In this document: positions 1 through 29,339 of the stretch, piece by piece
How the letters are laid out: each line of letters begins with the position of its first letter
How positions within the stretch are numbered: position 1 is the first letter of the stretch
IMG/VR virus record: IMGVR_UViG_2558860274_000008
Location: 1-29,339 of that record
Reading direction: 5' to 3' (one strand)
Length of the DNA: 29,339 bases
DNA from: a virus
Taxonomy: Duplodnaviria; Heunggongvirae; Uroviricota; Caudoviricetes
Program-made: the position numbers and the translations under genes
Notes under the pieces: generated by a model
Databases searched by the model: none
Seen by the model: the letters and a program-made list of their open reading frames with translations, nothing else
Told to the model about the DNA's origin: nothing

Positions 1-348
1 ATGATCCCGTTACCTTCCGGGACCAAAATTTGGCTGGTTGCCGGTATCACCGATATGAGAAATGGCTTCAACGGCCTGGCTGCGAAAGTACAAACGGCGC
101 TGAAAGACGATCCCATGTCCGGCCATGTTTTCATTTTCCGGGGCCGCAGCGGCAGTCAGGTTAAACTGCTGTGGTCCACCGGTGACGGACTGTGCCTCCT
201 GACCAAACGGCTGGAGCGTGGGCGCTTCGCCTGGCCGTCAGCCCGTGATGGCAAAGTGTTCCTTACGCAGGCGCAGCTGGCGATGCTGCTGGAAGGTATC
301 GACTGGCGACAGCCTAAGCGGCTGCTGACCTCCCTGACCATGCTGTAA
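1..348 (+). CDS. tnpB: IS66-family accessory protein (orf2/TnpB-like)
   Basis: 115-aa ORF immediately upstream of a 512-aa IS66-type transposase. About 65% identical by eye to the second copy at 2955-3305, with the conserved IWLVAG..DMR..FNGL...SGH.FIFRGRR...K.LW...GLCL..KRLE pattern. Confidence 0.88.
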
Positions 349-397
349 ATCTCTTTATCCTGGTTGTCACAGAATAAGCCCGGTAAAATACGGGCTT

Positions 398-1936
398 ATG
401 AACGACATCTCTTCTGACGACATCTTCCTGCTGAAACAGCGCCTGGCCGAACAGGAAGCGCTGATCCACGCCCTGCAGGAAAAGCTGAGCAACCGGGAGC
501 GCGAAATAGACCATCTGCAGGCGCAGCTGGATAAACTCCGCCGGATGAACTTCGGCAGTCGTTCCGAAAAAGTCTCCCGCCGTATCGCACAAATGGAAGC
601 CGATCTGAACCGGCTTCAGAAAGAGAGCGATACGCTGACTGGTAGGGTGTATGACCCGGCAGTACAGCGTCCGTTGCGTCAGACCCGCACCCGTAAGCCG
701 TTCCCTGAATCACTACCCCGTGACGAAAAGCGACTGTTGCCTGCGGCGCCGTGCTGCCCGAACTGCGGCGGTTCACTGAGCTATCTGGGCGAGGATACCG
801 CCGAACAGCTGGAGTTGATGCGTAGCGCCTTCCGGGTTATCCGGACGGTACGGGAAAAACATGCCTGTACTCAGTGCGATGCCATCGTGCAGGCACCTGC
901 ACCTTCGCGGCCCATCGAGCGGGGTATCGCCGGACCGGGGCTGCTGGCCCGCGTGCTGACCTCGAAGTATGCAGAGCACACCCCGCTGTATCGCCAGTCA
1001 GAAATATACGGCCGGCAAGGTGTGGAGCTGAGGCGTTCACTGCTGTCGGGCTGGGTGGATGCATGCTGCCGGCTGCTGTCTCCGCTGGAAGAGGCGCTTC
1101 ATGGCTATGTCATGACTGACGGCAAACTCCATGCCGATGATACCCCGGTCCAGGTACTGCTGCCGGGTAATAAGAAGACGAAGACCGGGCGGTTGTGGGC
1201 GTATGTTCGTGATGACCGCAATGCAGGGTCAGCGTTGGCACCTGCAGTGTGGTTCGCTTACAGCCCGGACAGAAAAGGCATCCATCCGCAGACTCATCTT
1301 GCCTGCTTCAGCGGTGTGCTGCAAGCGGATGCGTACGCCGGGTTCAACGAGCTGTATCGCAATGGTGGGATAACGGAAGCTGCCTGCTGGGCTCATGCCC
1401 GCCGAAAGATCCACGATGTGCACGTCCGCATCCCGTCAGCACTGACGGAAGAAGCCCTGGAGCAGATCGGTCAGTTGTACGCCATAGAGGCGGATATAAG
1501 GGGAATGCCGGCAGAGCAGCGGCTTGCTGAACGTCAGCGAAAAACGAAACCGTTGTTGAAATCCCTGGAAAGCTGGTTGCGTGAAAAGATGAAGACCCTG
1601 TCGCGACACTCAGAGTTGGCGAAGGCGTTCGCGTACGCACTTAACCAGTGGCCGGCACTGACGTACTATGCGAACGATGGCTGGGTGGAAATCGACAACA
1701 ACATCGCTGAAAATGCCCTGCGGGCGGTCAGTCTGGGTCGTAAAAACTTCCTGTTCTTCGGCTCTGATCATGGTGGTGAGCGGGGAGCGCTACTGTACAG
1801 CCTGATCGGGACGTGCAAACTGAATGACGTGGATCCAGAAAGCTACCTTCGCCATGTGCTTGGCGTCATAGCAGACTGGCCGGTCAACCGGGTCAGCGAA
1901 CTGCTTCCGTGGCGCATAGCACTGCCAGCTGAATAA
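398..1936 (+). CDS. tnpC: IS66-family transposase (orf3/TnpC)
   Basis: 512-aa ORF with an N-terminal coiled-coil/leucine-zipper region, a CxxC...CxxC zinc-finger region and a DDE-type core. Paralogous to 3336-4949. Confidence 0.9.
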
Positions 1937-1973
1937 CACATCCCCGTCAATACGGCCCTCGCTGTACGCTTAC

Positions 1974-2437
1974 ACACGATTTTACGTCACTTAAAAAACT
2001 CAGGCCGCAGTCGGCAACCTCGCGCATACAGCCGGGCAGTGACATCATCGTCTGCGCGGAAATGGACGAACAGTGGGGCTACGTCGGGGCTAAATCGCGG
2101 CAGCGCTGGCTGTTTTACGCGTATGACAGGCTCTGGAAGACGGTTGTTGCGCACGTATTCGGTGAACGCACTATAGCGACGCTGGAGCGTCTTATGAGCC
2201 TGCTGTCACCCTTTGACGTGGTGATATGGATGACGGATGGCTGGCCGCTGTATGAATCCCGCCTGAAGGGAAAGCTGCATGTAATCAGCAAGCGATATAC
2301 GCAGCGAATTGAGCGGCATAACCTGAATCTGAGGCAGCATCTGGCACGGCTGGGACGGAAGTCGCTGTCGTTCTCAAAATCGGTGGAGCTGCATGACAAA
2401 GTAATCGGGCATTATCTGAACATAAAACACTATCAAT
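1974..2437 (+). pseudogene. insB: IS1 remnant: 3' portion of insB, truncated at 5' by IS66 copy 1 and with its stop codon split by IS66 copy 2
   Basis: Translation ...[49 protein letters not shown]...[12 protein letters not shown] matches IS1 InsB as I recall it. The natural stop (CAA|TAA) is split at 2437/2438 by the IS66 insertion, extending the ORF artefactually to 2508. Confidence 0.85.
2430..2437. repeat. 8-bp target-site duplication CTATCAAT (left copy) of IS66 copy 2
   Basis: The identical 8-mer is at 4980-4987, directly flanking the GTAAGCG.../...GCTTAC termini. Confidence 0.8.
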
Positions 2438-2522
2438 GTAAGCGTAAACTGACCGCCGTATGTAGCCATCAGACGAGAATTGGTAACTTAGACGCCCATC
2501 TGATATAGACGGACATCTAAGT

Positions 2523-2958
2523 ATGGAATTACAGGACTGGCGAAAAGAACCTCGTAAAAACTATTCGAATGAATTCAAACTTCGTATGGTGGAACTGGCA
2601 TCACAACCTGGAGCTTGTGTTGCACAGATTGCACGTGAAAATGGCGTCAATGATAATGTTATTTTCAAATGGCTCAGGCTCTGGCAGAACGAAGGGCGTG
2701 TTTCGCGGCGTCTTCCGGTAACGACCTCTTCTGACACTGGCGTTGAATTATTACCTTCTATTACCTGTAGAAATAACGCCGGATGAGCAGAAAGAACCTG
2801 TGGCGGCCATTGCGCCGTCTTTATCCACTTCCACTCAGACCAGAGTCAGTGCCAGTTCCTGCAAGGTGGAATTCCGTCACGGTAACATGACGCTGGAAAA
2901 TCCATCGCCAGAGCTGCTCACAGTGTTGATCCGTGAACTGACCGGGAGGGGAAGATGA
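2523..2958 (+). pseudogene. tnpA: IS66-family tnpA (orf1) disrupted by a frameshift
   Basis: The N-terminal HTH-like part (NYSNEFKLRMVELASQPGACVAQIARENGVNDNVIFKWL) is in one frame (2523-2786) and the C-terminal part in another (about 2743-2958). The latter ends with the ATGA overlap onto tnpB that is typical of IS66 orf1/orf2 coupling. Confidence 0.6.
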
Positions 2959-3305
2959 TCTCACTCCCATCAGGTACCCGTATCTGGCTCGTTGCCGGCG
3001 TTACCGATATGCGTAAATCCTTCAACGGACTGGGAGAACAGGTACAACATGTGCTGAATGATAATCCCTTCTCCGGTCACCTGTTTATCTTCCGTGGCCG
3101 ACGGGGTGACACCGTCAAAATTCTTTGGGCTGATGCTGATGGTCTGTGCCTGTTCACCAAACGCCTGGAGGAAGGCCAGTTTATCTGGCCTGCGGTACGT
3201 GACGGCAAGGTATCCATTACCCGCTCGCAACTGGCAATGCTCCTCGATAAGCTGGACTGGCGTCAGCCAAAAACATCCAGCCGTAACTCACTGACAATGT
3301 TGTAA
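2955..3305 (+). CDS. tnpB: IS66-family accessory protein (orf2/TnpB-like)
   Basis: 116-aa ORF, paralog of 1-348, with its start overlapping the tnpA stop. Confidence 0.9.
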   Translation: MISLPSGTRIWLVAGVTDMRKSFNGLGEQVQHVLNDNPFSGHLFIFRGRRGDTVKILWADADGLCLFTKRLEEGQFIWPAVRDGKVSITRSQLAMLLDKLDWRQPKTSSRNSLTML

Positions 3306-3335
3306 AAAACTCCTGACCGCATTATAAAAACGGTC

Positions 3336-4949
3336 ATGAGTCAGAAATACCTCATTCGCATCGCAGAGCTGGAAAGGTTGCTCTCTGAGCAGGCTGAAGC
3401 CCTCCGTCAGAAAGACCAGCAACTGAGTCTGGTTGAAGAGACGGAAGCCTTCCTGCGCTCTGCACTGACACGTGCCGAAGAAAAGATCGAAGAAGATGAA
3501 CGGGAAATAGAACATCTGCGGGCTCAGATAGAAAAACTGCGCCGGATGCTGTTCGGTACCCGTTCTGAAAAACTGCGTCGTGAAGTTGAACTGGCTGAGG
3601 CTCTGCTGAAACAACGTGAACAGGACAGCGATCGTTACAGTGGGCGGGAAGACGATCCTCAGGTTCCCCGCCAGTTGCGACAGTCGCGCCATCGTCGTCC
3701 GTTACCGGCACACCTTCCCCGTGAAATACACCGCCTGGAGCCAGAAGAAAGCTGTTGCCCGGAGTGTGGCGGTGAGCTGGATTATCTGGGGGAAGTCAGC
3801 GCTGAACAGCTGGAACTGGTGAGCAGTGCCCTGAAAGTGATCCGCACAGAACGGGTAAAAAAAGCCTGTACAAAATGTGACTGTATTGTTGAAGCACCGG
3901 CGCCGTCCCGCCCGATAGAGCGTGGTATCGCGGGCCCCGGATTACTTGCCCGCGTGTTAACGGGAAAATACTGCGAACATCTGCCACTGTATCGTCAGAG
4001 TGAAATCTTTGCCCGCCAGGGTGTCGAACTGAGCCGGGCCTTACTCTCCAACTGGGTTGACGCGTGCTGCCAGTTAATGACACCGGTGAATGATGCCCTG
4101 TACCGTTATGTAATGAACACCCGCAAGGTTCACACTGATGACACACCGGTAAAGGTACTGGCACCGGGTCAGAAAAAGGCGAAAACAGGGCGTATCTGGA
4201 CGTATGTCCGGGATGATCGCAATGTGGGTTCGTCATCTCCTCCAGCGGTCTGGTTCGCGTACTCGCCGAACCGGCAGGGGAAACACCCGGAGCAACACCT
4301 CCGCCCCTTCCGGGGTATCCTGCAGGCGGATGCGTTCACAGGTTACGACAGGTTGTTCAGTGCAGGACGTGAAGGTGGTGCACTGACAGAAGTTGCGTGC
4401 TGGGCCCATGCCCGGCGAAAAATCCACGATGTATACATCAGCAGCAAAAGTGCGACGGCAGAAGAAGCACTGAAGCGAATCAGTGAACTGTACGCCATCG
4501 AGGATGAAATACGGGGATTACCGGAGTCAGAGCGTCTTGCCGTCAGGCAGCAGCGAAGCAAAGTGTTACTGACGTCGCTGCATGAATGGATGGTGGAGAA
4601 GAATGGTACGCTGTCGAAAAAATCCAGACTGGGCGAAGCGTTCAGCTATGTACTGAATCAGTGGGATGCCCTCTGTTATTACAGTGATGACGGTCTGGCG
4701 GAGGCGGATAATAATGCTGCGGAAAGAGCGCTTCGTGCAGTCTGTCTCGGAAAGAAAAACTTTATGTTCTTTGGCAGCGATCACGGCGGCGAGCGTGGAG
4801 CACTGTTGTACGGGCTGATCGGCACCTGCCGTCTGAACGGTATCGATCCGGAAGCGTATCTGCGCCATATCCTGAGCGTACTGCCGGAATGGCCTTCCAA
4901 CCGAGTTGATGAACTCCTGCCATGGAACGTAGTACTCACCAATAAATAA
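3336..4949 (+). CDS. tnpC: IS66-family transposase (orf3/TnpC)
   Basis: 537-aa ORF, paralog of 398-1936, with the same zinc-finger and DDE-region patterns. Confidence 0.9.
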   Translation: MSQKYLIRIAELERLLSEQAEALRQKDQQLSLVEETEAFLRSALTRAEEKIEEDEREIEHLRAQIEKLRRMLFGTRSEKLRREVELAEALLKQREQDSDRYSGREDDPQVPRQLRQSRHRRPLPAHLPREIHRLEPEESCCPECGGELDYLGEVSAEQLELVSSALKVIRTERVKKACTKCDCIVEAPAPSRPIERGIAGPGLLARVLTGKYCEHLPLYRQSEIFARQGVELSRALLSNWVDACCQLMTPVNDALYRYVMNTRKVHTDDTPVKVLAPGQKKAKTGRIWTYVRDDRNVGSSSPPAVWFAYSPNRQGKHPEQHLRPFRGILQADAFTGYDRLFSAGREGGALTEVACWAHARRKIHDVYISSKSATAEEALKRISELYAIEDEIRGLPESERLAVRQQRSKVLLTSLHEWMVEKNGTLSKKSRLGEAFSYVLNQWDALCYYSDDGLAEADNNAAERALRAVCLGKKNFMFFGSDHGGERGALLYGLIGTCRLNGIDPEAYLRHILSVLPEWPSNRVDELLPWNVVLTNK

Positions 4950-4979
4950 GCGTCAATACGGTGCTCCGTTGACGCTTAC

Positions 4980-5004
4980 CTATCAATAAGTTGGGACCAT
5001 TACC
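4980..5004 (+). mobile_element. IS1 right terminal segment (TSD copy plus IS1 inverted-repeat end), displaced by the IS66 copy 2 insertion
   Basis: CTATCAATAAGTTGG..CATTACC continues IS1 exactly where 2437 left off. Confidence 0.8.
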
Positions 5005-5034
5005 AAATAGTTTATATGCTAAAAATTTAGGGAA

Positions 5035-8000
5035 TCATTTTCCTAATTCTCCAGCTAAAAGTTCAGCCTGCTTCAAAACAGTCTCTGTGGCGAGCAATGA
5101 CATATCAGGCGGATAACCATATTTTTTGAGCAGACGTTTTACCACCACGCGAATTTTTGCTCTTGCTGCTTCTTTCACTGTCCAGTCAAGACTGACATTG
5201 TTGCGGATAGCCTCCGTAAGTACGACTGCCAGTTCTCGTAGTTTTTCCTTTTCCATTAACTCGCGAGCACTGTCGTTATCTGCAACAGCAGAATAGAAGG
5301 CATATTCATAAGCGCTGAGGTTTAACTGGCTGGCAAGGCTGTCAGATTCCTGGATAGTCTTGGCAAGCTTGATTAGCTCATCAATTACCTCCGCTGCGGT
5401 CAGTACCTTGTTCTGGTAGCCATTGATTGCAGAGGTCAGCATATCAATCAGTTTTTTGCCTTGGGTGATACTTTGATTCGAGCGAACCTTGATCTCGTCA
5501 GAAAGCAGTTTTTTAAGCGTTTCCAAAGCAATATTTCTGTGTTGGTAATCCTTCATTTCCTGAAGGAATTCTTCAGAAAGAACGGAAATATCAGGTTTTT
5601 GTATCCCAGCAGCGTCAAAAATATCAACAACTTTATCGGTAACCAGAGCCTGATCGATAGTCTGTTTTACCCGAACTTCGAGACTGTCATTGTGTTCTTC
5701 TTCTGATCCGTCTGAGTTTTCAGTAAATTTATTCAGTCTGGCTTTTACTGCCTGGAAGAATGCTACTTCGGGTGCCGCTTCCATTGCTTTATCGTGCGGT
5801 GTCGCCAATGCAAATGCCTGCGATAAGGCTGCAACCGCAGCGAGGAAACGCATTTTACCTTTACCGTTATCCAGCCCTAAAATATGGTTTTCTGATTCAA
5901 GAATAATTGTCAGGCGTTGTGAGGTAGTTGCGGCAAAGTAAGCTTTGTAATCGTATCCATGCATCATGCCTTCCAGGATTTCCAGCTTTTCCTGCATGAG
6001 CGTTACGGCTTCTTCCTGAACCTCAGCAGGATCTCCACGTCCACCTGCATCAGAGTAAAAGGAGAGGGCTTCTTTTAAATCAGAGGCAATGCCCAGATAG
6101 TCAACAACCAGACCGCCTATCTTATCTTTATACACACGGTTCACACGGGCAATTGCCTGCATAAGGTTGTGGCCTTTCATTGGTTTGTCGATATACAGCG
6201 TATGCATGCTGGGAGCGTCGAAGCCGGTTAACCACATATCACGCACTATCACCAGTTTCAGCTTGTCGTCGTCATCCTTCATACGGTTAGCCAGAACCTG
6301 ACGTTCTTTTTTTGTGGTGTGGTGTTTGGCAATTTCTGGCCCGTCAGCAGCAGAAGAGGTCATGACGACTTTTATTATACCGTCATTTAAATCATCGCTG
6401 TGCCATTCAGGTTTTAAGGCTATGATTTCTTTATATAGTTCAGCAGCAATACGGCGGGACATGGTAACAATCATGCCCTTACCATGATCGGCATTGGATT
6501 TTAAGCGCTGCTCAAAGTGCAGAACCATATCCGCCGCAATCGCTTTAATACGTTTTGAACTGCCAATCAAACCTTCGATTCTGGCCCATTTAGAACGTTC
6601 TTTTTGCGTGAGCGTCAGTTCGTCCTCGTTAAACTCATCATCAAAGTCTTCAATAAGCTGACGACCTTCATCACTGATGGCAATTTTGGCAAGACGGCTT
6701 TCATAAAAGATACGAACTGTTGCACCATCTTCAACGGCCTGCGAGATATCGTAGATATCAACATAGTTACCAAAAACAGCAGGCGTGTTGACGTCCGTTT
6801 TTTCTATGGGGGTTCCGGTAAAGCCGAGATAGGTCGCATTAGGTAAGGCATCACGCATATATTTGGCAAAGCCGTAAACGGTGCGTTTACCTGTTACGTT
6901 GCCTTCGCTGTCTTTCACGTCAACTTCTTTGGCGCTGAAACCGTACTGGGAACGGTGTGCTTCATCAGCGATAACGACAATATTGGTTCTGTCTGACAAC
7001 AACTCATAGATATTGCTGCCATCATCAGGCTGGAATTTTTGAATAGTAGTAAACACCACACCGCCAGAGGCGACACGCAAATATTCTTTGAGTTCTTCCC
7101 GGTTGTTGGCCTGTTTTGGTGTCTGACGAAGTAGCTGGGTCGCGGAAGAGAACGTACCGAATAGCTGATCATCTAAGTCGTTACGGTCAGTAATCACAAC
7201 AACTGTCGGATTATCCAGCGCCAGCACAATTTTCCCGGTATAAAACACCATCGAAAGCGATTTACCGGAACCCTGAGTATGCCAGACTACGCCCGCTTTG
7301 CGATCTCCGGTTTTTTGCGCATTAACAAGATCTTTACTGTTACGTCCCTGCTGGCGCAGTGCCACTTCGGCAGAGGGGGAGTCCGCATTCACCGCTGAGG
7401 CACGAATAGTGGAAAGAACTGCTGCATTGACCGCGTAGTACTGGTGATAAGCCGCCATTTTTTTAACAGTACGGATACTGATAATCCCTTTGCTGTCTTC
7501 ATGTTTGCTGGCCTCAAACACGATAAAGTGGCGGATTATATCCAGCAGCGTTACAGGATTAAGCAACCCCTGTAATAAAACTTCAAGCTGTGGTTGGGTA
7601 CTGGTGGCTTGCGTTTTACCGTTAGCAGTTTTCCACGTCATATAACGACTGAAATCGGCAGAAACCGTCCCCGCTTTGGCTTCCAGCCCGTCAGATATCA
7701 CATTAAAAGCATTGTAGTTAAACAGACCGGGGATTTGGTTCTGATAGGTTTTAATCTGATTATAGGCACCTGTTACCGTTGCATTTTCGTCAGCGGCATT
7801 TTTAAGTTCGATAACGACTAATGGCAGGCCATTGATGAATAAAATAAGATCAGGTCGGCGGGTATGGTTGCCTTCTTTGATGGTGAGCTGATTAATGACC
7901 AGAAATGCATTATTAGTGGGATCGTTAAAGTCGATCAGGCTGGCCAGTTCTCCTTGTGTATTACCATCCTTGCTGACTTCGATATTGATTCCTTCGGTCA

Positions 8001-8274
8001 AAAGGCGATGAAAGGTTAGATTGTTTGCCATTAGGTCAGGTGAGCTGGTCTGCATCACCTGTTTTAGAGCTTCTTCACACTTCTGCTCACTAAGGTGCGG
8101 GTTAATTCGTTGCAATGCTGTACGCACTTTATCTTCAAGGATAACCTGCTGATAGCTACGTAACGGATTGATTCCACTGGGTTCAATGTCCGGGCCGTAA
8201 ACATACTCATAGCCCAGCCCTTGCAGGTGCTCAATTGCCATTACTTCAATATCGGATTCGGTCATCTTTGCCAT
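5035..8274 (-). CDS. hsdR: Type I restriction enzyme R subunit (HsdR)
   Basis: 1079-aa ORF with Walker A (TQGSGKSLS) and DEAH box (VIADEAHRSQ) helicase motifs and HsdR-like N- and C-terminal regions. Sits downstream of hsdM-hsdS with an SD (AAGGA) before the ATG. Confidence 0.93.
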   Translation of the reverse strand: MAKMTESDIEVMAIEHLQGLGYEYVYGPDIEPSGINPLRSYQQVILEDKVRTALQRINPHLSEQKCEEALKQVMQTSSPDLMANNLTFHRLLTEGINIEVSKDGNTQGELASLIDFNDPTNNAFLVINQLTIKEGNHTRRPDLILFINGLPLVVIELKNAADENATVTGAYNQIKTYQNQIPGLFNYNAFNVISDGLEAKAGTVSADFSRYMTWKTANGKTQATSTQPQLEVLLQGLLNPVTLLDIIRHFIVFEASKHEDSKGIISIRTVKKMAAYHQYYAVNAAVLSTIRASAVNADSPSAEVALRQQGRNSKDLVNAQKTGDRKAGVVWHTQGSGKSLSMVFYTGKIVLALDNPTVVVITDRNDLDDQLFGTFSSATQLLRQTPKQANNREELKEYLRVASGGVVFTTIQKFQPDDGSNIYELLSDRTNIVVIADEAHRSQYGFSAKEVDVKDSEGNVTGKRTVYGFAKYMRDALPNATYLGFTGTPIEKTDVNTPAVFGNYVDIYDISQAVEDGATVRIFYESRLAKIAISDEGRQLIEDFDDEFNEDELTLTQKERSKWARIEGLIGSSKRIKAIAADMVLHFEQRLKSNADHGKGMIVTMSRRIAAELYKEIIALKPEWHSDDLNDGIIKVVMTSSAADGPEIAKHHTTKKERQVLANRMKDDDDKLKLVIVRDMWLTGFDAPSMHTLYIDKPMKGHNLMQAIARVNRVYKDKIGGLVVDYLGIASDLKEALSFYSDAGGRGDPAEVQEEAVTLMQEKLEILEGMMHGYDYKAYFAATTSQRLTIILESENHILGLDNGKGKMRFLAAVAALSQAFALATPHDKAMEAAPEVAFFQAVKARLNKFTENSDGSEEEHNDSLEVRVKQTIDQALVTDKVVDIFDAAGIQKPDISVLSEEFLQEMKDYQHRNIALETLKKLLSDEIKVRSNQSITQGKKLIDMLTSAINGYQNKVLTAAEVIDELIKLAKTIQESDSLASQLNLSAYEYAFYSAVADNDSARELMEKEKLRELAVVLTEAIRNNVSLDWTVKEAARAKIRVVVKRLLKKYGYPPDMSLLATETVLKQAELLAGELGK

Positions 8275-8332
8275 GCGTACTGTCCTTATTGCCGCTTAAC
8301 CAGAGAGCGGGCTGTACACCCGCATAATTATT

Positions 8333-9526
8333 TTATGCTACTGATGCGATTGCTTCTTCCGCATACTGAACCCGTACTTCGCCGCTCATCAGTTTGGGAA
8401 GGAGAGTGTCGCGCAGAGATTCTATGTTTTTAATTTGTGAGTTGTTAATACTTATTTTTTTCCAGAAGAAATCAATCTGTGTAGTGAATTCTTTCACCAT
8501 ACACTCCGGGGGGAGTTTGAATTCTGGGCGTTGTAATCCGTCAGCCGACAGCTGATTTACAGTTGAACCGTTAGTTGCAGCAACAACTTGCTCATGCATA
8601 TCTTTGGAGCAAAGTAAATAGTACAGAAAAGCATTGGTTAAGTAACTATCGTCATTGATGCTGATTTTAAATAAATGATGCGTATATATGGATAATTCGC
8701 TTTCTGTTTTTGGAATTATAGCAGGATACCCTATGAGTCGATATTCATGGCCCTGTTCTGTATTGGCTACAATGATATCCCCAGGCTTTATAATATGCCT
8801 TTCTTTAAAATCACCATTGTAGTATTTTATACCTGCACTCTTATAACCACCGCCCTCAAGTACTGAGTTCAAACTAAAAAGTGGAATGCCGTTATCTGAC
8901 GTGGTAAGGCCGGCTCCCTTGTAGCTTAATCCCTTAGCTACTGTAATATGACAATCAAGAGTCGTTATTTCCCAATCCGCATGCGTCTCTTCAATAAACC
9001 ACTGTCTAAATAGGGTTTCTGCCATGGATTCCAGAGTTTTATTCTGGCGATGAAGCAGGTCTATTTTGTCTTTAAGAGAGGACAAAATAGAGGCGATGGC
9101 TTTTTGTTCAGATTCATCAATTGGTAAGTAAAGAGGAATCAAATTTAGCGATGCTTTATTTAATTTTGGTTGAGCAGCACCTGTTAAATAAGGAGATAGA
9201 TCAAGCTGTGAAAAATATTGGATTATCAATGCCGTTAAATGGGGCTTTTTAGCTTTAAGGACATGAGCGTGATTATTAACCCAAAATTTTCCAGTAGCTT
9301 CAAATGCTATAGGTGTTTTTCTGGACTTTAAGTTTTCTCCATCTTCAGAAATAAGGATGTAGCTGCCATCAAAAATATAATTGTCGATATAATCGACAAT
9401 TCCTGACGCTCCATAATATGGAAAATTTCCTTTCTTATGGGCTCGTTCCATAGCACTCAAAGGAATTCTTTGTGCGTTGCAAAAATCTGCTAATTCAGTT
9501 ATACAAAAATTTCTCCACCTACTCAT
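8333..9526 (-). CDS. hsdS: Type I restriction-modification specificity subunit (HsdS)
   Basis: 397-aa ORF between hsdM and hsdR, with a 4-nt overlap onto the hsdM stop. Two variable target-recognition halves separated by a conserved coiled-coil-like spacer ([13 protein letters not shown] type). Confidence 0.88.
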
Positions 9527-11070
9527 AAAACCACCTTCGCCAGATTATCAACGATGGCTCTGTTCAGACGCGCCTCTTCTTCCAGTTGCGCTTCAAACTC
9601 AGCTTTAAGAGCCGTAAAGCGTTCTTTAAAGTCGAAATCGTCTTCTTCATCAGCAAGACCAACATAACGGCCAGGTGTCAGCACATAATCGAGTTTAGCA
9701 ACTTCAGCAATGTCTACTGACGCACAGAAACCAGCGACGTCTTCGTAGTCGCCACCTTTGTTACGCCAGTTATGATAGGTATCAGCGATGGTTTTTATAT
9801 CGTCGTCAGAAAGTACTTTGGTACGACGATTAATTAAATGACCGAGATTACGGGCATCAATAAACAGAATTTCTTTACTACGATCACGATACTGGTTGCT
9901 GTTATGACGGTCACGGCGCATAAACCATAATGCAGCAGGGATCTGAGTATTCAGGAACAGCTTTGCCGGTAAGTTGACGATACAGTCAATCACATTGGCA
10001 TCTTTTACCAGTGCAGCACGAATATCACCTTCACCAGAGCTTTTAGAAGTTAATGCCCCTTTTGCCAGAACAACACCCGCTTGCCCTTTAGGAGACAAGT
10101 GATACAAAAAATGTTGCATCCATGCAAAGTTAGCGTTGCCAGCAGGTGGAATGCCATATTGCCAGCGGGCATCACCACGAAGCTGCTCACCAGACCAGTC
10201 GGAAACGTTAAACGGTGGGTTAGCTATGATAAAATCAGATTTCAAATCTTTGTGAGCATCGTTAAGAAATGAACCTTCATTATTCCAGCGAACGTGTTCA
10301 GAATTAATCCCACGAATTGCCAGGTTCATTTTTGCCAGACGCCAAGTGGTCTGGTTGGACTCCTGCCCATAGATCGAAATATCGTCAATATTTCCCTGAT
10401 GTGCTTCTACAAATTTTTCTGACTGAACGAACATACCACCAGAACCACAGCAGGGATCAAAGACACGGCCTTTATAGGGTTCCAGCATGTTAACCAGCAG
10501 GCTTACAATAGATTTTGGCGTATAGAACTGGCCGCCTTGTTTGCCTTCTGCCAGTGCAAATTCACCTAGGAAGTATTCGAATACGTGACCTAAAACGTCA
10601 GCAGAGCGTGCTTTGGCATCTCCTAGTGCAATGTTGCCAATCAGATCTATCAGCTCACCCAGAACAGTGGCGTCGAGGTTTTGTCGGGCATAGACTTTCG
10701 GCAACACACCTTTTAACTGTGGATTGCCCGCTTCGATAAGCTCCATCGCATCATCAACCATCTTACCGATTTCAGGAAGCTTGGCCTTAGAAATCAGATA
10801 GTTCCAACGTGCAAGCTCAGGGACAAAGAAAACGTTGTAAGCGGTGTACTCGTCTTTGTCTTCCGGATCAGCACCTGCGAACTCGCCTTTACCGGCTTTC
10901 AGCAACTCATAATGAGATTCAAAAGAATCAGAAATGTACTTAAGGAAAATGAGGCCTAGTACGACGTGCTTGTACTCGGCTGCATCAATGTTTTTACGCA
11001 GTTTGTCTGCCGCTTTCCACAGGATGACCTCTAACGGGTCTGTTTTGATTTCTTTAGGTTTTCTGGCCAT
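9523..11070 (-). CDS. hsdM: Type I restriction-modification N6-adenine DNA methyltransferase (HsdM)
   Basis: 515-aa ORF with the SAM-binding motif ([12 protein letters not shown]) and catalytic NPPF motif (IIANPPFN). Confidence 0.93.
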
Positions 11071-11329
11071 TAGCGTAACCTTATGAAGGGGGAAGATGGC
11101 CCTATTTTGCCTTAAAGTTCCGCTTGTTACGAGCTTATACAGCGATTAATTATTATCTGGTTTTAGTGTGTTCGTGTAGCTCAGCAAGTGCAATGACTCA
11201 TGGAGTAAATGCTTTGTAGCGGGATTGTAGATGTCAGGTCATTGCCGTCAATGGAGCCAGTGTCATTGGCATAATTGCTGCACAGCCGATGCCACGCGCA
11301 CATTCGCTAGTTCACTGTGGTTCATCGTG

Positions 11330-11552
11330 TGTACTACACCAGTACGCAGTCCGGGAAGTAACGGCATGGCAGAATCGTTTGTAAAGACGTTCAAGCGGGA
11401 TTATGTGTACGTAGATGATCTGCTGGATGCAGTCTAAATGATGGAAACAATGGCAGAATAGATAGAGGATTATAATAATCTGCATCCACACAAGGGGTTG
11501 AACATGAAATCGCCACGCGAATATCGTGATGCCATATTAGCAGTTAATTAGC
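11330..11552 (+). pseudogene. IS3-family-like DDE transposase/integrase-core C-terminal remnant with in-frame stops
   Basis: Translation ...SNGMAESFVKTFKRDYVY..DLLDAV*..MAE*IEDYNNLHPHKGLNMKSPREY resembles the C-terminal end of an rve-type transposase, interrupted by two stop codons. No N-terminal part is present. Confidence 0.6.
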
Positions 11553-12665
11553 CGTGTCCGTTTTAGCAGGGACAACTCCAGTATTCAAAAAAGCTTTCTT
11601 AGTGCATATGCATGAGGTGAATAGATGTACAGGCTATGACAAACCATAGTTGTAATTTTTAATGTTTAAAATTCTCCGTTACAGTAGGACATTCCTTGTA
11701 CATTAAATTCCATCTAAGGTTGAATTTTTAATTTAATAAGGTCGCAATCTAAAATGATGTGTATGGGGTTATTTGTAAGATGATTTTTTATTTTTGATAG
11801 TGGTGATTAAGGGAGCGGGTAATGTTTGTCTATTCAAAAATATAGAGATTCAAGGTTGGTAGCAGTTTGGCTTCTTTTATAACCGAAGGGCAGAAAAGCA
11901 AGGGGAACTCGAAGAAGCAAGCGCAGCGGCTTCGCAGAGTTAGCCCTTGCTTCTCTTATAATTGGCATTATTCATTCAAGAACAATAGGATCTTCGCTTG
12001 TACAAGCGAAGCTATAATAAAAACAATCAATTAATAATTTTAAAAGTATTAAACAAGAACCTATTGACATTCATAAAATACAAGTTATTTATAATGTATG
12101 CCATAAATAAAAAGTTTTATGTCATATGTATCCTGCACTATGTGCAGTTAATGTACCACTTGTCCCATAGATGGGAATATTGGAAAGGTTACTTTGTTTT
12201 GAAGTAGCCTTTCGTCCTTCAATATTAACGATTACTTATTGCTATTACCAAGTCCAGTCGAATCGAAGAACATCTTTTATCTGAAACGACTCCTAATACC
12301 CGGTTAAAACCACAATATCTCTCGCATACGTAGACCAAAGAAAAATTATGATATTAACTATGTGATTTTTTTAGTGTTAAGTTGAATAATTAAATACTGG
12401 AGAGTTTTCTGTGCACTACCAATTGCTGGTTCATCTGTTCTGCCGCTGATGTTTCTGACGAATCTCCCGGTGACACAGAACTGTCCCTCTCTACCAGCCT
12501 TTATTCGACTCAATGTCCGGCTGCTGATACGCAGTTATCCCTTCGTATCAATGACTGACACTTAAACGTAATGCTTTGGTTGCTGGCGTATCTGACAGCT
12601 TCTTCGGCGTGAAGGTCGTTGTGTAAGTATACTTCTTGGTTTATTTAGGCTATATAAAACCATGA

Positions 12666-13562
12666 CTATGACTTGCTGTTTTCAGTAAGAGTCTTATCAT
12701 CCAAAGAATTTATTCTAGAAATTCTTTTTAACTCATTAAGATAATCAACCTCGTTTTCTAAGAACCAATGAAGAACTTTAGAATTGCCAAGTAATTTATT
12801 AATATATGACTGGATTATAACGAATTTCAACATATCTGAACCATACTCGGTTTGAAGCTTTTTCGTTTCTTCCGAAGTTGTTGCCATTTCTTGTTCCAGA
12901 CGAAGTATGGTTTTTTTTATGTCCTTTTTATAGGGAGTGTTTTTCCCTTTATTTACTATCATCGATGCCGGTGTTGCATCCAAGATGCTCATTGCAAATT
13001 TTTTACTATAATTATCAAAATTAATCATTGTACCGACTGCTTCAATTTGGCGAATTGGCTTCATTTTCCTCAAAACGTCAAATGTAGCCTTAGGTATAGG
13101 TTTATCAGAAAGTTTCGCAATTACACTTGGATCTATGCCGTTCATCACATTCGCTTTATCTTTTATGGCATCAACAGATATGCCCAAAGCAGCACTAAGT
13201 TTTTCAATTGATACTTTTGCCAGAGACTTAATTATCATTCTATGTTCTTCAACTACATTTATATGATTCACTTGTTTGTTAGGAGTGAAAGCATCATCTA
13301 TGCTCGAAAGTATACATGGAGCTTTTTCTATACCTAAGTCTTTTAAAGCCTCAACCCTTAAATGGCCATCAAGTATCTTAGTGACATCTTTATCTTTGTC
13401 ATAGAATACTATTATTGGTTCAATAATACCTAAGCTTTCGATAGAGGTAACTATTTGATGATATTTATGGCTTCGCTTTACGTTTTCTAATAATTCCTTA
13501 GATGGAATTAACTTATTAGTTTCCAGGTAAATAAAATTATCGCCAAAACGTATCTGAATCAT
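12666..13562 (-). CDS. ParB-like protein (ParB/Spo0J N-terminal-domain fold plus HTH), paralog 2
   Basis: 298-aa ORF with segment IIEPIIVFYDKDKDVTKILDGHLRVEALKDLGIEKAPCIL and HTH-like SIEKLSAALGISVDAI. Start overlaps the upstream paralog's stop (ATGA). AT-rich. Confidence 0.65.
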   Translation of the reverse strand: MIQIRFGDNFIYLETNKLIPSKELLENVKRSHKYHQIVTSIESLGIIEPIIVFYDKDKDVTKILDGHLRVEALKDLGIEKAPCILSSIDDAFTPNKQVNHINVVEEHRMIIKSLAKVSIEKLSAALGISVDAIKDKANVMNGIDPSVIAKLSDKPIPKATFDVLRKMKPIRQIEAVGTMINFDNYSKKFAMSILDATPASMIVNKGKNTPYKKDIKKTILRLEQEMATTSEETKKLQTEYGSDMLKFVIIQSYINKLLGNSKVLHWFLENEVDYLNELKRISRINSLDDKTLTENSKS

Positions 13563-14455
13563 TTTAATACCTCTTTGTTTACTGGGGTTAATATCTGAGA
13601 TGGTAGTTCTGAAAGATTCTCTTGTTCAAGTATATGTTGAAAGCTTTTATTCATCATTATGATGTTAAAAATCTCATTTACTATTAGTAGGTTGGTTTTT
13701 ATGAATTTTGAGTTGTTATAAACAGATTTATGTTCAGCGATACTATTTTCATAAAGCTCAATCAACTCCTCTGCAGTCATCCTTTTTGATGGTTTGTGAT
13801 AATAAAATCCGGCTGCTTTTGCACCTTTATTCCCAACTGTTCTTTGATTTAGAATGTGTTTTATCTTTATAATGTCCCGACTTTTTATTAATTTTTTATC
13901 ATATGCTTCGGTAAGAATATCTTGTGCTTCCTCAGTTTCACATCTTGCAAATTGCACTGCGAGATACAGAGGCAAATTACCCCGTTCGACTGCTGAGAGA
14001 AGTTTATGCTCTCCCTTATCAAGTAGCATATTAATACTGCTCACCCAGTTCGATGAATATCCAGTAATCTCACTTATTTCGGAGTCTGAAAGTCCTCTGA
14101 TTTTCATGTCTTTAATCACCTGTAATAACTCATTAGAACGTGGTCTTCTCCTTGCAATGTTTTCAACTAAACTCATAACGTAAGCATCTTCTTCTGATAC
14201 ATCTCTTATAATTGCTGGAATAATAGTTTCACCTAATGCAACGAGAGCCTCTATTCTCCCTTGACCACAAATTAAAGCATATTTGAAATCACCTTCATCA
14301 ATAGCTCTTACGCTTATTGGCTTGCTTAATCCTCTTTTTTTTATGCTTTCCTTTATTTCTTCATGCACTACCTTATTTCTTGTTCGTGGGTTAAGAAATT
14401 TTATTTTTGCAATCTCAATTTGAATTATTGGGAATTCATTTTTTTCAGGCAGCAT
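13559..14455 (-). CDS. ParB-like protein (ParB/Spo0J N-terminal-domain fold plus HTH), paralog 1
   Basis: 298-aa ORF with segment KPISVRAIDEGDFKYALICGQGRIEALVALGETIIPAIIRDVSEEDAYVMSLVENIARRRP that parallels the Spo0J/ParB boxes (…Y.LIAGERR.RA…G…VPAIVRD…ENLQR). The arginine-rich motif is degenerate (GQGRIEA). Overlaps the recombinase stop by 11 nt. Confidence 0.7.
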   Translation of the reverse strand: MLPEKNEFPIIQIEIAKIKFLNPRTRNKVVHEEIKESIKKRGLSKPISVRAIDEGDFKYALICGQGRIEALVALGETIIPAIIRDVSEEDAYVMSLVENIARRRPRSNELLQVIKDMKIRGLSDSEISEITGYSSNWVSSINMLLDKGEHKLLSAVERGNLPLYLAVQFARCETEEAQDILTEAYDKKLIKSRDIIKIKHILNQRTVGNKGAKAAGFYYHKPSKRMTAEELIELYENSIAEHKSVYNNSKFIKTNLLIVNEIFNIIMMNKSFQHILEQENLSELPSQILTPVNKEVLK

Positions 14456-16001
14456 ATAGTTCCCTCACTTTCATGCGAGTAATAATTTGTAGAAGTTTAT
14501 CAAGATTATCAAATCTATAGAGATCTAATCGAATGTTGTTTGTTTCCGTCATGCACATTTTATTATATTCGTTTTCAATCTTTGGTATGATATAAAAATC
14601 AAGAGGTGAAATATTTTGTGAATTCATTCGTATAACAATTGTTATGTCTGCTTTCTGTGAGTTATCAAACCGGACTTTCCATCTAAGTTTACCTGATTTC
14701 ATATGTATGCATTTAGTAACAAGGACGGAAATTAAAAACTCATCATTGATGTAAAGCATTGGGGCATATTTATACTCGTCTATATGACAGTTACTTTTTA
14801 AAATTTCACCCTTAAAATCCTCAATTATCTCTGAGTAAAATGATCTTAGTGCTTCATTTATTTTGAGATAGCTGTAATCATGTTCTGGCTTATAACCAAT
14901 CAAAGTATATGCTCTTAAAAGACCACCAAATCGGGTTCTATAAACAGAAGATGAAGGGCCTGTATCATCTTCATCAATGATAAAGCCTGATAGTTTTCCA
15001 TTAGATTCTAATTTTTGTTTTAGTTTTTCTAATAGATCTTCATTAGTCAAATGAATGGATCGGAGCTGAATTATTTCTTGAGCTTTATTGTATTTTTTCT
15101 TTGAAATAATAGGTTTATATGCCTTGTCACATCTAACCCATTCATGTTTGGGGTTTTTTACAAGCCTACTTTTTAATTTAGATGAGGTTTTGTTATATAT
15201 GTTGTTTCCAATATATTTTTCATTTGTCAAAATTTGATGTATTTTTGCACGAGTCCATAATGTTCCATTTTCTGCAGGTATGTTCTGTTCATTTAATCTC
15301 TCAGCAATAATGAATTCTGGGACGTTATTATCTATAAAGAGATCATATATTCTATTTACAATTTTTATTTCATTTTTTGGTCCCGGAATTAATATTACCC
15401 TATCTGTTTGAATACTCTTTCTTTTGCGGAAACTCAATATTTCTTTAGCTATGCCATTTTCGTCTACTAAAAGACGTCTCAGCCCATAACCAGCCATACC
15501 GCCTTGATGATAACCAAGCTTTATTAAATTTACTTGCCCTATAAATACCTTTTCAGATAGATTCCTGCTGTGATATGCAGCACTAGATCTTTTTATATTC
15601 AGTATAACAGAGGACTCTAAAGGGAAATCTTTAGTGGGTATAGGTTCGGAACAATATATAAGATCTACACCATTTCTCTCAAATAGAAAGGAATAATATG
15701 CCGCTTCATCACTATTTTGAAAACGACCAAAACGGCTCACATCATAAAATAATACAGCCTGTATATCTATTTTCTTTTGTTCTACATCGCTAAGTAACTG
15801 CTGCAAAGAATGCCTGCCTACGATACTGACTCCGCTCTTACCTGCATCATCGTAGGTATAAGCGATTTCCATATTGTTCTTTTCAGCATAATCTTTGATA
15901 TATTCGGACTGATTATGTAAAGAATATTGCTGATGGTCGGTAGACATCCTCAAGTACTGCGCGACCCTAACTCTATGATTTTTGTCATTTTCGCTAGCCA
16001 T
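14445..16001 (-). CDS. Large serine recombinase (resolvase/invertase-type catalytic domain plus recombinase domain)
   Basis: 518-aa ORF whose N-terminus (VAQYLRMSTDHQ...YDDAGKSG...LQQLL...DVSRFGR) matches the serine-recombinase catalytic-domain pattern, followed by a long C-terminal extension typical of large serine recombinases. AT-rich, with an SD before the ATG. Confidence 0.85.
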   Translation of the reverse strand: MASENDKNHRVRVAQYLRMSTDHQQYSLHNQSEYIKDYAEKNNMEIAYTYDDAGKSGVSIVGRHSLQQLLSDVEQKKIDIQAVLFYDVSRFGRFQNSDEAAYYSFLFERNGVDLIYCSEPIPTKDFPLESSVILNIKRSSAAYHSRNLSEKVFIGQVNLIKLGYHQGGMAGYGLRRLLVDENGIAKEILSFRKRKSIQTDRVILIPGPKNEIKIVNRIYDLFIDNNVPEFIIAERLNEQNIPAENGTLWTRAKIHQILTNEKYIGNNIYNKTSSKLKSRLVKNPKHEWVRCDKAYKPIISKKKYNKAQEIIQLRSIHLTNEDLLEKLKQKLESNGKLSGFIIDEDDTGPSSSVYRTRFGGLLRAYTLIGYKPEHDYSYLKINEALRSFYSEIIEDFKGEILKSNCHIDEYKYAPMLYINDEFLISVLVTKCIHMKSGKLRWKVRFDNSQKADITIVIRMNSQNISPLDFYIIPKIENEYNKMCMTETNNIRLDLYRFDNLDKLLQIITRMKVRELYAA

Positions 16002-16170
16002 GCACGAAACCTCATGGATGATTCAATACAATGTAGTGGATAAAATTGATCAAATTTCAACCGAATTCAACTGTTTTATCATTGATTAGAGCGAATTTGG
16101 TAGATCTTCGAGGTGTATGATAATCGAGAAGAGATGTGAATTATTTAGCTGATATGACCGACAGCTTTCG

Positions 16171-16220
16171 TTATGTGGACTCAATGTCCCCATTTGTAAA
16201 TGGCTATGCTTAGTCCACAT
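16171..16220. promoter_or_regulatory. Nested dyad-symmetric site upstream of the serine recombinase operon
   Basis: Perfect 10-bp inverted repeat TATGTGGACT (16171-16180) / AGTCCACATA (16211-16220) enclosing an inner near-palindrome CCATTT-GT-AAATGG. No T-tract, so unlikely to be a terminator. Confidence 0.5.
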
Positions 16221-16283
16221 AGGTTAATGGTGTGATTATTAATTCTTTAACTAAATCAAGATAGTTAATCCATCATGGGAGAG

Positions 16284-17513
16284 TTATGCGGCAATAACTT
16301 TGCATTTTTGAGACGAAACATAGTCACTCCACCATTGCATGAGAACCACCCGTTCAGTGAGATACTCTGCACGATTGTAGGCTGCAATTATTTCATCTTT
16401 CTTCGAGTGGGCAAGGGCGGCTTCTAAGACATCAGTCCTAAACTTGCCAGACTCCTCAGCAGCCGTTCTAGCAATGGATCGCATACCGTGAGCTACAAGC
16501 TCACCTCCGAAACCCATACGGATTATGGCCGCATTAGCTGTTTGTTCATGCATGTGATTGAGTGGAGCTTTGATACTGGGGAACACCCACTCTCTATGCC
16601 CGCTGATGACTTTCATTAAATCCAAAACTCGCAAAGCTTCTTTGCTCAGTGGAACTTTGTGAGGCTTCTTCATTTTCATAAACTCCGCCGGGATGTTCCA
16701 CATGCCAGTTTCAATATCAATATCTGACCATCTTGTGCGAACAGCTTCACCTGGGCGAACCCATGTGAGAAGTTGCCACTCAATCAGTAGCCTTGTTTCC
16801 AAACGGATAGAAGCATTGTTTAGAGCAACCAAGAAGCGAGGGAGTTCGGAAGGGGGTAATGCTGGCATATTCTGTTTTTTTGGCTTGCTGAACCGTTGCC
16901 CCAGGTTGTCTGCCGGGTTGAATTCTATGAGTTCTTCTGTTGCTGCATAGCGGAAAATTTCATTCAGGCGGGATATGATGCGGCGAAGTGTTTCAAGGAC
17001 ACCTCGTTTTTCTATGGGTTCTAAATGCTGTTTAAGCATTTTAGGGCGAATCTCCTTAATTGGGGTATCACCCAATGTGGAAAAGATATTTCTCTCTAGG
17101 CTTCGCCAGATGTCGTTAGCATGATCTTGGGAGATGCCTGACGTTTTGACTTTCTCATCAAGCCACTTCTTGGCTACTGCTTGAAATGTATGTTCCGTGG
17201 CATCTTTCAGTGCATTGGCTTTTTGGTTGTTATGAACTTGGGGGTCTATACCATTTGTAAGCAACGACAAGTATTCATCACGTAAAGCTCGTGCCTTCGC
17301 AAGTGTAAGGTGAGGATAGGTTCCTAAGCTCACCTTAGTTCGCTTTTTGGTCACAGGCACTGCATATCTGAAATACCAATTTTTCTTCCCTCCCTTCGCC
17401 AGGGGAGCGATTCGCAACAGCAAACCATCGCCGTCAAAAAGGTTCACCTCTTTTTCGGCAGGTTTGGTGCTTTTGATTTCAGTGTCAGTGAGCTTCTTAG
17501 CGATTTTGGCCAT
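16284..17513 (-). CDS. int: P4-type tyrosine integrase
   Basis: Start placed at the internal Met (MAKIAKKLTDTEIK...), which has a GAGGG SD 8 nt upstream. C-terminal region has the tyrosine-recombinase R...H..R..Y pattern (AHGMRSIARTAA...AYNRAEYL). Sits next to a degenerate ssrA 3'-end repeat. Confidence 0.88.
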   Translation of the reverse strand: MAKIAKKLTDTEIKSTKPAEKEVNLFDGDGLLLRIAPLAKGGKKNWYFRYAVPVTKKRTKVSLGTYPHLTLAKARALRDEYLSLLTNGIDPQVHNNQKANALKDATEHTFQAVAKKWLDEKVKTSGISQDHANDIWRSLERNIFSTLGDTPIKEIRPKMLKQHLEPIEKRGVLETLRRIISRLNEIFRYAATEELIEFNPADNLGQRFSKPKKQNMPALPPSELPRFLVALNNASIRLETRLLIEWQLLTWVRPGEAVRTRWSDIDIETGMWNIPAEFMKMKKPHKVPLSKEALRVLDLMKVISGHREWVFPSIKAPLNHMHEQTANAAIIRMGFGGELVAHGMRSIARTAAEESGKFRTDVLEAALAHSKKDEIIAAYNRAEYLTERVVLMQWWSDYVSSQKCKVIAA

Positions 17514-17611
17514 GTTTGGGACCCTCGATTTTAGGACCCATCTTCGTGGGTCCCATTCAGGGTGCCATAACTCGTAGTTCTCAGCAATTCTCACTAGACT
17601 ACAATAGACGT

Positions 17612-17644
17612 AAAAAAGCCCGCAGAGCTTGTGCTGTGCGGGCT
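17612..17644 (-). terminator. Rho-independent terminator-like hairpin (minus strand) between the degenerate att repeat and int
   Basis: GCCCGCACAGCACAAGCTCTGCGGGC followed by a T-run on the minus strand. Nearly identical to the hairpin at 22175-22207. Confidence 0.6.
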
Positions 17645-17679
17645 TAGTAGACTTTACTGAACTTCAGTACATCAATATT

Positions 17680-17701
17680 TGGTGGGCTGGCGGAGTTTGA
17701 A
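17680..17701. repeat. Degenerate copy of the ssrA 3' end (oldest att remnant)
   Basis: TGGTGGGCTGGCGGAGTTTGAA versus TGGTGGAGCTGGCGGGAGTTGAACC at 22243 and 28280. Same position relative to the terminator hairpin and integrase as the copy at 22243. Confidence 0.6.
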
Positions 17702-17845
17702 TAAATATCGTATTGCTTTGATTTTTAATGGTTTTGTTTAATTCAGTTTTTGTGCGTATACCTAATCGTATACCAATGGCTGTAAGTTAATGTGAAATGA
17801 AAGCGCATTTTTACTTGGATTGATGCTATATCGTACAGGAAAAAA

Positions 17846-18140
17846 TTTTTTTTTCGAAAGAACTGTTCACACTGTTCATCTTTCTGTTTTCTCCTTTTAT
17901 TTCAGTTGGATAGGTGGTGAATAATGGGTGAAGGGTGAACATTCGATTCTTCACCTCCGGCATTCTGCCGGTGTGACTTGTGCAGGGGATTAATCCTCCG
18001 CACTGAAATCACACAGGGAGAAAAAAGTTTTTTTTGATTTGATTGTTCACACTGTTCACCTTTCATTTTTCTCTTTTAATTTCAGTGTGATAACGGGTGA
18101 ATACACGGTGAAGGGTGAACAGTGGATTGTTCACCTTCGG
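17846..18140. repeat. P4 crr-like region: two direct repeats of about 115 bp, each carrying TGTTCAC(C)/GGTGAA(CA) iterons
   Basis: Unit 1 about 17846-17960 and unit 2 about 18026-18140 are near-identical. Each contains ..TGTTCACACTGTTCA.. and GGTGAA..GGTGAAGGGTGAACA..TTCACC. Confidence 0.65.
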
Positions 18141-18153
18141 GGAATTCAGGGAT

Positions 18154-18178
18154 AAAAAAAGACCGGCAGATGCCGGTC
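18154..18178 (-). terminator. Rho-independent terminator (minus strand) downstream of the alpha fragment
   Basis: Perfect hairpin GACCGGCA-GA-TGCCGGTC followed by a run of seven T on the minus strand. Confidence 0.6.
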
Positions 18179-18194
18179 AGATGAGTCATGAGGG

Positions 18195-18422
18195 TCAGGT
18201 TGTTGCAGGGTCGTCACATTTTGGCAGCCAGTCGCCGTAGCTTTCCTCTTTCAGCGTCAGGTTGGTCTGTATCCCCTGTTTGGTATGGCGCTTCTCGTAA
18301 TTCAGTCCGTATTCCTTCAGCATCACCGGCAGCCCCAGCCCGAACATTTTCAGACTGAGTACATTCCGGTAGCCGTTTGCCTCCATGTAGGCCAGATAAA
18401 GGCCTTGCACTGTCAAGAACAT
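18195..18422 (-). pseudogene. C-terminal fragment of a P4 alpha-type primase
   Basis: 75 codons (..GLYLAYMEANGYRNVLSLKMFGLGLPVMLKEYGLNYEKRHTKQG..) resembling the C-terminal tail of P4-family primases. No upstream catalytic domains. Confidence 0.5.
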
Positions 18423-18436
18423 CGCGGCGTCTGTCT

Positions 18437-18628
18437 CAGGAAGTCACCGAGCGTTTTTATGTGTGCACGGATCCGGGCTGTGGTCTGGTGTTTAAAACGC
18501 TTCAGACCATCAACCGTTTCATTGTCCGCCCGGTCACGCCGGACGAACTGGCAGAACGCCTGCATGAAAAACAGGAACTGCCGCCAGTACGCTTAAAAAC
18601 ACAATCATATTCGCTGCGTCTGGAATGA
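18437..18628 (+). pseudogene. C-terminal fragment of a Delta/Ogr-family zinc-finger activator
   Basis: ..ERFYVCTDPGCGLVFKTLQTINRFIVRPV.. parallels the second half of the intact Ogr in this window (..RYCQCQNINCGSTFVTHETVVRFIVTP..). The first Cys pair is missing. Confidence 0.55.
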
Positions 18629-18701
18629 GGGCTGCCGGTTAACACCGGCCGTCGCCGCACACCGTATTTTTATTCTTCAGCATGATGAGAAAGAGATAAC
18701 G

Positions 18702-19274
18702 ATGGAAAGCACAGCCTTACAGCAGGCCTTTGACACCTGTCAGAATAACAAAGCAGCATGGCTGCAACGCAAAAATGAGCTGGCAGCGGCCGAACAGGAA
18801 TACCTGCGGCTTCTGTCAGGAGAAGGCAGAAACGTCAGTCGCCTGGACGAATTACGCAATATTATCGAAGTCAGAAAATGGCAGGTGAATCAGGCCGCCG
18901 GTCGTTATATTCGTTCGCATGAAGCCGTTCAGCACATCAGCATCCGCGACCGGCTGAATGATTTTATGCAGCAGCACGGCACAGCACTGGCGGCGGCACT
19001 GGCACCGGAGCTGATGGGCTACAGTGAGCTGACGGCCATTGCCCGAAACTGTGCCATACAGCGTGCCACAGATGCCCTGCGTGAAGCCCTTCTGTCTTGG
19101 CTTGCGAAGGGTGAAAAAATTAATTATTCCGTACAGGATAGCGACATTTTAACGGCCATCGGATTCAGGCCTGACGCGGCTTCGGTGGATGACAGCCGTG
19201 AAAAATTCACTCCTGCGCAGAACATGATTTTTTCGCGTAAAAGTGCGCAACTGGCATCACGTCAGTCTGTGTAA
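18702..19274 (+). CDS. psu: P4 Psu-like protein (polarity suppression / capsid decoration)
   Basis: 190-aa ORF that is recognisably Psu-like from memory. Sits between the delta remnant and cos, as in P4. Confidence 0.8.
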   Translation: MESTALQQAFDTCQNNKAAWLQRKNELAAAEQEYLRLLSGEGRNVSRLDELRNIIEVRKWQVNQAAGRYIRSHEAVQHISIRDRLNDFMQQHGTALAAALAPELMGYSELTAIARNCAIQRATDALREALLSWLAKGEKINYSVQDSDILTAIGFRPDAASVDDSREKFTPAQNMIFSRKSAQLASRQSV

Positions 19275-19310
19275 AATTCCCCGAAAATCCGCCCGTTTTT
19301 ACTGAAAAAA

Positions 19311-19350
19311 GCCATGCATCGATAAGGTGCATGGCTTTGCATGCGTTTTC
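19311..19350 (+). terminator. Terminator-like hairpin after psu
   Basis: GCCATGCA-tcgataagg-TGCATGGC followed by TTTGCATGCGTTTTC. Confidence 0.5.
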
Positions 19351-19438
19351 ACGTCTCATTTTCTGTATACCAGGCCACGCCCGGCACGGCCTGAGCGTGT
19401 CAGTGCAACTGCATTAAAACCGCTCCGCAAAGCGGGCG

Positions 19439-19457
19439 GGCGAGGCGGGGAAAGCAC
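19439..19457. other. P2/P4-type cos site (19-nt cohesive-end sequence)
   Basis: GGCGAGGCGGGGAAAGCAC, matching the cohesive-end sequence I recall for P2/P4, in the expected position after psu. Confidence 0.75.
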
Positions 19458-19710
19458 TGCGCGCCGGGCTAAAGAATGGAAAATCTTTTCCTTGTACTGA
19501 GCATGCTTGTTGAAAACAGGTTAATAGGCCTCTCGGAGTATTGAATTGCGAGTTTTACTACAACTCTTGATGCTAATATATTGATTGTCTTAAAATAATT
19601 ACTGGCAATGAGGCTCGAAGTCAATGTTGCTATTTTTATTATGGATACGTTGAATACACAGAGTGGTCGCCTTCTTGTTATGCGATTAACTTTCAATTTA
19701 GGGGGGGAGA

Positions 19711-20592
19711 ATGGATTGGAATGTTTTTTTTAGTACTATTAGCCAGACGTCAGGTGCAATTGTCGGAATATTTTCAGCATTTCTAATAACTAAGATAATA
19801 TCTAATCAGTCTGATTTTTCAAGAATGAAGGAACGAGTGTCCTTTCTTATTAATAAGTCTAAAGCCTTGAGTTTAGAAGCGAACTCCAGATATTTTGATT
19901 GGTATAATAGACGAACGCGAGAGCGAGAATTGGATAAGTTAAAGGGTATGTTTGATGAAAGTGATGAGTTTTTATCCGCAGAGGAATATTATGAGAGGCT
20001 TGATTTTTCGCCGTTTGAATTAAGAGATGATGTCTTGGTGTACATACGCAATGCTATTGAGGCGCGTAAAGAGGAAGAAAAAAGACAGATAGGTTATTAC
20101 GGGATTATGCCCACTTTAAGAATGCCTGTAAGTATCTTGAGTAATGATGTCCAGGAAGAGTTCGAACTCATTGATGCTCTCAAAGTTAGGATTCTAGCAA
20201 ATATAAATGACATTATTTATGTTCATGACGAGATTGTAAAAGAAAAGTATGGTAAAAATCTGATAACAATCTCGATTGTTGCATCATCCCTTTTATTTAT
20301 ATTGGGCGTTATTTATCCGCTTAGTTTTATCCCTAAAGCTATTGGTGAAGATATTAACATTACTTTTATGGCATTTTTTGATGTTTTGTTTTCTATTAAA
20401 GGTTTTTTTCTTTCTTTGCTTGCCATTGTTTTTTTGAGTTTGATGTTAGCATTTCTATATATTAACATAACACTGCGATTTGAGAGTGAGGTAATATCAG
20501 AACTTGAATTCTATATGAATATAAGTGCCTATTCTGAATACTTTGGAAACGAGTATAAAAATAGTGTCCATTTAAAAGAGATGTCCGTGTAA
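19711..20592 (+). CDS. Hypothetical membrane protein (N-terminal TM helix, about 150-aa soluble region, two C-terminal TM segments); cargo in the P4-like cos-to-int slot
   Basis: 293-aa AT-rich ORF with a G-rich SD directly upstream. Hydrophobic segments at about residues 5-28, 187-208 and 217-250. No recognisable catalytic motif. Confidence 0.7.
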   Translation: MDWNVFFSTISQTSGAIVGIFSAFLITKIISNQSDFSRMKERVSFLINKSKALSLEANSRYFDWYNRRTRERELDKLKGMFDESDEFLSAEEYYERLDFSPFELRDDVLVYIRNAIEARKEEEKRQIGYYGIMPTLRMPVSILSNDVQEEFELIDALKVRILANINDIIYVHDEIVKEKYGKNLITISIVASSLLFILGVIYPLSFIPKAIGEDINITFMAFFDVLFSIKGFFLSLLAIVFLSLMLAFLYINITLRFESEVISELEFYMNISAYSEYFGNEYKNSVHLKEMSV

Positions 20593-20645
20593 TGAATTTA
20601 TTGAGGCCATTTCTTGGCCTCAATAAATGCTAAAGAGAGACGATT

Positions 20646-20819
20646 TTAAGGTATTTTTATTCCAACCTTAAACTCTTCGTTGTCTCTGAATTTTTCAAGT
20701 GATTCTCGTAAATAGATAGTTTGAATATCTGTGGGGATGAATTTTATCGCCATTCCGTCAAGGCATGTTTTTATATATTTACTAACGTCTTCAATATATT
20801 GATGGTGGTTATTTGACAT
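20646..20819 (-). CDS. Small hypothetical protein (57 aa) immediately downstream of int
   Basis: Not in the ORF track (below length cutoff). ATG preceded by AAGGAG at a 6-nt spacing. Convergent with the 293-aa gene. Confidence 0.4.
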   Translation of the reverse strand: MSNNHHQYIEDVSKYIKTCLDGMAIKFIPTDIQTIYLRESLEKFRDNEEFKVGIKIP

Positions 20820-20846
20820 TTAAAACTCCTTTGCCGTGCAATCTTT

Positions 20847-22058
20847 TTAAATCGCTTGCATGAGGAGGTGGCGATTGTGCACAAATTCCCCCCACCAATT
20901 CATCAAGTCTATACGTTGTTCTAGGTAAGTTGAACGATTGTATGCTCTGCGAACTTCATTTTTATCACTGTGAGCAAGTGCCGCTTCAATTACGTCCGGA
21001 TTAAAACCAGCTTCATTTAGCGCGGTACTTGCTATAGAACGTAATCCATGAGCAACAAGCTTCCCACCATAACCAATGCGCTTAAGTGCAGCATTAGCAG
21101 TCTGGCTATTCATTGGTTGTTTAGGATCATTCCTACTTGGAAAAATATGTTCACGATGAGCACTGATTGGCTTCATCACTTCCAGAATCTCTAATGCCTG
21201 AGAAGACAGTGGGACAATATGCTTGCGTTTCGCCTTCATCCGTTCGGCTGGAATCGTCCAGAACTTTGAATCGAGATCGATCTCTGCCCACCGAGCACCG
21301 GAGGCCTCAGAAGGGCGCACAATGGTCAGGAGTTGCCATTCAATTAGACAGCGAGTCGGAACAGACAGATTAGACATAACCAAAGAACGCATCAGCTTTG
21401 GTAATTCTTCTGGCCGGAGCGTCGGCATGTTTTGCTTTTTAGGTTTCTCAAAAGCCATCCCAATACCTGATGCTGGATTGGCATCAATCAGACCAGTGTT
21501 TACGGCATAAATCATTATCTCGTTAATGCGCTGCACCAGACGACGTACCGTCTCTAGCGCCCCACGTGCTTTGATTGGCTCAAGGGCTTCAACAAGTGTT
21601 CGGGCTTTGATTTGCTGAACTGGGATCTCACCGATGGCAGGGAATACATCTTTTTCTAGTGAACGCCAAATGTCTTTCGCGTAATCAGGGGTAACGCTTT
21701 TGCTTTTAAGCTGGAACCAGTTAGCGGCGACTGTTGAAAAAATACTGTCCAGTGCGATTTGCTGCTGTTCCTCTGCAATTTCAGCTTGAATTTGCGGGTC
21801 AATTCCGTTGGCTAACAAGGAAAGGTAATCCGCTCTTAACCGTCGGGCGTCAGCAAGTGAAAGGGCGGGGAAGGCTCCTAGCCCCATCATTGTTCGCTGC
21901 TTTGTTGCTGGACGTTGATAACGGAAACGCCATAACTTCTTACCGTTCGTTTTAACGAGCAGAAAAAGACCATCGCCATCATGCAACGTTAGATCCTTTT
22001 CTAACGCTTTAGCGCGCAGAACTTCTGTGTTGGTCAGGGGGCGTGTCGTTCTTGCCAC
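20847..22058 (-). CDS. int: P4-type tyrosine integrase
   Basis: 403-aa ORF with a GTG start preceded by GAAGGAG. N-terminus MARTTRPLTNTEV...DGDGLFLLV and a tyrosine-recombinase C-terminal pattern. Adjacent to the ssrA 3'-end repeat. Confidence 0.9.
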   Translation of the reverse strand: MARTTRPLTNTEVLRAKALEKDLTLHDGDGLFLLVKTNGKKLWRFRYQRPATKQRTMMGLGAFPALSLADARRLRADYLSLLANGIDPQIQAEIAEEQQQIALDSIFSTVAANWFQLKSKSVTPDYAKDIWRSLEKDVFPAIGEIPVQQIKARTLVEALEPIKARGALETVRRLVQRINEIMIYAVNTGLIDANPASGIGMAFEKPKKQNMPTLRPEELPKLMRSLVMSNLSVPTRCLIEWQLLTIVRPSEASGARWAEIDLDSKFWTIPAERMKAKRKHIVPLSSQALEILEVMKPISAHREHIFPSRNDPKQPMNSQTANAALKRIGYGGKLVAHGLRSIASTALNEAGFNPDVIEAALAHSDKNEVRRAYNRSTYLEQRIDLMNWWGEFVHNRHLLMQAI

Positions 22059-22080
22059 TTTGGCCGCTCCTTCATGAATT

Positions 22081-22128
22081 GGTATACGCGTTTAGGTATA
22101 CATCCTACCGTATACCTAAACGTATACC
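22081..22128. promoter_or_regulatory. Inverted repeat in the int upstream region
   Basis: GGTATACGCGTTTAGGTATAC (22081-22101) and GTATACCTAAACGTATACC (22110-22128) are near-perfect reverse complements. Confidence 0.45.
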
Positions 22129-22174
22129 AATAATCACTGGATTTAGCTGGATATCCTCGGACAACGGTAGACAC

Positions 22175-22207
22175 AAAAAAGCCCGCAGAGCTTGTGCCAT
22201 GCGGGCT
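22175..22207 (-). terminator. Rho-independent terminator (minus strand) just downstream of the ssrA 3'-end repeat
   Basis: AGCCCGCATGGCACAAGCTCTGCGGGCT followed by TTTTTTG on the minus strand. Confidence 0.65.
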
Positions 22208-22242
22208 TTCAGGATTTCTCCGGACGTATCCGGAAGAGCAAG

Positions 22243-22287
22243 TGGTGGAGCTGGCGGGAGTTGAACCCGCGTCCGAAATTCCTACAT
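22243..22287. repeat. Direct repeat of the ssrA 3' end (att core) between the P2-like and P4-like remnants
   Basis: 45-bp exact match to 28280-28324 (TGGTGGAGCTGGCGGGAGTTGAACCCGCGTCCGAAATTCCTACAT). Confidence 0.9.
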
Positions 22288-22411
22288 ACCATTTTTACTA
22301 TAATAAAAACAGTTATTTATTTTTTAAATCAGTATGTTAGTGTTATTTGGTGTTTCTCCGTTTTATGTGTTTTTAATGTTCTGCCGCCAAAGTGTCGCCA
22401 CTATTGCTGGC

Positions 22412-23599
22412 CTATCTAATAGGTGAATAATCAAATAAGCGATCCATACAAACTTCCAGTTTATAAAAGTCAGTTAATGGGTAAAGTCTGATTATGTCAC
22501 TATCAAAATCAGTAATGCCAGATAGCCTTTCTTTTCGAGCAAGAAATCTGATAGCTTTCCCCTGCTCAGATGTTTTAGGGATTGCATTCTGATACTCTAA
22601 TGTTTTTAAAACCTGCCATGAAACAGGTGGAGTAAAATCAAATAATGATGACAACCTTGGGCAAAAATCTTTTTGAGTCGTTTGTCTATATGTGGCTTTG
22701 GGGGGTAATACAACATTTATTGAAAGTTTTGAACCTAGACTTTTTTTCATTTTCGTTGATGAATAGGCTATGCCAGATATTGGAGATTGACCCCGTGTGC
22801 TTATCCACTGCATGAGTAAATTAGGTATTATATATTCTTGCGTAAAACTTGAGTTTTCATGTGTTTTTATATAGCTACATGAGAAAATTAAGGGCCAGAG
22901 AACCAAATACGAAGCTTTGATATAATTATTTGTTCTTAACTCTTCGCTGCTCCATTCTTTAGTATTGATTGAGGTTTTCAGTTGTGGAACAAAGTTAAGG
23001 ATTTTAGATTTAGTATCTTGTGATATGAATGAGGATATATATAGTTTATCAAAATCTGGTTTGTCCATTTCTTGCCAGCATACATATAGAGATGAACCTA
23101 GATATAAACAGGGGAGTCCCGCTACTGAGTAACGTTGAGCACTGACAAGGTGTCGGCAGGAAAATGGTATATGGAAAATATCTTCCCTGTTAAGTAATGG
23201 CTTGTCTGATTTGCGTACTCTATAGAGTGGTTGATCATAATTACATATTTCCTTAAGGGGGATTGTGATTCTTTGAATATGCTTATTAATAAGATTGTCT
23301 GAAAAAGTGTCATCGAAAATATCATATGCCTCTTTGATGTCACCCGCTAAAAACTCTTGAAGGCTCTCGGTTATTCCTAGTTGTATTTTTAATACTCGCT
23401 TTATTAGCAGATCAATATTAAGCCTGGTTTTGTTTTTAATTTTAAATTCATTTAAAAAATTAAGGTATTCATTGCAGCGAGAGTTAAAATCAGAAACGAT
23501 GTCACCTTTAGGTTTAAAAGGTGGCATTAAATCCTCATTACTATACAACTCATTCAGCATCATATTTAACTGAGTTTCAACATCTCTATCCTGTTGCAT
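22412..23599 (-). CDS. Hypothetical protein with a RES-domain-like region and an N-terminal extension of about 120 aa
   Basis: 395-aa AT-rich ORF starting 7 nt after the int stop. Segment PLYRVRKS...FHIPFSCRHLVSAQRYSVAGLPCLYLGSSLYVCWQE matches the RES-domain pattern. No adjacent small antitoxin-like ORF. Confidence 0.6.
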   Translation of the reverse strand: MQQDRDVETQLNMMLNELYSNEDLMPPFKPKGDIVSDFNSRCNEYLNFLNEFKIKNKTRLNIDLLIKRVLKIQLGITESLQEFLAGDIKEAYDIFDDTFSDNLINKHIQRITIPLKEICNYDQPLYRVRKSDKPLLNREDIFHIPFSCRHLVSAQRYSVAGLPCLYLGSSLYVCWQEMDKPDFDKLYISSFISQDTKSKILNFVPQLKTSINTKEWSSEELRTNNYIKASYLVLWPLIFSCSYIKTHENSSFTQEYIIPNLLMQWISTRGQSPISGIAYSSTKMKKSLGSKLSINVVLPPKATYRQTTQKDFCPRLSSLFDFTPPVSWQVLKTLEYQNAIPKTSEQGKAIRFLARKERLSGITDFDSDIIRLYPLTDFYKLEVCMDRLFDYSPIR

Positions 23600-23606
23600 T
23601 CTTTTC

Positions 23607-24623
23607 TCACTTTAATAAATTTAGTGGATTTTTAGTCACCGCGTCTTCTAAATGATCTGGAGAAAAATGAGCGTAGATCATCGTCATTTTTATATCCGCA
23701 TGTCCTAGAATATCGCGCAGCACCAGTATGTTTCCGCCATTCATCATAAAGTGGCTGGCAAATGTATGGCGCAGGACGTGGGTGCATTGGCCTTCCGGTA
23801 GTTCGATACCGGCCCGTTTTACCGCCCGTTCAAAGGCTTTTCTGCATGGTGTGAATAACTTCCCTCGTTTTTTGGGGAGTTCGTTGTACAGTTCCTGAGA
23901 AATAGGTACGGTTCGGTTTTTCTTGCCCTTTGTCTTGGTATAAGTTATACGGTATTTTGATAACTGATGACCCTGCAGGTTTTCGGCTTCACTCCAGCGC
24001 GCGCCTGTGGCTAAGCATATTTTTGCAATCAAAAGTAGGCTGGGATTTTGAGAATCAGCACAGGCATTCAGCAAGCGTTTTATTTCTTCCTGTGTCAGAA
24101 ATGCCAGTTCGCCCTCTGCAATTTTAAATGTTGGTAGACCGGCGAGTGGGTTGGGGGCGGACCAGTGGCCTAATTTTTTTAAAGTTCCAAAAACTGATGA
24201 TAGATTGCGTTGTTCAAGGTTTACTGTTCGAGGCTTAACCGGCGACATAAACACACCATCAATGTTTTTAACGTCACCTTTTAGTCGCGCTTCCCGATAC
24301 TTAGTGAAATCACCTGCTGTCAATTCAGAGGCTATGGGATCACCAAGTCCACCACAAATGATTTTTAATTTCGCCATTAAACGCTTGGGGTCAGCGAGAG
24401 TTCGACCATACAGGGAATACCACAGCTCAATTAATTCTGACAGGTGCCGCCGATCATCCTTTTCACCTAACCACGGTTTTTTGTTCACCTCTTCCATAGT
24501 GAAGCTTTCAAACGCAATGGCTTCGCCTTTCGTAGCAAATTGCTTACGTACGCGTTTGCCATTGCGTCCATTGGGATAGCACTCACACAACCATTTACCG
24601 TTTGGCTGTTTTCTGACAGTCAT
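23607..24623 (-). CDS. int: P2-type tyrosine integrase
   Basis: 338-aa ORF (MTVRKQPNGKWLCECYPNG...ICLATGARWSEAE...HVLRHTFASHFMMNGGNILVLRDILGH...MTMIYAHF), directly downstream of the repressor gene as in P2/186. Confidence 0.92.
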   Translation of the reverse strand: MTVRKQPNGKWLCECYPNGRNGKRVRKQFATKGEAIAFESFTMEEVNKKPWLGEKDDRRHLSELIELWYSLYGRTLADPKRLMAKLKIICGGLGDPIASELTAGDFTKYREARLKGDVKNIDGVFMSPVKPRTVNLEQRNLSSVFGTLKKLGHWSAPNPLAGLPTFKIAEGELAFLTQEEIKRLLNACADSQNPSLLLIAKICLATGARWSEAENLQGHQLSKYRITYTKTKGKKNRTVPISQELYNELPKKRGKLFTPCRKAFERAVKRAGIELPEGQCTHVLRHTFASHFMMNGGNILVLRDILGHADIKMTMIYAHFSPDHLEDAVTKNPLNLLK

Positions 24624-24625
24624 GT

Positions 24626-25258
24626 TTAGATACTCTTTATTACTTTGACTGCGCGCCCAATAACTTCCACATCATCAGCAGAGCACTCGAAAGACGCTTC
24701 ATCTTGATTTACTACAATCTTATTGCCGGGAATCCGCATGATTTTTGCAATAATAATCATTCCATCAATATTGATAAGCCAGAATCCATTGCTGACTTGT
24801 TTAACTGATTTATCGATGAGATAACAATCAGTAGGGGTTTCTAAGAACATCGATTCTTCATAATGTGCAGGTAATATGCTGTGGTCTAGAAAAATCTTTT
24901 CATCAATACGGAGTTTTCCATTCTCCAAGGTTCCTTTAGGAATAGATGGAGTTACGAGTTTGGATAACGGTCTAATCGCTAGTTTGTTCTCATTATGAGA
25001 ACTTTTTTCAGGCTCACATTCTTCTTTCATGCTTCCCTGTCCTGTTGCTAACCAAAGCAACGAAACACCAGTTTCTAGTGCGCACTGAATTATCCAGTCA
25101 GCAGGAAAGCTATCACGTAACACTCTGTTTGCCATAGTGCTTTTTGAGACATTCAGATGCTCGCTTAATGCCTGCTTAGTTGTGAATCCATAAGCCTCAA
25201 GCAGCCTCTCAATAGCTGCCTTACCTCCCGTATCGGAACCCATTCTGATGTTTAACAT
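24626..25258 (-). CDS. cI: Phage CI-type repressor (N-terminal HTH)
   Basis: 210-aa ORF with HTH region TKQALSEHLNVSKSTMANRVLRDSFP. Divergent from the cox-like gene, with a strong SD. Confidence 0.8.
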   Translation of the reverse strand: MLNIRMGSDTGGKAAIERLLEAYGFTTKQALSEHLNVSKSTMANRVLRDSFPADWIIQCALETGVSLLWLATGQGSMKEECEPEKSSHNENKLAIRPLSKLVTPSIPKGTLENGKLRIDEKIFLDHSILPAHYEESMFLETPTDCYLIDKSVKQVSNGFWLINIDGMIIIAKIMRIPGNKIVVNQDEASFECSADDVEVIGRAVKVIKSI

Positions 25259-25271
25259 TGGTAATCTCCAT

Positions 25272-25300
25272 TTGACAATCTTGAATCAAGATCGTAATGT
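25272..25300 (+). promoter_or_regulatory. Sigma70-like promoter for the rightward (cox-like) transcript with an embedded operator-like palindrome
   Basis: TTGACA (25272-25277), 17-bp spacer, TAATGT (25295-25300). The spacer contains the perfect palindrome ATCTTGA-A-TCAAGAT (25278-25292). Direct repeat CTAAAACG x2 lies at 25335-25354. Confidence 0.5.
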
Positions 25301-25379
25301 CTTCATGTCTCTTGATGTGAGATTTTAAGAGACGAGCTAAAACGAACTAAAACGCACACAAAGTAAGAGATACTGCACT

Positions 25380-25781
25380 ATGAGCAACGACATTTCAATT
25401 CGTGTACCAAAAGTGATGGCGACCCCTGCAGAGTTCGCGGAATGGGAAGGCCGATCTCGTGGTTCGGTATATCAAATGATTCACAATGGTAAACTTGCTA
25501 AGTTTTTGGAAAAAAAGGAAAAATCGAAAGACAGAGTATGTATACGTTACCTTGAGTACAAAAAGGAACAAGTCAGGAAAAACATGGGCCACCCGATCTA
25601 TTACCACGGTGAGCACCGCCACCGGATTGAGGCACCGACGCAGATCATCATTCAGACGCAGCCAGGACAAAGTGCGCAGGATATTGCGCGGGAGGTGGCA
25701 CGCCAGCTTGATGAACGTGAACGCAGGCTGAAGGCAAAAGCCAGGAGTAACTACAGCGATCAGGGGGGATACGACGCATGA
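25380..25781 (+). CDS. Cox/Apl-like HTH N-terminus continuous with the 3' end of the tail gene preceding U (probable deletion fusion)
   Basis: 133-aa ORF. N-terminus (..ATPAEFAEWEGRSRGSVYQMIHNGKL..) is excisionase/Cox-like. Its stop overlaps the U start (ATGA), as expected for the gene upstream of U in P2 (T). The junction is not precisely located. Confidence 0.5.
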   Translation: MSNDISIRVPKVMATPAEFAEWEGRSRGSVYQMIHNGKLAKFLEKKEKSKDRVCIRYLEYKKEQVRKNMGHPIYYHGEHRHRIEAPTQIIIQTQPGQSAQDIAREVARQLDERERRLKAKARSNYSDQGGYDA

Positions 25782-26263
25782 TGATGGTGCTGGGATTGTA
25801 CGTGTTTATGCTGCGCACCGTTCCGTATCAGGAACTGCAGTATCAACGCAGCTGGCGACATGCGGCAAACAGCCGGGTAAACCGTCGTCCGTCCACGCAG
25901 TTTCTGGGACCGGACAACGACATGCTGACGCTTTCTGGTGTTCTTATGCCGGAGATAACGGGCGGCAGGCTGTCGTTGCTGGCTCTGGAGCAGATGGCAG
26001 AACAGGGAAAAGCATGGCCCCTGATTGAAGGCAGCGGCACGATTTACGGCATGTATGTGATTGAGGGACTGAATCTGACTAAAACGGAGTTTTTCCGCGA
26101 CGGTATGCCGCGCCGGATTGAGTTCACCCTGTCGCTCAAACGGGTGGATGAATCCCTGTCCGATATGTTCGGTGATCTCAGTACGCAACTGAATAATCTG
26201 CAGGACACGGCAACATCTGCCTTAAGTGATATCAGTAAAACGGTGGGAGGGCTGCTGTCGTGA
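25778..26263 (+). CDS. U: P2 gpU-like tail protein
   Basis: 161-aa ORF (MMMVLGLYVFMLRTVPYQELQYQRSWRH...LGPDNDMLTLSGVL...) recognisable as P2 U from memory. Confidence 0.9.
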   Translation: MMMVLGLYVFMLRTVPYQELQYQRSWRHAANSRVNRRPSTQFLGPDNDMLTLSGVLMPEITGGRLSLLALEQMAEQGKAWPLIEGSGTIYGMYVIEGLNLTKTEFFRDGMPRRIEFTLSLKRVDESLSDMFGDLSTQLNNLQDTATSALSDISKTVGGLLS

Positions 26264-27360
26264 ATTTCAGCTCTGAACTGCTTAACAAAGGCAACAAAAC
26301 TCCCGCATTCAGCATCAGTATTGAGGGCAGGGATATCACCACTGTGCTGGATAACCGCCTGATGAGTTTGACTCTGACGGACAATCGGGGCTTTGAAGCG
26401 GACCAGCTTGATCTGGAGCTGGACGACGCCGACGGAAAAATCGTGCTGCCGCGCCGTGGTGCGGTCATTACGCTGGCGCTGGGCTGGAAGGGGCAGCCGC
26501 TTTTCCCTAAAGGGGCATTCACGGTGGACGAGATTGAACACACTGGCGCACCGGACCGCCTGACTATCCGGGCGCGAAGTGCTGATTTTCGGGAAACGCT
26601 GAATACCCGTCGTGAAAAGTCGTGGCACAAGACCACCGTCGGGGAAGTGGTGAAGGAAATAGCCGCGCGGCACAAGCTGAAGATGGCACTGGGTAAAGAC
26701 CTGTCGGATAAGCCCGTGGAACATATAGACCAGACCAATGAGAGTGACGGCAGTTTTCTGATGCGGCTGGCGCGCCAGTACGGTGCTATTGCGTCGGTGA
26801 AAAACGGCAATCTGTTATTCATCCGGCAGGGACAGGGCAAAAGCGCCAGCGGTAAACCTCTGCCGGTGATCACTATCACACGCAAGGACGGCGACAGTCA
26901 CCGCTTTACCCTGGCAGATCGCGGAGCCTATACGGGCGTAATTGCCAGTTGGTTGCATACCCGCGAACCCGCGAAGAAAGAAAGCACCACGGTGAAGCGT
27001 AAGTGCAGGACAGCAAAGCAGAAGAAAGAGCCGGAAGCGAAGCAGGGCGATTACCTGGTGGGTACGGATGAAAACGTGCTGGTACTTAATCGCACTTATG
27101 CCAACCGGAGCAACGCTGAACGGGCAGCGAAAATGCAGTGGGAACGCCTGCAACGCGGCGTTGCGTCATTCTCGCTACAACTGGCGGAAGGTCGGGCAGA
27201 TCTCTACACGGAAATGCCAGTGAAAGTCAGTGGCTTTAAACAGCCGATAGATGATGCGGAATGGACCATTACGACTCTGACACATACCGTCAGCCCGGAT
27301 AACGGTTTTACAACCAGTATTGAACTCGAAGTGAAGATTGATGATCTTGAAATGGAATGA
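26260..27360 (+). CDS. D: P2 gpD-like tail protein (late control gene D)
   Basis: 366-aa ORF overlapping the U stop. Gene order U-D-ogr. Confidence 0.9.
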   Translation: MNFSSELLNKGNKTPAFSISIEGRDITTVLDNRLMSLTLTDNRGFEADQLDLELDDADGKIVLPRRGAVITLALGWKGQPLFPKGAFTVDEIEHTGAPDRLTIRARSADFRETLNTRREKSWHKTTVGEVVKEIAARHKLKMALGKDLSDKPVEHIDQTNESDGSFLMRLARQYGAIASVKNGNLLFIRQGQGKSASGKPLPVITITRKDGDSHRFTLADRGAYTGVIASWLHTREPAKKESTTVKRKCRTAKQKKEPEAKQGDYLVGTDENVLVLNRTYANRSNAERAAKMQWERLQRGVASFSLQLAEGRADLYTEMPVKVSGFKQPIDDAEWTITTLTHTVSPDNGFTTSIELEVKIDDLEME

Positions 27361-27428
27361 ATTGTTCTCAATATTGATATTTTGTGTATCATTACAATGA
27401 TTCTGATAGCAAAGGTAGGGATCTGGAT

Positions 27429-27647
27429 ATGATGAATTGTCCGAAGTGTGGTCATGCGGCGCACACAAGGAGCAGTTTTCAAGTAACAGAAAGCACCAAA
27501 GAGCGTTACTGCCAGTGCCAAAATATTAACTGCGGGAGCACTTTTGTTACCCATGAAACAGTGGTCCGGTTTATTGTGACACCTGCATTGATTGCTACAG
27601 CCCCTCCACATCCATTGCCAGGTGGTCAGGGGCATATGAATTTTTGA
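27429..27647 (+). CDS. ogr: Ogr-type late transcription activator (zinc finger)
   Basis: 72-aa product from the internal Met (MMNCPKCGHAAHTRSS...ERYCQCQNINCGSTF...PHPLPGGQ) with a C-x2-C...C-x4-C pattern and P2 Ogr length. Confidence 0.9.
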   Translation: MMNCPKCGHAAHTRSSFQVTESTKERYCQCQNINCGSTFVTHETVVRFIVTPALIATAPPHPLPGGQGHMNF

Positions 27648-27652
27648 GAAAG

Positions 27653-27678
27653 AGAACCTGCTACGGCAGGTTTTTATT
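27653..27678. terminator. Bidirectional terminator hairpin between convergent ogr and the WYL/BRCT-like gene
   Basis: AACCTGC-tacg-GCAGGTT followed by TTTTTATT. Confidence 0.65.
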
Positions 27679-28156
27679 CATCTGGGATCTCACCCGTTTC
27701 AAGAAAATGTATAAAGCCAGGCTCATCTATGATGATTGTGCCTTTCATCCTGGCTGCCGATACTTTTGATGGGCCTGCATTGTAACCGCAACAGAGCATC
27801 TGAAGGCTTTGGGTTACAGAGGTTCTTACCGTTAATCCTTGTTCATTCGCCTTATCAACCAATCTTTCTTTATCTGCTTTCTTAAATCCGGTGAAGCACA
27901 CATCGAATGTATTTTTTTTCGGACCAGACTGCTTAGTGAGATGTGAGTAGTTTTCGGGGAGGAATGACGCGCATTCCTGAATGGCTTGTTCTGGTGAATC
28001 GTACTGTTTAAGAATGCGGTCTTTTCGGAAGGTTTTTATTCGATCGGTGTTCTTACAAATGCCCTGTATATGATTTTCGCTATAACTGATGCTCTGTATT
28101 GAGTGAACACCGATACGACCATTTGCATTGATGTAAACAAAGTGAAGTTCTTCCAT
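27674..28156 (-). CDS. Hypothetical protein with a WYL-like N-terminal region and BRCT-like C-terminal region; cargo between ogr and ssrA
   Basis: 160-aa ORF with AGAGG SD. N-terminal ..RIKTFRKDRI.. resembles the WYL-domain R.FR.DRI signature. C-terminal DVCFTGF....ERL...A...G..V...V......L..G...G.SK...A.....IIDE..F resembles a BRCT fold pattern. Confidence 0.55.
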   Translation of the reverse strand: MEELHFVYINANGRIGVHSIQSISYSENHIQGICKNTDRIKTFRKDRILKQYDSPEQAIQECASFLPENYSHLTKQSGPKKNTFDVCFTGFKKADKERLVDKANEQGLTVRTSVTQSLQMLCCGYNAGPSKVSAARMKGTIIIDEPGFIHFLETGEIPDE

Positions 28157-28182
28157 GTGAAACCTCTTTGCATGATTTCAAG

Positions 28183-28221
28183 ATGGCGACAGGCAAGATG
28201 GACGCAAAAGTCTGTCGCCAT
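28183..28221. promoter_or_regulatory. Perfect 10-bp inverted repeat upstream of the WYL/BRCT-like gene
   Basis: ATGGCGACAG (28183-28192) and CTGTCGCCAT (28212-28221), 19-bp spacer, between the ssrA terminator and the gene start. Confidence 0.5.
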
Positions 28222-28236
28222 TTTGCCGCCACTATC

Positions 28237-28270
28237 AAAGAAAAAGGGGCTACGCTTTCACGTAACCCCT
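28237..28270 (-). terminator. Rho-independent terminator of ssrA (minus strand)
   Basis: AGGGGTTACGTGAAAGCGTAGCCCCT followed by TTTTTCTTT on the minus strand, immediately 3' of the tmRNA CCA end. Confidence 0.7.
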
Positions 28271-28279
28271 TGATTTATT

Positions 28280-28642
28280 TGGTGGAGCTGGCGGGAGTTG
28301 AACCCGCGTCCGAAATTCCTACATCCTCGGTACTACATGCTTAGTCAGTCTTTACATTCGCTTGCCAGCTGCGGACGGACACGCCACTAACAAACTAGCC
28401 TGATTAAGTTTTAACGCTTCAACCCCAGGCAGGGCTTCCACGCGATCTCTTTTGGGTTTGACCTCTCTTGATCCCCGTCCTAAGAGCGGAGGCTAGGGAG
28501 AGAGGGCTCTAAGCAGGTTATTAAGCTGCTAAAGCGTAGTTTTCGTCGTTTGCGACTATTTTTTGCGGCTTTTTACGAGGCCAACCGCCCCTCGGCATGC
28601 ACCTTGGGTTTCGCAAATCCCGTCGAATCCAGAATCAGCCCC
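28280..28642 (-). ncRNA. ssrA: tmRNA (SsrA), 363 nt
   Basis: Reverse complement reads GGGGCTGATTCTGGATTCGACGGG...GCAAACGACGAAAACTACGCTTTAGCAGCTTAA (ANDENYALAA tag)...GGTTCAACTCCCGCCAGCTCCACCA, matching enterobacterial ssrA as I recall it. Confidence 0.95.
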
Positions 28643-28856
28643 AATGTGTAATGCTAAGTATACCAGATTTTTAAGCGCAATGACTAGCCCCAAAGGCGTT
28701 ACCATCCGGGAATTAGCGTCTGCATAGTATGATTTTTCTTCGATTAAGCAATGGGATGGCTACATCTGTGTCAGATTTGATAGTCGACAAGATGCTCATT
28801 CGCGCCACCGGATAGGGAGGCGCGGTGAGAATTTGATTAGTGCCACTTATGTAGAT

Positions 28857-29339
28857 TTAACGATGGGCGTTCTTCATGATACGCGCTTTATCCACCTGCC
28901 ATTCGCGCTCTTTGATATCAGAACGTTTATCGTGTTGTTTCTTACCTTTGGCGACGCCGATTTTTACTTTGCACCAGGCATTTTTCCAGTACAAGGAGAG
29001 CGCCACTACGGTATAGCCTTCGCGGTTTACGCGACCATAGAGAGAATCCAGTTCACGCTGGTTGAGAAGTAATTTGCGGGTACGAGTTGGATCGCACACT
29101 ACATGTGTGGAAGCCACAGCCATTGGCGTAATGTTAGCGCCAAACAGGAATGCTTCACCGTCGCGCAGAAGGACATAGCTGTCGCTAATATTGGCTTTTC
29201 CTGCGCGCAGGGATTTAACTTCCCAGCCTTGCAGGGCAAGTCCCGCTTCGAATTCTTCTTCGATAAAGTATTCGTGACGGGCGCGCTTGTTAAGCGCGAT
29301 GGTCGCTGAACCAGGTTTATGTGCTTTTTTCTTCGTCAT
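28857..29339 (-). CDS. smpB: SsrA-binding protein SmpB
   Basis: 160-aa ORF ([48 protein letters not shown]...) upstream of ssrA on the same strand. Start codon is at the window edge. Confidence 0.93.

Follow-up and report, generated by a model that had tools for sequence, protein, structure and literature searches.

A Large Serine Recombinase and Two ParB-Like Proteins Encoded as One Conserved Unit in Defense-Rich Islands: a Candidate Recombination Module

What does a large serine recombinase encoded together with two ParB-like proteins do beside the tyrosine integrase of a genomic island? The question is raised by a viral contig (IMG/VR record IMGVR_UViG_2558860274_000008), whose whole analyzed stretch of 29,339 nt is called the window here. 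A preliminary description, made from the letters of the window alone, had singled out three minus-strand genes as a candidate undescribed module, and we found no description of this combination in the searchable literature. The reading that we tentatively prefer, at a probability of about 0.4, is that it is a self-contained site-specific recombination/maintenance module and a backbone component of defense-carrying islands, prophage-associated islands, and megaplasmid regions.

The operon and its two kinds of protein

The genes are ordered SR (the serine recombinase), ParB-A, and ParB-B, with overlaps of 11 nt and then 4 nt. The relevant features of the window are as follows.

14445..16001, minus strand: SR, large serine recombinase, 518 aa (sole Pfam matches: Resolvase PF00239 and Recombinase PF07508)
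13559..14455, minus strand: ParB-A, 298 aa (Pfam ParB_N, 1.6e-13; RepB, 8.5e-8); 11-nt overlap of its start with the SR stop
12666..13562, minus strand: ParB-B, 298 aa (Pfam RepB, 2.2e-24; ParB_N, 1.1e-5); ATGA overlap with ParB-A
16002..16283, minus strand: 282-nt spacer from the integrase stop to the SR start, presumed promoter/operator; holds an imperfect palindrome
16284..17594, minus strand: P4-type tyrosine integrase of the ssrA island (Pfam Arm-DNA-bind_3, Phage_int_M, and Phage_integrase; NCBIfam PRK09692)
17676..17701, no strand assigned: degenerate copy of the ssrA 3' end (att) at the integrase-proximal island end (blastn of the ssrA 3' end against the window)
22243-22287 and 28280-28324 (the latter in ssrA itself): further copies of the ssrA 3' end (blastn against the window)
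5035..11070, minus strand: Type I R-M cargo hsdMSR, downstream of the trio (RefSeq annotation of the identical region of APEC O78), with hsdM at 9523-11070, hsdS at 8333-9526, and hsdR at 5035-8274

Much of the preliminary description stands. The packed stop and start codons were taken to mark one operon, and both overlaps are present and recur across relatives; the P4-type integrase lies directly upstream and hsdMSR downstream; and the quoted motifs (YLRMSTDHQ, DDAGKSG, VSRFGR, GQGRIEA, and DGHLRVEA) all occur in the translations. The block is also AT rich as described (G+C content of 0.31 to 0.34 over 12.0 to 16.0 kb versus 0.44 to 0.46 in the integrase and hsdM regions).

SR consists of a catalytic domain (residues ~14 to 152; PF00239, E = 7.7e-22), a recombinase domain (~210 to 312; PF07508 match at 6e-22, residues 210 to 312), a helical HEAR-like region (~330 to 372) with the motif PSSxxYxxRFGGLxRAYxLIGY, and a conserved C-terminal domain (~375 to 518). 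The serine-recombinase N terminus claimed earlier is supported by the PF00239 match and by residues R18, S20, D87, R90, and R93, which are invariant among 17 to 42 diverse homologues. By residue content, SR is catalytically intact (i.e., all serine-recombinase catalytic residues are kept). PDB profile and Foldseek matches to the SPbeta, Bxb1, phiC31, and TP901-1 integrases extend only up to approximately residue 323 to 330, the Foldseek alignment to the SPbeta, Bxb1, and phiC31 integrases comprising ~330 columns. A zinc ribbon was not detected (no PF13408 match at E <= 0.1; no CxxC pairs in the SR sequence or among the invariant columns of the family), and a coiled coil is absent. The C-terminal domain (~195 residues, conserved) has no solved relative among the PDB profile and fold matches, and its AF2 model (pLDDT, ~30 to 55) is too poor for fold interpretation. 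Some SR homologues match PF18780. SR represents a distinct subfamily of large serine recombinases, and a very large one (at least 150 clusters at 50% identity match over the full length).

ParB-A combines a ParB/Srx N-domain, an HTH, and a RepB-type C-terminal region, while ParB-B has a divergent ParB N-domain, an HTH/RepB domain, and a helical C terminus. As first described, the arginine motif is degenerate, box II reading GQGR and DGHLR in place of GERRxRA. The motifs C-G-Q/E-G-R and E-N-x-x-R are invariant in the ParB-A family; relative to the CTP boxes GERRxRA/ENLQR, GxGR and ENxxR are thus kept, the first Arg is missing, and Q replaces E. In ParB-B, D-G-H-x-R is invariant and the box III Arg is lost. 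The two proteins are indeed paralogues, albeit only remote ones (30% identity over 63 residues). Their best solved relatives (Spo0J, Noc, ParB, and KorB for ParB-A; Noc, Spo0J, and KorB for ParB-B) match over the N-domain and HTH. The likeness to GmrSD/DUF262-type nucleases that had been invoked was not borne out: both proteins resemble the DNA-binding CTPase clamps Spo0J, Noc, and KorB instead, and the trio yielded no Pfam or PADLOC matches to DUF262, DUF1524, or Dnd. ParB-A and ParB-B correspond to phrog_3951 and phrog_31451, respectively, both annotated "unknown function."

Conservation, integrase linkage, and neighborhood

A search for conserved co-occurrence of the recombinase with two ParB-like genes showed the order SR, ParB-A, and ParB-B and the overlapping junctions, including the 4-nt overlaps, to be kept in 160 of 160 related loci wherever the contig continues. 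The arrangement recurs down to ~35% protein identity, and purifying selection on each of the three genes is strong (dN/dS = 0.04 to 0.10; SR, 0.07 to 0.10; ParB-A, 0.07; ParB-B, 0.04 to 0.07). On this comparative evidence, the trio is an obligate, translationally coupled unit, and its arrangement is far from chance. It was found in no fewer than 557 species genomes, 431 contigs of IMG/VR, 103 plasmids (mostly megaplasmids), and 660 of the 5,426 complete genomes of E. coli, among them laboratory strains of the B/BL21 type. Its settings in hundreds of bacterial species are islands, prophages (where copies are also found at the ends), and megaplasmids rich in defense genes. Most copies are chromosomal, including all 661 in E. 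coli (one per genome). In a reverse check, both of the inspected plasmid matches to ParB-B (n = 2) carry the full trio.

In 602 E. coli genomes, the trio is inherited together with this P4-type integrase allele, and related ssrA integrases (80% identical) occur without the trio. In an E14-type lineage, the trio has relocated to a tRNA-Arg site with the 3' part of the integrase still attached (identity is ~92% from the SR 5' end through the spacer into the integrase 3' part and 94.6% across the trio). The integrase-SR spacer measures 276 to 282 nt in all enteric copies (10 loci). Adjacency of an integrase and SR is also seen in Pseudomonas, Sphingopyxis, and Rhodospirillaceae, and 35 of 161 trio loci include an integrase of the main tyrosine-integrase cluster. 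Because of the co-inheritance, the E14 linkage, and this recurrent adjacency in other taxa, the earlier suggestion that the AT-rich block arose separately from the integrase is unsupported. The island of E. coli B/BL21 is minimal (ssrA, integrase, trio, and IS1), with the trio as its sole cargo. A second lineage of the trio, which would have allowed empty-site mapping, was not found in E. coli, and the 660 E. coli genomes gave single co-linear matches with no inverted arrangement and no rearrangement polymorphism attributable to SR.

Neighbors of the trio are mostly defense or abortive-infection genes (Type I R-M, AbiEi/AbiEii, Fic, ParE, WYL+SNF2, and AAA_21+RloB; also DUF6361-PLD-helicase, ThsB-TIR [Thoeris], SIR2, ApeA, and toxin-antitoxin [TA] genes), so the placement among defense genes noted in the window holds across loci. 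In Acinetobacter, Advenella, and a Rhodospirillaceae MAG, the trio is likewise followed by Type I R-M (clusters c12/c26/c13, Pfam), and a DUF3987 replication-type gene directly follows it in 7 betaproteobacterial loci. Addiction modules (ParE, Fic, and AbiE) lie upstream, and divergently arranged TA genes, HigBA among them, adjoin the trio. Across 126 loci, the only recurrent neighbors are a small divergent or co-directional gene and the tyrosine integrase, everything downstream is variable, and no ATPase recurs. A ParA/Walker ATPase is not annotated in the window-identical APEC O78 region, nor ParA in the two inspected annotated plasmid regions (pAtC58 and a Paraburkholderia replicon), and no centromere-like repeat array was found near the trio in the window. 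The more distant copies on the 103 plasmids lie amid Abi, Fic, TA, and R-M genes and not beside rep or parA; those on megaplasmids are not beside repABC. The statement that the trio is not a canonical partition cassette is thereby upheld, and it did not prove to be the backbone of a known plasmid with a ParA partner and centromere repeats.

A cassette of ~5 to 5.5 kb is common to different genera in different contexts at >90% nucleotide identity. Its sharp ends were rejected as att sites, since the right one falls at the terminator hairpin of the operon and the left one at the stop codon of a gene. Genes far upstream of the trio are host-like and those downstream are defense or mobile-element cargo, an asymmetry that is based on top-family lists and unequal distance windows. 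Base composition is symmetric on the two sides (GC, P = 0.44), and proximity to contig ends is not significantly polar (P = 0.11 and 0.87); with only the gene lists asymmetric, island-edge polarity speaks weakly for a backbone role. In one large clade, a structured RNA follows the third gene; it is absent from the E. coli copy. A small fourth protein gene in this conserved tail was rejected because the similarity extends to all frames on both strands, so that the tail is conserved as nucleotide and not as protein. Rfam searches gave no relevant match for the tail RNA or for the window region. The motif is previously uncatalogued and forms a separate new lead.

No terminal repeats, target duplications, or partner sites that could serve as att sites for SR were found around the loci examined, and terminal overlaps indicative of circular or excised forms were found in 0 of 16 small contigs. 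A 13-mer bracket in 10 of 36 alphaproteobacterial loci is at most suggestive as an att candidate. The palindrome in the spacer (16172-16221; imperfect, 24-nt arms, 75% complementary, 2-nt center) was not adopted as a recombinase or ParB site, as it has no partner in the window, is not enriched relative to shuffles (z = 1.5), and is not compensatorily conserved (lineage L016, 88% identical, retains it, and its changes in the 94%-identical E14 lineage are non-compensatory).

Possible roles of the trio

If the trio is a backbone module, ParB-A and ParB-B would form a hetero-complex at one or more specific sites in the element. ParB-A at least, with its GxGR and ENxxR pocket residues retained, would be an NTP-dependent (probably CTP-dependent) clamp. 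The complex may supply the site choice and/or directionality control missing from the truncated recombinase; alternatively, it may couple recombination to silencing or regulation of the element, in a way reminiscent of KorB or BisD. SR would catalyze strand exchange on island DNA, i.e., excision/integration or the resolution of replicated or tandem copies, or might instead swap the cargo region that begins right after the operon terminator. The cargo of such an element would be variable, mostly defense and addiction genes.

This backbone role is supported by the constant gene order, the 4-nt overlaps, the invariant catalytic and pocket residues, and the low dN/dS; by the large-serine-recombinase fold over ~330 residues without a zinc ribbon and the Spo0J/Noc/KorB matches of the partners; by the integrase linkage, the fixed enteric spacer, and the co-inheritance in 602 genomes; and by the cassette common to several genera, with host-like genes upstream versus cargo downstream. 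By analogy, the upstream addiction modules (ParE, Fic, and AbiE) resemble the stability regions of mobile elements. Islands with integrase or recombinase genes only, whose mobilization mechanism is unexplained, are a recognized class at E. coli hotspots (the tmRNA locus among them), which also argues for this role (PMC10121019). Against it, no recombination sites, terminal repeats, target duplications, or circular forms were found, base composition is symmetric, contig-end proximity is non-polar, and the single E. coli copy shows no SR-linked rearrangement. In addition, E. coli and several other lineages already have a tyrosine integrase that explains integration, so SR is without a demonstrated job there.

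The main rival reading, possible if somewhat unlikely, is that the trio is itself an anti-phage or anti-plasmid defense. The ParB pair would then load on or recognize the DNA of an invader, or would sense some phage product, while the recombinase, as the effector, would break both strands of the invader's DNA or leave aberrant recombination products in it. The neighborhood dominated by defense and abortive-infection genes fits this proposal, as do the tmRNA locus, a recognized E. coli defense hotspot (PMC10121019), the placement at prophage ends, where defense morons accumulate, and the self-contained nature of a cassette that moves between contexts with its own regulator and terminator. However, the trio matches no PADLOC-DB v2 model, candidate systems included (SR, no match; the ParB-like proteins, only a weak match to a Type II methyltransferase model, in its ParB_N part); a PADLOC scan of 140 neighbors was swamped by redundant Type I S-subunit models. 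A serine recombinase has no known precedent as a defense effector, and the trio has no other effector domain. E. coli B points both ways: the trio is the only island cargo there, and yet E. coli B/BL21 is a classic phage-sensitive host. The fixed place beside integrases and the co-inheritance with one integrase allele fit a backbone better than exchangeable cargo.

A bolder proposal, to which we give rather little credence, is a new DNA-transaction system in which two ParB-type nucleotide-switch clamps (with the structured RNA in one large clade) would direct a zinc-ribbon-less SR, either as an effector that cuts or scrambles invaders in defense or against plasmids or as an integron-like platform for the capture and exchange of defense cassettes just past the operon.

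We regard as improbable a plasmid-type stability cassette, analogous to RK2 parCBA/parDE, for elements that replicate when excised or extrachromosomal. SR would resolve multimers, and the ParB pair would provide segregation without ParA (or by hijacking the ParA of a host or helper) or a global repression like that of KorB. The divergent TA genes (ParE/antitoxin, HigBA, AbiE, and Fic) mirror the RK2 par region, and the copies on 103 plasmids, the DUF3987 gene in 7 loci, and the partition and KorB proteins as best matches of the ParB-like proteins are in keeping with such a role. But most copies are chromosomal, including every one in E. coli; no ParA, centromere-like repeat array, or rep gene was found in the cassette; megaplasmid copies are away from repABC; typical resolvases are small serine recombinases that have an HTH of their own; and no res-like site array was detected upstream of the trio.

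Finally, recombinases adjoining Type I R-M loci can drive phase variation, and the window contains a perfect 14-nt inverted repeat (11706-11719/13496-13509), but a role of SR as a DNA invertase or switch that flips a nearby segment and varies expression of the ParB-like genes or downstream cargo (e.g., R-M) is very improbable: hsdS is a single gene, no inverted arrangement occurs among the 660 E. coli genomes, other trio loci have no conserved inverted repeats, and the 14-nt repeat, missing from other E. coli lineages in which the downstream region is replaced, is taken as chance.

If the backbone role is true, the trio would offer a mechanism for the recognized but unexplained class of defense islands with recombinase genes only and a new job, as recombinase partners, for the ParB-CTPase fold. 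A defense role, if true, would make the trio the first defense system to employ a serine recombinase. The SR subfamily, with DNA recognition that would proceed without a zinc ribbon, bears on efforts to find new genome-integration tools.

Likeness to known systems

The islands of Hochhauser et al. 2023 share with ours the tmRNA hotspot, defense cargo, and integrase/recombinase genes only; that study, in which the trio is neither named nor analyzed, gives a category and not a mechanism. According to PMC12409273, the ParB-like protein BisD of ICEclc is a CTP clamp and activates ICE genes from a distance. Like BisD and KorB (RK2), the ParB-like proteins of the trio have a ParB N-domain and HTH and belong to mobile elements, and they would likewise be more than simple centromere binders; in contrast to them, the trio has two obligate divergent paralogues translationally coupled to a recombinase, box II sequences GQGR and DGHLR, and no KorA/IncC-type partner. 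The architecture of ParB_N, HTH, and a C-terminal dimerization-type region is that of ParABS, whereas ParA is missing, no parS array was found, and two heterologous ParB-like proteins with degenerate CTP motifs are coupled to a recombinase. GmrSD/DndB-type systems differ in having a DUF262/DGQHR-type ParB-like domain joined to nuclease or modification genes; the trio gave no DUF262, DUF1524, or Dnd matches.

The RK2/RP4 par region (parCBA and parDE) likewise has a serine recombinase operon with two more genes and a ParE-type TA neighbor. RK2 par is a stability region in which the parCBA operon lies beside the divergent parDE toxin-antitoxin, its ParA being a small resolvase and its ParB a staphylococcal-nuclease-like protein unrelated to ParB/Srx. 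In the mostly chromosomal trio, by contrast, SR is large (518 aa, PF07508) and both partners are of the ParB/Srx-plus-HTH type.

The closest relatives of SR, by both sequence and fold, are the large serine integrases (phiC31, Bxb1, SPbeta SprA/SprB, A118, and TP901-1), with which it shares the catalytic Ser and Arg/Asp residues, the long alpha-E helix, and the recombinase domain. SR differs in having a C-terminal domain of ~195 residues in place of the zinc ribbon and coiled coil, in that no att sites were found for it, and in its frequent coexistence with a tyrosine integrase. Large serine integrases rely on partner proteins for control; the partners of SR are not a small RDF but two ParB-type proteins of 300 aa.

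Gene organization and carriers in E. coli

The operon under study (hereafter, the trio) consists of a large serine recombinase gene (SR) followed by the genes for two ParB-like proteins (ParB-A and ParB-B), which overlap by 11 nt (SR/ParB-A) and 4 nt (ParB-A/ParB-B):

14445-16001, minus strand: SR, 518 aa, Pfam Resolvase and Recombinase domains
13559-14455, minus strand: ParB-A, 298 aa, Pfam ParB_N and RepB domains
12666-13562, minus strand: ParB-B, 298 aa, Pfam ParB_N and RepB domains

On recheck, the positions and overlaps of these three minus-strand ORFs were exactly those of the preliminary description, and all of the motifs quoted there were found in the translations. The AT-richness noted for the block is also real (31 to 34% G+C content, versus 44 to 46% in the adjoining integrase and hsdM genes).

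The tmRNA gene ssrA lies at 28280-28642 (tag peptide, ANDENYALAA). Copies of its 3' end at 17676-17701 and 22243-22287, together with 28280-28324 in ssrA itself, indicate that the region is split into three tandem integrative elements:

22.3-28.2 kb: P2-like remnant (gpU, gpD, CI, and integrase)
17.7-22.2 kb: P4-type integrase with a Psu remnant
innermost island: P4-type integrase (16284-17594), the trio, an IS fragment, and hsdMSR

APEC O78 carries this integrase-trio-hsd island immediately next to ssrA. The tmRNA locus is hotspot #9 of Hochhauser et al. (PMC10121019), who also described integrase/recombinase-only defence islands whose mode of mobilisation is unknown. At 17612-17800 on the minus strand, just upstream of the integrase start and adjoining the att copy, the Rfam model of the island sRNA IsrM matched in part and below threshold (46.8 bits; E = 8.6e-11; gathering score, 376).

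Trio DNA was detected in 660 of 5,426 complete E. coli genomes, always on the chromosome and almost always as one copy. Integrase alleles with at least 95% identity essentially always have the trio next to them (602 genomes), while ssrA integrases that are ~80% identical carry other cargo, with homology stopping at the integrase 3' end. In the lineage of strain E14 (trio 94.6% identical), the trio has moved into a tRNA-Arg island with an integrase 3' fragment attached, and another lineage (locus L016; 88% identical) retains the integrase-spacer-trio arrangement. Since the two co-occur in the 602 genomes, E14, and L016, the integrase and trio travel together despite their contrast in G+C content, and the separate horizontal origin previously read from the AT-richness is not supported.

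In the E. coli B derivatives NEBExpress, C41(DE3), and B-ZidR, only the integrase and trio remain of the island, which is cut off by IS1; in NEBExpress (L002; NZ_CP053599, 12065-16912), this minimal ssrA-integrase-trio island has IS1 just past ParB-B. The native minimal island of E. coli B/BL21-derived strains thus offers a ready experimental system for genetics. Within the window, a perfect 14-nt inverted repeat (AATTCCATCTAAGG at 11706-11719 and CCTTAGATGGAATT at 13496-13509) flanks a segment comprising most of ParB-B and the non-coding region downstream. Because its distal copy is absent from other E. coli lineages, this repeat is probably due to chance.

Conservation of the operon and limits of the cassette

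The three genes, again with overlapping junctions and in unchanged order, are present on a 7.5-kb contig from the human gut (42%, 37%, and 35% identity). A profile scan of IMG/VR yielded 431 relatives, and a species-level scan (one genome per species) yielded at least 557, from Alpha-, Beta-, Gamma-, and Deltaproteobacteria, Bdellovibrionaceae, an acidobacterial MAG, and other taxa. Eighty loci were fetched from each scan. The order SR, ParB-A, ParB-B was colinear in nearly all of the IMG/VR loci in which the sequence continues (exceptions: L076 and L079, without a ParB-B match, and L063, with a shortened ParB-A), and it was kept in the species-scan loci wherever the contig continues (exception: L128, in which ParB-A is partial and ParB-B had no match). 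ATGA-type 4-nt overlaps were found almost everywhere. The dN/dS values (0.04 to 0.10 in all three genes; dS up to ~1.1) signify strong purifying selection and rule out a decaying remnant. The proposal that the trio is a conserved co-occurring unit was therefore sustained: order and overlaps are kept nearly throughout the fetched loci. These comparisons establish, at the level of gene order and sequence, a conserved, selected, and translationally coupled operon that forms an obligate, widespread unit. In a Pseudolabrys MAG (JARYIJ010000001), two divergent, convergently oriented copies (L095 and L127) lie ~56 kb apart, at ~1.88 Mb and 1.94 Mb of one contig.

Loci of different genera share a trio-bearing cassette of ~5 to 5.5 kb with >90% nucleotide identity in differing contexts. 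Its homology ends at fixed points ~213 to 245 bp past ParB-B; the cassette is bounded on the right by the operon terminator and on the left by the stop codon of an upstream Fic or ParE-module gene. No terminal repeats were found at the cassette ends, and no circular contigs with the trio were found. We compared Pfam family lists for the two sides in 36 loci whose flanks were complete. Host-like genes (two-component systems, LysR, LspA, YidC, GST, and metabolism) were found 2.5 to 10 kb upstream, while HsdS, ThsB-TIR, SIR2, ApeA, WYL, AAA_21, DUF6361, methylase, phage-tail, and Trb genes were found 0.25 to 8 kb downstream. Distance-matched G+C content showed no asymmetry between the sides, and nearness to contig ends showed no significant polarity, so that a placement of the trio at the edge of the island is weakly supported.

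A structured RNA downstream of ParB-B

A core of ~105 nt, 30 to 60 nt past ParB-B, was found in 42 loci (mostly alphaproteobacterial) and is 80 to 97% identical even where the neighbouring proteins are 45 to 60% identical. The whole motif spans ~105 to 120 nt:

L110, 13358-13478, plus strand: RNA motif
L113, 4789-4909: RNA motif
L020, 11373-11493: RNA motif
L074, 5742-5885: RNA motif
~38 other loci: RNA motif

The element folds into five helices, with 98% of cells paired (versus ~40% with partners slid). Eight pairs are altered on both sides, a level of covariation reached by 0 of 500 shuffles, and G-U pairs place the motif on the strand of the trio. Its covariance model also found untrained loci, including a 37%-G+C genome, and the motif follows each of the two Pseudolabrys trios. 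A search of Rfam 15 gave no match. The covariance model matched neither the E. coli window nor the enteric and betaproteobacterial loci, and folding of the tail after ParB-B in the window is not unusual. On the basis of this pairing pattern, we consider the tail RNA to be a previously uncatalogued, predicted structured RNA motif of one large trio clade.

A 13-mer of this RNA (GCGGNGGGRATGG) is found again, on the same strand, immediately beyond the left edge of the cassette in 10 of 36 RNA-bearing loci (opposite strand, 1). The second copy lies 4.2 to 6.7 kb upstream (L110, 8565-8577; also L137, L139, L116, L045, L152, L149, and L056) and may represent either an att-like bracket or a fragment resembling tRNA. 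A betaproteobacterial group (L099, L132, and L157) has its own conserved tail, 0 to 245 nt after ParB-B, ending GGTGGGGATGGATGAGCGAACAGCGGCAC. A GGTGGGGATGG..GCGAAC motif is common to this 245-nt tail and the alphaproteobacterial RNA, and homology between loci ends exactly where the tail does.

Possible functions of the operon

Our preferred, tentative reading of the trio (probability, about 0.4) is that of a recombination/maintenance module of the backbone; the two ParB-like proteins would supply site selection, directionality, or regulation missing from SR. When 2,469 neighbouring ORFs were clustered, the trio alone was common to the loci. Gene content downstream was entirely variable among 126 loci, and the following genes recurred immediately upstream:

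Position -1: divergent gene, ~130 aa, 39 of 126 loci, with operator-like repeats in one group
Position -1: Cys-rich co-directional gene, ~150 aa, 17 loci
Position -1: tyrosine integrase, 10 loci

In eight loci (L023, L025, L027, L029, L031, L102, L153, and L156), a tandem operator-like repeat (GCACAnnTGTGCCCAT x2) lies ~120 to 165 nt upstream of the SR start, between the divergent gene and SR, which suggests that the small protein is the operon repressor. Further, different serine recombinase genes (443 to 574 aa) occur no more than a few kb from the trio in L034, L037, L041, L044, L117, and L160.

Annotated upstream neighbours include Fic/DOC, ParE, and AbiEi/AbiEii; those downstream include Type I R-M (in E. 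coli, Acinetobacter, Advenella, and a Rhodospirillaceae MAG), WYL with SNF2 helicase, AAA_21 with RloB, DUF6361-PLD-helicase, DUF3987, and ParB-methylase. As judged from these annotations, the trio is embedded in mobile, defence-rich DNA, often beside a tyrosine integrase. Such surroundings would suit a stand-alone defence system, which we regard as somewhat less likely than the backbone module; PADLOC models gave no match to SR, and the ParB-like proteins matched only weakly, to the ParB_N portion of a methyltransferase model. The preliminary description likewise did not recognise this gene combination as a described system. A plasmid-type stability cassette appears improbable. Distant copies were found on 103 plasmids, most of them rhizobial megaplasmids, and megablast with the E. 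coli trio DNA found no match among plasmid records. The copies on pAtC58 and a 30-kb Paraburkholderia replicon sit among Abi/Fic/TA/R-M genes, away from rep/parA, and so do not point to the backbone of a known plasmid with a ParA partner, which would have refuted the preliminary description. An inversion switch is highly improbable.

Full-text literature searches found no description of the trio. The recombinase (WP_000135615) is named once, incidentally, in a report of an Stx2l prophage of E. coli O8 strains inserted "at parB" beside it (PMC9227347), hence into or next to this trio, and one ParB-like gene may therefore contain a lambdoid attB.

The proteins of the proposed recombination/maintenance module gave only sub-threshold NCBIfam matches (CcrB/CcrC-type recombinases and ParB/Noc/RepB models), and PHROGs labels both ParB-like proteins "unknown function." ParB-A and ParB-B are remote paralogues. 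In the family alignments, ParB-A has invariant C-G-Q/E-G-R and E-N-x-x-R, followed by an HTH and a GEERL motif, while in ParB-B, D-G-H-x-R is invariant and the box III arginine is no longer present. Over the N-domain and HTH, both are closest to the DNA-binding CTPase clamps Spo0J, Noc, ParB, and KorB.

In SR, residues R18, S20, D87, R90, and R93 are invariant across the family. The subfamily comprises 1,348 clusters at 50% identity (E <= 1e-30), at least 150 of which match over the full length, C-terminal domain included. The recombinase domain is followed by a conserved PSSxxYxxRFGSLxxAYxLIGY motif, scored as PF18780 in some homologues, and then by a conserved domain of ~140 residues without a solved relative; for a zinc ribbon, there was no Pfam match and no Cys pairs in the sequence. 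SR is predicted to be a large serine recombinase that is competent for catalysis but unusual in architecture. Its likeness to the SPbeta, Bxb1, phiC31, and TP901-1 integrases, in sequence profiles and in an AlphaFold model of moderate confidence (pLDDT, 66), is confined to the first 323 to 330 residues.

Follow-up and report, generated by a model that had tools for sequence, protein, structure and literature searches.

The question raised by this locus is how one tmRNA gene can carry several mobile elements in a row and keep an intact 3' end, and what the unequal repeats between the elements record. The window, the whole stretch of DNA analysed, is 29,339 nucleotides long, belongs to Escherichia albertii and matches CP007025.1. 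It very probably contains three integrative elements arranged in tandem at the ssrA 3' end, here called A, B and C with increasing distance from the gene, and C, B, A is the likeliest order of arrival.

Results

The ssrA gene and its displaced 3' ends

An intact ssrA (28280-28642, minus strand) is detected by ARAGORN and by Rfam (RF00023, 295.8 bits), as the sole match of the Rfam scan, and is 100% identical to the K-12 gene. The core gene smpB (28857-29339, minus strand; Pfam SmpB, 1.5e-57) shares 98.8% identity with E. albertii NBRC 107761 and about 92% with E. coli. A sequence-only reading of this DNA had reported an exact second copy of the terminal 45 bp of ssrA (28280-28324) at 22243-22287, which is borne out; dinucleotide shuffles produced no match to this 45-mer. 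It had also pointed to a degenerate copy at 17680-17701. This 22-bp relative, TGGTGGGCTGGCGGAGTTTGAA, aligns to the end of ssrA with three single-base indels, and with a local alignment score of 30, where the null maximum is 22.7 +/- 2.2, it would by similarity alone be marginal. Were the likeness due to chance, the repeats would define two elements only, and one of 40 shuffles does reach the same score. However, the repeat adjoins a flank (…CATCAATATT) that in E. coli FG31-1 borders a perfect 45-bp copy and in E. albertii relatives borders the live 3' end of ssrA. It also recurs at 31 P4-like junctions, and its K-12 counterpart is annotated as the pseudogene psaA. Chance similarity is refuted by these copies and by the recurrence, and can be given next to no weight; despite the marginal similarity, the position on a shared flank identifies the third repeat as a genuine relative of ssrA.

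Both fragments lie on the same strand as ssrA, as the Islander definition of a tDNA island has it, and a tyrosine integrase gene lies inside each interval (A, 23607-24623; B, 20847-22058; C, 16284-17513). Both internal copies are followed, as had been described from the sequence, by a minus-strand terminator hairpin and a P4-type integrase gene: on folding, the two hairpins differ merely by a few loop or edge bases and are followed by U tracts, and both integrases have the Arm-DNA-bind_3, Phage_int_M and Phage_integrase architecture. A and B each have their own distal ssrA fragment. No further fragment stands above noise in positions 1-17000 of the window, and none attributable as attR of C was found within 5 kb past its left edge (L179). 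Island C is thus delimited on one side only, its far end lying neither in the window nor in those 5 kb.

Gene content of the three elements

The earlier labels, P2-like for A, P4-like for B and a restriction-modification island for C, are correct, A being more exactly Fels-2/186-like. Both Fels-2 and SopEPhi are known to integrate at ssrA (PMC3448106). By gene content, element A (22288-28279) is what is left of a Fels-2-like prophage (Peduoviridae), about 6 kb of roughly 33 kb. Its ends join to the attP of the free Escherichia phage Cartapus, in which the ssrA-side end of A is followed by the terminal 45 bp of ssrA and then by the far end of A. The 45-bp identity block within ssrA (28280-28324, minus strand) is accordingly attL of A, and its exact copy (22243-22287, minus strand) is the displaced ssrA 3' end that serves as attR of A and attL of B, with the terminator and integrase of B to its left. 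The present ssrA terminator (28244-28271, minus strand; hairpin of -19.8 kcal/mol, z -6.0, then a U tract) is supplied by A and is also found in the Cartapus attP.

Like Fels-2, SopEPhi and Cartapus, A has a Fels-2/186-type integrase (23607-24623, minus strand; Pfam Int_N and Phage_integrase; 91.1% identical to Fels-2 Int and 89% to SopEPhi Int), a 186-type CI repressor (24626-25258, minus strand; Phage_CI_repr and Phage_CI_C), the tail gene gpU (25778-26263, plus strand; Phage_P2_GpU, 9.5e-44), the tail/baseplate hub gene gpD (26260-27360, plus strand; Phage_GPD) and an ogr-like late activator (27384-27647, plus strand; Ogr_Delta, 1.5e-20). Unlike these phages it is a 6-kb remnant, resident in E. 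albertii, from which a deletion between cox and the tape measure gene took about 27 kb. The scar is an open reading frame (25380-25781, plus strand; junction at about 25590-25620) in which a Cox/Apl N-terminus is fused to a tape measure C-terminus (PHROG: Cox-like excisionase at residues 1-70, tape measure at residues 81-133), and the exact cox::T fusion protein was found in 14 other contigs. A also has two cargo genes. The 160-aa product next to attL (27674-28156, minus strand; PHROG 2561) has weak exonuclease/ligase-like matches and a weak DEDDh match, and occupies the position of Cartapus CARTA_32, a 'putative exonuclease'. The 395-aa product encoded between int and attR (22412-23599, minus strand; PHROG 7835, function unknown) is, in a departure from Cartapus, just 46% identical to the 'putative RES protein' at the same position there; Pfam, NCBIfam and PADLOC gave nothing useful for it, the single above-threshold match being a spurious Plasmodium domain. 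With int, cI, cox', 'T, U, D, ogr and the two cargo genes retained, and complete replication, capsid, tail and lysis modules missing, A is a non-functional prophage remnant.

Element B (17702-22242) matches the complete P4-like element at ssrA in E. coli STEC17-190 with 99.3-99.6% identity but lacks 5.7 kb of it. Its terminator (22177-22210, minus strand; -22.6 kcal/mol, z -4.4) is the conserved IntA-type hairpin and aligns with the K-12 ssrA/intA terminator. The integrase IntB (20847-22058, minus strand; Arm-DNA-bind_3, Phage_int_M and catalytic domains in Pfam) belongs to the IntA (CP4-57) family, scoring 604.9 bits for NCBIfam NF007246 against a cutoff of 434, with 63% identity to K-12 IntA. 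In contrast to P4, to whose Int it is 36% identical, it targets ssrA rather than tRNA-Leu. The layout of int, core, crr and alpha, with a cargo slot between psu/cos and int, is that of P4, and psu (18702-19274, plus strand) is 98% identical at the protein level. The cis replication region crr lies together with the alpha terminator (17840-18190; terminator at 18161-18178) and is 94% identical to that of P4. What differs from P4 is the loss of sid, part of delta, the immunity region and most of the primase: of the satellite gene set psu and crr are present, delta and primase are fragments and sid is absent. The 3' fragment of delta (18398-18596, plus strand) and the C-terminal fragment of the alpha primase (18195-18397, minus strand; PHROG DNA primase, model positions 733-801 of 802) meet at the deletion junction 18397/18398, placed by BLAST breakpoints against L004 and L157; this junction had no match in species-representative genomes. 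In the relatives L156 and L157 B retains sid and a full delta. The cargo slot holds a 293-aa protein, predicted to be a helical membrane protein (19711-20592, plus strand), for which Pfam, PHROG, PADLOC and NCBIfam gave no match; no PDB fold match had E < 0.3 when its confident model was searched. B is a decayed P4-like member. Searches of INPHARED and IMG/VR brought up neither a free nor a circular attP form of the P4-like element, so that the attP of B is reconstructed rather than observed.

Island C runs leftward from 17679. Its terminator (17616-17645, minus strand; -20.4 kcal/mol, z -7.0) stands directly after the live ssrA in two relatives (L180 and L181). The integrase IntC (16284-17513, minus strand), of the IntA/P4 family, has 409 aa as called in relatives, the open frame reaching 17594; it is 48-50% identical to IntB and IntA and scores 444.6 bits for NF007246 (cutoff 434). 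A large serine recombinase and two ParB/RepB-like genes (12666-16001, minus strand; Pfam Resolvase and Recombinase, ParB_N and RepB) are followed by the type I restriction-modification genes hsdM, hsdS and hsdR (5035-11070, minus strand; Pfam), which are contiguous with IntC in the same two relatives, where C occurs alone. Two IS66-family elements and an IS1 fragment (1-4949, plus strand; Pfam) occupy the left edge, and the far end of C is outside the window. B and C share with CP4-57 of K-12 the ssrA 3' end as target, the conserved terminator hairpin, integrases related to IntA (63% for IntB, 48% for IntC) and, at the distal site of B, the ΔT357 lesion. They differ in being a P4-like satellite and a restriction-modification island, neither with the CP4-57 gene content.

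The lesion in the third copy follows the integrase type

The third copy, attR of B (17680-17701, minus strand), has two parts. Positions 17680-17693 are the displaced ssrA end, reading TGGTGG-GCTGGCGG, in which the 15-bp block lacks one base 3 bp upstream of the discriminator (ΔU357). Positions 17694-17701 are B's own arm, GGCGGAGTTTGAATAAATAT, which stays unchanged across 29 P4-like junctions in IMG/VR contigs, where it meets five kinds of flank. The copy therefore looks degenerate because its inner eight bases belong to B and the remainder carries the ΔU357 deletion. Among 29 independent P4-like junctions one is intact, 12 have the one-base deletion alone and 16 have lost more, with the element-side end of the deletion at, or at most 1-2 bases from, A|GCT. 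Damage is thus present at 28/29 P4-like junctions, while 92/103 Fels-2-type junctions are intact (Fisher p = 1e-18), as is the distal copy of A.

The sequence-only reading had described the att copies as progressively decayed, and the copy farthest from ssrA does resemble it least. Age-dependent decay is nevertheless contradicted on several sides and is very improbable. In FG31-1 and BE2-5, whose island C has a Fels-2-like neighbour, the copy beside C is perfect over 45 bp, and the same position is the live ssrA end in L180 and L181. The identical 22-mer occurs in Tig228 and a nearly identical one in K-12, where the CP4-57 attR, the psaA pseudogene, bears the same lesion. Eight of the 22 bases are P4-like arm, and the lesion follows integrase type and not position (28/29 against 11/103 damaged). 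The third copy is instead the arm of B joined to a stereotyped lesion, and we infer that the P4-type integrase itself generates it. Work by Williams from 2003 is reportedly a basis, beside the junction pattern, for attributing the damage to the integrase. The ΔU357 lesion at the far end of P4-type ssrA islands has been described already (PMC10107115 Table 1; PMC4383910), as has the intact distal copy left by P2-type integrases (PMC10107115 Table 1). CP4-57 excision passes only ΔT357 to ssrA (PMC10107115), and the crossover accordingly lies between U357 and the T loop.

The P2-type and P4-type integrases had been said to share the ssrA core. This holds loosely, as the identity blocks are nested, 45 bp for A and 15 bp (CCGCCAGCUCCACCA) for B. 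A crossover site common to both types is rejected on these lengths, which imply crossovers about 30 bp apart at different subsites. From the extent of the blocks, that of A points to a subsite equivalent to the anticodon loop and that of B to one at the T-stem/acceptor junction, the exact crossover being probable rather than fixed in each case.

Order of acquisition

Comparison of the ssrA locus in related strains, a check suggested by the sequence-only reading, agrees with its proposal of serial integration with the newest element nearest ssrA. The site is empty in the E. albertii type strain. L180 and L181 have C next to ssrA with an undamaged 3' end, their ssrA-smpB segment being 100% and island C 99.95% identical to the window. 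In CP070292.2 B lies directly at ssrA without A, with matching segments 99.97-100% identical, and L156 and L157 have the same A-B-C array as the window. Within E. albertii the series empty, C, B+C and A+B+C is therefore nested on identical flanks, which supports the order C, then B, then A. Beside the directly observed anatomy, repeat structure, reconstruction of the attP of A, recurrence of the lesion and nested relatives, the step from B to A would be a matter of parsimony; CP070292.2 could have lost A cleanly.

It is improbable, though conceivable, that A preceded B and that the P4-like element used the internal 45-bp copy between A and C, rather than the live gene, as its target. That copy contains the whole 15-bp core and T-arm sequence, the resulting DNA would be indistinguishable, and arrays of an A-like element next to C without B occur in E. 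coli. Against this, CP070292.2 has B at ssrA without A in this very lineage, no relative pairing C with this A (cox::T scar) was retrieved, and one extra event, the clean loss of A, would be required. Moreover, integration into the live gene predicts what is seen elsewhere in L009 and L024, where both element types occur: the P4-like element is the one closest to ssrA, and its distal junction adjoins a flank with a Fels-2-type terminator.

Rather less probable still is that E. coli supplied some or all of the array in one piece, through transduction or through homologous recombination spanning the ssrA region. The FG31-1 copy of C is 99.9% and the STEC17-190 copy of B 99.3-99.6% identical to the sequence here, against only about 92% for smpB, but such identity is expected anyway when mobile elements pass between species with the help of their own integrases. 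As far as the elements, the ssrA-smpB flank has E. albertii character (98.8-100%), and C, B+C and A+B+C are nested within E. albertii on identical flanks. Neither the whole array nor either deletion scar is present in 5,426 complete E. coli genomes, as the host is E. albertii.

With the order C, B, A, the tyrosine integrase of each element would have recombined the element's attP with the 3' end of ssrA, and each element would have brought a replacement 3' end and its own Rho-independent terminator, so that ssrA would stay intact and the earlier 3' end be displaced with its terminator. C would have come first, as an IntA/P4-family integrase island with the serine recombinase, two ParB-like genes and hsdMSR. 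The P4-like satellite B with its IntA-family integrase would have followed and later lost 5.7 kb, and the Fels-2-like phage A with its 186-type integrase would have arrived last and lost about 27 kb afterwards.

Discussion

The arrangement is real but ordinary, is already documented in the literature and involves no new mechanism. As in published tandem tDNA islands, from which it has no essential difference, an intact target is accompanied by displaced 3' fragments that point the same way and each come with an integrase of their own, and integrase subfamilies differ in subsite, with damage 3 bp upstream of the discriminator. Triple arrays are rare in the survey of such islands (4 in 2,168 genomes, with conservative filters), and about 70% of Fels-2-like ssrA prophages in an IMG/VR sample adjoin another island.

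The P4-type lesion is carried by about 15% of Fels-2-type distal copies in IMG/VR, some of them on native flank without a P4-type element. It is possible, but rather unlikely, that Fels-2-like phages sometimes repair the host tmRNA gene: a P4-type island would excise, leaving ssrA ΔU357 and hence an inactive tmRNA, and a phage integrating afterwards would supply a good 3' end and displace the damaged one. The same pattern also arises if the distal P4-type element was excised after the phage arrived. Unlike in CP4-57, the damaged copy is here internal to the array, so that excision of B alone would leave the live ssrA untouched. Were repair to occur, element A in such arrays would shield the live ssrA from the excision of B.

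The locus is a clean worked example of mobile DNA gathering at the tmRNA gene. It holds candidate defence cargo, namely the type I restriction-modification genes and two uncharacterised genes at variable positions beside two of the integrase genes. It also gives a rule for reading such loci, in that a 'degenerate' distal repeat beside a P4-type integrase is a signature of the integrase family and no clock, which bears on the calling of island boundaries and on the dating of acquisitions by repeat decay.

Three ssrA copies and their terminators

The ssrA gene lies on the minus strand at 28280-28642 with smpB upstream, and its terminal 45 bp (28280-28324) recur exactly at 22243-22287, a match given by 0 dinucleotide shuffles. 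The sequence-only reading had pointed to this repeat and to a degenerate copy at 17680-17701, and both are borne out. The third copy reads TGGTGGGCTGGCGGAGTTTGAA and needs three single-base indels to align with the ssrA end; its score of 30, against a null maximum of 22.7 ± 2.2 and equalled by 1 of 40 shuffles, is marginal by itself. It is its position, not its score, that identifies it as a genuine ssrA repeat, since the 22-mer adjoins the flank …CATCAATATT; beside that flank E. coli FG31-1 has all 45 bp without a mismatch, and close relatives have the live ssrA end. On the minus strand both internal copies are followed by a hairpin with a U tract (-22.6 and -20.4 kcal/mol) and then an integrase gene. 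As had been noticed, these hairpins are near-identical, differing only at a few loop and edge bases, and they match the K-12 hairpin between ssrA and intA. The hairpin adjoining live ssrA (-19.8 kcal/mol) is unlike them and is part of element A, the Fels-2-like prophage remnant.

The state of a copy follows the integrase

The third copy stands between element B, a P4-like satellite remnant, and island C, the leftmost integrase island. At the distal junctions of P4-like elements, gathered from 29 IMG/VR contigs and E. coli comparators, the element side always reads GGCGGAGTTTGAATAAATAT while the opposite side is of five kinds (native, CP4-57-type, C-type, C variants and Fels-2-type), so that AGTTTGAA (17694-17701) is B's own arm and not decayed ssrA. 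Undamaged TGGTGGAGCT is present at one of the 29 junctions (L010); 12 lack just the A, and the other 16 carry larger deletions into the flank whose element-side end is at, or at most 1-2 bases from, A|GCT. It follows that B's true identity block measures 15 bp (TGGTGGAGCTGGCGG).

The base absent from the third copy is tmRNA U357, three bases before the discriminator, and the K-12 CP4-57 attR (psaA) has the identical lesion. In PMC10107115 this lesion is listed with P4-type integrases of E. coli, Shewanella, Vibrio and Salmonella, and the Fels-2 and SopEPhi ends are given as intact. By contrast with the P4-like junctions, of which 28 of 29 are damaged, the distal copy is intact at 92 of 103 Fels-2-type junctions, with intact copies on all flank types (Fisher p = 1e-18). 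The state of an ssrA copy thus mirrors the integrase that made the junction and not its age. The third copy as an age-decayed ssrA end, and with it the progressive att decay that had been proposed, is rejected.

Fels-2-type junctions are normally clean. A P4-type lesion (the A alone missing, or more bases deleted with one end at or close to A|GCT) is nevertheless seen in ~15% of Fels-2-type distal ssrA copies in IMG/VR (L037, L055, L059, L061, L078, L085, L088, L096 and others), five of them on the native flank and lacking any intervening P4-type element. These copies reflect either earlier excision of a P4-type island or phage entry into an already damaged ssrA.

Two probable integrase subsites at one gene end

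Counted from the ssrA 3' end, the block of A starts at 45 nt (tRNA position 32, where the anticodon loop begins) and that of B at 15 nt, within the T stem's 3' strand beside the acceptor stem; these starts correspond to the A and J subsites as named in PMC4383910. Excision of CP4-57 passes only ΔT357 to ssrA (PMC10107115), an outcome that locates the crossover between U357 and the T loop. From the block lengths and the K-12 excision product, the Fels-2/186-type integrase of A and IntB, the integrase of B, almost certainly exchange strands ~30 bp apart. The common ssrA core claimed for P2- and P4-type integrases therefore holds for the gene end, but not for the blocks (45 versus 15 bp) or the inferred exchange points.

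Elements of the array

Element A (22288-28279) retains the 186-type CI, gpU, gpD and Ogr, and its integrase is 91% identical to that of Fels-2 and 89% to that of SopEPhi, both known ssrA integrators (PMC3448106). A single ORF joins the Cox N-terminus to the tape-measure C-terminus, marking a deletion of ~27 kb. The attP of the free phage Cartapus runs from an exonuclease-like gene through A's terminator and A's 45 bp to ACCATTTTTACTATAA…, which is both ends of A brought together; the 45-bp block and terminator are therefore phage-borne. Between int and attR is a 395-aa cargo gene (22412-23599, minus strand) matching PHROG 7835 (function unknown) and 46% identical to the gene at the same position in Cartapus, annotated 'putative RES protein, NAD+ binding domain'; in E. 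coli FG31-1 this slot holds a gene of different length, for a 352-aa hypothetical protein.

Element B (17702-22242) resembles P4 in Psu (98% identical) and crr (94%), while IntB is 63% identical to CP4-57 IntA against 36% to P4 Int. E. coli STEC17-190 has at its ssrA a full-length P4-like element that B matches at 99.3-99.6%; B lacks 5.7 kb of it, the junction at 18397/18398 running from the primase C-terminus to delta. The deletions (window 18397/18398; L157 1488-3018) are nested and share their left breakpoint in the primase gene: metagenome contigs L156 and L157, otherwise about identical to the window (100% and 99.6-99.9%), have lost 4.2 kb, and the 5.7-kb loss in the window also takes sid and half of delta. 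Between psu/cos and int lies a 293-aa gene (19711-20592, plus strand) with no match in Pfam, PHROG, PADLOC or NCBIfam. Its ~130 homologues, each of ~300 aa, come from Aeromonas, Vibrio, Acinetobacter, Klebsiella and, as far afield, Orenia, and they share the N-terminal motif MDWNxFFS. AlphaFold gives a confident model (pLDDT 86.9, pTM 0.72) that is all-helical with hydrophobic N- and C-terminal helices, and no PDB fold matched it with E < 0.3; this uncharacterised gene may act at the membrane in defence or exclusion.

Island C extends leftward from 17679. It encodes a large serine recombinase and two ParB-like proteins, and it includes hsdMSR and IS66/IS1 elements. Its integrase, IntC, is 48-50% identical to IntB and IntA and scores over the NF007246 cutoff. 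Directly behind IntC is an AT-rich module (12666-16001, minus strand; 33% GC) of the serine recombinase followed by the two ParB/RepB-like genes, which is kept beside IntC-type integrases in E. coli and E. albertii. The 1.6 kb between hsdM and the ParB-like gene (11071-12665) hold no ORF of at least 70 aa and no Rfam match, though a short frame at 11231-11437, when translated, looks on reading like the C-terminal part of an IS3-family transposase; CP130156.1 has an IS1 insertion in the matching stretch. Two IS66-family elements and an IS1 fragment lie left of hsdR (1-4949). The far end of C was not found within the window. The E. albertii chromosome CP007025.1 (L179) equals positions 1-18274 at 100.000% and is therefore the source of the window. 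Beyond the left end its next genes are ykgM/ykgO-like ribosomal protein paralogues, which makes a rearranged far boundary of C probable.

Order of acquisition

The serial integration proposed earlier, with the newest element nearest ssrA, is supported by comparison with the ssrA loci of relatives. In the E. albertii type strain the site is empty, with the ssrA end joined to the native flank …CCGTCCAATCACGAT, and relatives with ssrA-smpB 100% identical to the window show three states. L180 and L181 have ssrA joined to C (99.95% identical) with an undamaged 3' end beside the C flank; as excision by IntB would leave ΔU357, these are pre-B states. CP070292.2 has ssrA joined to B without A, and an 8.2-kb deletion over the B/C junction. 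L156 and L157 repeat the A|B|C array of the window, Cox/tape-measure scar included. These nested states support acquisition of C first, B second and A last. Support is good for B having followed C; that A came after B is a parsimony argument, since clean loss of A is possible, and in principle B could have entered the internal 45-bp copy and not live ssrA. Elsewhere, in L009 and L024, a P4-like element is nearest ssrA and its distal junction meets a Fels-2-type terminator flank, so array position is not set by element type.

The deletion in CP070292.2 (L176/L168) corresponds to 11179-19366 of the window and takes psu, the damaged att copy, IntC, the serine recombinase and both ParB-like genes. 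The P4-like cargo region is fused directly to hsdM, and the resulting chimeric island combines the integrase of B with the R-M cargo of C.

Known arrays and probable exchange between species

All components of the array are already documented and the arrangement is a known one. Fels-2 and SopEPhi lie at ssrA, as does element A, and CP4-57 and P4-type integrases occur there with the conserved terminator and ΔU357 damage, as here. Arrays are reportedly common at ssrA; at least four integrase subfamilies are said to use the gene in enterobacteria, one P4-subfamily integrase routinely damaging its attachment sites, and conserved attachment-site sequences reportedly act as ssrA terminators. At tRNA and tmRNA genes Islander counts 125 tandem arrays with at least two members and 4 with at least three, and it scores 148 of 3,919 islands as damaged.

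The ssrA of the window is identical to that of K-12, and smpB with its spacer is 98.8% identical to E. albertii NBRC 107761 against ~92% to E. coli. Compared over 11627-17701, island C is nevertheless 99.9% identical to its counterpart in E. coli FG31-1 (L001), and B, compared over 17683-22287, is similarly close to that of STEC17-190 (L004; 99.3-99.6%). Set against the divergence of smpB, this near-identity indicates that island C and element B have been exchanged recently between species.

Follow-up and report, generated by a model that had tools for sequence, protein, structure and literature searches.

Satellite P4 requires ori and crr in cis. The core gene set of P4-like satellites comprises int, psu, delta, sid, alpA, epsilon, and alpha (PMC8628076), and the slot between psu/cos and int is a documented P4 defence hotspot (PMC9122126). 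Defective P4-like satellites in "uncharacteristic genomic regions", with primase pseudogenes or primase loss and with conserved defence hotspot genes, were described by Moura de Sousa and co-workers (NAR 2026, PMC13586616). Defective P4-like satellites are already known as a kind, and the remnant presented here is ordinary in itself. Its main interest lies in a deletion junction common to different backbones and in breakpoints that appear to be anchored to a sequence motif.

The DNA analyzed, referred to below as the window, was a stretch of 29,339 nt (IMG/VR record IMGVR_UViG_2558860274_000008). Positions 17683–22287 of the window very probably represent the defective prophage of a P4-like satellite, integrated at the ssrA 3′ end, with one internal deletion of ~5.74 kb. 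With satellite P4, the element shared the order and orientation of crr, the alpha 3′ end, the delta 3′ end, psu, and cos (94–98% nucleotide identity), as well as nine of the ten crr iterons and the 19-nt cohesive end. Unlike that of P4, which targets leuX, its integrase targets ssrA, and the gop-beta-cII cargo of P4 is replaced by two unrelated ORFs. An intact ssrA sibling was found in E. coli STEC17-190 (NZ_CP075649, 1306.7–1317.1 kb), with the same site, integrase, cargo, cos, and distal boundary at the degenerate att site. The order of the sibling from ssrA is int, the 57-aa and 293-aa cargo genes, psu, delta, sid, alpA, an icd-like gene, epsilon, orf151, orf106, alpha, and crr; unlike the remnant, it still has the whole core of 5.74 kb (alpha, orf106, orf151, epsilon, icd/cI, alpA, sid, and full-length delta).

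Element Boundaries and the ssrA Locus

The remnant spans 4.6 kb between two copies of the ssrA 3′ end, one exact (45 bp) and one degenerate; ssrA itself lies at 28280–28642 on the minus strand. As in other islands that target tRNA or tmRNA genes, ssrA 3′-end repeats flank the element and an integrase lies beside the target-proximal repeat. An Rfam scan of the window gave no match except tmRNA. Read from the integrase side, the order is att, int, two cargo ORFs, cos, psu, the delta fragment, the alpha fragment, the alpha terminator, crr, and the degenerate att site. The features, in window coordinates, are as follows.

17680–17701: degenerate ssrA 3′-end repeat, which bounds the remnant distally and is the att site of the neighbouring island
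17841–17960, plus strand: crr repeat 1, with five type-1 iterons, one of them with a single substitution; aligns to P4 4291–4410
18021–18140, plus strand: crr repeat 2, with five type-1 iterons; aligns to P4 4471–4590
18161–18178, minus strand: alpha terminator, with a hairpin of terminator type and a T run after it; t-alpha lies at 4604–4628 in the P4 annotation
18195–18398, minus strand: alpha 3′ fragment, codons 711–777 plus stop
18397–18398: deletion junction, a TA common to both parental sequences, placed by base-by-base reading
18399–18628, plus strand: delta 3′ fragment, codons 91–166 plus stop, without the first Cys pair of the second Ogr-type zinc finger
18702–19274, plus strand: psu, intact, 190 aa; PF07455 full length and a match to PDB 3RX6 over residues 1–190
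19400–19464, plus strand: cos region, with the 19-nt cohesive-end sequence GGCGAGGCGGGGAAAGCAC at 19439–19457
19711–20592, plus strand: cargo ORF of 293 aa in the psu-int hotspot; its product is the same as STEC17-190 WP_024225804
20646–20819, minus strand: 57-aa cargo ORF in the psu-int hotspot; identical protein in STEC17-190, where it is annotated as hypothetical
20847–22058, minus strand: integrase, intact, 403 aa, P4-family tyrosine recombinase with Arm-DNA-bind_3, Phage_int_M, and Phage_integrase domains
22243–22287: att site adjoining the integrase, identical at 45 of 45 positions to 28280–28324 (the ssrA 3′ end); proximal boundary of the remnant

The original prediction gave this element a cargo slot and an intact integrase. 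Both are present, the slot at 19465–20846, but the integrase belonging to the element is the one at 20847–22058 and not the crr-adjacent one at 16284–17594. We assigned 20847–22058 and the cargo to the remnant because the gene order of STEC17-190 matches and similarity stops at both att copies. The integrase protein had no amino acid differences from that of the STEC17-190 sibling and was 33% identical to P4 Int, and over 19278–22287 (3,010 nt) the remnant and the sibling differed at a single nucleotide.

The integrase at 16284–17594, directly left of crr, marks the start of another island on the far side of the degenerate att site, which also includes genes for a serine recombinase, two ParB/RepB-like genes, and type I restriction-modification; in E. 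coli E3, the same island likewise adjoins an intact P4-like element. Between ssrA and the P4-like remnant lies a P2/186-like prophage remnant with an integrase, a CI repressor, gpU, gpD, and ogr. The ssrA locus is a tandem array of three decayed elements.

Chromosomal genes in the window were compared with those of E. coli. The ssrA gene was identical at 363 of 363 positions, and all 35 changes in smpB were synonymous. The host is probably a non-coli Escherichia, because smpB was 92.75% identical to that of E. coli and the best identity over the smpB/ssrA stretch among complete E. coli genomes was at most 95.5%. The nearly identical satellite backbone appears to have been acquired recently by this host.

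A Deletion Between alpha and delta

A BLAST comparison of the window with complete P4 (NC_001609/X51522) returned two arms only, both with an E-value of 0. The left arm (window 17841–18398, P4 4291–4839, 94.3% identity) covers crr, the alpha terminator, and the last 204 nt of alpha, and the right arm (window 18397–19438, P4 10583–11624, 97.9% identity) covers the 3′ part of delta, psu, and the right genome end. P4 4840–10584 (5,745 bp) is absent from the remnant, which distinguishes it from P4. In the P4 feature table this interval holds alpha codons 1–710, orf106, orf151, epsilon, cI, orf88/alpA, ori, sid, and delta codons 1–90; the late promoter region, with the −10 element upstream of sid annotated in X02534, is also within it. 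Neither sid nor alpA nor epsilon had any similarity elsewhere in the window. The arrangement is the product of one illegitimate-recombination deletion that joined alpha codon 711 to delta codon 90/91 through the 2-nt TA microhomology. The same endpoints were obtained against the E3 element (arms of 99.2% and 97.2%) and against the STEC17-190 element (99.3% over 17683–18398 and 99.6% over 18397–22287).

These collinear alignments to P4, E3, and STEC17-190 bear out the core of the original prediction, namely a P4-derived remnant in which one deletion joins the alpha 3′ end to the delta 3′ end. Aligning the complete P4 genome mapped the endpoints and proved the repeats and fragments to be P4-derived; the crr iterons, psu, and cos, said to be kept, were all found and match P4, and the alpha catalytic region, ori, epsilon, the immunity region, sid, and half of delta, said to be lost, all fall within P4 4840–10584. 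The position given for the junction, about 18423–18437, was wrong: the true site is 18397/18398, 25–40 nt further left, the ATG of an ORF having been taken as the boundary.

A chimera, formed by deletion across two tandem P4-like elements or by faulty assembly, could in principle give a similar picture, and the tandem and nested islands at the ssrA locus, together with two arms that differ somewhat in their identity to any single relative, would agree with it. However, both arms stand in native P4 order and relative orientation and have no shared homology able to mislead an assembler, and the same junction was recovered in four independent assemblies from other samples. The remnant and the deleted length also add up to ~10.3 kb, which is the size of the intact STEC17-190 sibling. 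We consider a chimeric or artefactual origin extremely unlikely and retain a single deletion within one P4-like element.

The sequences on either side of the junction were also compared with P4 gene by gene. Two direct repeats of about 115 bp, rich in iterons, had been predicted left of the junction; the repeats and iterons are real, and each repeat is 120 nt long. The repeats start 180 nt apart and are 79% identical to each other. Against the P4 annotation, nine of the ten type-1 iterons were identical, with TGTTCATC in place of TGTTCACC in the remaining one. Exact TGTTCACC occurred six times in the window versus 0.87 expected by chance, and four of these six copies were within crr. The minus-strand ORF of 75 codons (18195–18422) exists as predicted, but it is a primase tail only in its last 67 codons, the first eight (MFLTVQGL) coming from delta antisense. 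The remnant thus keeps 67 of the 777 codons of the alpha primase-helicase. These correspond to residues 40–100 of the 100-residue origin-binding domain (PDB 1KA8), and the fragment would lack 39% of this domain.

The predicted plus-strand Delta/Ogr-type C-terminal fragment proved to be delta codons 91–166, with a protein identical to P4 residues 91–166. It covers positions 11–47 of the 47 positions in the Ogr_Delta profile only. In the second Ogr-like domain, the deletion reaches into the last codon of the Cys-Arg-Arg-Cys and leaves only Cys-X4-Cys (CTDPGC) of the Ogr/Delta motif Cys-X2-Cys-X22-Cys-X4-Cys; the whole first domain is also deleted. The fragment is predicted to be unable to form a zinc finger. 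Further right, Psu was identical to P4 Psu at 187 of 190 residues. We consider psu most likely silent, because its only known promoter, upstream of sid, is deleted and a crude consensus scan restricted to sigma-70-type promoters found no sigma-70-like site on the plus strand of 17606–18701, between crr and psu. The cos sequence is that of P2/P4 cos-packaged elements, and its flanks match E3 and a contig from another assembly (L006, below) up to 19464.

Possible Residual Functions of the Remnant

The remnant retains int, both att sites, cos, crr, psu, and the cargo. Since only two of the seven P4-like core genes (int and psu) are kept, we regard the element as a remnant derived from a P4-like satellite rather than as a functional member. 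As to the P4 replicon, crr is conserved and ori (P4 9086–9809) is deleted. The remnant is predicted to be unable to replicate, because alpha and ori are missing and crr alone is not an origin. Judged by its gene content, it would likewise be unable to maintain immunity, to derepress or transactivate a P2 helper, or to redirect capsid size, and it would lack an AlpA/Vis-type excision factor. With replication, helper control, capsid redirection, and the excision factor all lost, the element is presumably an immobile fossil, for which the earlier label "non-mobilisable" is a reasonable one. The integrase and the two cargo ORFs are the only parts that may plausibly still be functional.

A very improbable alternative is that the remnant is a working minimal hitchhiker, which could be mobilised with capsids from a P2-like helper and with alpha, delta, sid, epsilon, and AlpA from a co-resident intact P4-like satellite. 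This would account, with the same low probability, for the presence of one deletion in different backbones and species: the junction occurs here at ssrA, in a host with smpB 92.8% identical to that of E. coli, and at thrW in E. coli itself (see below), and the remnant has cos, crr, int, and both att sites either intact or in the same form as the intact sibling. Against this stand the deleted ori, given the dependence of P4 on ori and crr in cis, and the length of 4.6 kb, which is far below the 11.6-kb content of the P4 capsid. Moreover, the segment shared between loci stops at crr and cos, and int, cargo, and att differ, which points to recombination of a central segment and not to movement of a whole element. 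An immobile remnant remains our reading.

The cargo was examined as a possible reason for the persistence of the element. The 293-aa protein occurred on 215 contigs under the record name "MULTISPECIES [Escherichia]". Searches with Pfam and PADLOC gave no match for either the 57-aa or the 293-aa protein. The 57-aa/293-aa pair is listed among P4 hotspot arrangements as "hypothetical + hypothetical" (Rousset 2022 Table S1). It is conceivable, although on balance unlikely, that the remnant is held for this cargo as a domesticated defence island, with both genes functional and the loss of the core having merely fixed them in the chromosome. The identity of the cargo and integrase proteins to those of the intact sibling, the location in the defence hotspot, the recurrence of the same gene pair there, and the nearby type I restriction-modification system and further island genes all agree with such a role. 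On the other hand, neither protein has a Pfam or PADLOC match, and a single nucleotide difference over 3 kb may mean only that there has been too little time for decay since the deletion, which makes conservation uninformative on selection. In any case, a single deletion can strip all selfish functions of a P4-like element yet spare its integrase, packaging site, and hotspot cargo, and the remnant fits the pattern recently proposed for the domestication of satellite-borne defence genes.

Distribution of the Junction in Other Genomes

The delta-alpha junction is rare. Among 5,426 complete E. coli genomes, none had a match across the junction of a 301-nt query, and the exact junction string was absent from GTDB species representatives (29-mer and 22-mer), IMG/VR (29-mer), and JGI metagenomes (22-mer). 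An exact look-up of the chimeric 75-aa ORF returned six other contigs, and that of the plus-strand chimeric ORF of 83 aa returned no match. Four of the contigs were fetched (L006–L009), and all four, from four independent assemblies, contained the identical 29-nt junction string. Three of the four share only crr-to-cos with the window (17839–19464, 97.2% identity); in these three, the segment lies within a different element at E. coli thrW, with a 394-aa integrase and reverse-transcriptase cargo.

A site-by-site table of alleles was used to compare the junction carriers with the intact sibling. The window and the junction contigs, L006 included, were identical over 18205–18516. Outside this stretch, differences between the window and the thrW contigs clustered distally, where the window has the STEC17-190 alleles. 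The left arm of the window had 5 differences in 560 nt from the ssrA sibling, and ~22 of its sites differed from the thrW junction carriers. The psu-delta arm, by comparison, had 13 differences in 881 nt from STEC17-190 and represents a different allele. The alleles of the window depart from those of other junction contigs within 200 nt either side of the junction, so descent from a single event requires short recombination tracts or later mutation. A C at 18104 was considered as a mark of common descent of the junction carriers and was rejected, as the same polymorphism occurs in intact-alpha elements (11 of 93 copies). The deletion allele must therefore either predate the ssrA element, with homologous recombination in the flanking arms as its means of spread, or have arisen repeatedly. 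The allele table would fit transfer of the deletion-bearing central segment by homologous recombination, without proving it.

Recurrent Breakpoints in alpha

The alpha endpoint of the window lies at the 8-mer CTATCTGG at codon 711 (P4 4833–4840), and a second copy of this 8-mer lies 90 nt upstream, at codon 681 (P4 4923–4930). Chimeras were sought among short alpha C-terminal ORFs, using the same protein cluster together with a homology search, and were then read as DNA. In several chimeric ORFs the alpha part begins at Tyr711, and in the DNA the alpha-derived part starts at TATCTGG. Together, the two copies of CTATCTGG were joined to at least seven different partner sequences, and the breaks read at the two codons are listed below.

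Codon 711, window: partner delta, microhomology TA
Codon 711, L097: partner orf106 codon 31, microhomology CTA
Codon 711, Klebsiella L098–L100: partner a cos-adjacent region
Codon 711, E. coli CX15: partner the middle of int, next to selC
Codon 711, L011/L101: partner a further, unnamed sequence; ORF indexed in 134 collection blocks
Codon 681, L109/L110: partner P4 11507 in the psu-cos spacer, microhomology TATC
Codon 681, L108: partner another unnamed sequence; break 3 nt further upstream

In addition, L013–L017 carried a second alpha copy, which lies downstream of a cargo gene (RT-TIR) and has lost 90 nt between one motif copy and the other. The breakpoints of other chimeric ORFs were scattered over codons 539–695, with one or two each. 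For six to eight motif hits among ~26 independent junctions over 720 nt, with a 5-nt tolerance at two sites, the binomial probability was 1e-6 to 1e-9, a rough estimate in which three junctions came from a length-biased cluster. The motif-anchored deletions were all one-sided, extending from the motif towards the alpha 5′ end and beyond, and the motif, terminator, crr, and att were kept. Across complete E. coli genomes, alpha 3′ ends without the adjacent internal part made up no more than ~5% (1,295 versus 1,234 places). The 26-mer just past the breakpoint had native upstream sequence in 78 of 78 IMG/VR matches, and IMG/VR thus holds only intact alpha genes.

The reuse of these endpoints suggests an anchored, sequence-specific deletion process. 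We tentatively propose, at somewhat less than even probability, that in P4-like satellites of Escherichia and Klebsiella the two CTATCTGG copies anchor deletions at a fixed point, from which 90 bp to >8 kb are lost on one side only. With the same reservation, alpha DNA would in each case start at TATCTGG, and the unrelated upstream partners would be delta, orf106, the psu-cos spacer, the cos region, int, and cargo. Variable upstream partners joined to an invariant 5′ end on the alpha-sense strand would be expected from an HUH-type nick with strand transfer; the same pattern would also be expected from template switching onto a preferred acceptor site or from fork arrest. If the proposal is correct, a sequence-specific nick, strand-transfer, or fork-arrest process repeatedly inactivates P4-like satellites, sparing crr and att and, depending on the reach of the deletion, the defence cargo.

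Candidate cutters were compared with the motif sites. The codon-711 site resembles the right arm and CTAC tail of the E. coli REP consensus. The E. coli TnpA-REP requires the complete bulged hairpin, cleaves at CT dinucleotides that lie outside the REP, and does not act on inverse REPs (PMC8266576); as these published requirements do not fit the site, TnpA-REP as it stands was rejected. The P2 A nickase was not supported as the cutter: only 9 of the 15 positions compared agree between the motif region and the nick site annotated for it, GCGCCTCG|GAGTCC, and the register is different. Folding of the two motif sites as single-stranded DNA showed nothing unusual (z = 0.04 and −1.33). Separately, real REP copies were seen in the chromosomal flanks.

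An anchored process raises the prospect that the junction formed independently in the ssrA and thrW elements, with both endpoints preferred by a sequence-specific nickase, strand-transfer enzyme, or replication barrier at CTATCTGG. The nearly sibling-like left arm of the window, set against the ~22 sites at which it departs from the thrW carriers, would agree with this, as would the reuse of the alpha endpoint with orf106, the cos region, int, and further sequence, the reuse of the second 8-mer copy 90 nt away, and the nearby delta-side breakpoints of other common alleles (P4 10500 and 10558/9). However, the delta endpoint (P4 10584/5) was seen with no other partner, both ends are unlikely to coincide exactly by chance on a microhomology of 2 nt, and the window and L006 are identical over the stretch around the junction. 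The psu-delta arm is also not STEC17-like, in contrast to the single difference in 3,010 nt next to it, which fits an imported segment bearing the deletion. Taken together, we consider independent formation improbable.

Should a defined enzyme or replication event cut at CTATCTGG, satellite inactivation would be a repeatable and experimentally tractable process and not random decay. The alpha stub and crr with which many Enterobacterial islands end would, in that case, share a mechanistic origin.

Comparison with Other Defective P4-like Satellites

A remnant at thrW in E. coli (L102, L103, L105, and L107) offers a comparable case. It likewise consists of int, cargo, psu, a delta 3′ fragment, and crr, with a single internal deletion at a TA microhomology. 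Its delta 3′ fragment is called as the same kind of ORF, of 55 aa. This remnant is very common, far more so than that of the window, with the 55-aa ORF indexed in 1,893 collection blocks. The deletion there covers P4 7292–10499 so that alpha and most of orf106 are kept, unlike in the window, and its cargo is a reverse transcriptase and a 246-aa protein. Another deletion allele has lost P4 7641–10557. The delta-side endpoints of the three alleles (10500, 10558/9, and 10585 in the window) lie within 85 nt of one another, and this clustering may be due to chance or to selection for a feature upstream of psu.

The text of the survey of defective satellites (PMC13586616) reports no preferred breakpoint and mentions neither microhomology nor crr. 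Compared with the satellites described there, the loss in the ssrA remnant is one clean deletion, with an alpha endpoint that is common to other remnants.

Islands flanking the P4-like remnant

Between ssrA and the 45-bp att copy that bounds the P4-like remnant lies a P2/186-like prophage remnant (22288-28279), from which the greater part of the phage is gone. Helper-type and satellite-type remnants are therefore neighbours here. A third island (3336-17594) was observed past the degenerate att site.

Genes of the P2/186-like remnant
22412-23599, 395-aa ORF with no assigned function
23607-24623, integrase
24626-25258, CI repressor
133-aa ORF
25778-26263, gpU
26260-27360, gpD
27429-27647, ogr, intact
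27674-28156, BRCT-like ORF

Genes of the third island
3336-4949, IS66 transposase
5035-8274, hsdR, type I restriction-modification
8333-9526, hsdS, type I restriction-modification
9523-11070, hsdM, type I restriction-modification
12666-14455, two ParB/RepB-like genes
14445-16001, large serine recombinase
16284-17594, integrase

Near-identical 23-nt sequences, CGTATACCTAA[T/A]CGTATACCAAT, were found at 17755-17777 and 22109-22131, in the upstream (att-side) region of each of the two integrases, those of the P4-like remnant and the third island; they are possibly arm-type integrase sites. A conserved terminator-like hairpin at 17616-17645 and about 22170-22209 could represent an island-borne terminator for ssrA.

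Probable host and transfer

Within 28280-29339, ssrA was identical to that of E. coli, smpB showed 92.75% identity with every change synonymous, and the ssrA-smpB spacer showed 81% identity. No complete E. coli genome matched this segment at >95.5% identity. The host is probably an Escherichia species other than E. coli. Despite the divergent smpB and spacer, an element of E. coli matched the satellite backbone at 99.97% identity, and the transfer of this backbone was probably recent.

Recurrence of the deletion junction

The junction joining delta codon 90 to alpha codon 711 was also present, identical, in L006 (4959-6586), L007, L008, and L009, where a different P4-like element carries it. 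This element sits at E. coli thrW and encodes a 394-aa integrase, with a reverse transcriptase and a 246-aa protein as cargo. The crr-to-cos segment, at 97.2% identity, was the only part that the window and these carriers had in common.

Alpha-side breakpoint
18392-18398, CCAGATA on the + strand, CTATCTGG in the alpha sense, at alpha codon 711

A second copy of the 8-mer CTATCTGG occurs at alpha codon 681. At least seven different partner sequences were joined at the codon-711 breakpoint or the codon-681 copy in other Escherichia and Klebsiella remnants (L011, L013, L018, L097, L098, L101, L108, and L109, besides the window), and the deletions lay to the same side in every case.

P4-like remnants with other single deletions were very common (L102-L107, at thrW, selC, and further loci of E. 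coli). The segments lost were P4 7292-10499, with a TA at the breakpoint, and P4 7641-10557, with TTAC there; on the delta side these deletions ended at most 85 nt from that of the window, and 1,893 blocks in the collection's index contained the 55-aa delta ORF that they leave.

At selC, L013-L017 (about 3399-6385) carried an intact alpha and one crr repeat followed by an RT-TIR gene and then by the alpha 3' end once more, in a more divergent copy, with a crr repeat. Since both sides of the RT-TIR gene thus bear the alpha 3' end and crr, the primase-att hotspot cargo lies between direct repeats of ~380 bp.

Follow-up and report, generated by a model that had tools for sequence, protein, structure and literature searches.

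A standalone RES-domain protein as exchangeable cargo in the int-att slot of 186-like prophages and a candidate abortive-infection effector

To our knowledge, every toxin of the RES-Xre modules (MbcT, NatT, P. putida Res, VPA0770 and ParT) is a protein of 140-250 aa with an Xre-type antitoxin as its partner, the C-terminal helix of which plugs the active site. RES chemistry varies, MbcT and NatT being phosphorylases and ParT ADP-ribosylating the protein Prs. The canonical RES toxins belong to type II toxin-antitoxin (TA) systems, in which a helix of the antitoxin plugs the active site (PMC11535050). RES-based defence by standalone proteins was first shown in January 2026 for aRES (Osterman et al.; E. 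coli UC5, K. pneumoniae and E. chengduensis), which protects E. coli by converting NAD+ to nicotinamide (Nam) and ADPR-1P with growth arrest, and which evades the common phage NAD+ repair pathway (bioRxiv 10.64898/2026.01.28.702374). The same preprint defines aRES by a RES domain (PF08808) together with a Cys-rich N-terminal PF18870 domain (HEPN_RES_NTD1), and reports the phenotype for three PF18870-type proteins only. R182, R184, R215, Y225, E236 and S334 were each changed to alanine, and point mutations at predicted active-site residues are reported to abolish defence (bioRxiv 10.64898/2026.01.28.702374). The prophage hotspots described in the part of Rousset et al. 2022 (PMC9122126) drawn on here are psu-int in P4-like satellites and cI-int in Vibrio K139-like phages. 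P2 itself has the defence hotspots tin/old and Z/fun.

Here we analyse a 395-aa RES-domain protein carried by a prophage in a window of 29,339 nucleotides (the whole of IMG/VR record IMGVR_UViG_2558860274_000008). The features of the locus are as follows.

22243..22287, unstranded: att repeat, the duplicated 3' end of ssrA (exact direct repeat), forming the prophage boundary beside the RES gene
22412..23599, minus strand: gene for the standalone RES-domain protein, 395 aa, ATG start, stop codon at 22412-22414 (ORF list)
23600..23606, minus strand: 7-nt spacer (gaaaaga) between int and the RES gene, read from the sequence as int TGA, spacer, then ATG
23607..24623, minus strand: 186/P2-type tyrosine integrase (Pfam Int_N 1.4e-28, Phage_integrase 3.2e-25)
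24626..25258, minus strand: CI repressor, which heads the leftward cI-int-RES string (Pfam Phage_CI_repr 1.5e-30, Phage_CI_C 2.1e-30)
25380..28156, unstranded: remainder of the deleted prophage, comprising the next five features
25380-25781, plus strand: cox::tape-measure fusion in one ORF (PHROG excisionase at residues 1-51, tape-measure C-terminus at residues 81-133)
25778-26263, plus strand: gpU, labelled from size and position only, matching the Cartapus gpU-like annotation (gp28-gp32)
26260-27360, plus strand: gpD, labelled from size and position only, matching the Cartapus gpD homolog annotation (gp28-gp32)
27384-27647, plus strand: ogr (Pfam Ogr_Delta 1.5e-20)
27674-28156, minus strand: BRCT-like 160-aa gene (weak BRCT match)
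28280..28642, minus strand: intact tmRNA gene, ssrA (ARAGORN; Rfam RF00023, 295.8 bits)

The prophage is a ~6-kb deletion remnant of the 186/Fels-2 type; the initial annotation had called it P2-type, and it is 186-like, not P2 sensu stricto. Its ends are given by a 45-nt exact direct repeat (22243-22287 = 28280-28324; 0 chance matches in 100 shuffles), the second copy of which, at the far end of the remnant, is the 3' 45 nt of ssrA. The RES gene sits between int and the 45-nt repeat, and the gene order cI-int-RES is common to phages Cartapus and RE-2010. The ORF proposed at 22412-23599 is real, with its strand corrected to minus, and the AT-rich composition and 7-nt distance from the int stop that had been described for it are borne out by the sequence and by a GC content of 0.33-0.35, as against 0.43-0.45 for int. 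Because the spacer is only 7 nt long and a terminator scan finds 0 terminator-like sites between the two genes, co-transcription or translational coupling of int and the RES gene is likely.

Could the gene be a decaying or inactive relic, its resemblance to RES proteins functionally meaningless? The deletions in the surrounding prophage would fit such a reading, as would the AT-rich composition and the annotation, in 201 Salmonella contigs, of no more than a 218-aa fragment of the gene. Truncation of the Salmonella gene (218-aa P0029) is rejected, however: the full 395-codon frame is intact there at 99.7% nucleotide identity, which makes the 218-aa product an artefact of gene calling. Against a relic there also stand a dN/dS of 0.09 relative to the closest IMG/VR copy, which indicates purifying selection, and catalytic residues that are invariant or at least 90% conserved in 99 divergent family members. 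The relic reading is largely refuted, and we give it next to no weight.

The protein belongs to a large family that counts 311 close homologs and, after clustering at 50%, 2,686 representatives, and that spans Proteobacteria, Bacteroidota, Bacillota and Planctomycetota; the full-length PHROG match of the protein is phrog_7835 (E 3e-151). The description 'orphan' thus holds for the missing antitoxin but not for relatives. Gp01 of Salmonella phage RE-2010, a SopEPhi orf and gp33 of Escherichia phage Cartapus are 43-46% identical to it over most of the length, and YopC of Bacillus phage SPbeta (442 aa) 30%, likewise over most of the length. The literature on YopC, on Cartapus, and on RES in connection with P2-like phages yielded no functional study of the family. 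The protein is divided into three parts.

23249..23599, minus strand: N-terminal all-helical domain, residues 1-117 (AF2), with the conserved motif FLxGDIKxAY (Gly86)
22685..23248, minus strand: RES core of ADP-ribosyltransferase fold, predicted to be catalytic, spanning residues 118-305 and containing R127, R129, H143, R156, Y166, E177, Y279, S281 and N295
22415..22684, minus strand: C-terminal region, residues 306-395 (AF2 secondary structure, pLDDT 53-83)

The 395-aa protein has nothing above the Pfam, NCBIfam or PADLOC thresholds; in particular, Pfam RES (PF08808) misses its gathering threshold and gives no match at E<=0.1. The lone Pfam match, Plasmod_dom_1 (25.4 bits, residues 89-118), is treated as spurious, since 1 of 99 family members matches it, and we suspect a compositional artefact of the AT-rich gene. 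RES identity emerges from the relatives: 37 of 99 diverse members match Pfam RES with E-values of 0.01 or lower (best 6.3e-6), YopC with 22.4 bits falls short of the 23.2-bit cut-off, and Cartapus gp33, annotated as 'putative RES protein, NAD+ binding domain', gives E 0.23. In hhalign, the family profile aligns with 30 Pfam-verified RES proteins at 74.6% probability over 172 columns, and with E. coli UC5 aRES at 87.1% (E 4e-6). The core profile aligns weakly with single RES sequences from neighbouring loci (3.6% for a 160-aa protein, 29% for L011), so it takes a profile, or aRES, to make the RES alignment convincing. The N-terminal motifs of the 160-aa protein did not align with the core profile.

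The catalytic residues argue in the same direction. The motif ..LYRVRKS..FHIPFSCRHLVSAQRYSVAGLPCLYLGSSLYVCWQE.. corresponds to residues 125-177, and hhalign places R127/R129, R156, Y166, E177, S281 and N295 on the invariant R, R, Y, E, S and N of RES proteins. Among 99 members with a mean identity of 23%, R156, Y166 and E177 never vary, and R127, R129, S281 and N295 are conserved in at least 90%. The aRES residues R182, R184, R215, Y225, E236 and S334 correspond to R127, R129, R156, Y166, E177 and S281, with identical +10/+11 spacing, and the active site of NatT (R23, R82, Y93, S184 and N193) has the same pattern (PMC11535050). These comparisons support the RES-like signature noticed at first and identify residues ~118-305 as a RES domain. 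By three-dimensional fold, the 395-aa protein is RES/ART-like, and structurally it comes closest to the phosphorylase MbcT. Searches against PDB chains with the single sequence, full-length profiles or a RES-core-only profile found no RES protein. They returned only designed helical bundles, which matched the N-terminal domain.

Since RES enzymes differ in chemistry, the substrate and product of the protein are not readable from its sequence. One alternative to NAD+ destruction is an ADP-ribosyltransferase that modifies a specific protein, as ParT modifies Prs, or a specific nucleic acid, with no bulk NAD+ depletion; such an enzyme may still serve exclusion or lysogenic conversion. The set of R, Y, E, S and N residues and their spacing match the NAD+ phosphorylases NatT and aRES, however, and the phosphorylase MbcT as best structural match points the same way. 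We consider a specific-target enzyme unlikely.

The initial annotation had placed ~120 aa before the RES motif and ~200 aa after it. The first figure stands (~117 aa); the second does not, because the RES domain extends to ~305, taking in Ser281 and Asn295, and the true C-terminal extra region is ~90 aa. The AF2 model gives the N-terminal domain helices at residues 2-20, 34-55, 62-84, 88-99 and 102-110 (pLDDT 85-98); the loop carrying R156 (residues 152-161) has a pLDDT below 50. The N-terminal domain is conserved throughout the 99 diverse members, among which no recurring Pfam family covers residues 1-117. Thus, of the RES fold and flanking domains that had been put forward for confirmation, the core was recovered by hhalign, the N-terminal domain has no Pfam family and the C-terminal region has no fold assigned to it. 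The C-terminal region consists of a conserved strand/helix (TPPVSWQVLKT) followed by three helices and a terminal LYPLTDFYKLE motif; it has invariant columns in close homologs, and Y373 and F378 are nearly invariant family-wide. That the extra domains serve as sensor or autoinhibitor is a purely speculative suggestion.

The protein resembles aRES in being a standalone single-gene RES protein of 300-600 aa, lacking an operonic antitoxin and occurring in defence islands, and in having an alignable RES core that retains, at the same spacing, the six residues mutated to alanine in aRES. It differs in that core identity is only ~15-18% and that residues 1-117 form a Cys-poor helical domain that does not align with HEPN_RES_NTD1. 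Identity of the N-terminal domain with HEPN_RES_NTD1 was considered and rejected: none of the 99 members matches PF18870, and hhalign aligns the RES core only, whereas true aRES matches the PF18870+RES family over its full length (100% probability). By sequence comparison, the family is best described as a sister of aRES that carries another front domain. B. subtilis is absent from the aRES gene list, which therefore misses YopC.

Unlike the toxins of RES-Xre modules, the protein is 395 aa long, has extra N- and C-terminal domains, and comes with no antitoxin gene that could be found. No small HTH/Xre-type gene adjoins it in the ORF list, and neither Xre nor any other partner recurs in 80 species loci, in which 461 neighbouring ORFs fall into 423 clusters (the largest, with 6 members, being integrases); among the 25 Pfam families that 148 immediate neighbours match most often, none is an Xre-antitoxin family. 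The claim that no Xre-like antitoxin lies nearby therefore survives, both at this locus and across the 80. The protein might nonetheless be an addiction toxin that stabilises the prophage or island and is neutralised in cis or in trans, for example by CI. The type II nature of canonical RES toxins, with their plugged active sites (PMC11535050), lends this some support, as do the retention of the intact gene in a heavily deleted prophage and the small HTH gene yopB directly upstream of yopC in SPbeta, a phage of a different type in which this gene marks a further difference from our locus. CI as antitoxin is rejected, since the family also has members that stand alone as cassettes or lie in non-phage islands; one is a single cassette in the Vibrio harveyi superintegron. 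An addiction role appears distinctly unlikely to us.

The wider neighbourhood of the family is biased to mobile elements and defence genes, in a raw tally taken without a matched control. The immediate neighbours of family members are frequently integrases, restriction enzymes and TIR proteins. Among these neighbours are restriction enzymes of types I and IV, DISARM DrmD, BrxH, a ThsB-like TIR, bSEFIR and PDC candidates; in Mariprofundus, a family member has both a type I R-M system and an aRES gene beside it.

The slot between int and att was surveyed in 80 IMG/VR prophages with int 75-96% identical. It contains the RES family in 20 of these loci, a 343-373-aa family in 17, a 207-222-aa family in 5 and a 503-513-aa family in 2; there are also singletons of 308 and 264 aa, and in some loci the slot is empty. 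E. coli prophages with the same int/cI hold either a 46%-identical RES homolog or an unrelated 222-aa gene, and the RES gene is 48-63% identical between prophages whose int is 90-93% identical. The slot is variable and the RES gene is exchangeable cargo, as first proposed, rather than P2 backbone: prophages with near-identical int hold unrelated genes or nothing there. The enterobacterial phage homologs (RE-2010, SopEPhi and Cartapus) occupy the same slot after int, beside attP. The arrangement recalls the P2/P4 hotspots, a fixed site between backbone features with mutually exclusive, rapidly exchanged AT-rich genes; it differs in that int-att of 186-like phages is not among the hotspots in the part of Rousset et al. 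drawn on here (PMC9122126). PADLOC gave no match for representatives of five alternative slot families, one of which has a dCTP-deaminase-like domain, and no known defence system occurs among the five. Because the other cargo genes match no recognised defence gene, the slot by itself is no argument for defence.

The presence of the family in the active phages Cartapus, RE-2010, SopEPhi and SPbeta, and the many phage-encoded proteins that handle NAD+/ADPR (PMC9503650), could also mean that the gene serves the lytic or counter-defence programme of its carrier, for instance by acting on host NAD+/ADPR signalling. Yet it lies in the leftward cI-int string, outside the early and late lytic operons, and many family members reside in non-phage defence islands and integrons; moreover, NADase-active ARTs are reported to be under-represented in phage lytic repertoires (PMC9503650). 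We regard a lytic role as highly improbable.

By analogy with aRES, we infer an anti-phage function. The reading we favour, with moderate confidence, is that the protein is a self-contained, infection-triggered RES-type NAD+ depleter that needs no antitoxin and is expressed from the lysogen as exchangeable cargo, acting by abortive infection. In the lysogen, small amounts of it would be produced along with CI and Int and kept inactive, the N-terminal helical domain and/or the C-terminal helices presumably holding the RES core off. Infection by another phage would activate it, and the core would then consume NAD+. The most likely reaction is the phosphorolysis seen with MbcT, NatT and aRES, which would yield nicotinamide and ADPR-1''-phosphate. 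Growth of the infected cell would stop and replication of the invader would be blocked. Within this scheme we infer the trigger, the NAD+ substrate, the product and the role of the flanking domains.

More tentatively, and leaning slightly towards doubt, we suggest that the family is a second lineage of standalone RES defence proteins with an architecture of its own, that its N-terminal domain and C-terminal helices are a new phage sensor or autoinhibitor, and that int-att is a new hotspot with at least five other anti-phage cargo families. As the family escapes the aRES definition, PADLOC and the Pfam thresholds, surveys may undercount RES-based immunity. Sharing its predicted catalytic core with aRES behind another front domain, it lends itself to a comparison of the ways in which RES effectors sense infection, and in Salmonella, E. 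coli and Klebsiella, where these prophages are very common, the int-att junction is a place to look for further cargo genes. Prophage-borne systems of this kind would shape the phage susceptibility of clinically relevant Enterobacteriaceae.

The RES ORF lies on the minus strand, directly downstream of a phage integrase gene:

22412..23599, minus strand, RES ORF, ATG start, 395 aa, with its motif at residues 125-177
23607..24623, minus strand, tyrosine integrase (int; Pfam Int_N and Phage_integrase), directly upstream of the RES ORF
24626..25258, minus strand, CI repressor (cI), upstream of int

Reading of the sequence gives the int stop codon TGA, seven bases (gaaaaga) and the ATG of the RES ORF, confirming the 395-aa ORF that the initial annotation had placed between int and the att repeat, 7 nt past the int stop. 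Its reported AT-richness also holds (GC 0.33-0.35 vs 0.43-0.45 in int). Between int and the RES ORF a pattern scan detected nothing resembling a terminator; in the scanned 22000-25500 the sole minus-strand site lies at 22193-22179, just beyond the ssrA fragment. The existence and motif of the ORF stand as first described, while its strand and domain limits are corrected, as is the word "orphan": the family of its homologs comprises 2,686 representatives at 50% clustering (E<=1e-3), 931 of them at E<=1e-30, mostly of 350-420 aa and with matches that begin near profile position 15 and extend to about 340 or further.

Direct scans of the ORF give no Pfam RES match at E<=0.1 and none in NCBIfam or PADLOC; PHROG 7835 (function unknown) matches it full-length, and a Pfam match to Plasmod_dom_1 is regarded as spurious. 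Profile-to-sequence searches found no RES protein among PDB chains. The proposed RES similarity is upheld through the family. The Bacillus phage SPbeta homolog YopC (30% identical, E 3e-33) scores 22.4 bits on PF08808 (cut-off 23.2), which 37 of 99 diverse family members match at E<=0.01. In a profile-profile comparison, the profile of these 99 sequences aligns with 30 Pfam-verified RES proteins over 172 columns (residues 118-300, 74.6% probability); against an experimentally validated antiphage standalone RES-domain protein (aRES) from E. coli UC5 it gives 87.1% (E 4e-6).

Across the 99 members (23% mean identity), H143, R156, G161, P163, Y166, W175 and E177 are invariant, and nearly invariant residues include R127, R129, R149, S158, Y279, S281 and N295. 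In the alignment to UC5 aRES, R182, R184, R215, Y225, E236 and S334 correspond to R127, R129, R156, Y166, E177 and S281, with identical +10 and +11 residue spacings, and N349 corresponds to N295. The aRES mutants made were R182A, R184A, R215A, Y225A, E236A and S334A, and active-site point mutations are reported to abolish defence (bioRxiv 10.64898/2026.01.28.702374). The conserved R23, R82, Y93, S184 and N193 of NatT (PMC11535050) follow the same pattern. This conservation in register with aRES and NatT indicates that the catalytic machinery is intact; the ORF is predicted from its sequence, with high confidence, to encode a catalytically competent RES-fold enzyme, and an inactive relic is extremely improbable. 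A weak point in this reading is the loop carrying R156 (residues 152-161), which is poorly modelled (pLDDT below 50).

The N-terminal region, residues 1-117, is modelled with confidence (pLDDT 85-98) as a domain of five helices that carries the conserved motif FLxGDIKxAY. No alignment is obtained between this domain and the Cys-rich HEPN_RES_NTD1 of aRES, and PF18870 is matched by 0 of the 99 members. Residues ~306-395 contain the conserved segment TPPVSWQVLKT as well as three helices, with LYPLTDFYKLE at their end. Because antitoxin helices plug RES active sites (PMC11535050), we infer by analogy that the extra domains may serve autoinhibition and/or trigger sensing. In 201 Salmonella contigs the annotation covers just 218 aa, from Met178 on (e.g. 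3001-3657 in loci L097-L099), although the full 395-codon frame is intact there, at 99.7% nucleotide identity to the window. This systematic artefact of gene calling masks the N-terminal domain and half the RES core.

Scanning GTDB species genomes located 191 family loci, in Enterobacteriaceae, Aeromonas, Marinomonas, many Bacteroidota, Paenibacillus/Bacillus, Planctomycetota, Acidobacteria and others. For the 80 loci kept for neighbour analysis, we took up to three genes on each side, 461 ORFs in all, and BLAST clustering split them into 423 groups; the largest, with six members, consists of integrases. Among the 148 immediate neighbours, Phage_integrase (8), TIR_2 (4) and ResIII (3) are the commonest Pfam families, and PADLOC (E<=1e-10) identifies type IV and type I restriction enzymes, PbeA, ThsB-like TIR, PDC-S66, PDC-S21, DrmD, BrxH, bSEFIR and DpdE, together about one in ten of these neighbours as a raw share without matched control. 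No Xre-antitoxin family occurs among the 25 Pfam families listed for the 148, and a small same-strand ORF precedes the gene at only 11 of 78 loci, in line with the earlier remark that no small Xre-like antitoxin gene lies next to the ORF. That the protein is an addiction toxin is quite unlikely. In the Vibrio harveyi chromosome the family member is a lone gene cassette in a superintegron array (L008 6001-7140), flanked by ~30-codon ORFs produced by attC repeats, with NUDIX and acetyltransferase cassettes among its neighbours. In Mariprofundus ferrooxydans (L011 4599-7152) a 383-aa member adjoins a true aRES gene (HEPN_RES_NTD1 and RES, 418 aa), with a type I R-M operon immediately preceding the pair and a NucS-like gene following it, so that one defence island holds two different standalone RES proteins. 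Elsewhere, members neighbour a STAND-like ATPase (Desulfobulbus), lie in an AlpA/YfjT/antirestriction island (Providencia), or neighbour an FRG-domain gene in a cassette-like array. The survey and these individual contexts together indicate a self-contained protein that travels with mobile and defence genes.

In Salmonella enterica (L098 4022-6657), a P4-type integrase island beside the RES gene encodes a SIR2_2 protein and, after it, a DUF87 (HerA-like) ATPase, a pair that would be another NAD+-targeting defence system adjoining it. In SPbeta (L003 3402-5065), YopB, a 75-aa Cro/C1-type HTH protein (HTH_26, 3.6e-17), directly precedes YopC (442 aa), the sole context seen that resembles a regulator/antitoxin pairing.

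Even where int and cI are near-identical, the slot between int and att varies among ssrA prophages of E. coli: some have a 46%-identical homolog of 401 aa there, others a 222-aa protein unrelated to it. We scored the first ORF after int in 80 IMG/VR contigs (L017-L096) whose int is 75-96% identical to that of the window. The RES-ORF family occupies the slot in 20, an unrelated 343-373-aa family (N-terminus hydrophobic, multi-pass) in 17, a 207-222-aa family in 5 and a 503-513-aa family in 2; there are also two singletons, one of 308 aa and one of 264 aa (L078 5044-5838) that is dCTP-deaminase/dUTPase-like (Pfam DCD 1.5e-13) and has a C-terminal membrane segment. Other contigs have a P4-type integrase next, or no ORF and hence an empty slot. 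PADLOC matches none of the alternative slot genes, scanned as representatives of these five families. Identity between RES proteins falls to 48-63% where int is 90-93% identical, and dN/dS is 0.09 for the closest pair (96%). These observations argue for exchangeable cargo under purifying selection rather than phage backbone, the latter being ruled out by unrelated genes or an empty slot beside similar integrases. The variable cargo position suggested at the outset is thus very well supported. A function serving the phage itself is very unlikely. P2 carries hotspots at tin/old and Z/fun. In the searched passages of Rousset et al. 2022 (PMC9122126), the prophage hotspots mentioned are psu-int (P4-like satellites) and cI-int (Vibrio K139-like phages); an int-att hotspot of 186-like phages is absent from them, and the text contains neither "attL" nor "attR".

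The RES ORF belongs to a prophage remnant at ssrA. At its right end and beyond it lie:

27674-28156, minus strand, BRCT-like gene, 160 aa, weak BRCT match (E 1e-3), between ogr and ssrA
28280-28642, tmRNA gene (ssrA), intact
28857..29339, minus strand, 160-aa ORF after the tmRNA gene, which we take to be smpB from its translation and the usual ssrA-adjacent position

A 45-nt exact direct repeat (22243-22287 = 28280-28324) matches the 3' end of the tmRNA gene, and the ~6 kb between its copies is a deleted 186/Fels-2-type prophage with the order RES ORF, int, cI, Cox/tape-measure fusion, putative gpU, putative gpD, ogr, BRCT-like gene. The fusion is a single 133-aa ORF (25380-25781) in which Cox/excisionase PHROGs match residues 1-51 and the tape-measure C-terminus matches residues 81-133; it marks the deletion in which most of the prophage was lost (the genes for replication, lysis and head and most of those for the tail), with cI-int-RES and U-D-ogr kept. 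This order recurs in the intact phages Cartapus and RE-2010: ...T-U-D-ogr-[BRCT-like gene]-att-[RES homolog]-int-cI-cox. The BRCT-like gene and the RES gene lie on opposite sides of att, and the former may likewise be cargo close to att; Cartapus gp32 (annotated "putative exonuclease") is likened to it by equal size, position and weak BRCT match.

Left of the att repeat lie further elements:

398-1936, IS66 transposase
3336-4949, IS66 transposase
5035-8274 (hsdR), 8333-9526 (hsdS), 9523-11070 (hsdM), complete type I R-M system
12666-14455, two ParB/RepB-like proteins in a very AT-rich module (GC ~0.30-0.36)
14445-16001, large serine recombinase, same module
16284-17594, further P4-type integrase
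18702-19274, psu (Pfam Psu 1.2e-88)
19711-20592, plus strand, AT-rich ORF between psu and the next integrase, 293 aa, C-terminal half hydrophobic
20646-20819, minus strand, AT-rich ORF in the same interval, 57 aa
20847..22058, P4-type integrase

The stretch 398-17594 represents more islands in tandem, downstream of ssrA, and 18702-22058 is the end of a P4-like satellite, at the psu-int defence hotspot that Rousset et al. 2022 describe (PMC9122126). This position makes the two AT-rich ORFs, which have no match in Pfam, NCBIfam, PHROG or PADLOC, candidate defence cargo. The neighbouring integrases and modules show that integrative elements are lined up in tandem at ssrA.

According to a January 2026 preprint by Osterman et al. 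(bioRxiv 10.64898/2026.01.28.702374), aRES are standalone RES proteins from defence islands, defined by PF08808 and PF18870, which protect E. coli against diverse phages. In infected cells, the preprint reports, aRES deplete NAD+ by converting it to nicotinamide and ADPR-1''-phosphate, and infected cultures stop growing; phages counter aRES with a NARP1-linked phosphatase or with aRad1 proteins that block the active site. The RES-ORF family is likewise standalone, with similar context and a complete active site, but has a different N-terminal domain; it appears to be absent from the authors' aRES list, since B. subtilis, the carrier of YopC, has no entry. These shared features make an aRES-like NAD+ depleter the best supported reading. 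A ParT-like protein ADP-ribosyltransferase is unlikely. Within the reach of computation, the initial proposal of a standalone RES effector as cargo is supported. For the aRES-like depleter, the gene would be expressed from the lysogenic cI-int string and infection would trigger NAD+ depletion, a complete defence mechanism that we consider probable, with moderate confidence. The RES ORF is outside both aRES as defined and RES-Xre toxin-antitoxin modules; it shares the catalytic domain with both, and its predicted mode of action is aRES-like.

Follow-up and report, generated by a model that had tools for sequence, protein, structure and literature searches.

The window analyzed here, the whole stretch of 29,339 nucleotides, ends with smpB (28857-29339) and the tmRNA gene ssrA (28280-28642), both on the minus strand, downstream of which lies a minus-strand gene for a 160-aa protein (27674-28156) that we call WYL-BRCT after its two domains. 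The gene starts with an ATG that is preceded, 7 nt further 5', by the Shine-Dalgarno sequence GAGG, and its product can be divided into a WYL beta-barrel (residues 3-52), two helices (55-73), a basic linker (75-84) and a BRCT domain (85-154). It is convergent with the plus-strand ogr gene (27429-27647), from which it is separated by a hairpin (27655-27672) that is terminator-like on both strands. On the ssrA side a terminator-like hairpin on the minus strand (28244-28271) follows the ssrA 3' end at 28280; this element is supplied by the phage and replaces the native ssrA terminator. In an alignment read by eye, the changes that affect both strands of its stem across genera, for instance GGGG/CCCC to AGGG/CCCT, look compensatory. 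Between this terminator and the WYL-BRCT ATG we found no sigma-70 promoter, so that expression of the gene in the lysogen stays presumed; an Ogr-type TGT-N12-ACA site was likewise not seen by eye in the same interval. When folded as RNA, the 5' leader of the gene forms a hairpin with modest support (z = -2.0), which we rejected as a conserved RNA element because it is not kept in relatives.

A decayed 186-type P2-like prophage, integrated in ssrA, ends at this locus. The attR core is the 45-bp 3' end of ssrA (28280-28324, minus strand), of which an exact direct repeat at 22243-22287, also on the minus strand, represents the attL core, a duplicated ssrA 3' end that is followed by the native ssrA terminator. 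The lysogeny operon of the remnant (22412-25258, minus strand), as delineated by Pfam matches, the gene order of phage Cartapus and synteny, consists of a 186-type cI repressor (24626-25258) and a tyrosine integrase, int (23607-24623), carrying the Int_N domain PF24624, both identified by Pfam, and of a 395-aa cargo gene (22412-23599) as the last gene, all on the minus strand. The remaining late genes occupy the plus strand (25616-27647) and comprise the 3' end of T, U (25778-26263), D (26260-27360) and ogr. The remnant measures 6.1 kb and retains cI, int, both att-flanking cargo genes, U, D and ogr; at its deletion junction, near 25575-25616, the cox/apl early region runs into the 3' end of the tape-measure gene T, and a 133-aa ORF that lies over this junction (25380-25781, plus strand) is probably chimeric. 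In Cartapus, an intact phage, cI, int, gp33, attP and WYL-BRCT follow each other in this order on one strand, convergent with ogr and D, and in E. coli MARGA_3 a complete prophage occupying ssrA includes WYL-BRCT, there annotated 'BRCT domain-containing protein'. In the circular phage the cI-int operon reads across attP toward WYL-BRCT, which is the last gene in that direction, and integration leaves the gene at the prophage end, immediately downstream of ssrA. Downstream of the attL copy of ssrA (window 1-22240), further islands form a tandem array that includes a type I restriction-modification system (hsdM 9523-11070, hsdS 8333-9526, hsdR 5035-8274), two P4-type integrases (20847-22058 and 16284-17594) and a large serine recombinase (14445-16001), all on the minus strand. 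Two further hits, H46 and H47, proved uninformative, being degenerate relics of att in the vicinity of ypjA.

The first-pass annotation had correctly placed a 160-aa minus-strand gene between the ogr terminator and ssrA, but had held that this interval is normally gene-free, which is not the case: the intact phages Cartapus and 500465-1 carry WYL-BRCT there, and of 5426 complete E. coli genomes 171 show the ogr–WYL-BRCT–ssrA arrangement. As these genomes and intact phages carry a gene in it, the interval is not a normally empty one but the standard cargo position of this 186-type phage lineage, and WYL-BRCT is a genuine accessory gene of the 186-type P2-like phages that integrate into ssrA. 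Alternative cargo in the ogr-attR slot is known from one sister P2-like prophage, located at ssrA in E. coli A28, where the slot (L056, 1790-3070) houses a retron-type reverse transcriptase (2192-2965; PADLOC RT_VI, 6.6e-18). A structured region is seen upstream of this reverse transcriptase, and at the opposite edge of the cargo a single TGGCGACA copy (1790-1797) directly follows the stop codon of ogr. The attP of ssrA-integrating 186-type phages has cargo slots on both sides. In its passages on the search terms, a 2026 survey (PMC13586616) describes a minor P2 defense hotspot between integrase and att, corresponding to the side of attP on which the 395-aa gene lies, and does not name the ogr-side att slot as a hotspot. 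The 395-aa gene is a candidate defense gene because it occupies the integrase-att slot to which these passages refer. It has no credible Pfam or PADLOC family, and its product is 45% identical to Cartapus gp33, annotated 'putative RES protein'.

In Pfam searches the window protein itself matched BRCT only, just under threshold (E 1.1e-3), and no match to Pfam WYL (PF13280) was obtained even at E<=10. Some full-length relatives, by contrast with the Pfam WYL gathering cut-off of 21.8 bits, score above it (P0138 with 28.5 bits, P0201 and P0197 with 28.8, P0233 with 26.5), as does the L045 ORF with 34.9 bits; in an alignment of 54 members, four have a Pfam WYL match at E<=0.01 and 38 a Pfam BRCT match. 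A fold comparison was needed for the N-terminal half because its family profile, searched against PDB sequences, gave only a non-significant match to the WYL domain of PafBC (E 1.3). The structure model predicts for this half an Sm-like five-stranded beta-barrel, for which the best structural matches are PafBC, CapW, BrxR and DriD. The FR.DRI-type motif after the WYL strand is present, with T42 invariant and F43, R44, D46 and R47 kept in 87-98% of the 54 sequences, and in the alignment with PafBC the counterpart of this region is 'NFRLDRV'. Profile and fold agree that the C-terminal half is a BRCT domain (PF00533) of the RFC1/LigA type; against PDB sequences the family profile recovered the BRCT domains of RFC1 (2.7e-5) and LigA (3.8e-5). 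Across the 54 sequences Y8, T42, T89, G90, F91, L99, L121, G124 and K131 are invariant, and the conserved family motifs are KTFRKDR(I/V), CFTGFKK..K and CGYNAGP.K. In the structure model T89-G90 belong to the loop between beta1 and alpha1 and K131 opens alpha2, with the conserved K92, K93 and K96 adjacent to them; BRCT domains have their phosphate-binding pocket at the positions taken here by T89, G90 and K131. RFC1 (p140) and LigA, whose BRCT domains are the best sequence matches, share with the window protein the fold, the T-G after beta1 and the lysine at the start of alpha2; however, RFC1 and LigA carry a clamp-loader or ligase catalytic core, whereas the window protein is a single BRCT domain on a WYL barrel. 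Together the WYL and BRCT domains account for the whole 160-aa protein, and no enzymatic domain was found in it with Pfam, NCBIfam or the structure model.

The protein also differs from the known wHTH-WYL-WCX regulators (CapW, BrxR, PafBC and DriD). No HTH profile matches it, its barrel begins at residue 3 and the model shows no N-terminal helices, while the C-terminal position of the WCX domain, which is absent, is taken by BRCT. Lacking both HTH and WCX, it is not a WYL transcription factor, and there is no basis for operator binding or for the known allosteric switch. In CapW the ssDNA pocket, to which WCX also contributes, contacts its ligand through a serine, the FR.DR arginine and two arginines flanking the WYL strand (PMC11662680). 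The WYL-BRCT family does not conserve the flanking arginines, and of the arginines with which CapW contacts ssDNA only that of FR.DR (R44) is conserved; given this and the absence of WCX, ssDNA binding by WYL-BRCT is an analogy and not assured.

Over its full length the window protein matches PHROG 2561 (2e-77), a family that is labelled 'DNA ligase' because of its similarity to the LigA C-terminus. The LigA models align to the window protein over no more than their final ~70-100 positions, and the score of 19.6 bits is far below the cut-off of 444. An NAD-dependent DNA ligase was rejected as its identity: being without adenylation, OB-fold and HhH domains, it cannot itself be a ligase. The labels 'DNA ligase' and 'putative exonuclease' are mis-annotations with no catalytic domain behind them. 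A BFVD search of the protein returned ligase and BRCT labels only (phage LigA and ligase subunit B). In PADLOC-DB v2 there was no full-length match to a known defense protein model, and only the BRCT domain matched, to the C-terminus of the candidate PDC-S48 (1.8e-7) and weakly to SspE. A word-indexed search recovered 122 relatives, and an exhaustive HMM search, counted in clusters at 50% identity, recovered 207 at E<=1e-30 and 889 at E<=1e-10. Identical or near-identical proteins occur in E. coli prophages, and members of the family go by names such as WP_000391794.1, Cartapus gp32 and PHL101 ORF34. The architecture was already listed by Makarova et al. 2014 (PMC4012209), and the literature on WYL+BRCT, BRCT with prophage and P2-like with BRCT yielded this listing and no functional study; what is known is the architecture, PHROG 2561 and the NCBI name 'BRCT domain-containing protein'.

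In the longer relatives the domain order is fixed, with WYL followed by BRCT. As 42 of the 48 N-terminal extensions carry one to five TM-like hydrophobic segments, a predicted membrane-anchored form of WYL-BRCT is a major sub-architecture of the family. The extension domains of the longer relatives matched no Pfam or PADLOC family. One domain without a Pfam match recurs, fused to either end of the WYL-BRCT module (C-terminally in P0159, P0175, P0181 and P0185, N-terminally in P0121, P0124 and P0129) or encoded by an adjacent gene (L019 6502-7098 and L036 2174-3163). By eye its motifs are roughly G(F/Y)..GW.hAhP..F...LDIK and WTQG..F.F..G, and it is possibly an effector or partner of WYL-BRCT.

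Many of the relatives sit in MAG contexts that are uninformative for neighborhood; others show a recurrent link to phage repressors. In Mannheimia PHL101 and Vibrio PV94 a CI-type repressor gene immediately precedes the homolog in the same orientation, the gap between them ranging from a few to tens of nt, and among the 49 recovered genome loci at least nine have this direct arrangement (L012, L014, L028, L029, L030, L033, L035, L039 and L042). In Burkholderia phages a 249-aa hypothetical gene stands between an XRE-type regulator and the homolog, and the repressors linked to homologs include both 186-type CI and HTH-S24. In a P2-like prophage of Pasteurellaceae (L045, 5719-6519) the slot between repressor and D is taken by a variant with TM segments. 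Elsewhere a homolog adjoins tRNA-Trp (L011), and two have IntI/Xer-type tyrosine recombinases nearby (L019, 4521-5507; L026, 4382-5428), which suggests integron-like settings. Other neighbors of distant homologs include an AbiGi-like gene (L022, 5343-5900) and a gene with DUF7380 and DUF4209 (L033, 6527-8314). Beside one homolog a second WYL-like gene is found in tandem (L025, 6601-7206).

Upstream of the gene in the window, the perfect 10-bp inverted repeat that the first-pass annotation had noted is present (ATGGCGACAG, 28183-28192; CTGTCGCCAT, 28212-28221), 26 nt from the WYL-BRCT ATG. It stretches to 14 nt at 93% (28179-28192 and 28212-28225) with a spacer of 19 nt, and it is not a chance feature, since among 5000 first-order Markov resamples of the intergenic region (123 nt) only 0.5% contain an inverted repeat of at least 10 bp. 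Both arms of the repeat are instances of the motif TGGCGRCA, for which 1.8 occurrences would be expected in the window and 9 are observed, five of them in the att arms. On the P' side the direct repeats TGGCGGCA and TGGCGACA (28213-28231, minus strand), 11 bp apart from start to start, form a pair of putative 186-type Int arm-type sites, the promoter-distal repeat of which is the right arm of the palindrome. The left arm is a third, inverted copy of TGGCGACA (28184-28191, plus strand) that is found in the E. coli lineage and in Cartapus and is missing in relatives at about 70% identity. On the P side a TGGCGACA/TGGCGGCA pair, also 11 bp apart, closely follows the final gene of the cI-int operon (22382-22400, minus strand), and the two pairs flank the 45-bp att cores in the same orientation. 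The intact attP of Cartapus has the same layout, in the order pair, AT-rich region, 45-bp core, terminator, pair and inverted copy. Moreover, the published consensus of 186-type integrase arm sites is tgccGCCActt (Nilsson et al., PMC3448106), and its reverse complement, aagTGGCggca, equals the window motif (agTGGCGGCA).

The window was compared with orthologous loci in Erwinia, Klebsiella, Plesiomonas, Tatumella and Citrobacter, in which the gene lies immediately downstream of ssrA and the proteins are ~70% identical. The block GTGGCGGCAAA(A/T)TGGCG(A/G)CAG is invariant in the five genera and the distal palindrome arm is absent from them; hence it is the pair that is conserved and not the palindrome. 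In this the repeat differs from the wHTH-WYL-WCX class, which has a conserved operator in its own promoter. The sister prophage of E. coli A28 keeps the P' pair with a different gene in the slot. Judged from these sequence comparisons, the palindrome is best read as putative Int arm-type sites together with a lineage-specific third inverted copy, rather than as a WYL-BRCT operator. Of the earlier interpretation of the protein, the N-terminal WYL-like and C-terminal BRCT-like domains are confirmed by the fold comparison and the family profile, but the transcription regulator with a palindromic operator did not hold up.

As the best explanation of these observations we tentatively propose, by analogy, that WYL-BRCT may be a lysogen-expressed binder or sensor of DNA structures serving superinfection exclusion or defense. 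Its WYL barrel would bind single-stranded nucleic acid or a nucleotide-like ligand, as in CapW, DriD and PafBC, and its BRCT domain (with T89-G90 and K131, and K92, K93 and K96) would bind a phosphate, for example that of a 5'-phosphorylated DNA end or nick, so that the two together might recognize or cap ssDNA/dsDNA junctions, nicks or ends. The target would be incoming or replicating foreign DNA, or else the protein might be the sensor half of such a function. Action against foreign DNA appears the most likely because of the presumed expression in lysogens, and pointers toward superinfection exclusion or defense come from the linkage to cI, from relatives with a membrane anchor, from the retron that takes this slot in the sister prophage and from neighbors of defense type. 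In its placement WYL-BRCT resembles lambda RexAB, next to cI, P2 Old/Tin/Fun and the retrons of P2/186-like prophages, in that it likewise lies in an immunity operon or att-flanking slot, although it has no sequence relationship to any of these. A wider proposition, which we regard as rather doubtful, is that WYL-BRCT represents a new and widespread single-gene exclusion or defense family with soluble and membrane-tethered forms and no enzymatic effector, present in temperate phages and possibly in integrons. Such a family would recognize or cap invading DNA at ssDNA/5'-phosphate junctions, nicks or cohesive ends, at entry or in early replication.

Among the alternatives, we consider it unlikely, yet deserving of more weight than the others, that the protein is a DNA-damage or ssDNA sensor tuning the lysis-lysogeny decision of its own prophage, in which case it would be co-transcribed with cI, sense broken ends or ssDNA, and favor or hold back induction by modulating the repressor, Int or the loading of RecA. 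RFC1-type BRCT domains recognize 5' junctions, the same structure that is used for RecFOR loading, and this counts in favor of a damage sensor. So do the tight operon-like linkage to CI-type repressors across genera and the role of the WYL domains of PafBC, DriD and CapW as ssDNA damage sensors (PMC11662680). However, the linkage extends to two unrelated types of repressor, 186-type CI and HTH-S24, some homologs neighbor IntI/Xer-type recombinases or lie outside prophages, most of the extended relatives carry a membrane anchor, and in the E. coli phages int, the cargo gene and attP come between cI and WYL-BRCT. It seems improbable that the protein modulates or competes with host LigA, or acts as an accessory subunit of a ligase, helping or blocking sealing at nicks or cohesive ends for the phage. 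The nearest sequence relatives of the C-terminal domain, the LigA and RFC1 BRCTs, would fit this role, as would the BFVD matches to phage LigA and ligase subunit B and the 'DNA ligase' annotation in PHROG 2561 and RefSeq phage records; but the annotation was transferred from BRCT alone, the adenylation, OB and HhH domains are lacking, and a position in a lysogeny operon or cargo slot does not suggest a role in replication or packaging.

Control of transcription by WYL-BRCT is unlikely, and the specific form given to it in the first-pass annotation, a WYL-type regulator that acts on the upstream palindrome to autoregulate and to control other genes in trans, is very improbable. The inverted repeat is statistically non-random and lies 26 nt upstream of the ATG, and WYL regulators often adjoin defense genes (PMC9122601), which speaks for such a regulator. 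It is disfavored by the absence of an HTH or any other sequence-specific DNA-binding domain, by the failure of the palindrome to be conserved in orthologous loci where the arm-site pair is, by the recurrence of the motif in the opposite att arm and its match to the Int arm consensus, and by the sister prophage that has the pair and no WYL-BRCT gene. Hardly credible in our view is an accessory factor of site-specific recombination, that is a directionality or architectural factor at attP, attR or attL. The gene does adjoin the P' arm sites in prophages of E. coli, Klebsiella, Citrobacter, Erwinia, Tatumella and Plesiomonas, and the homolog beside tRNA-Trp in L011 would agree with this; yet homologs lie away from att in Mannheimia, Vibrio, Burkholderia and many other loci, phages of this type already encode Cox/Apl-type RDFs, and a retron replaces the gene in a sister prophage with the same att arms.

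WYL-BRCT is an uncharacterized member of a known architecture in an ordinary prophage location, and as such a lead rather than a surprise. What looked like an operator palindrome is better explained by integrase arm sites, and the correction of the 'DNA ligase' and 'exonuclease' labels of a large family has some practical value. If the role that we favor, the binding or sensing of DNA structures in exclusion or defense, is true, WYL-BRCT would be a compact, non-enzymatic means by which a prophage senses or blocks foreign DNA, and would unite two domains best known from DNA-damage sensing (WYL) and from DNA-end recognition (BRCT).
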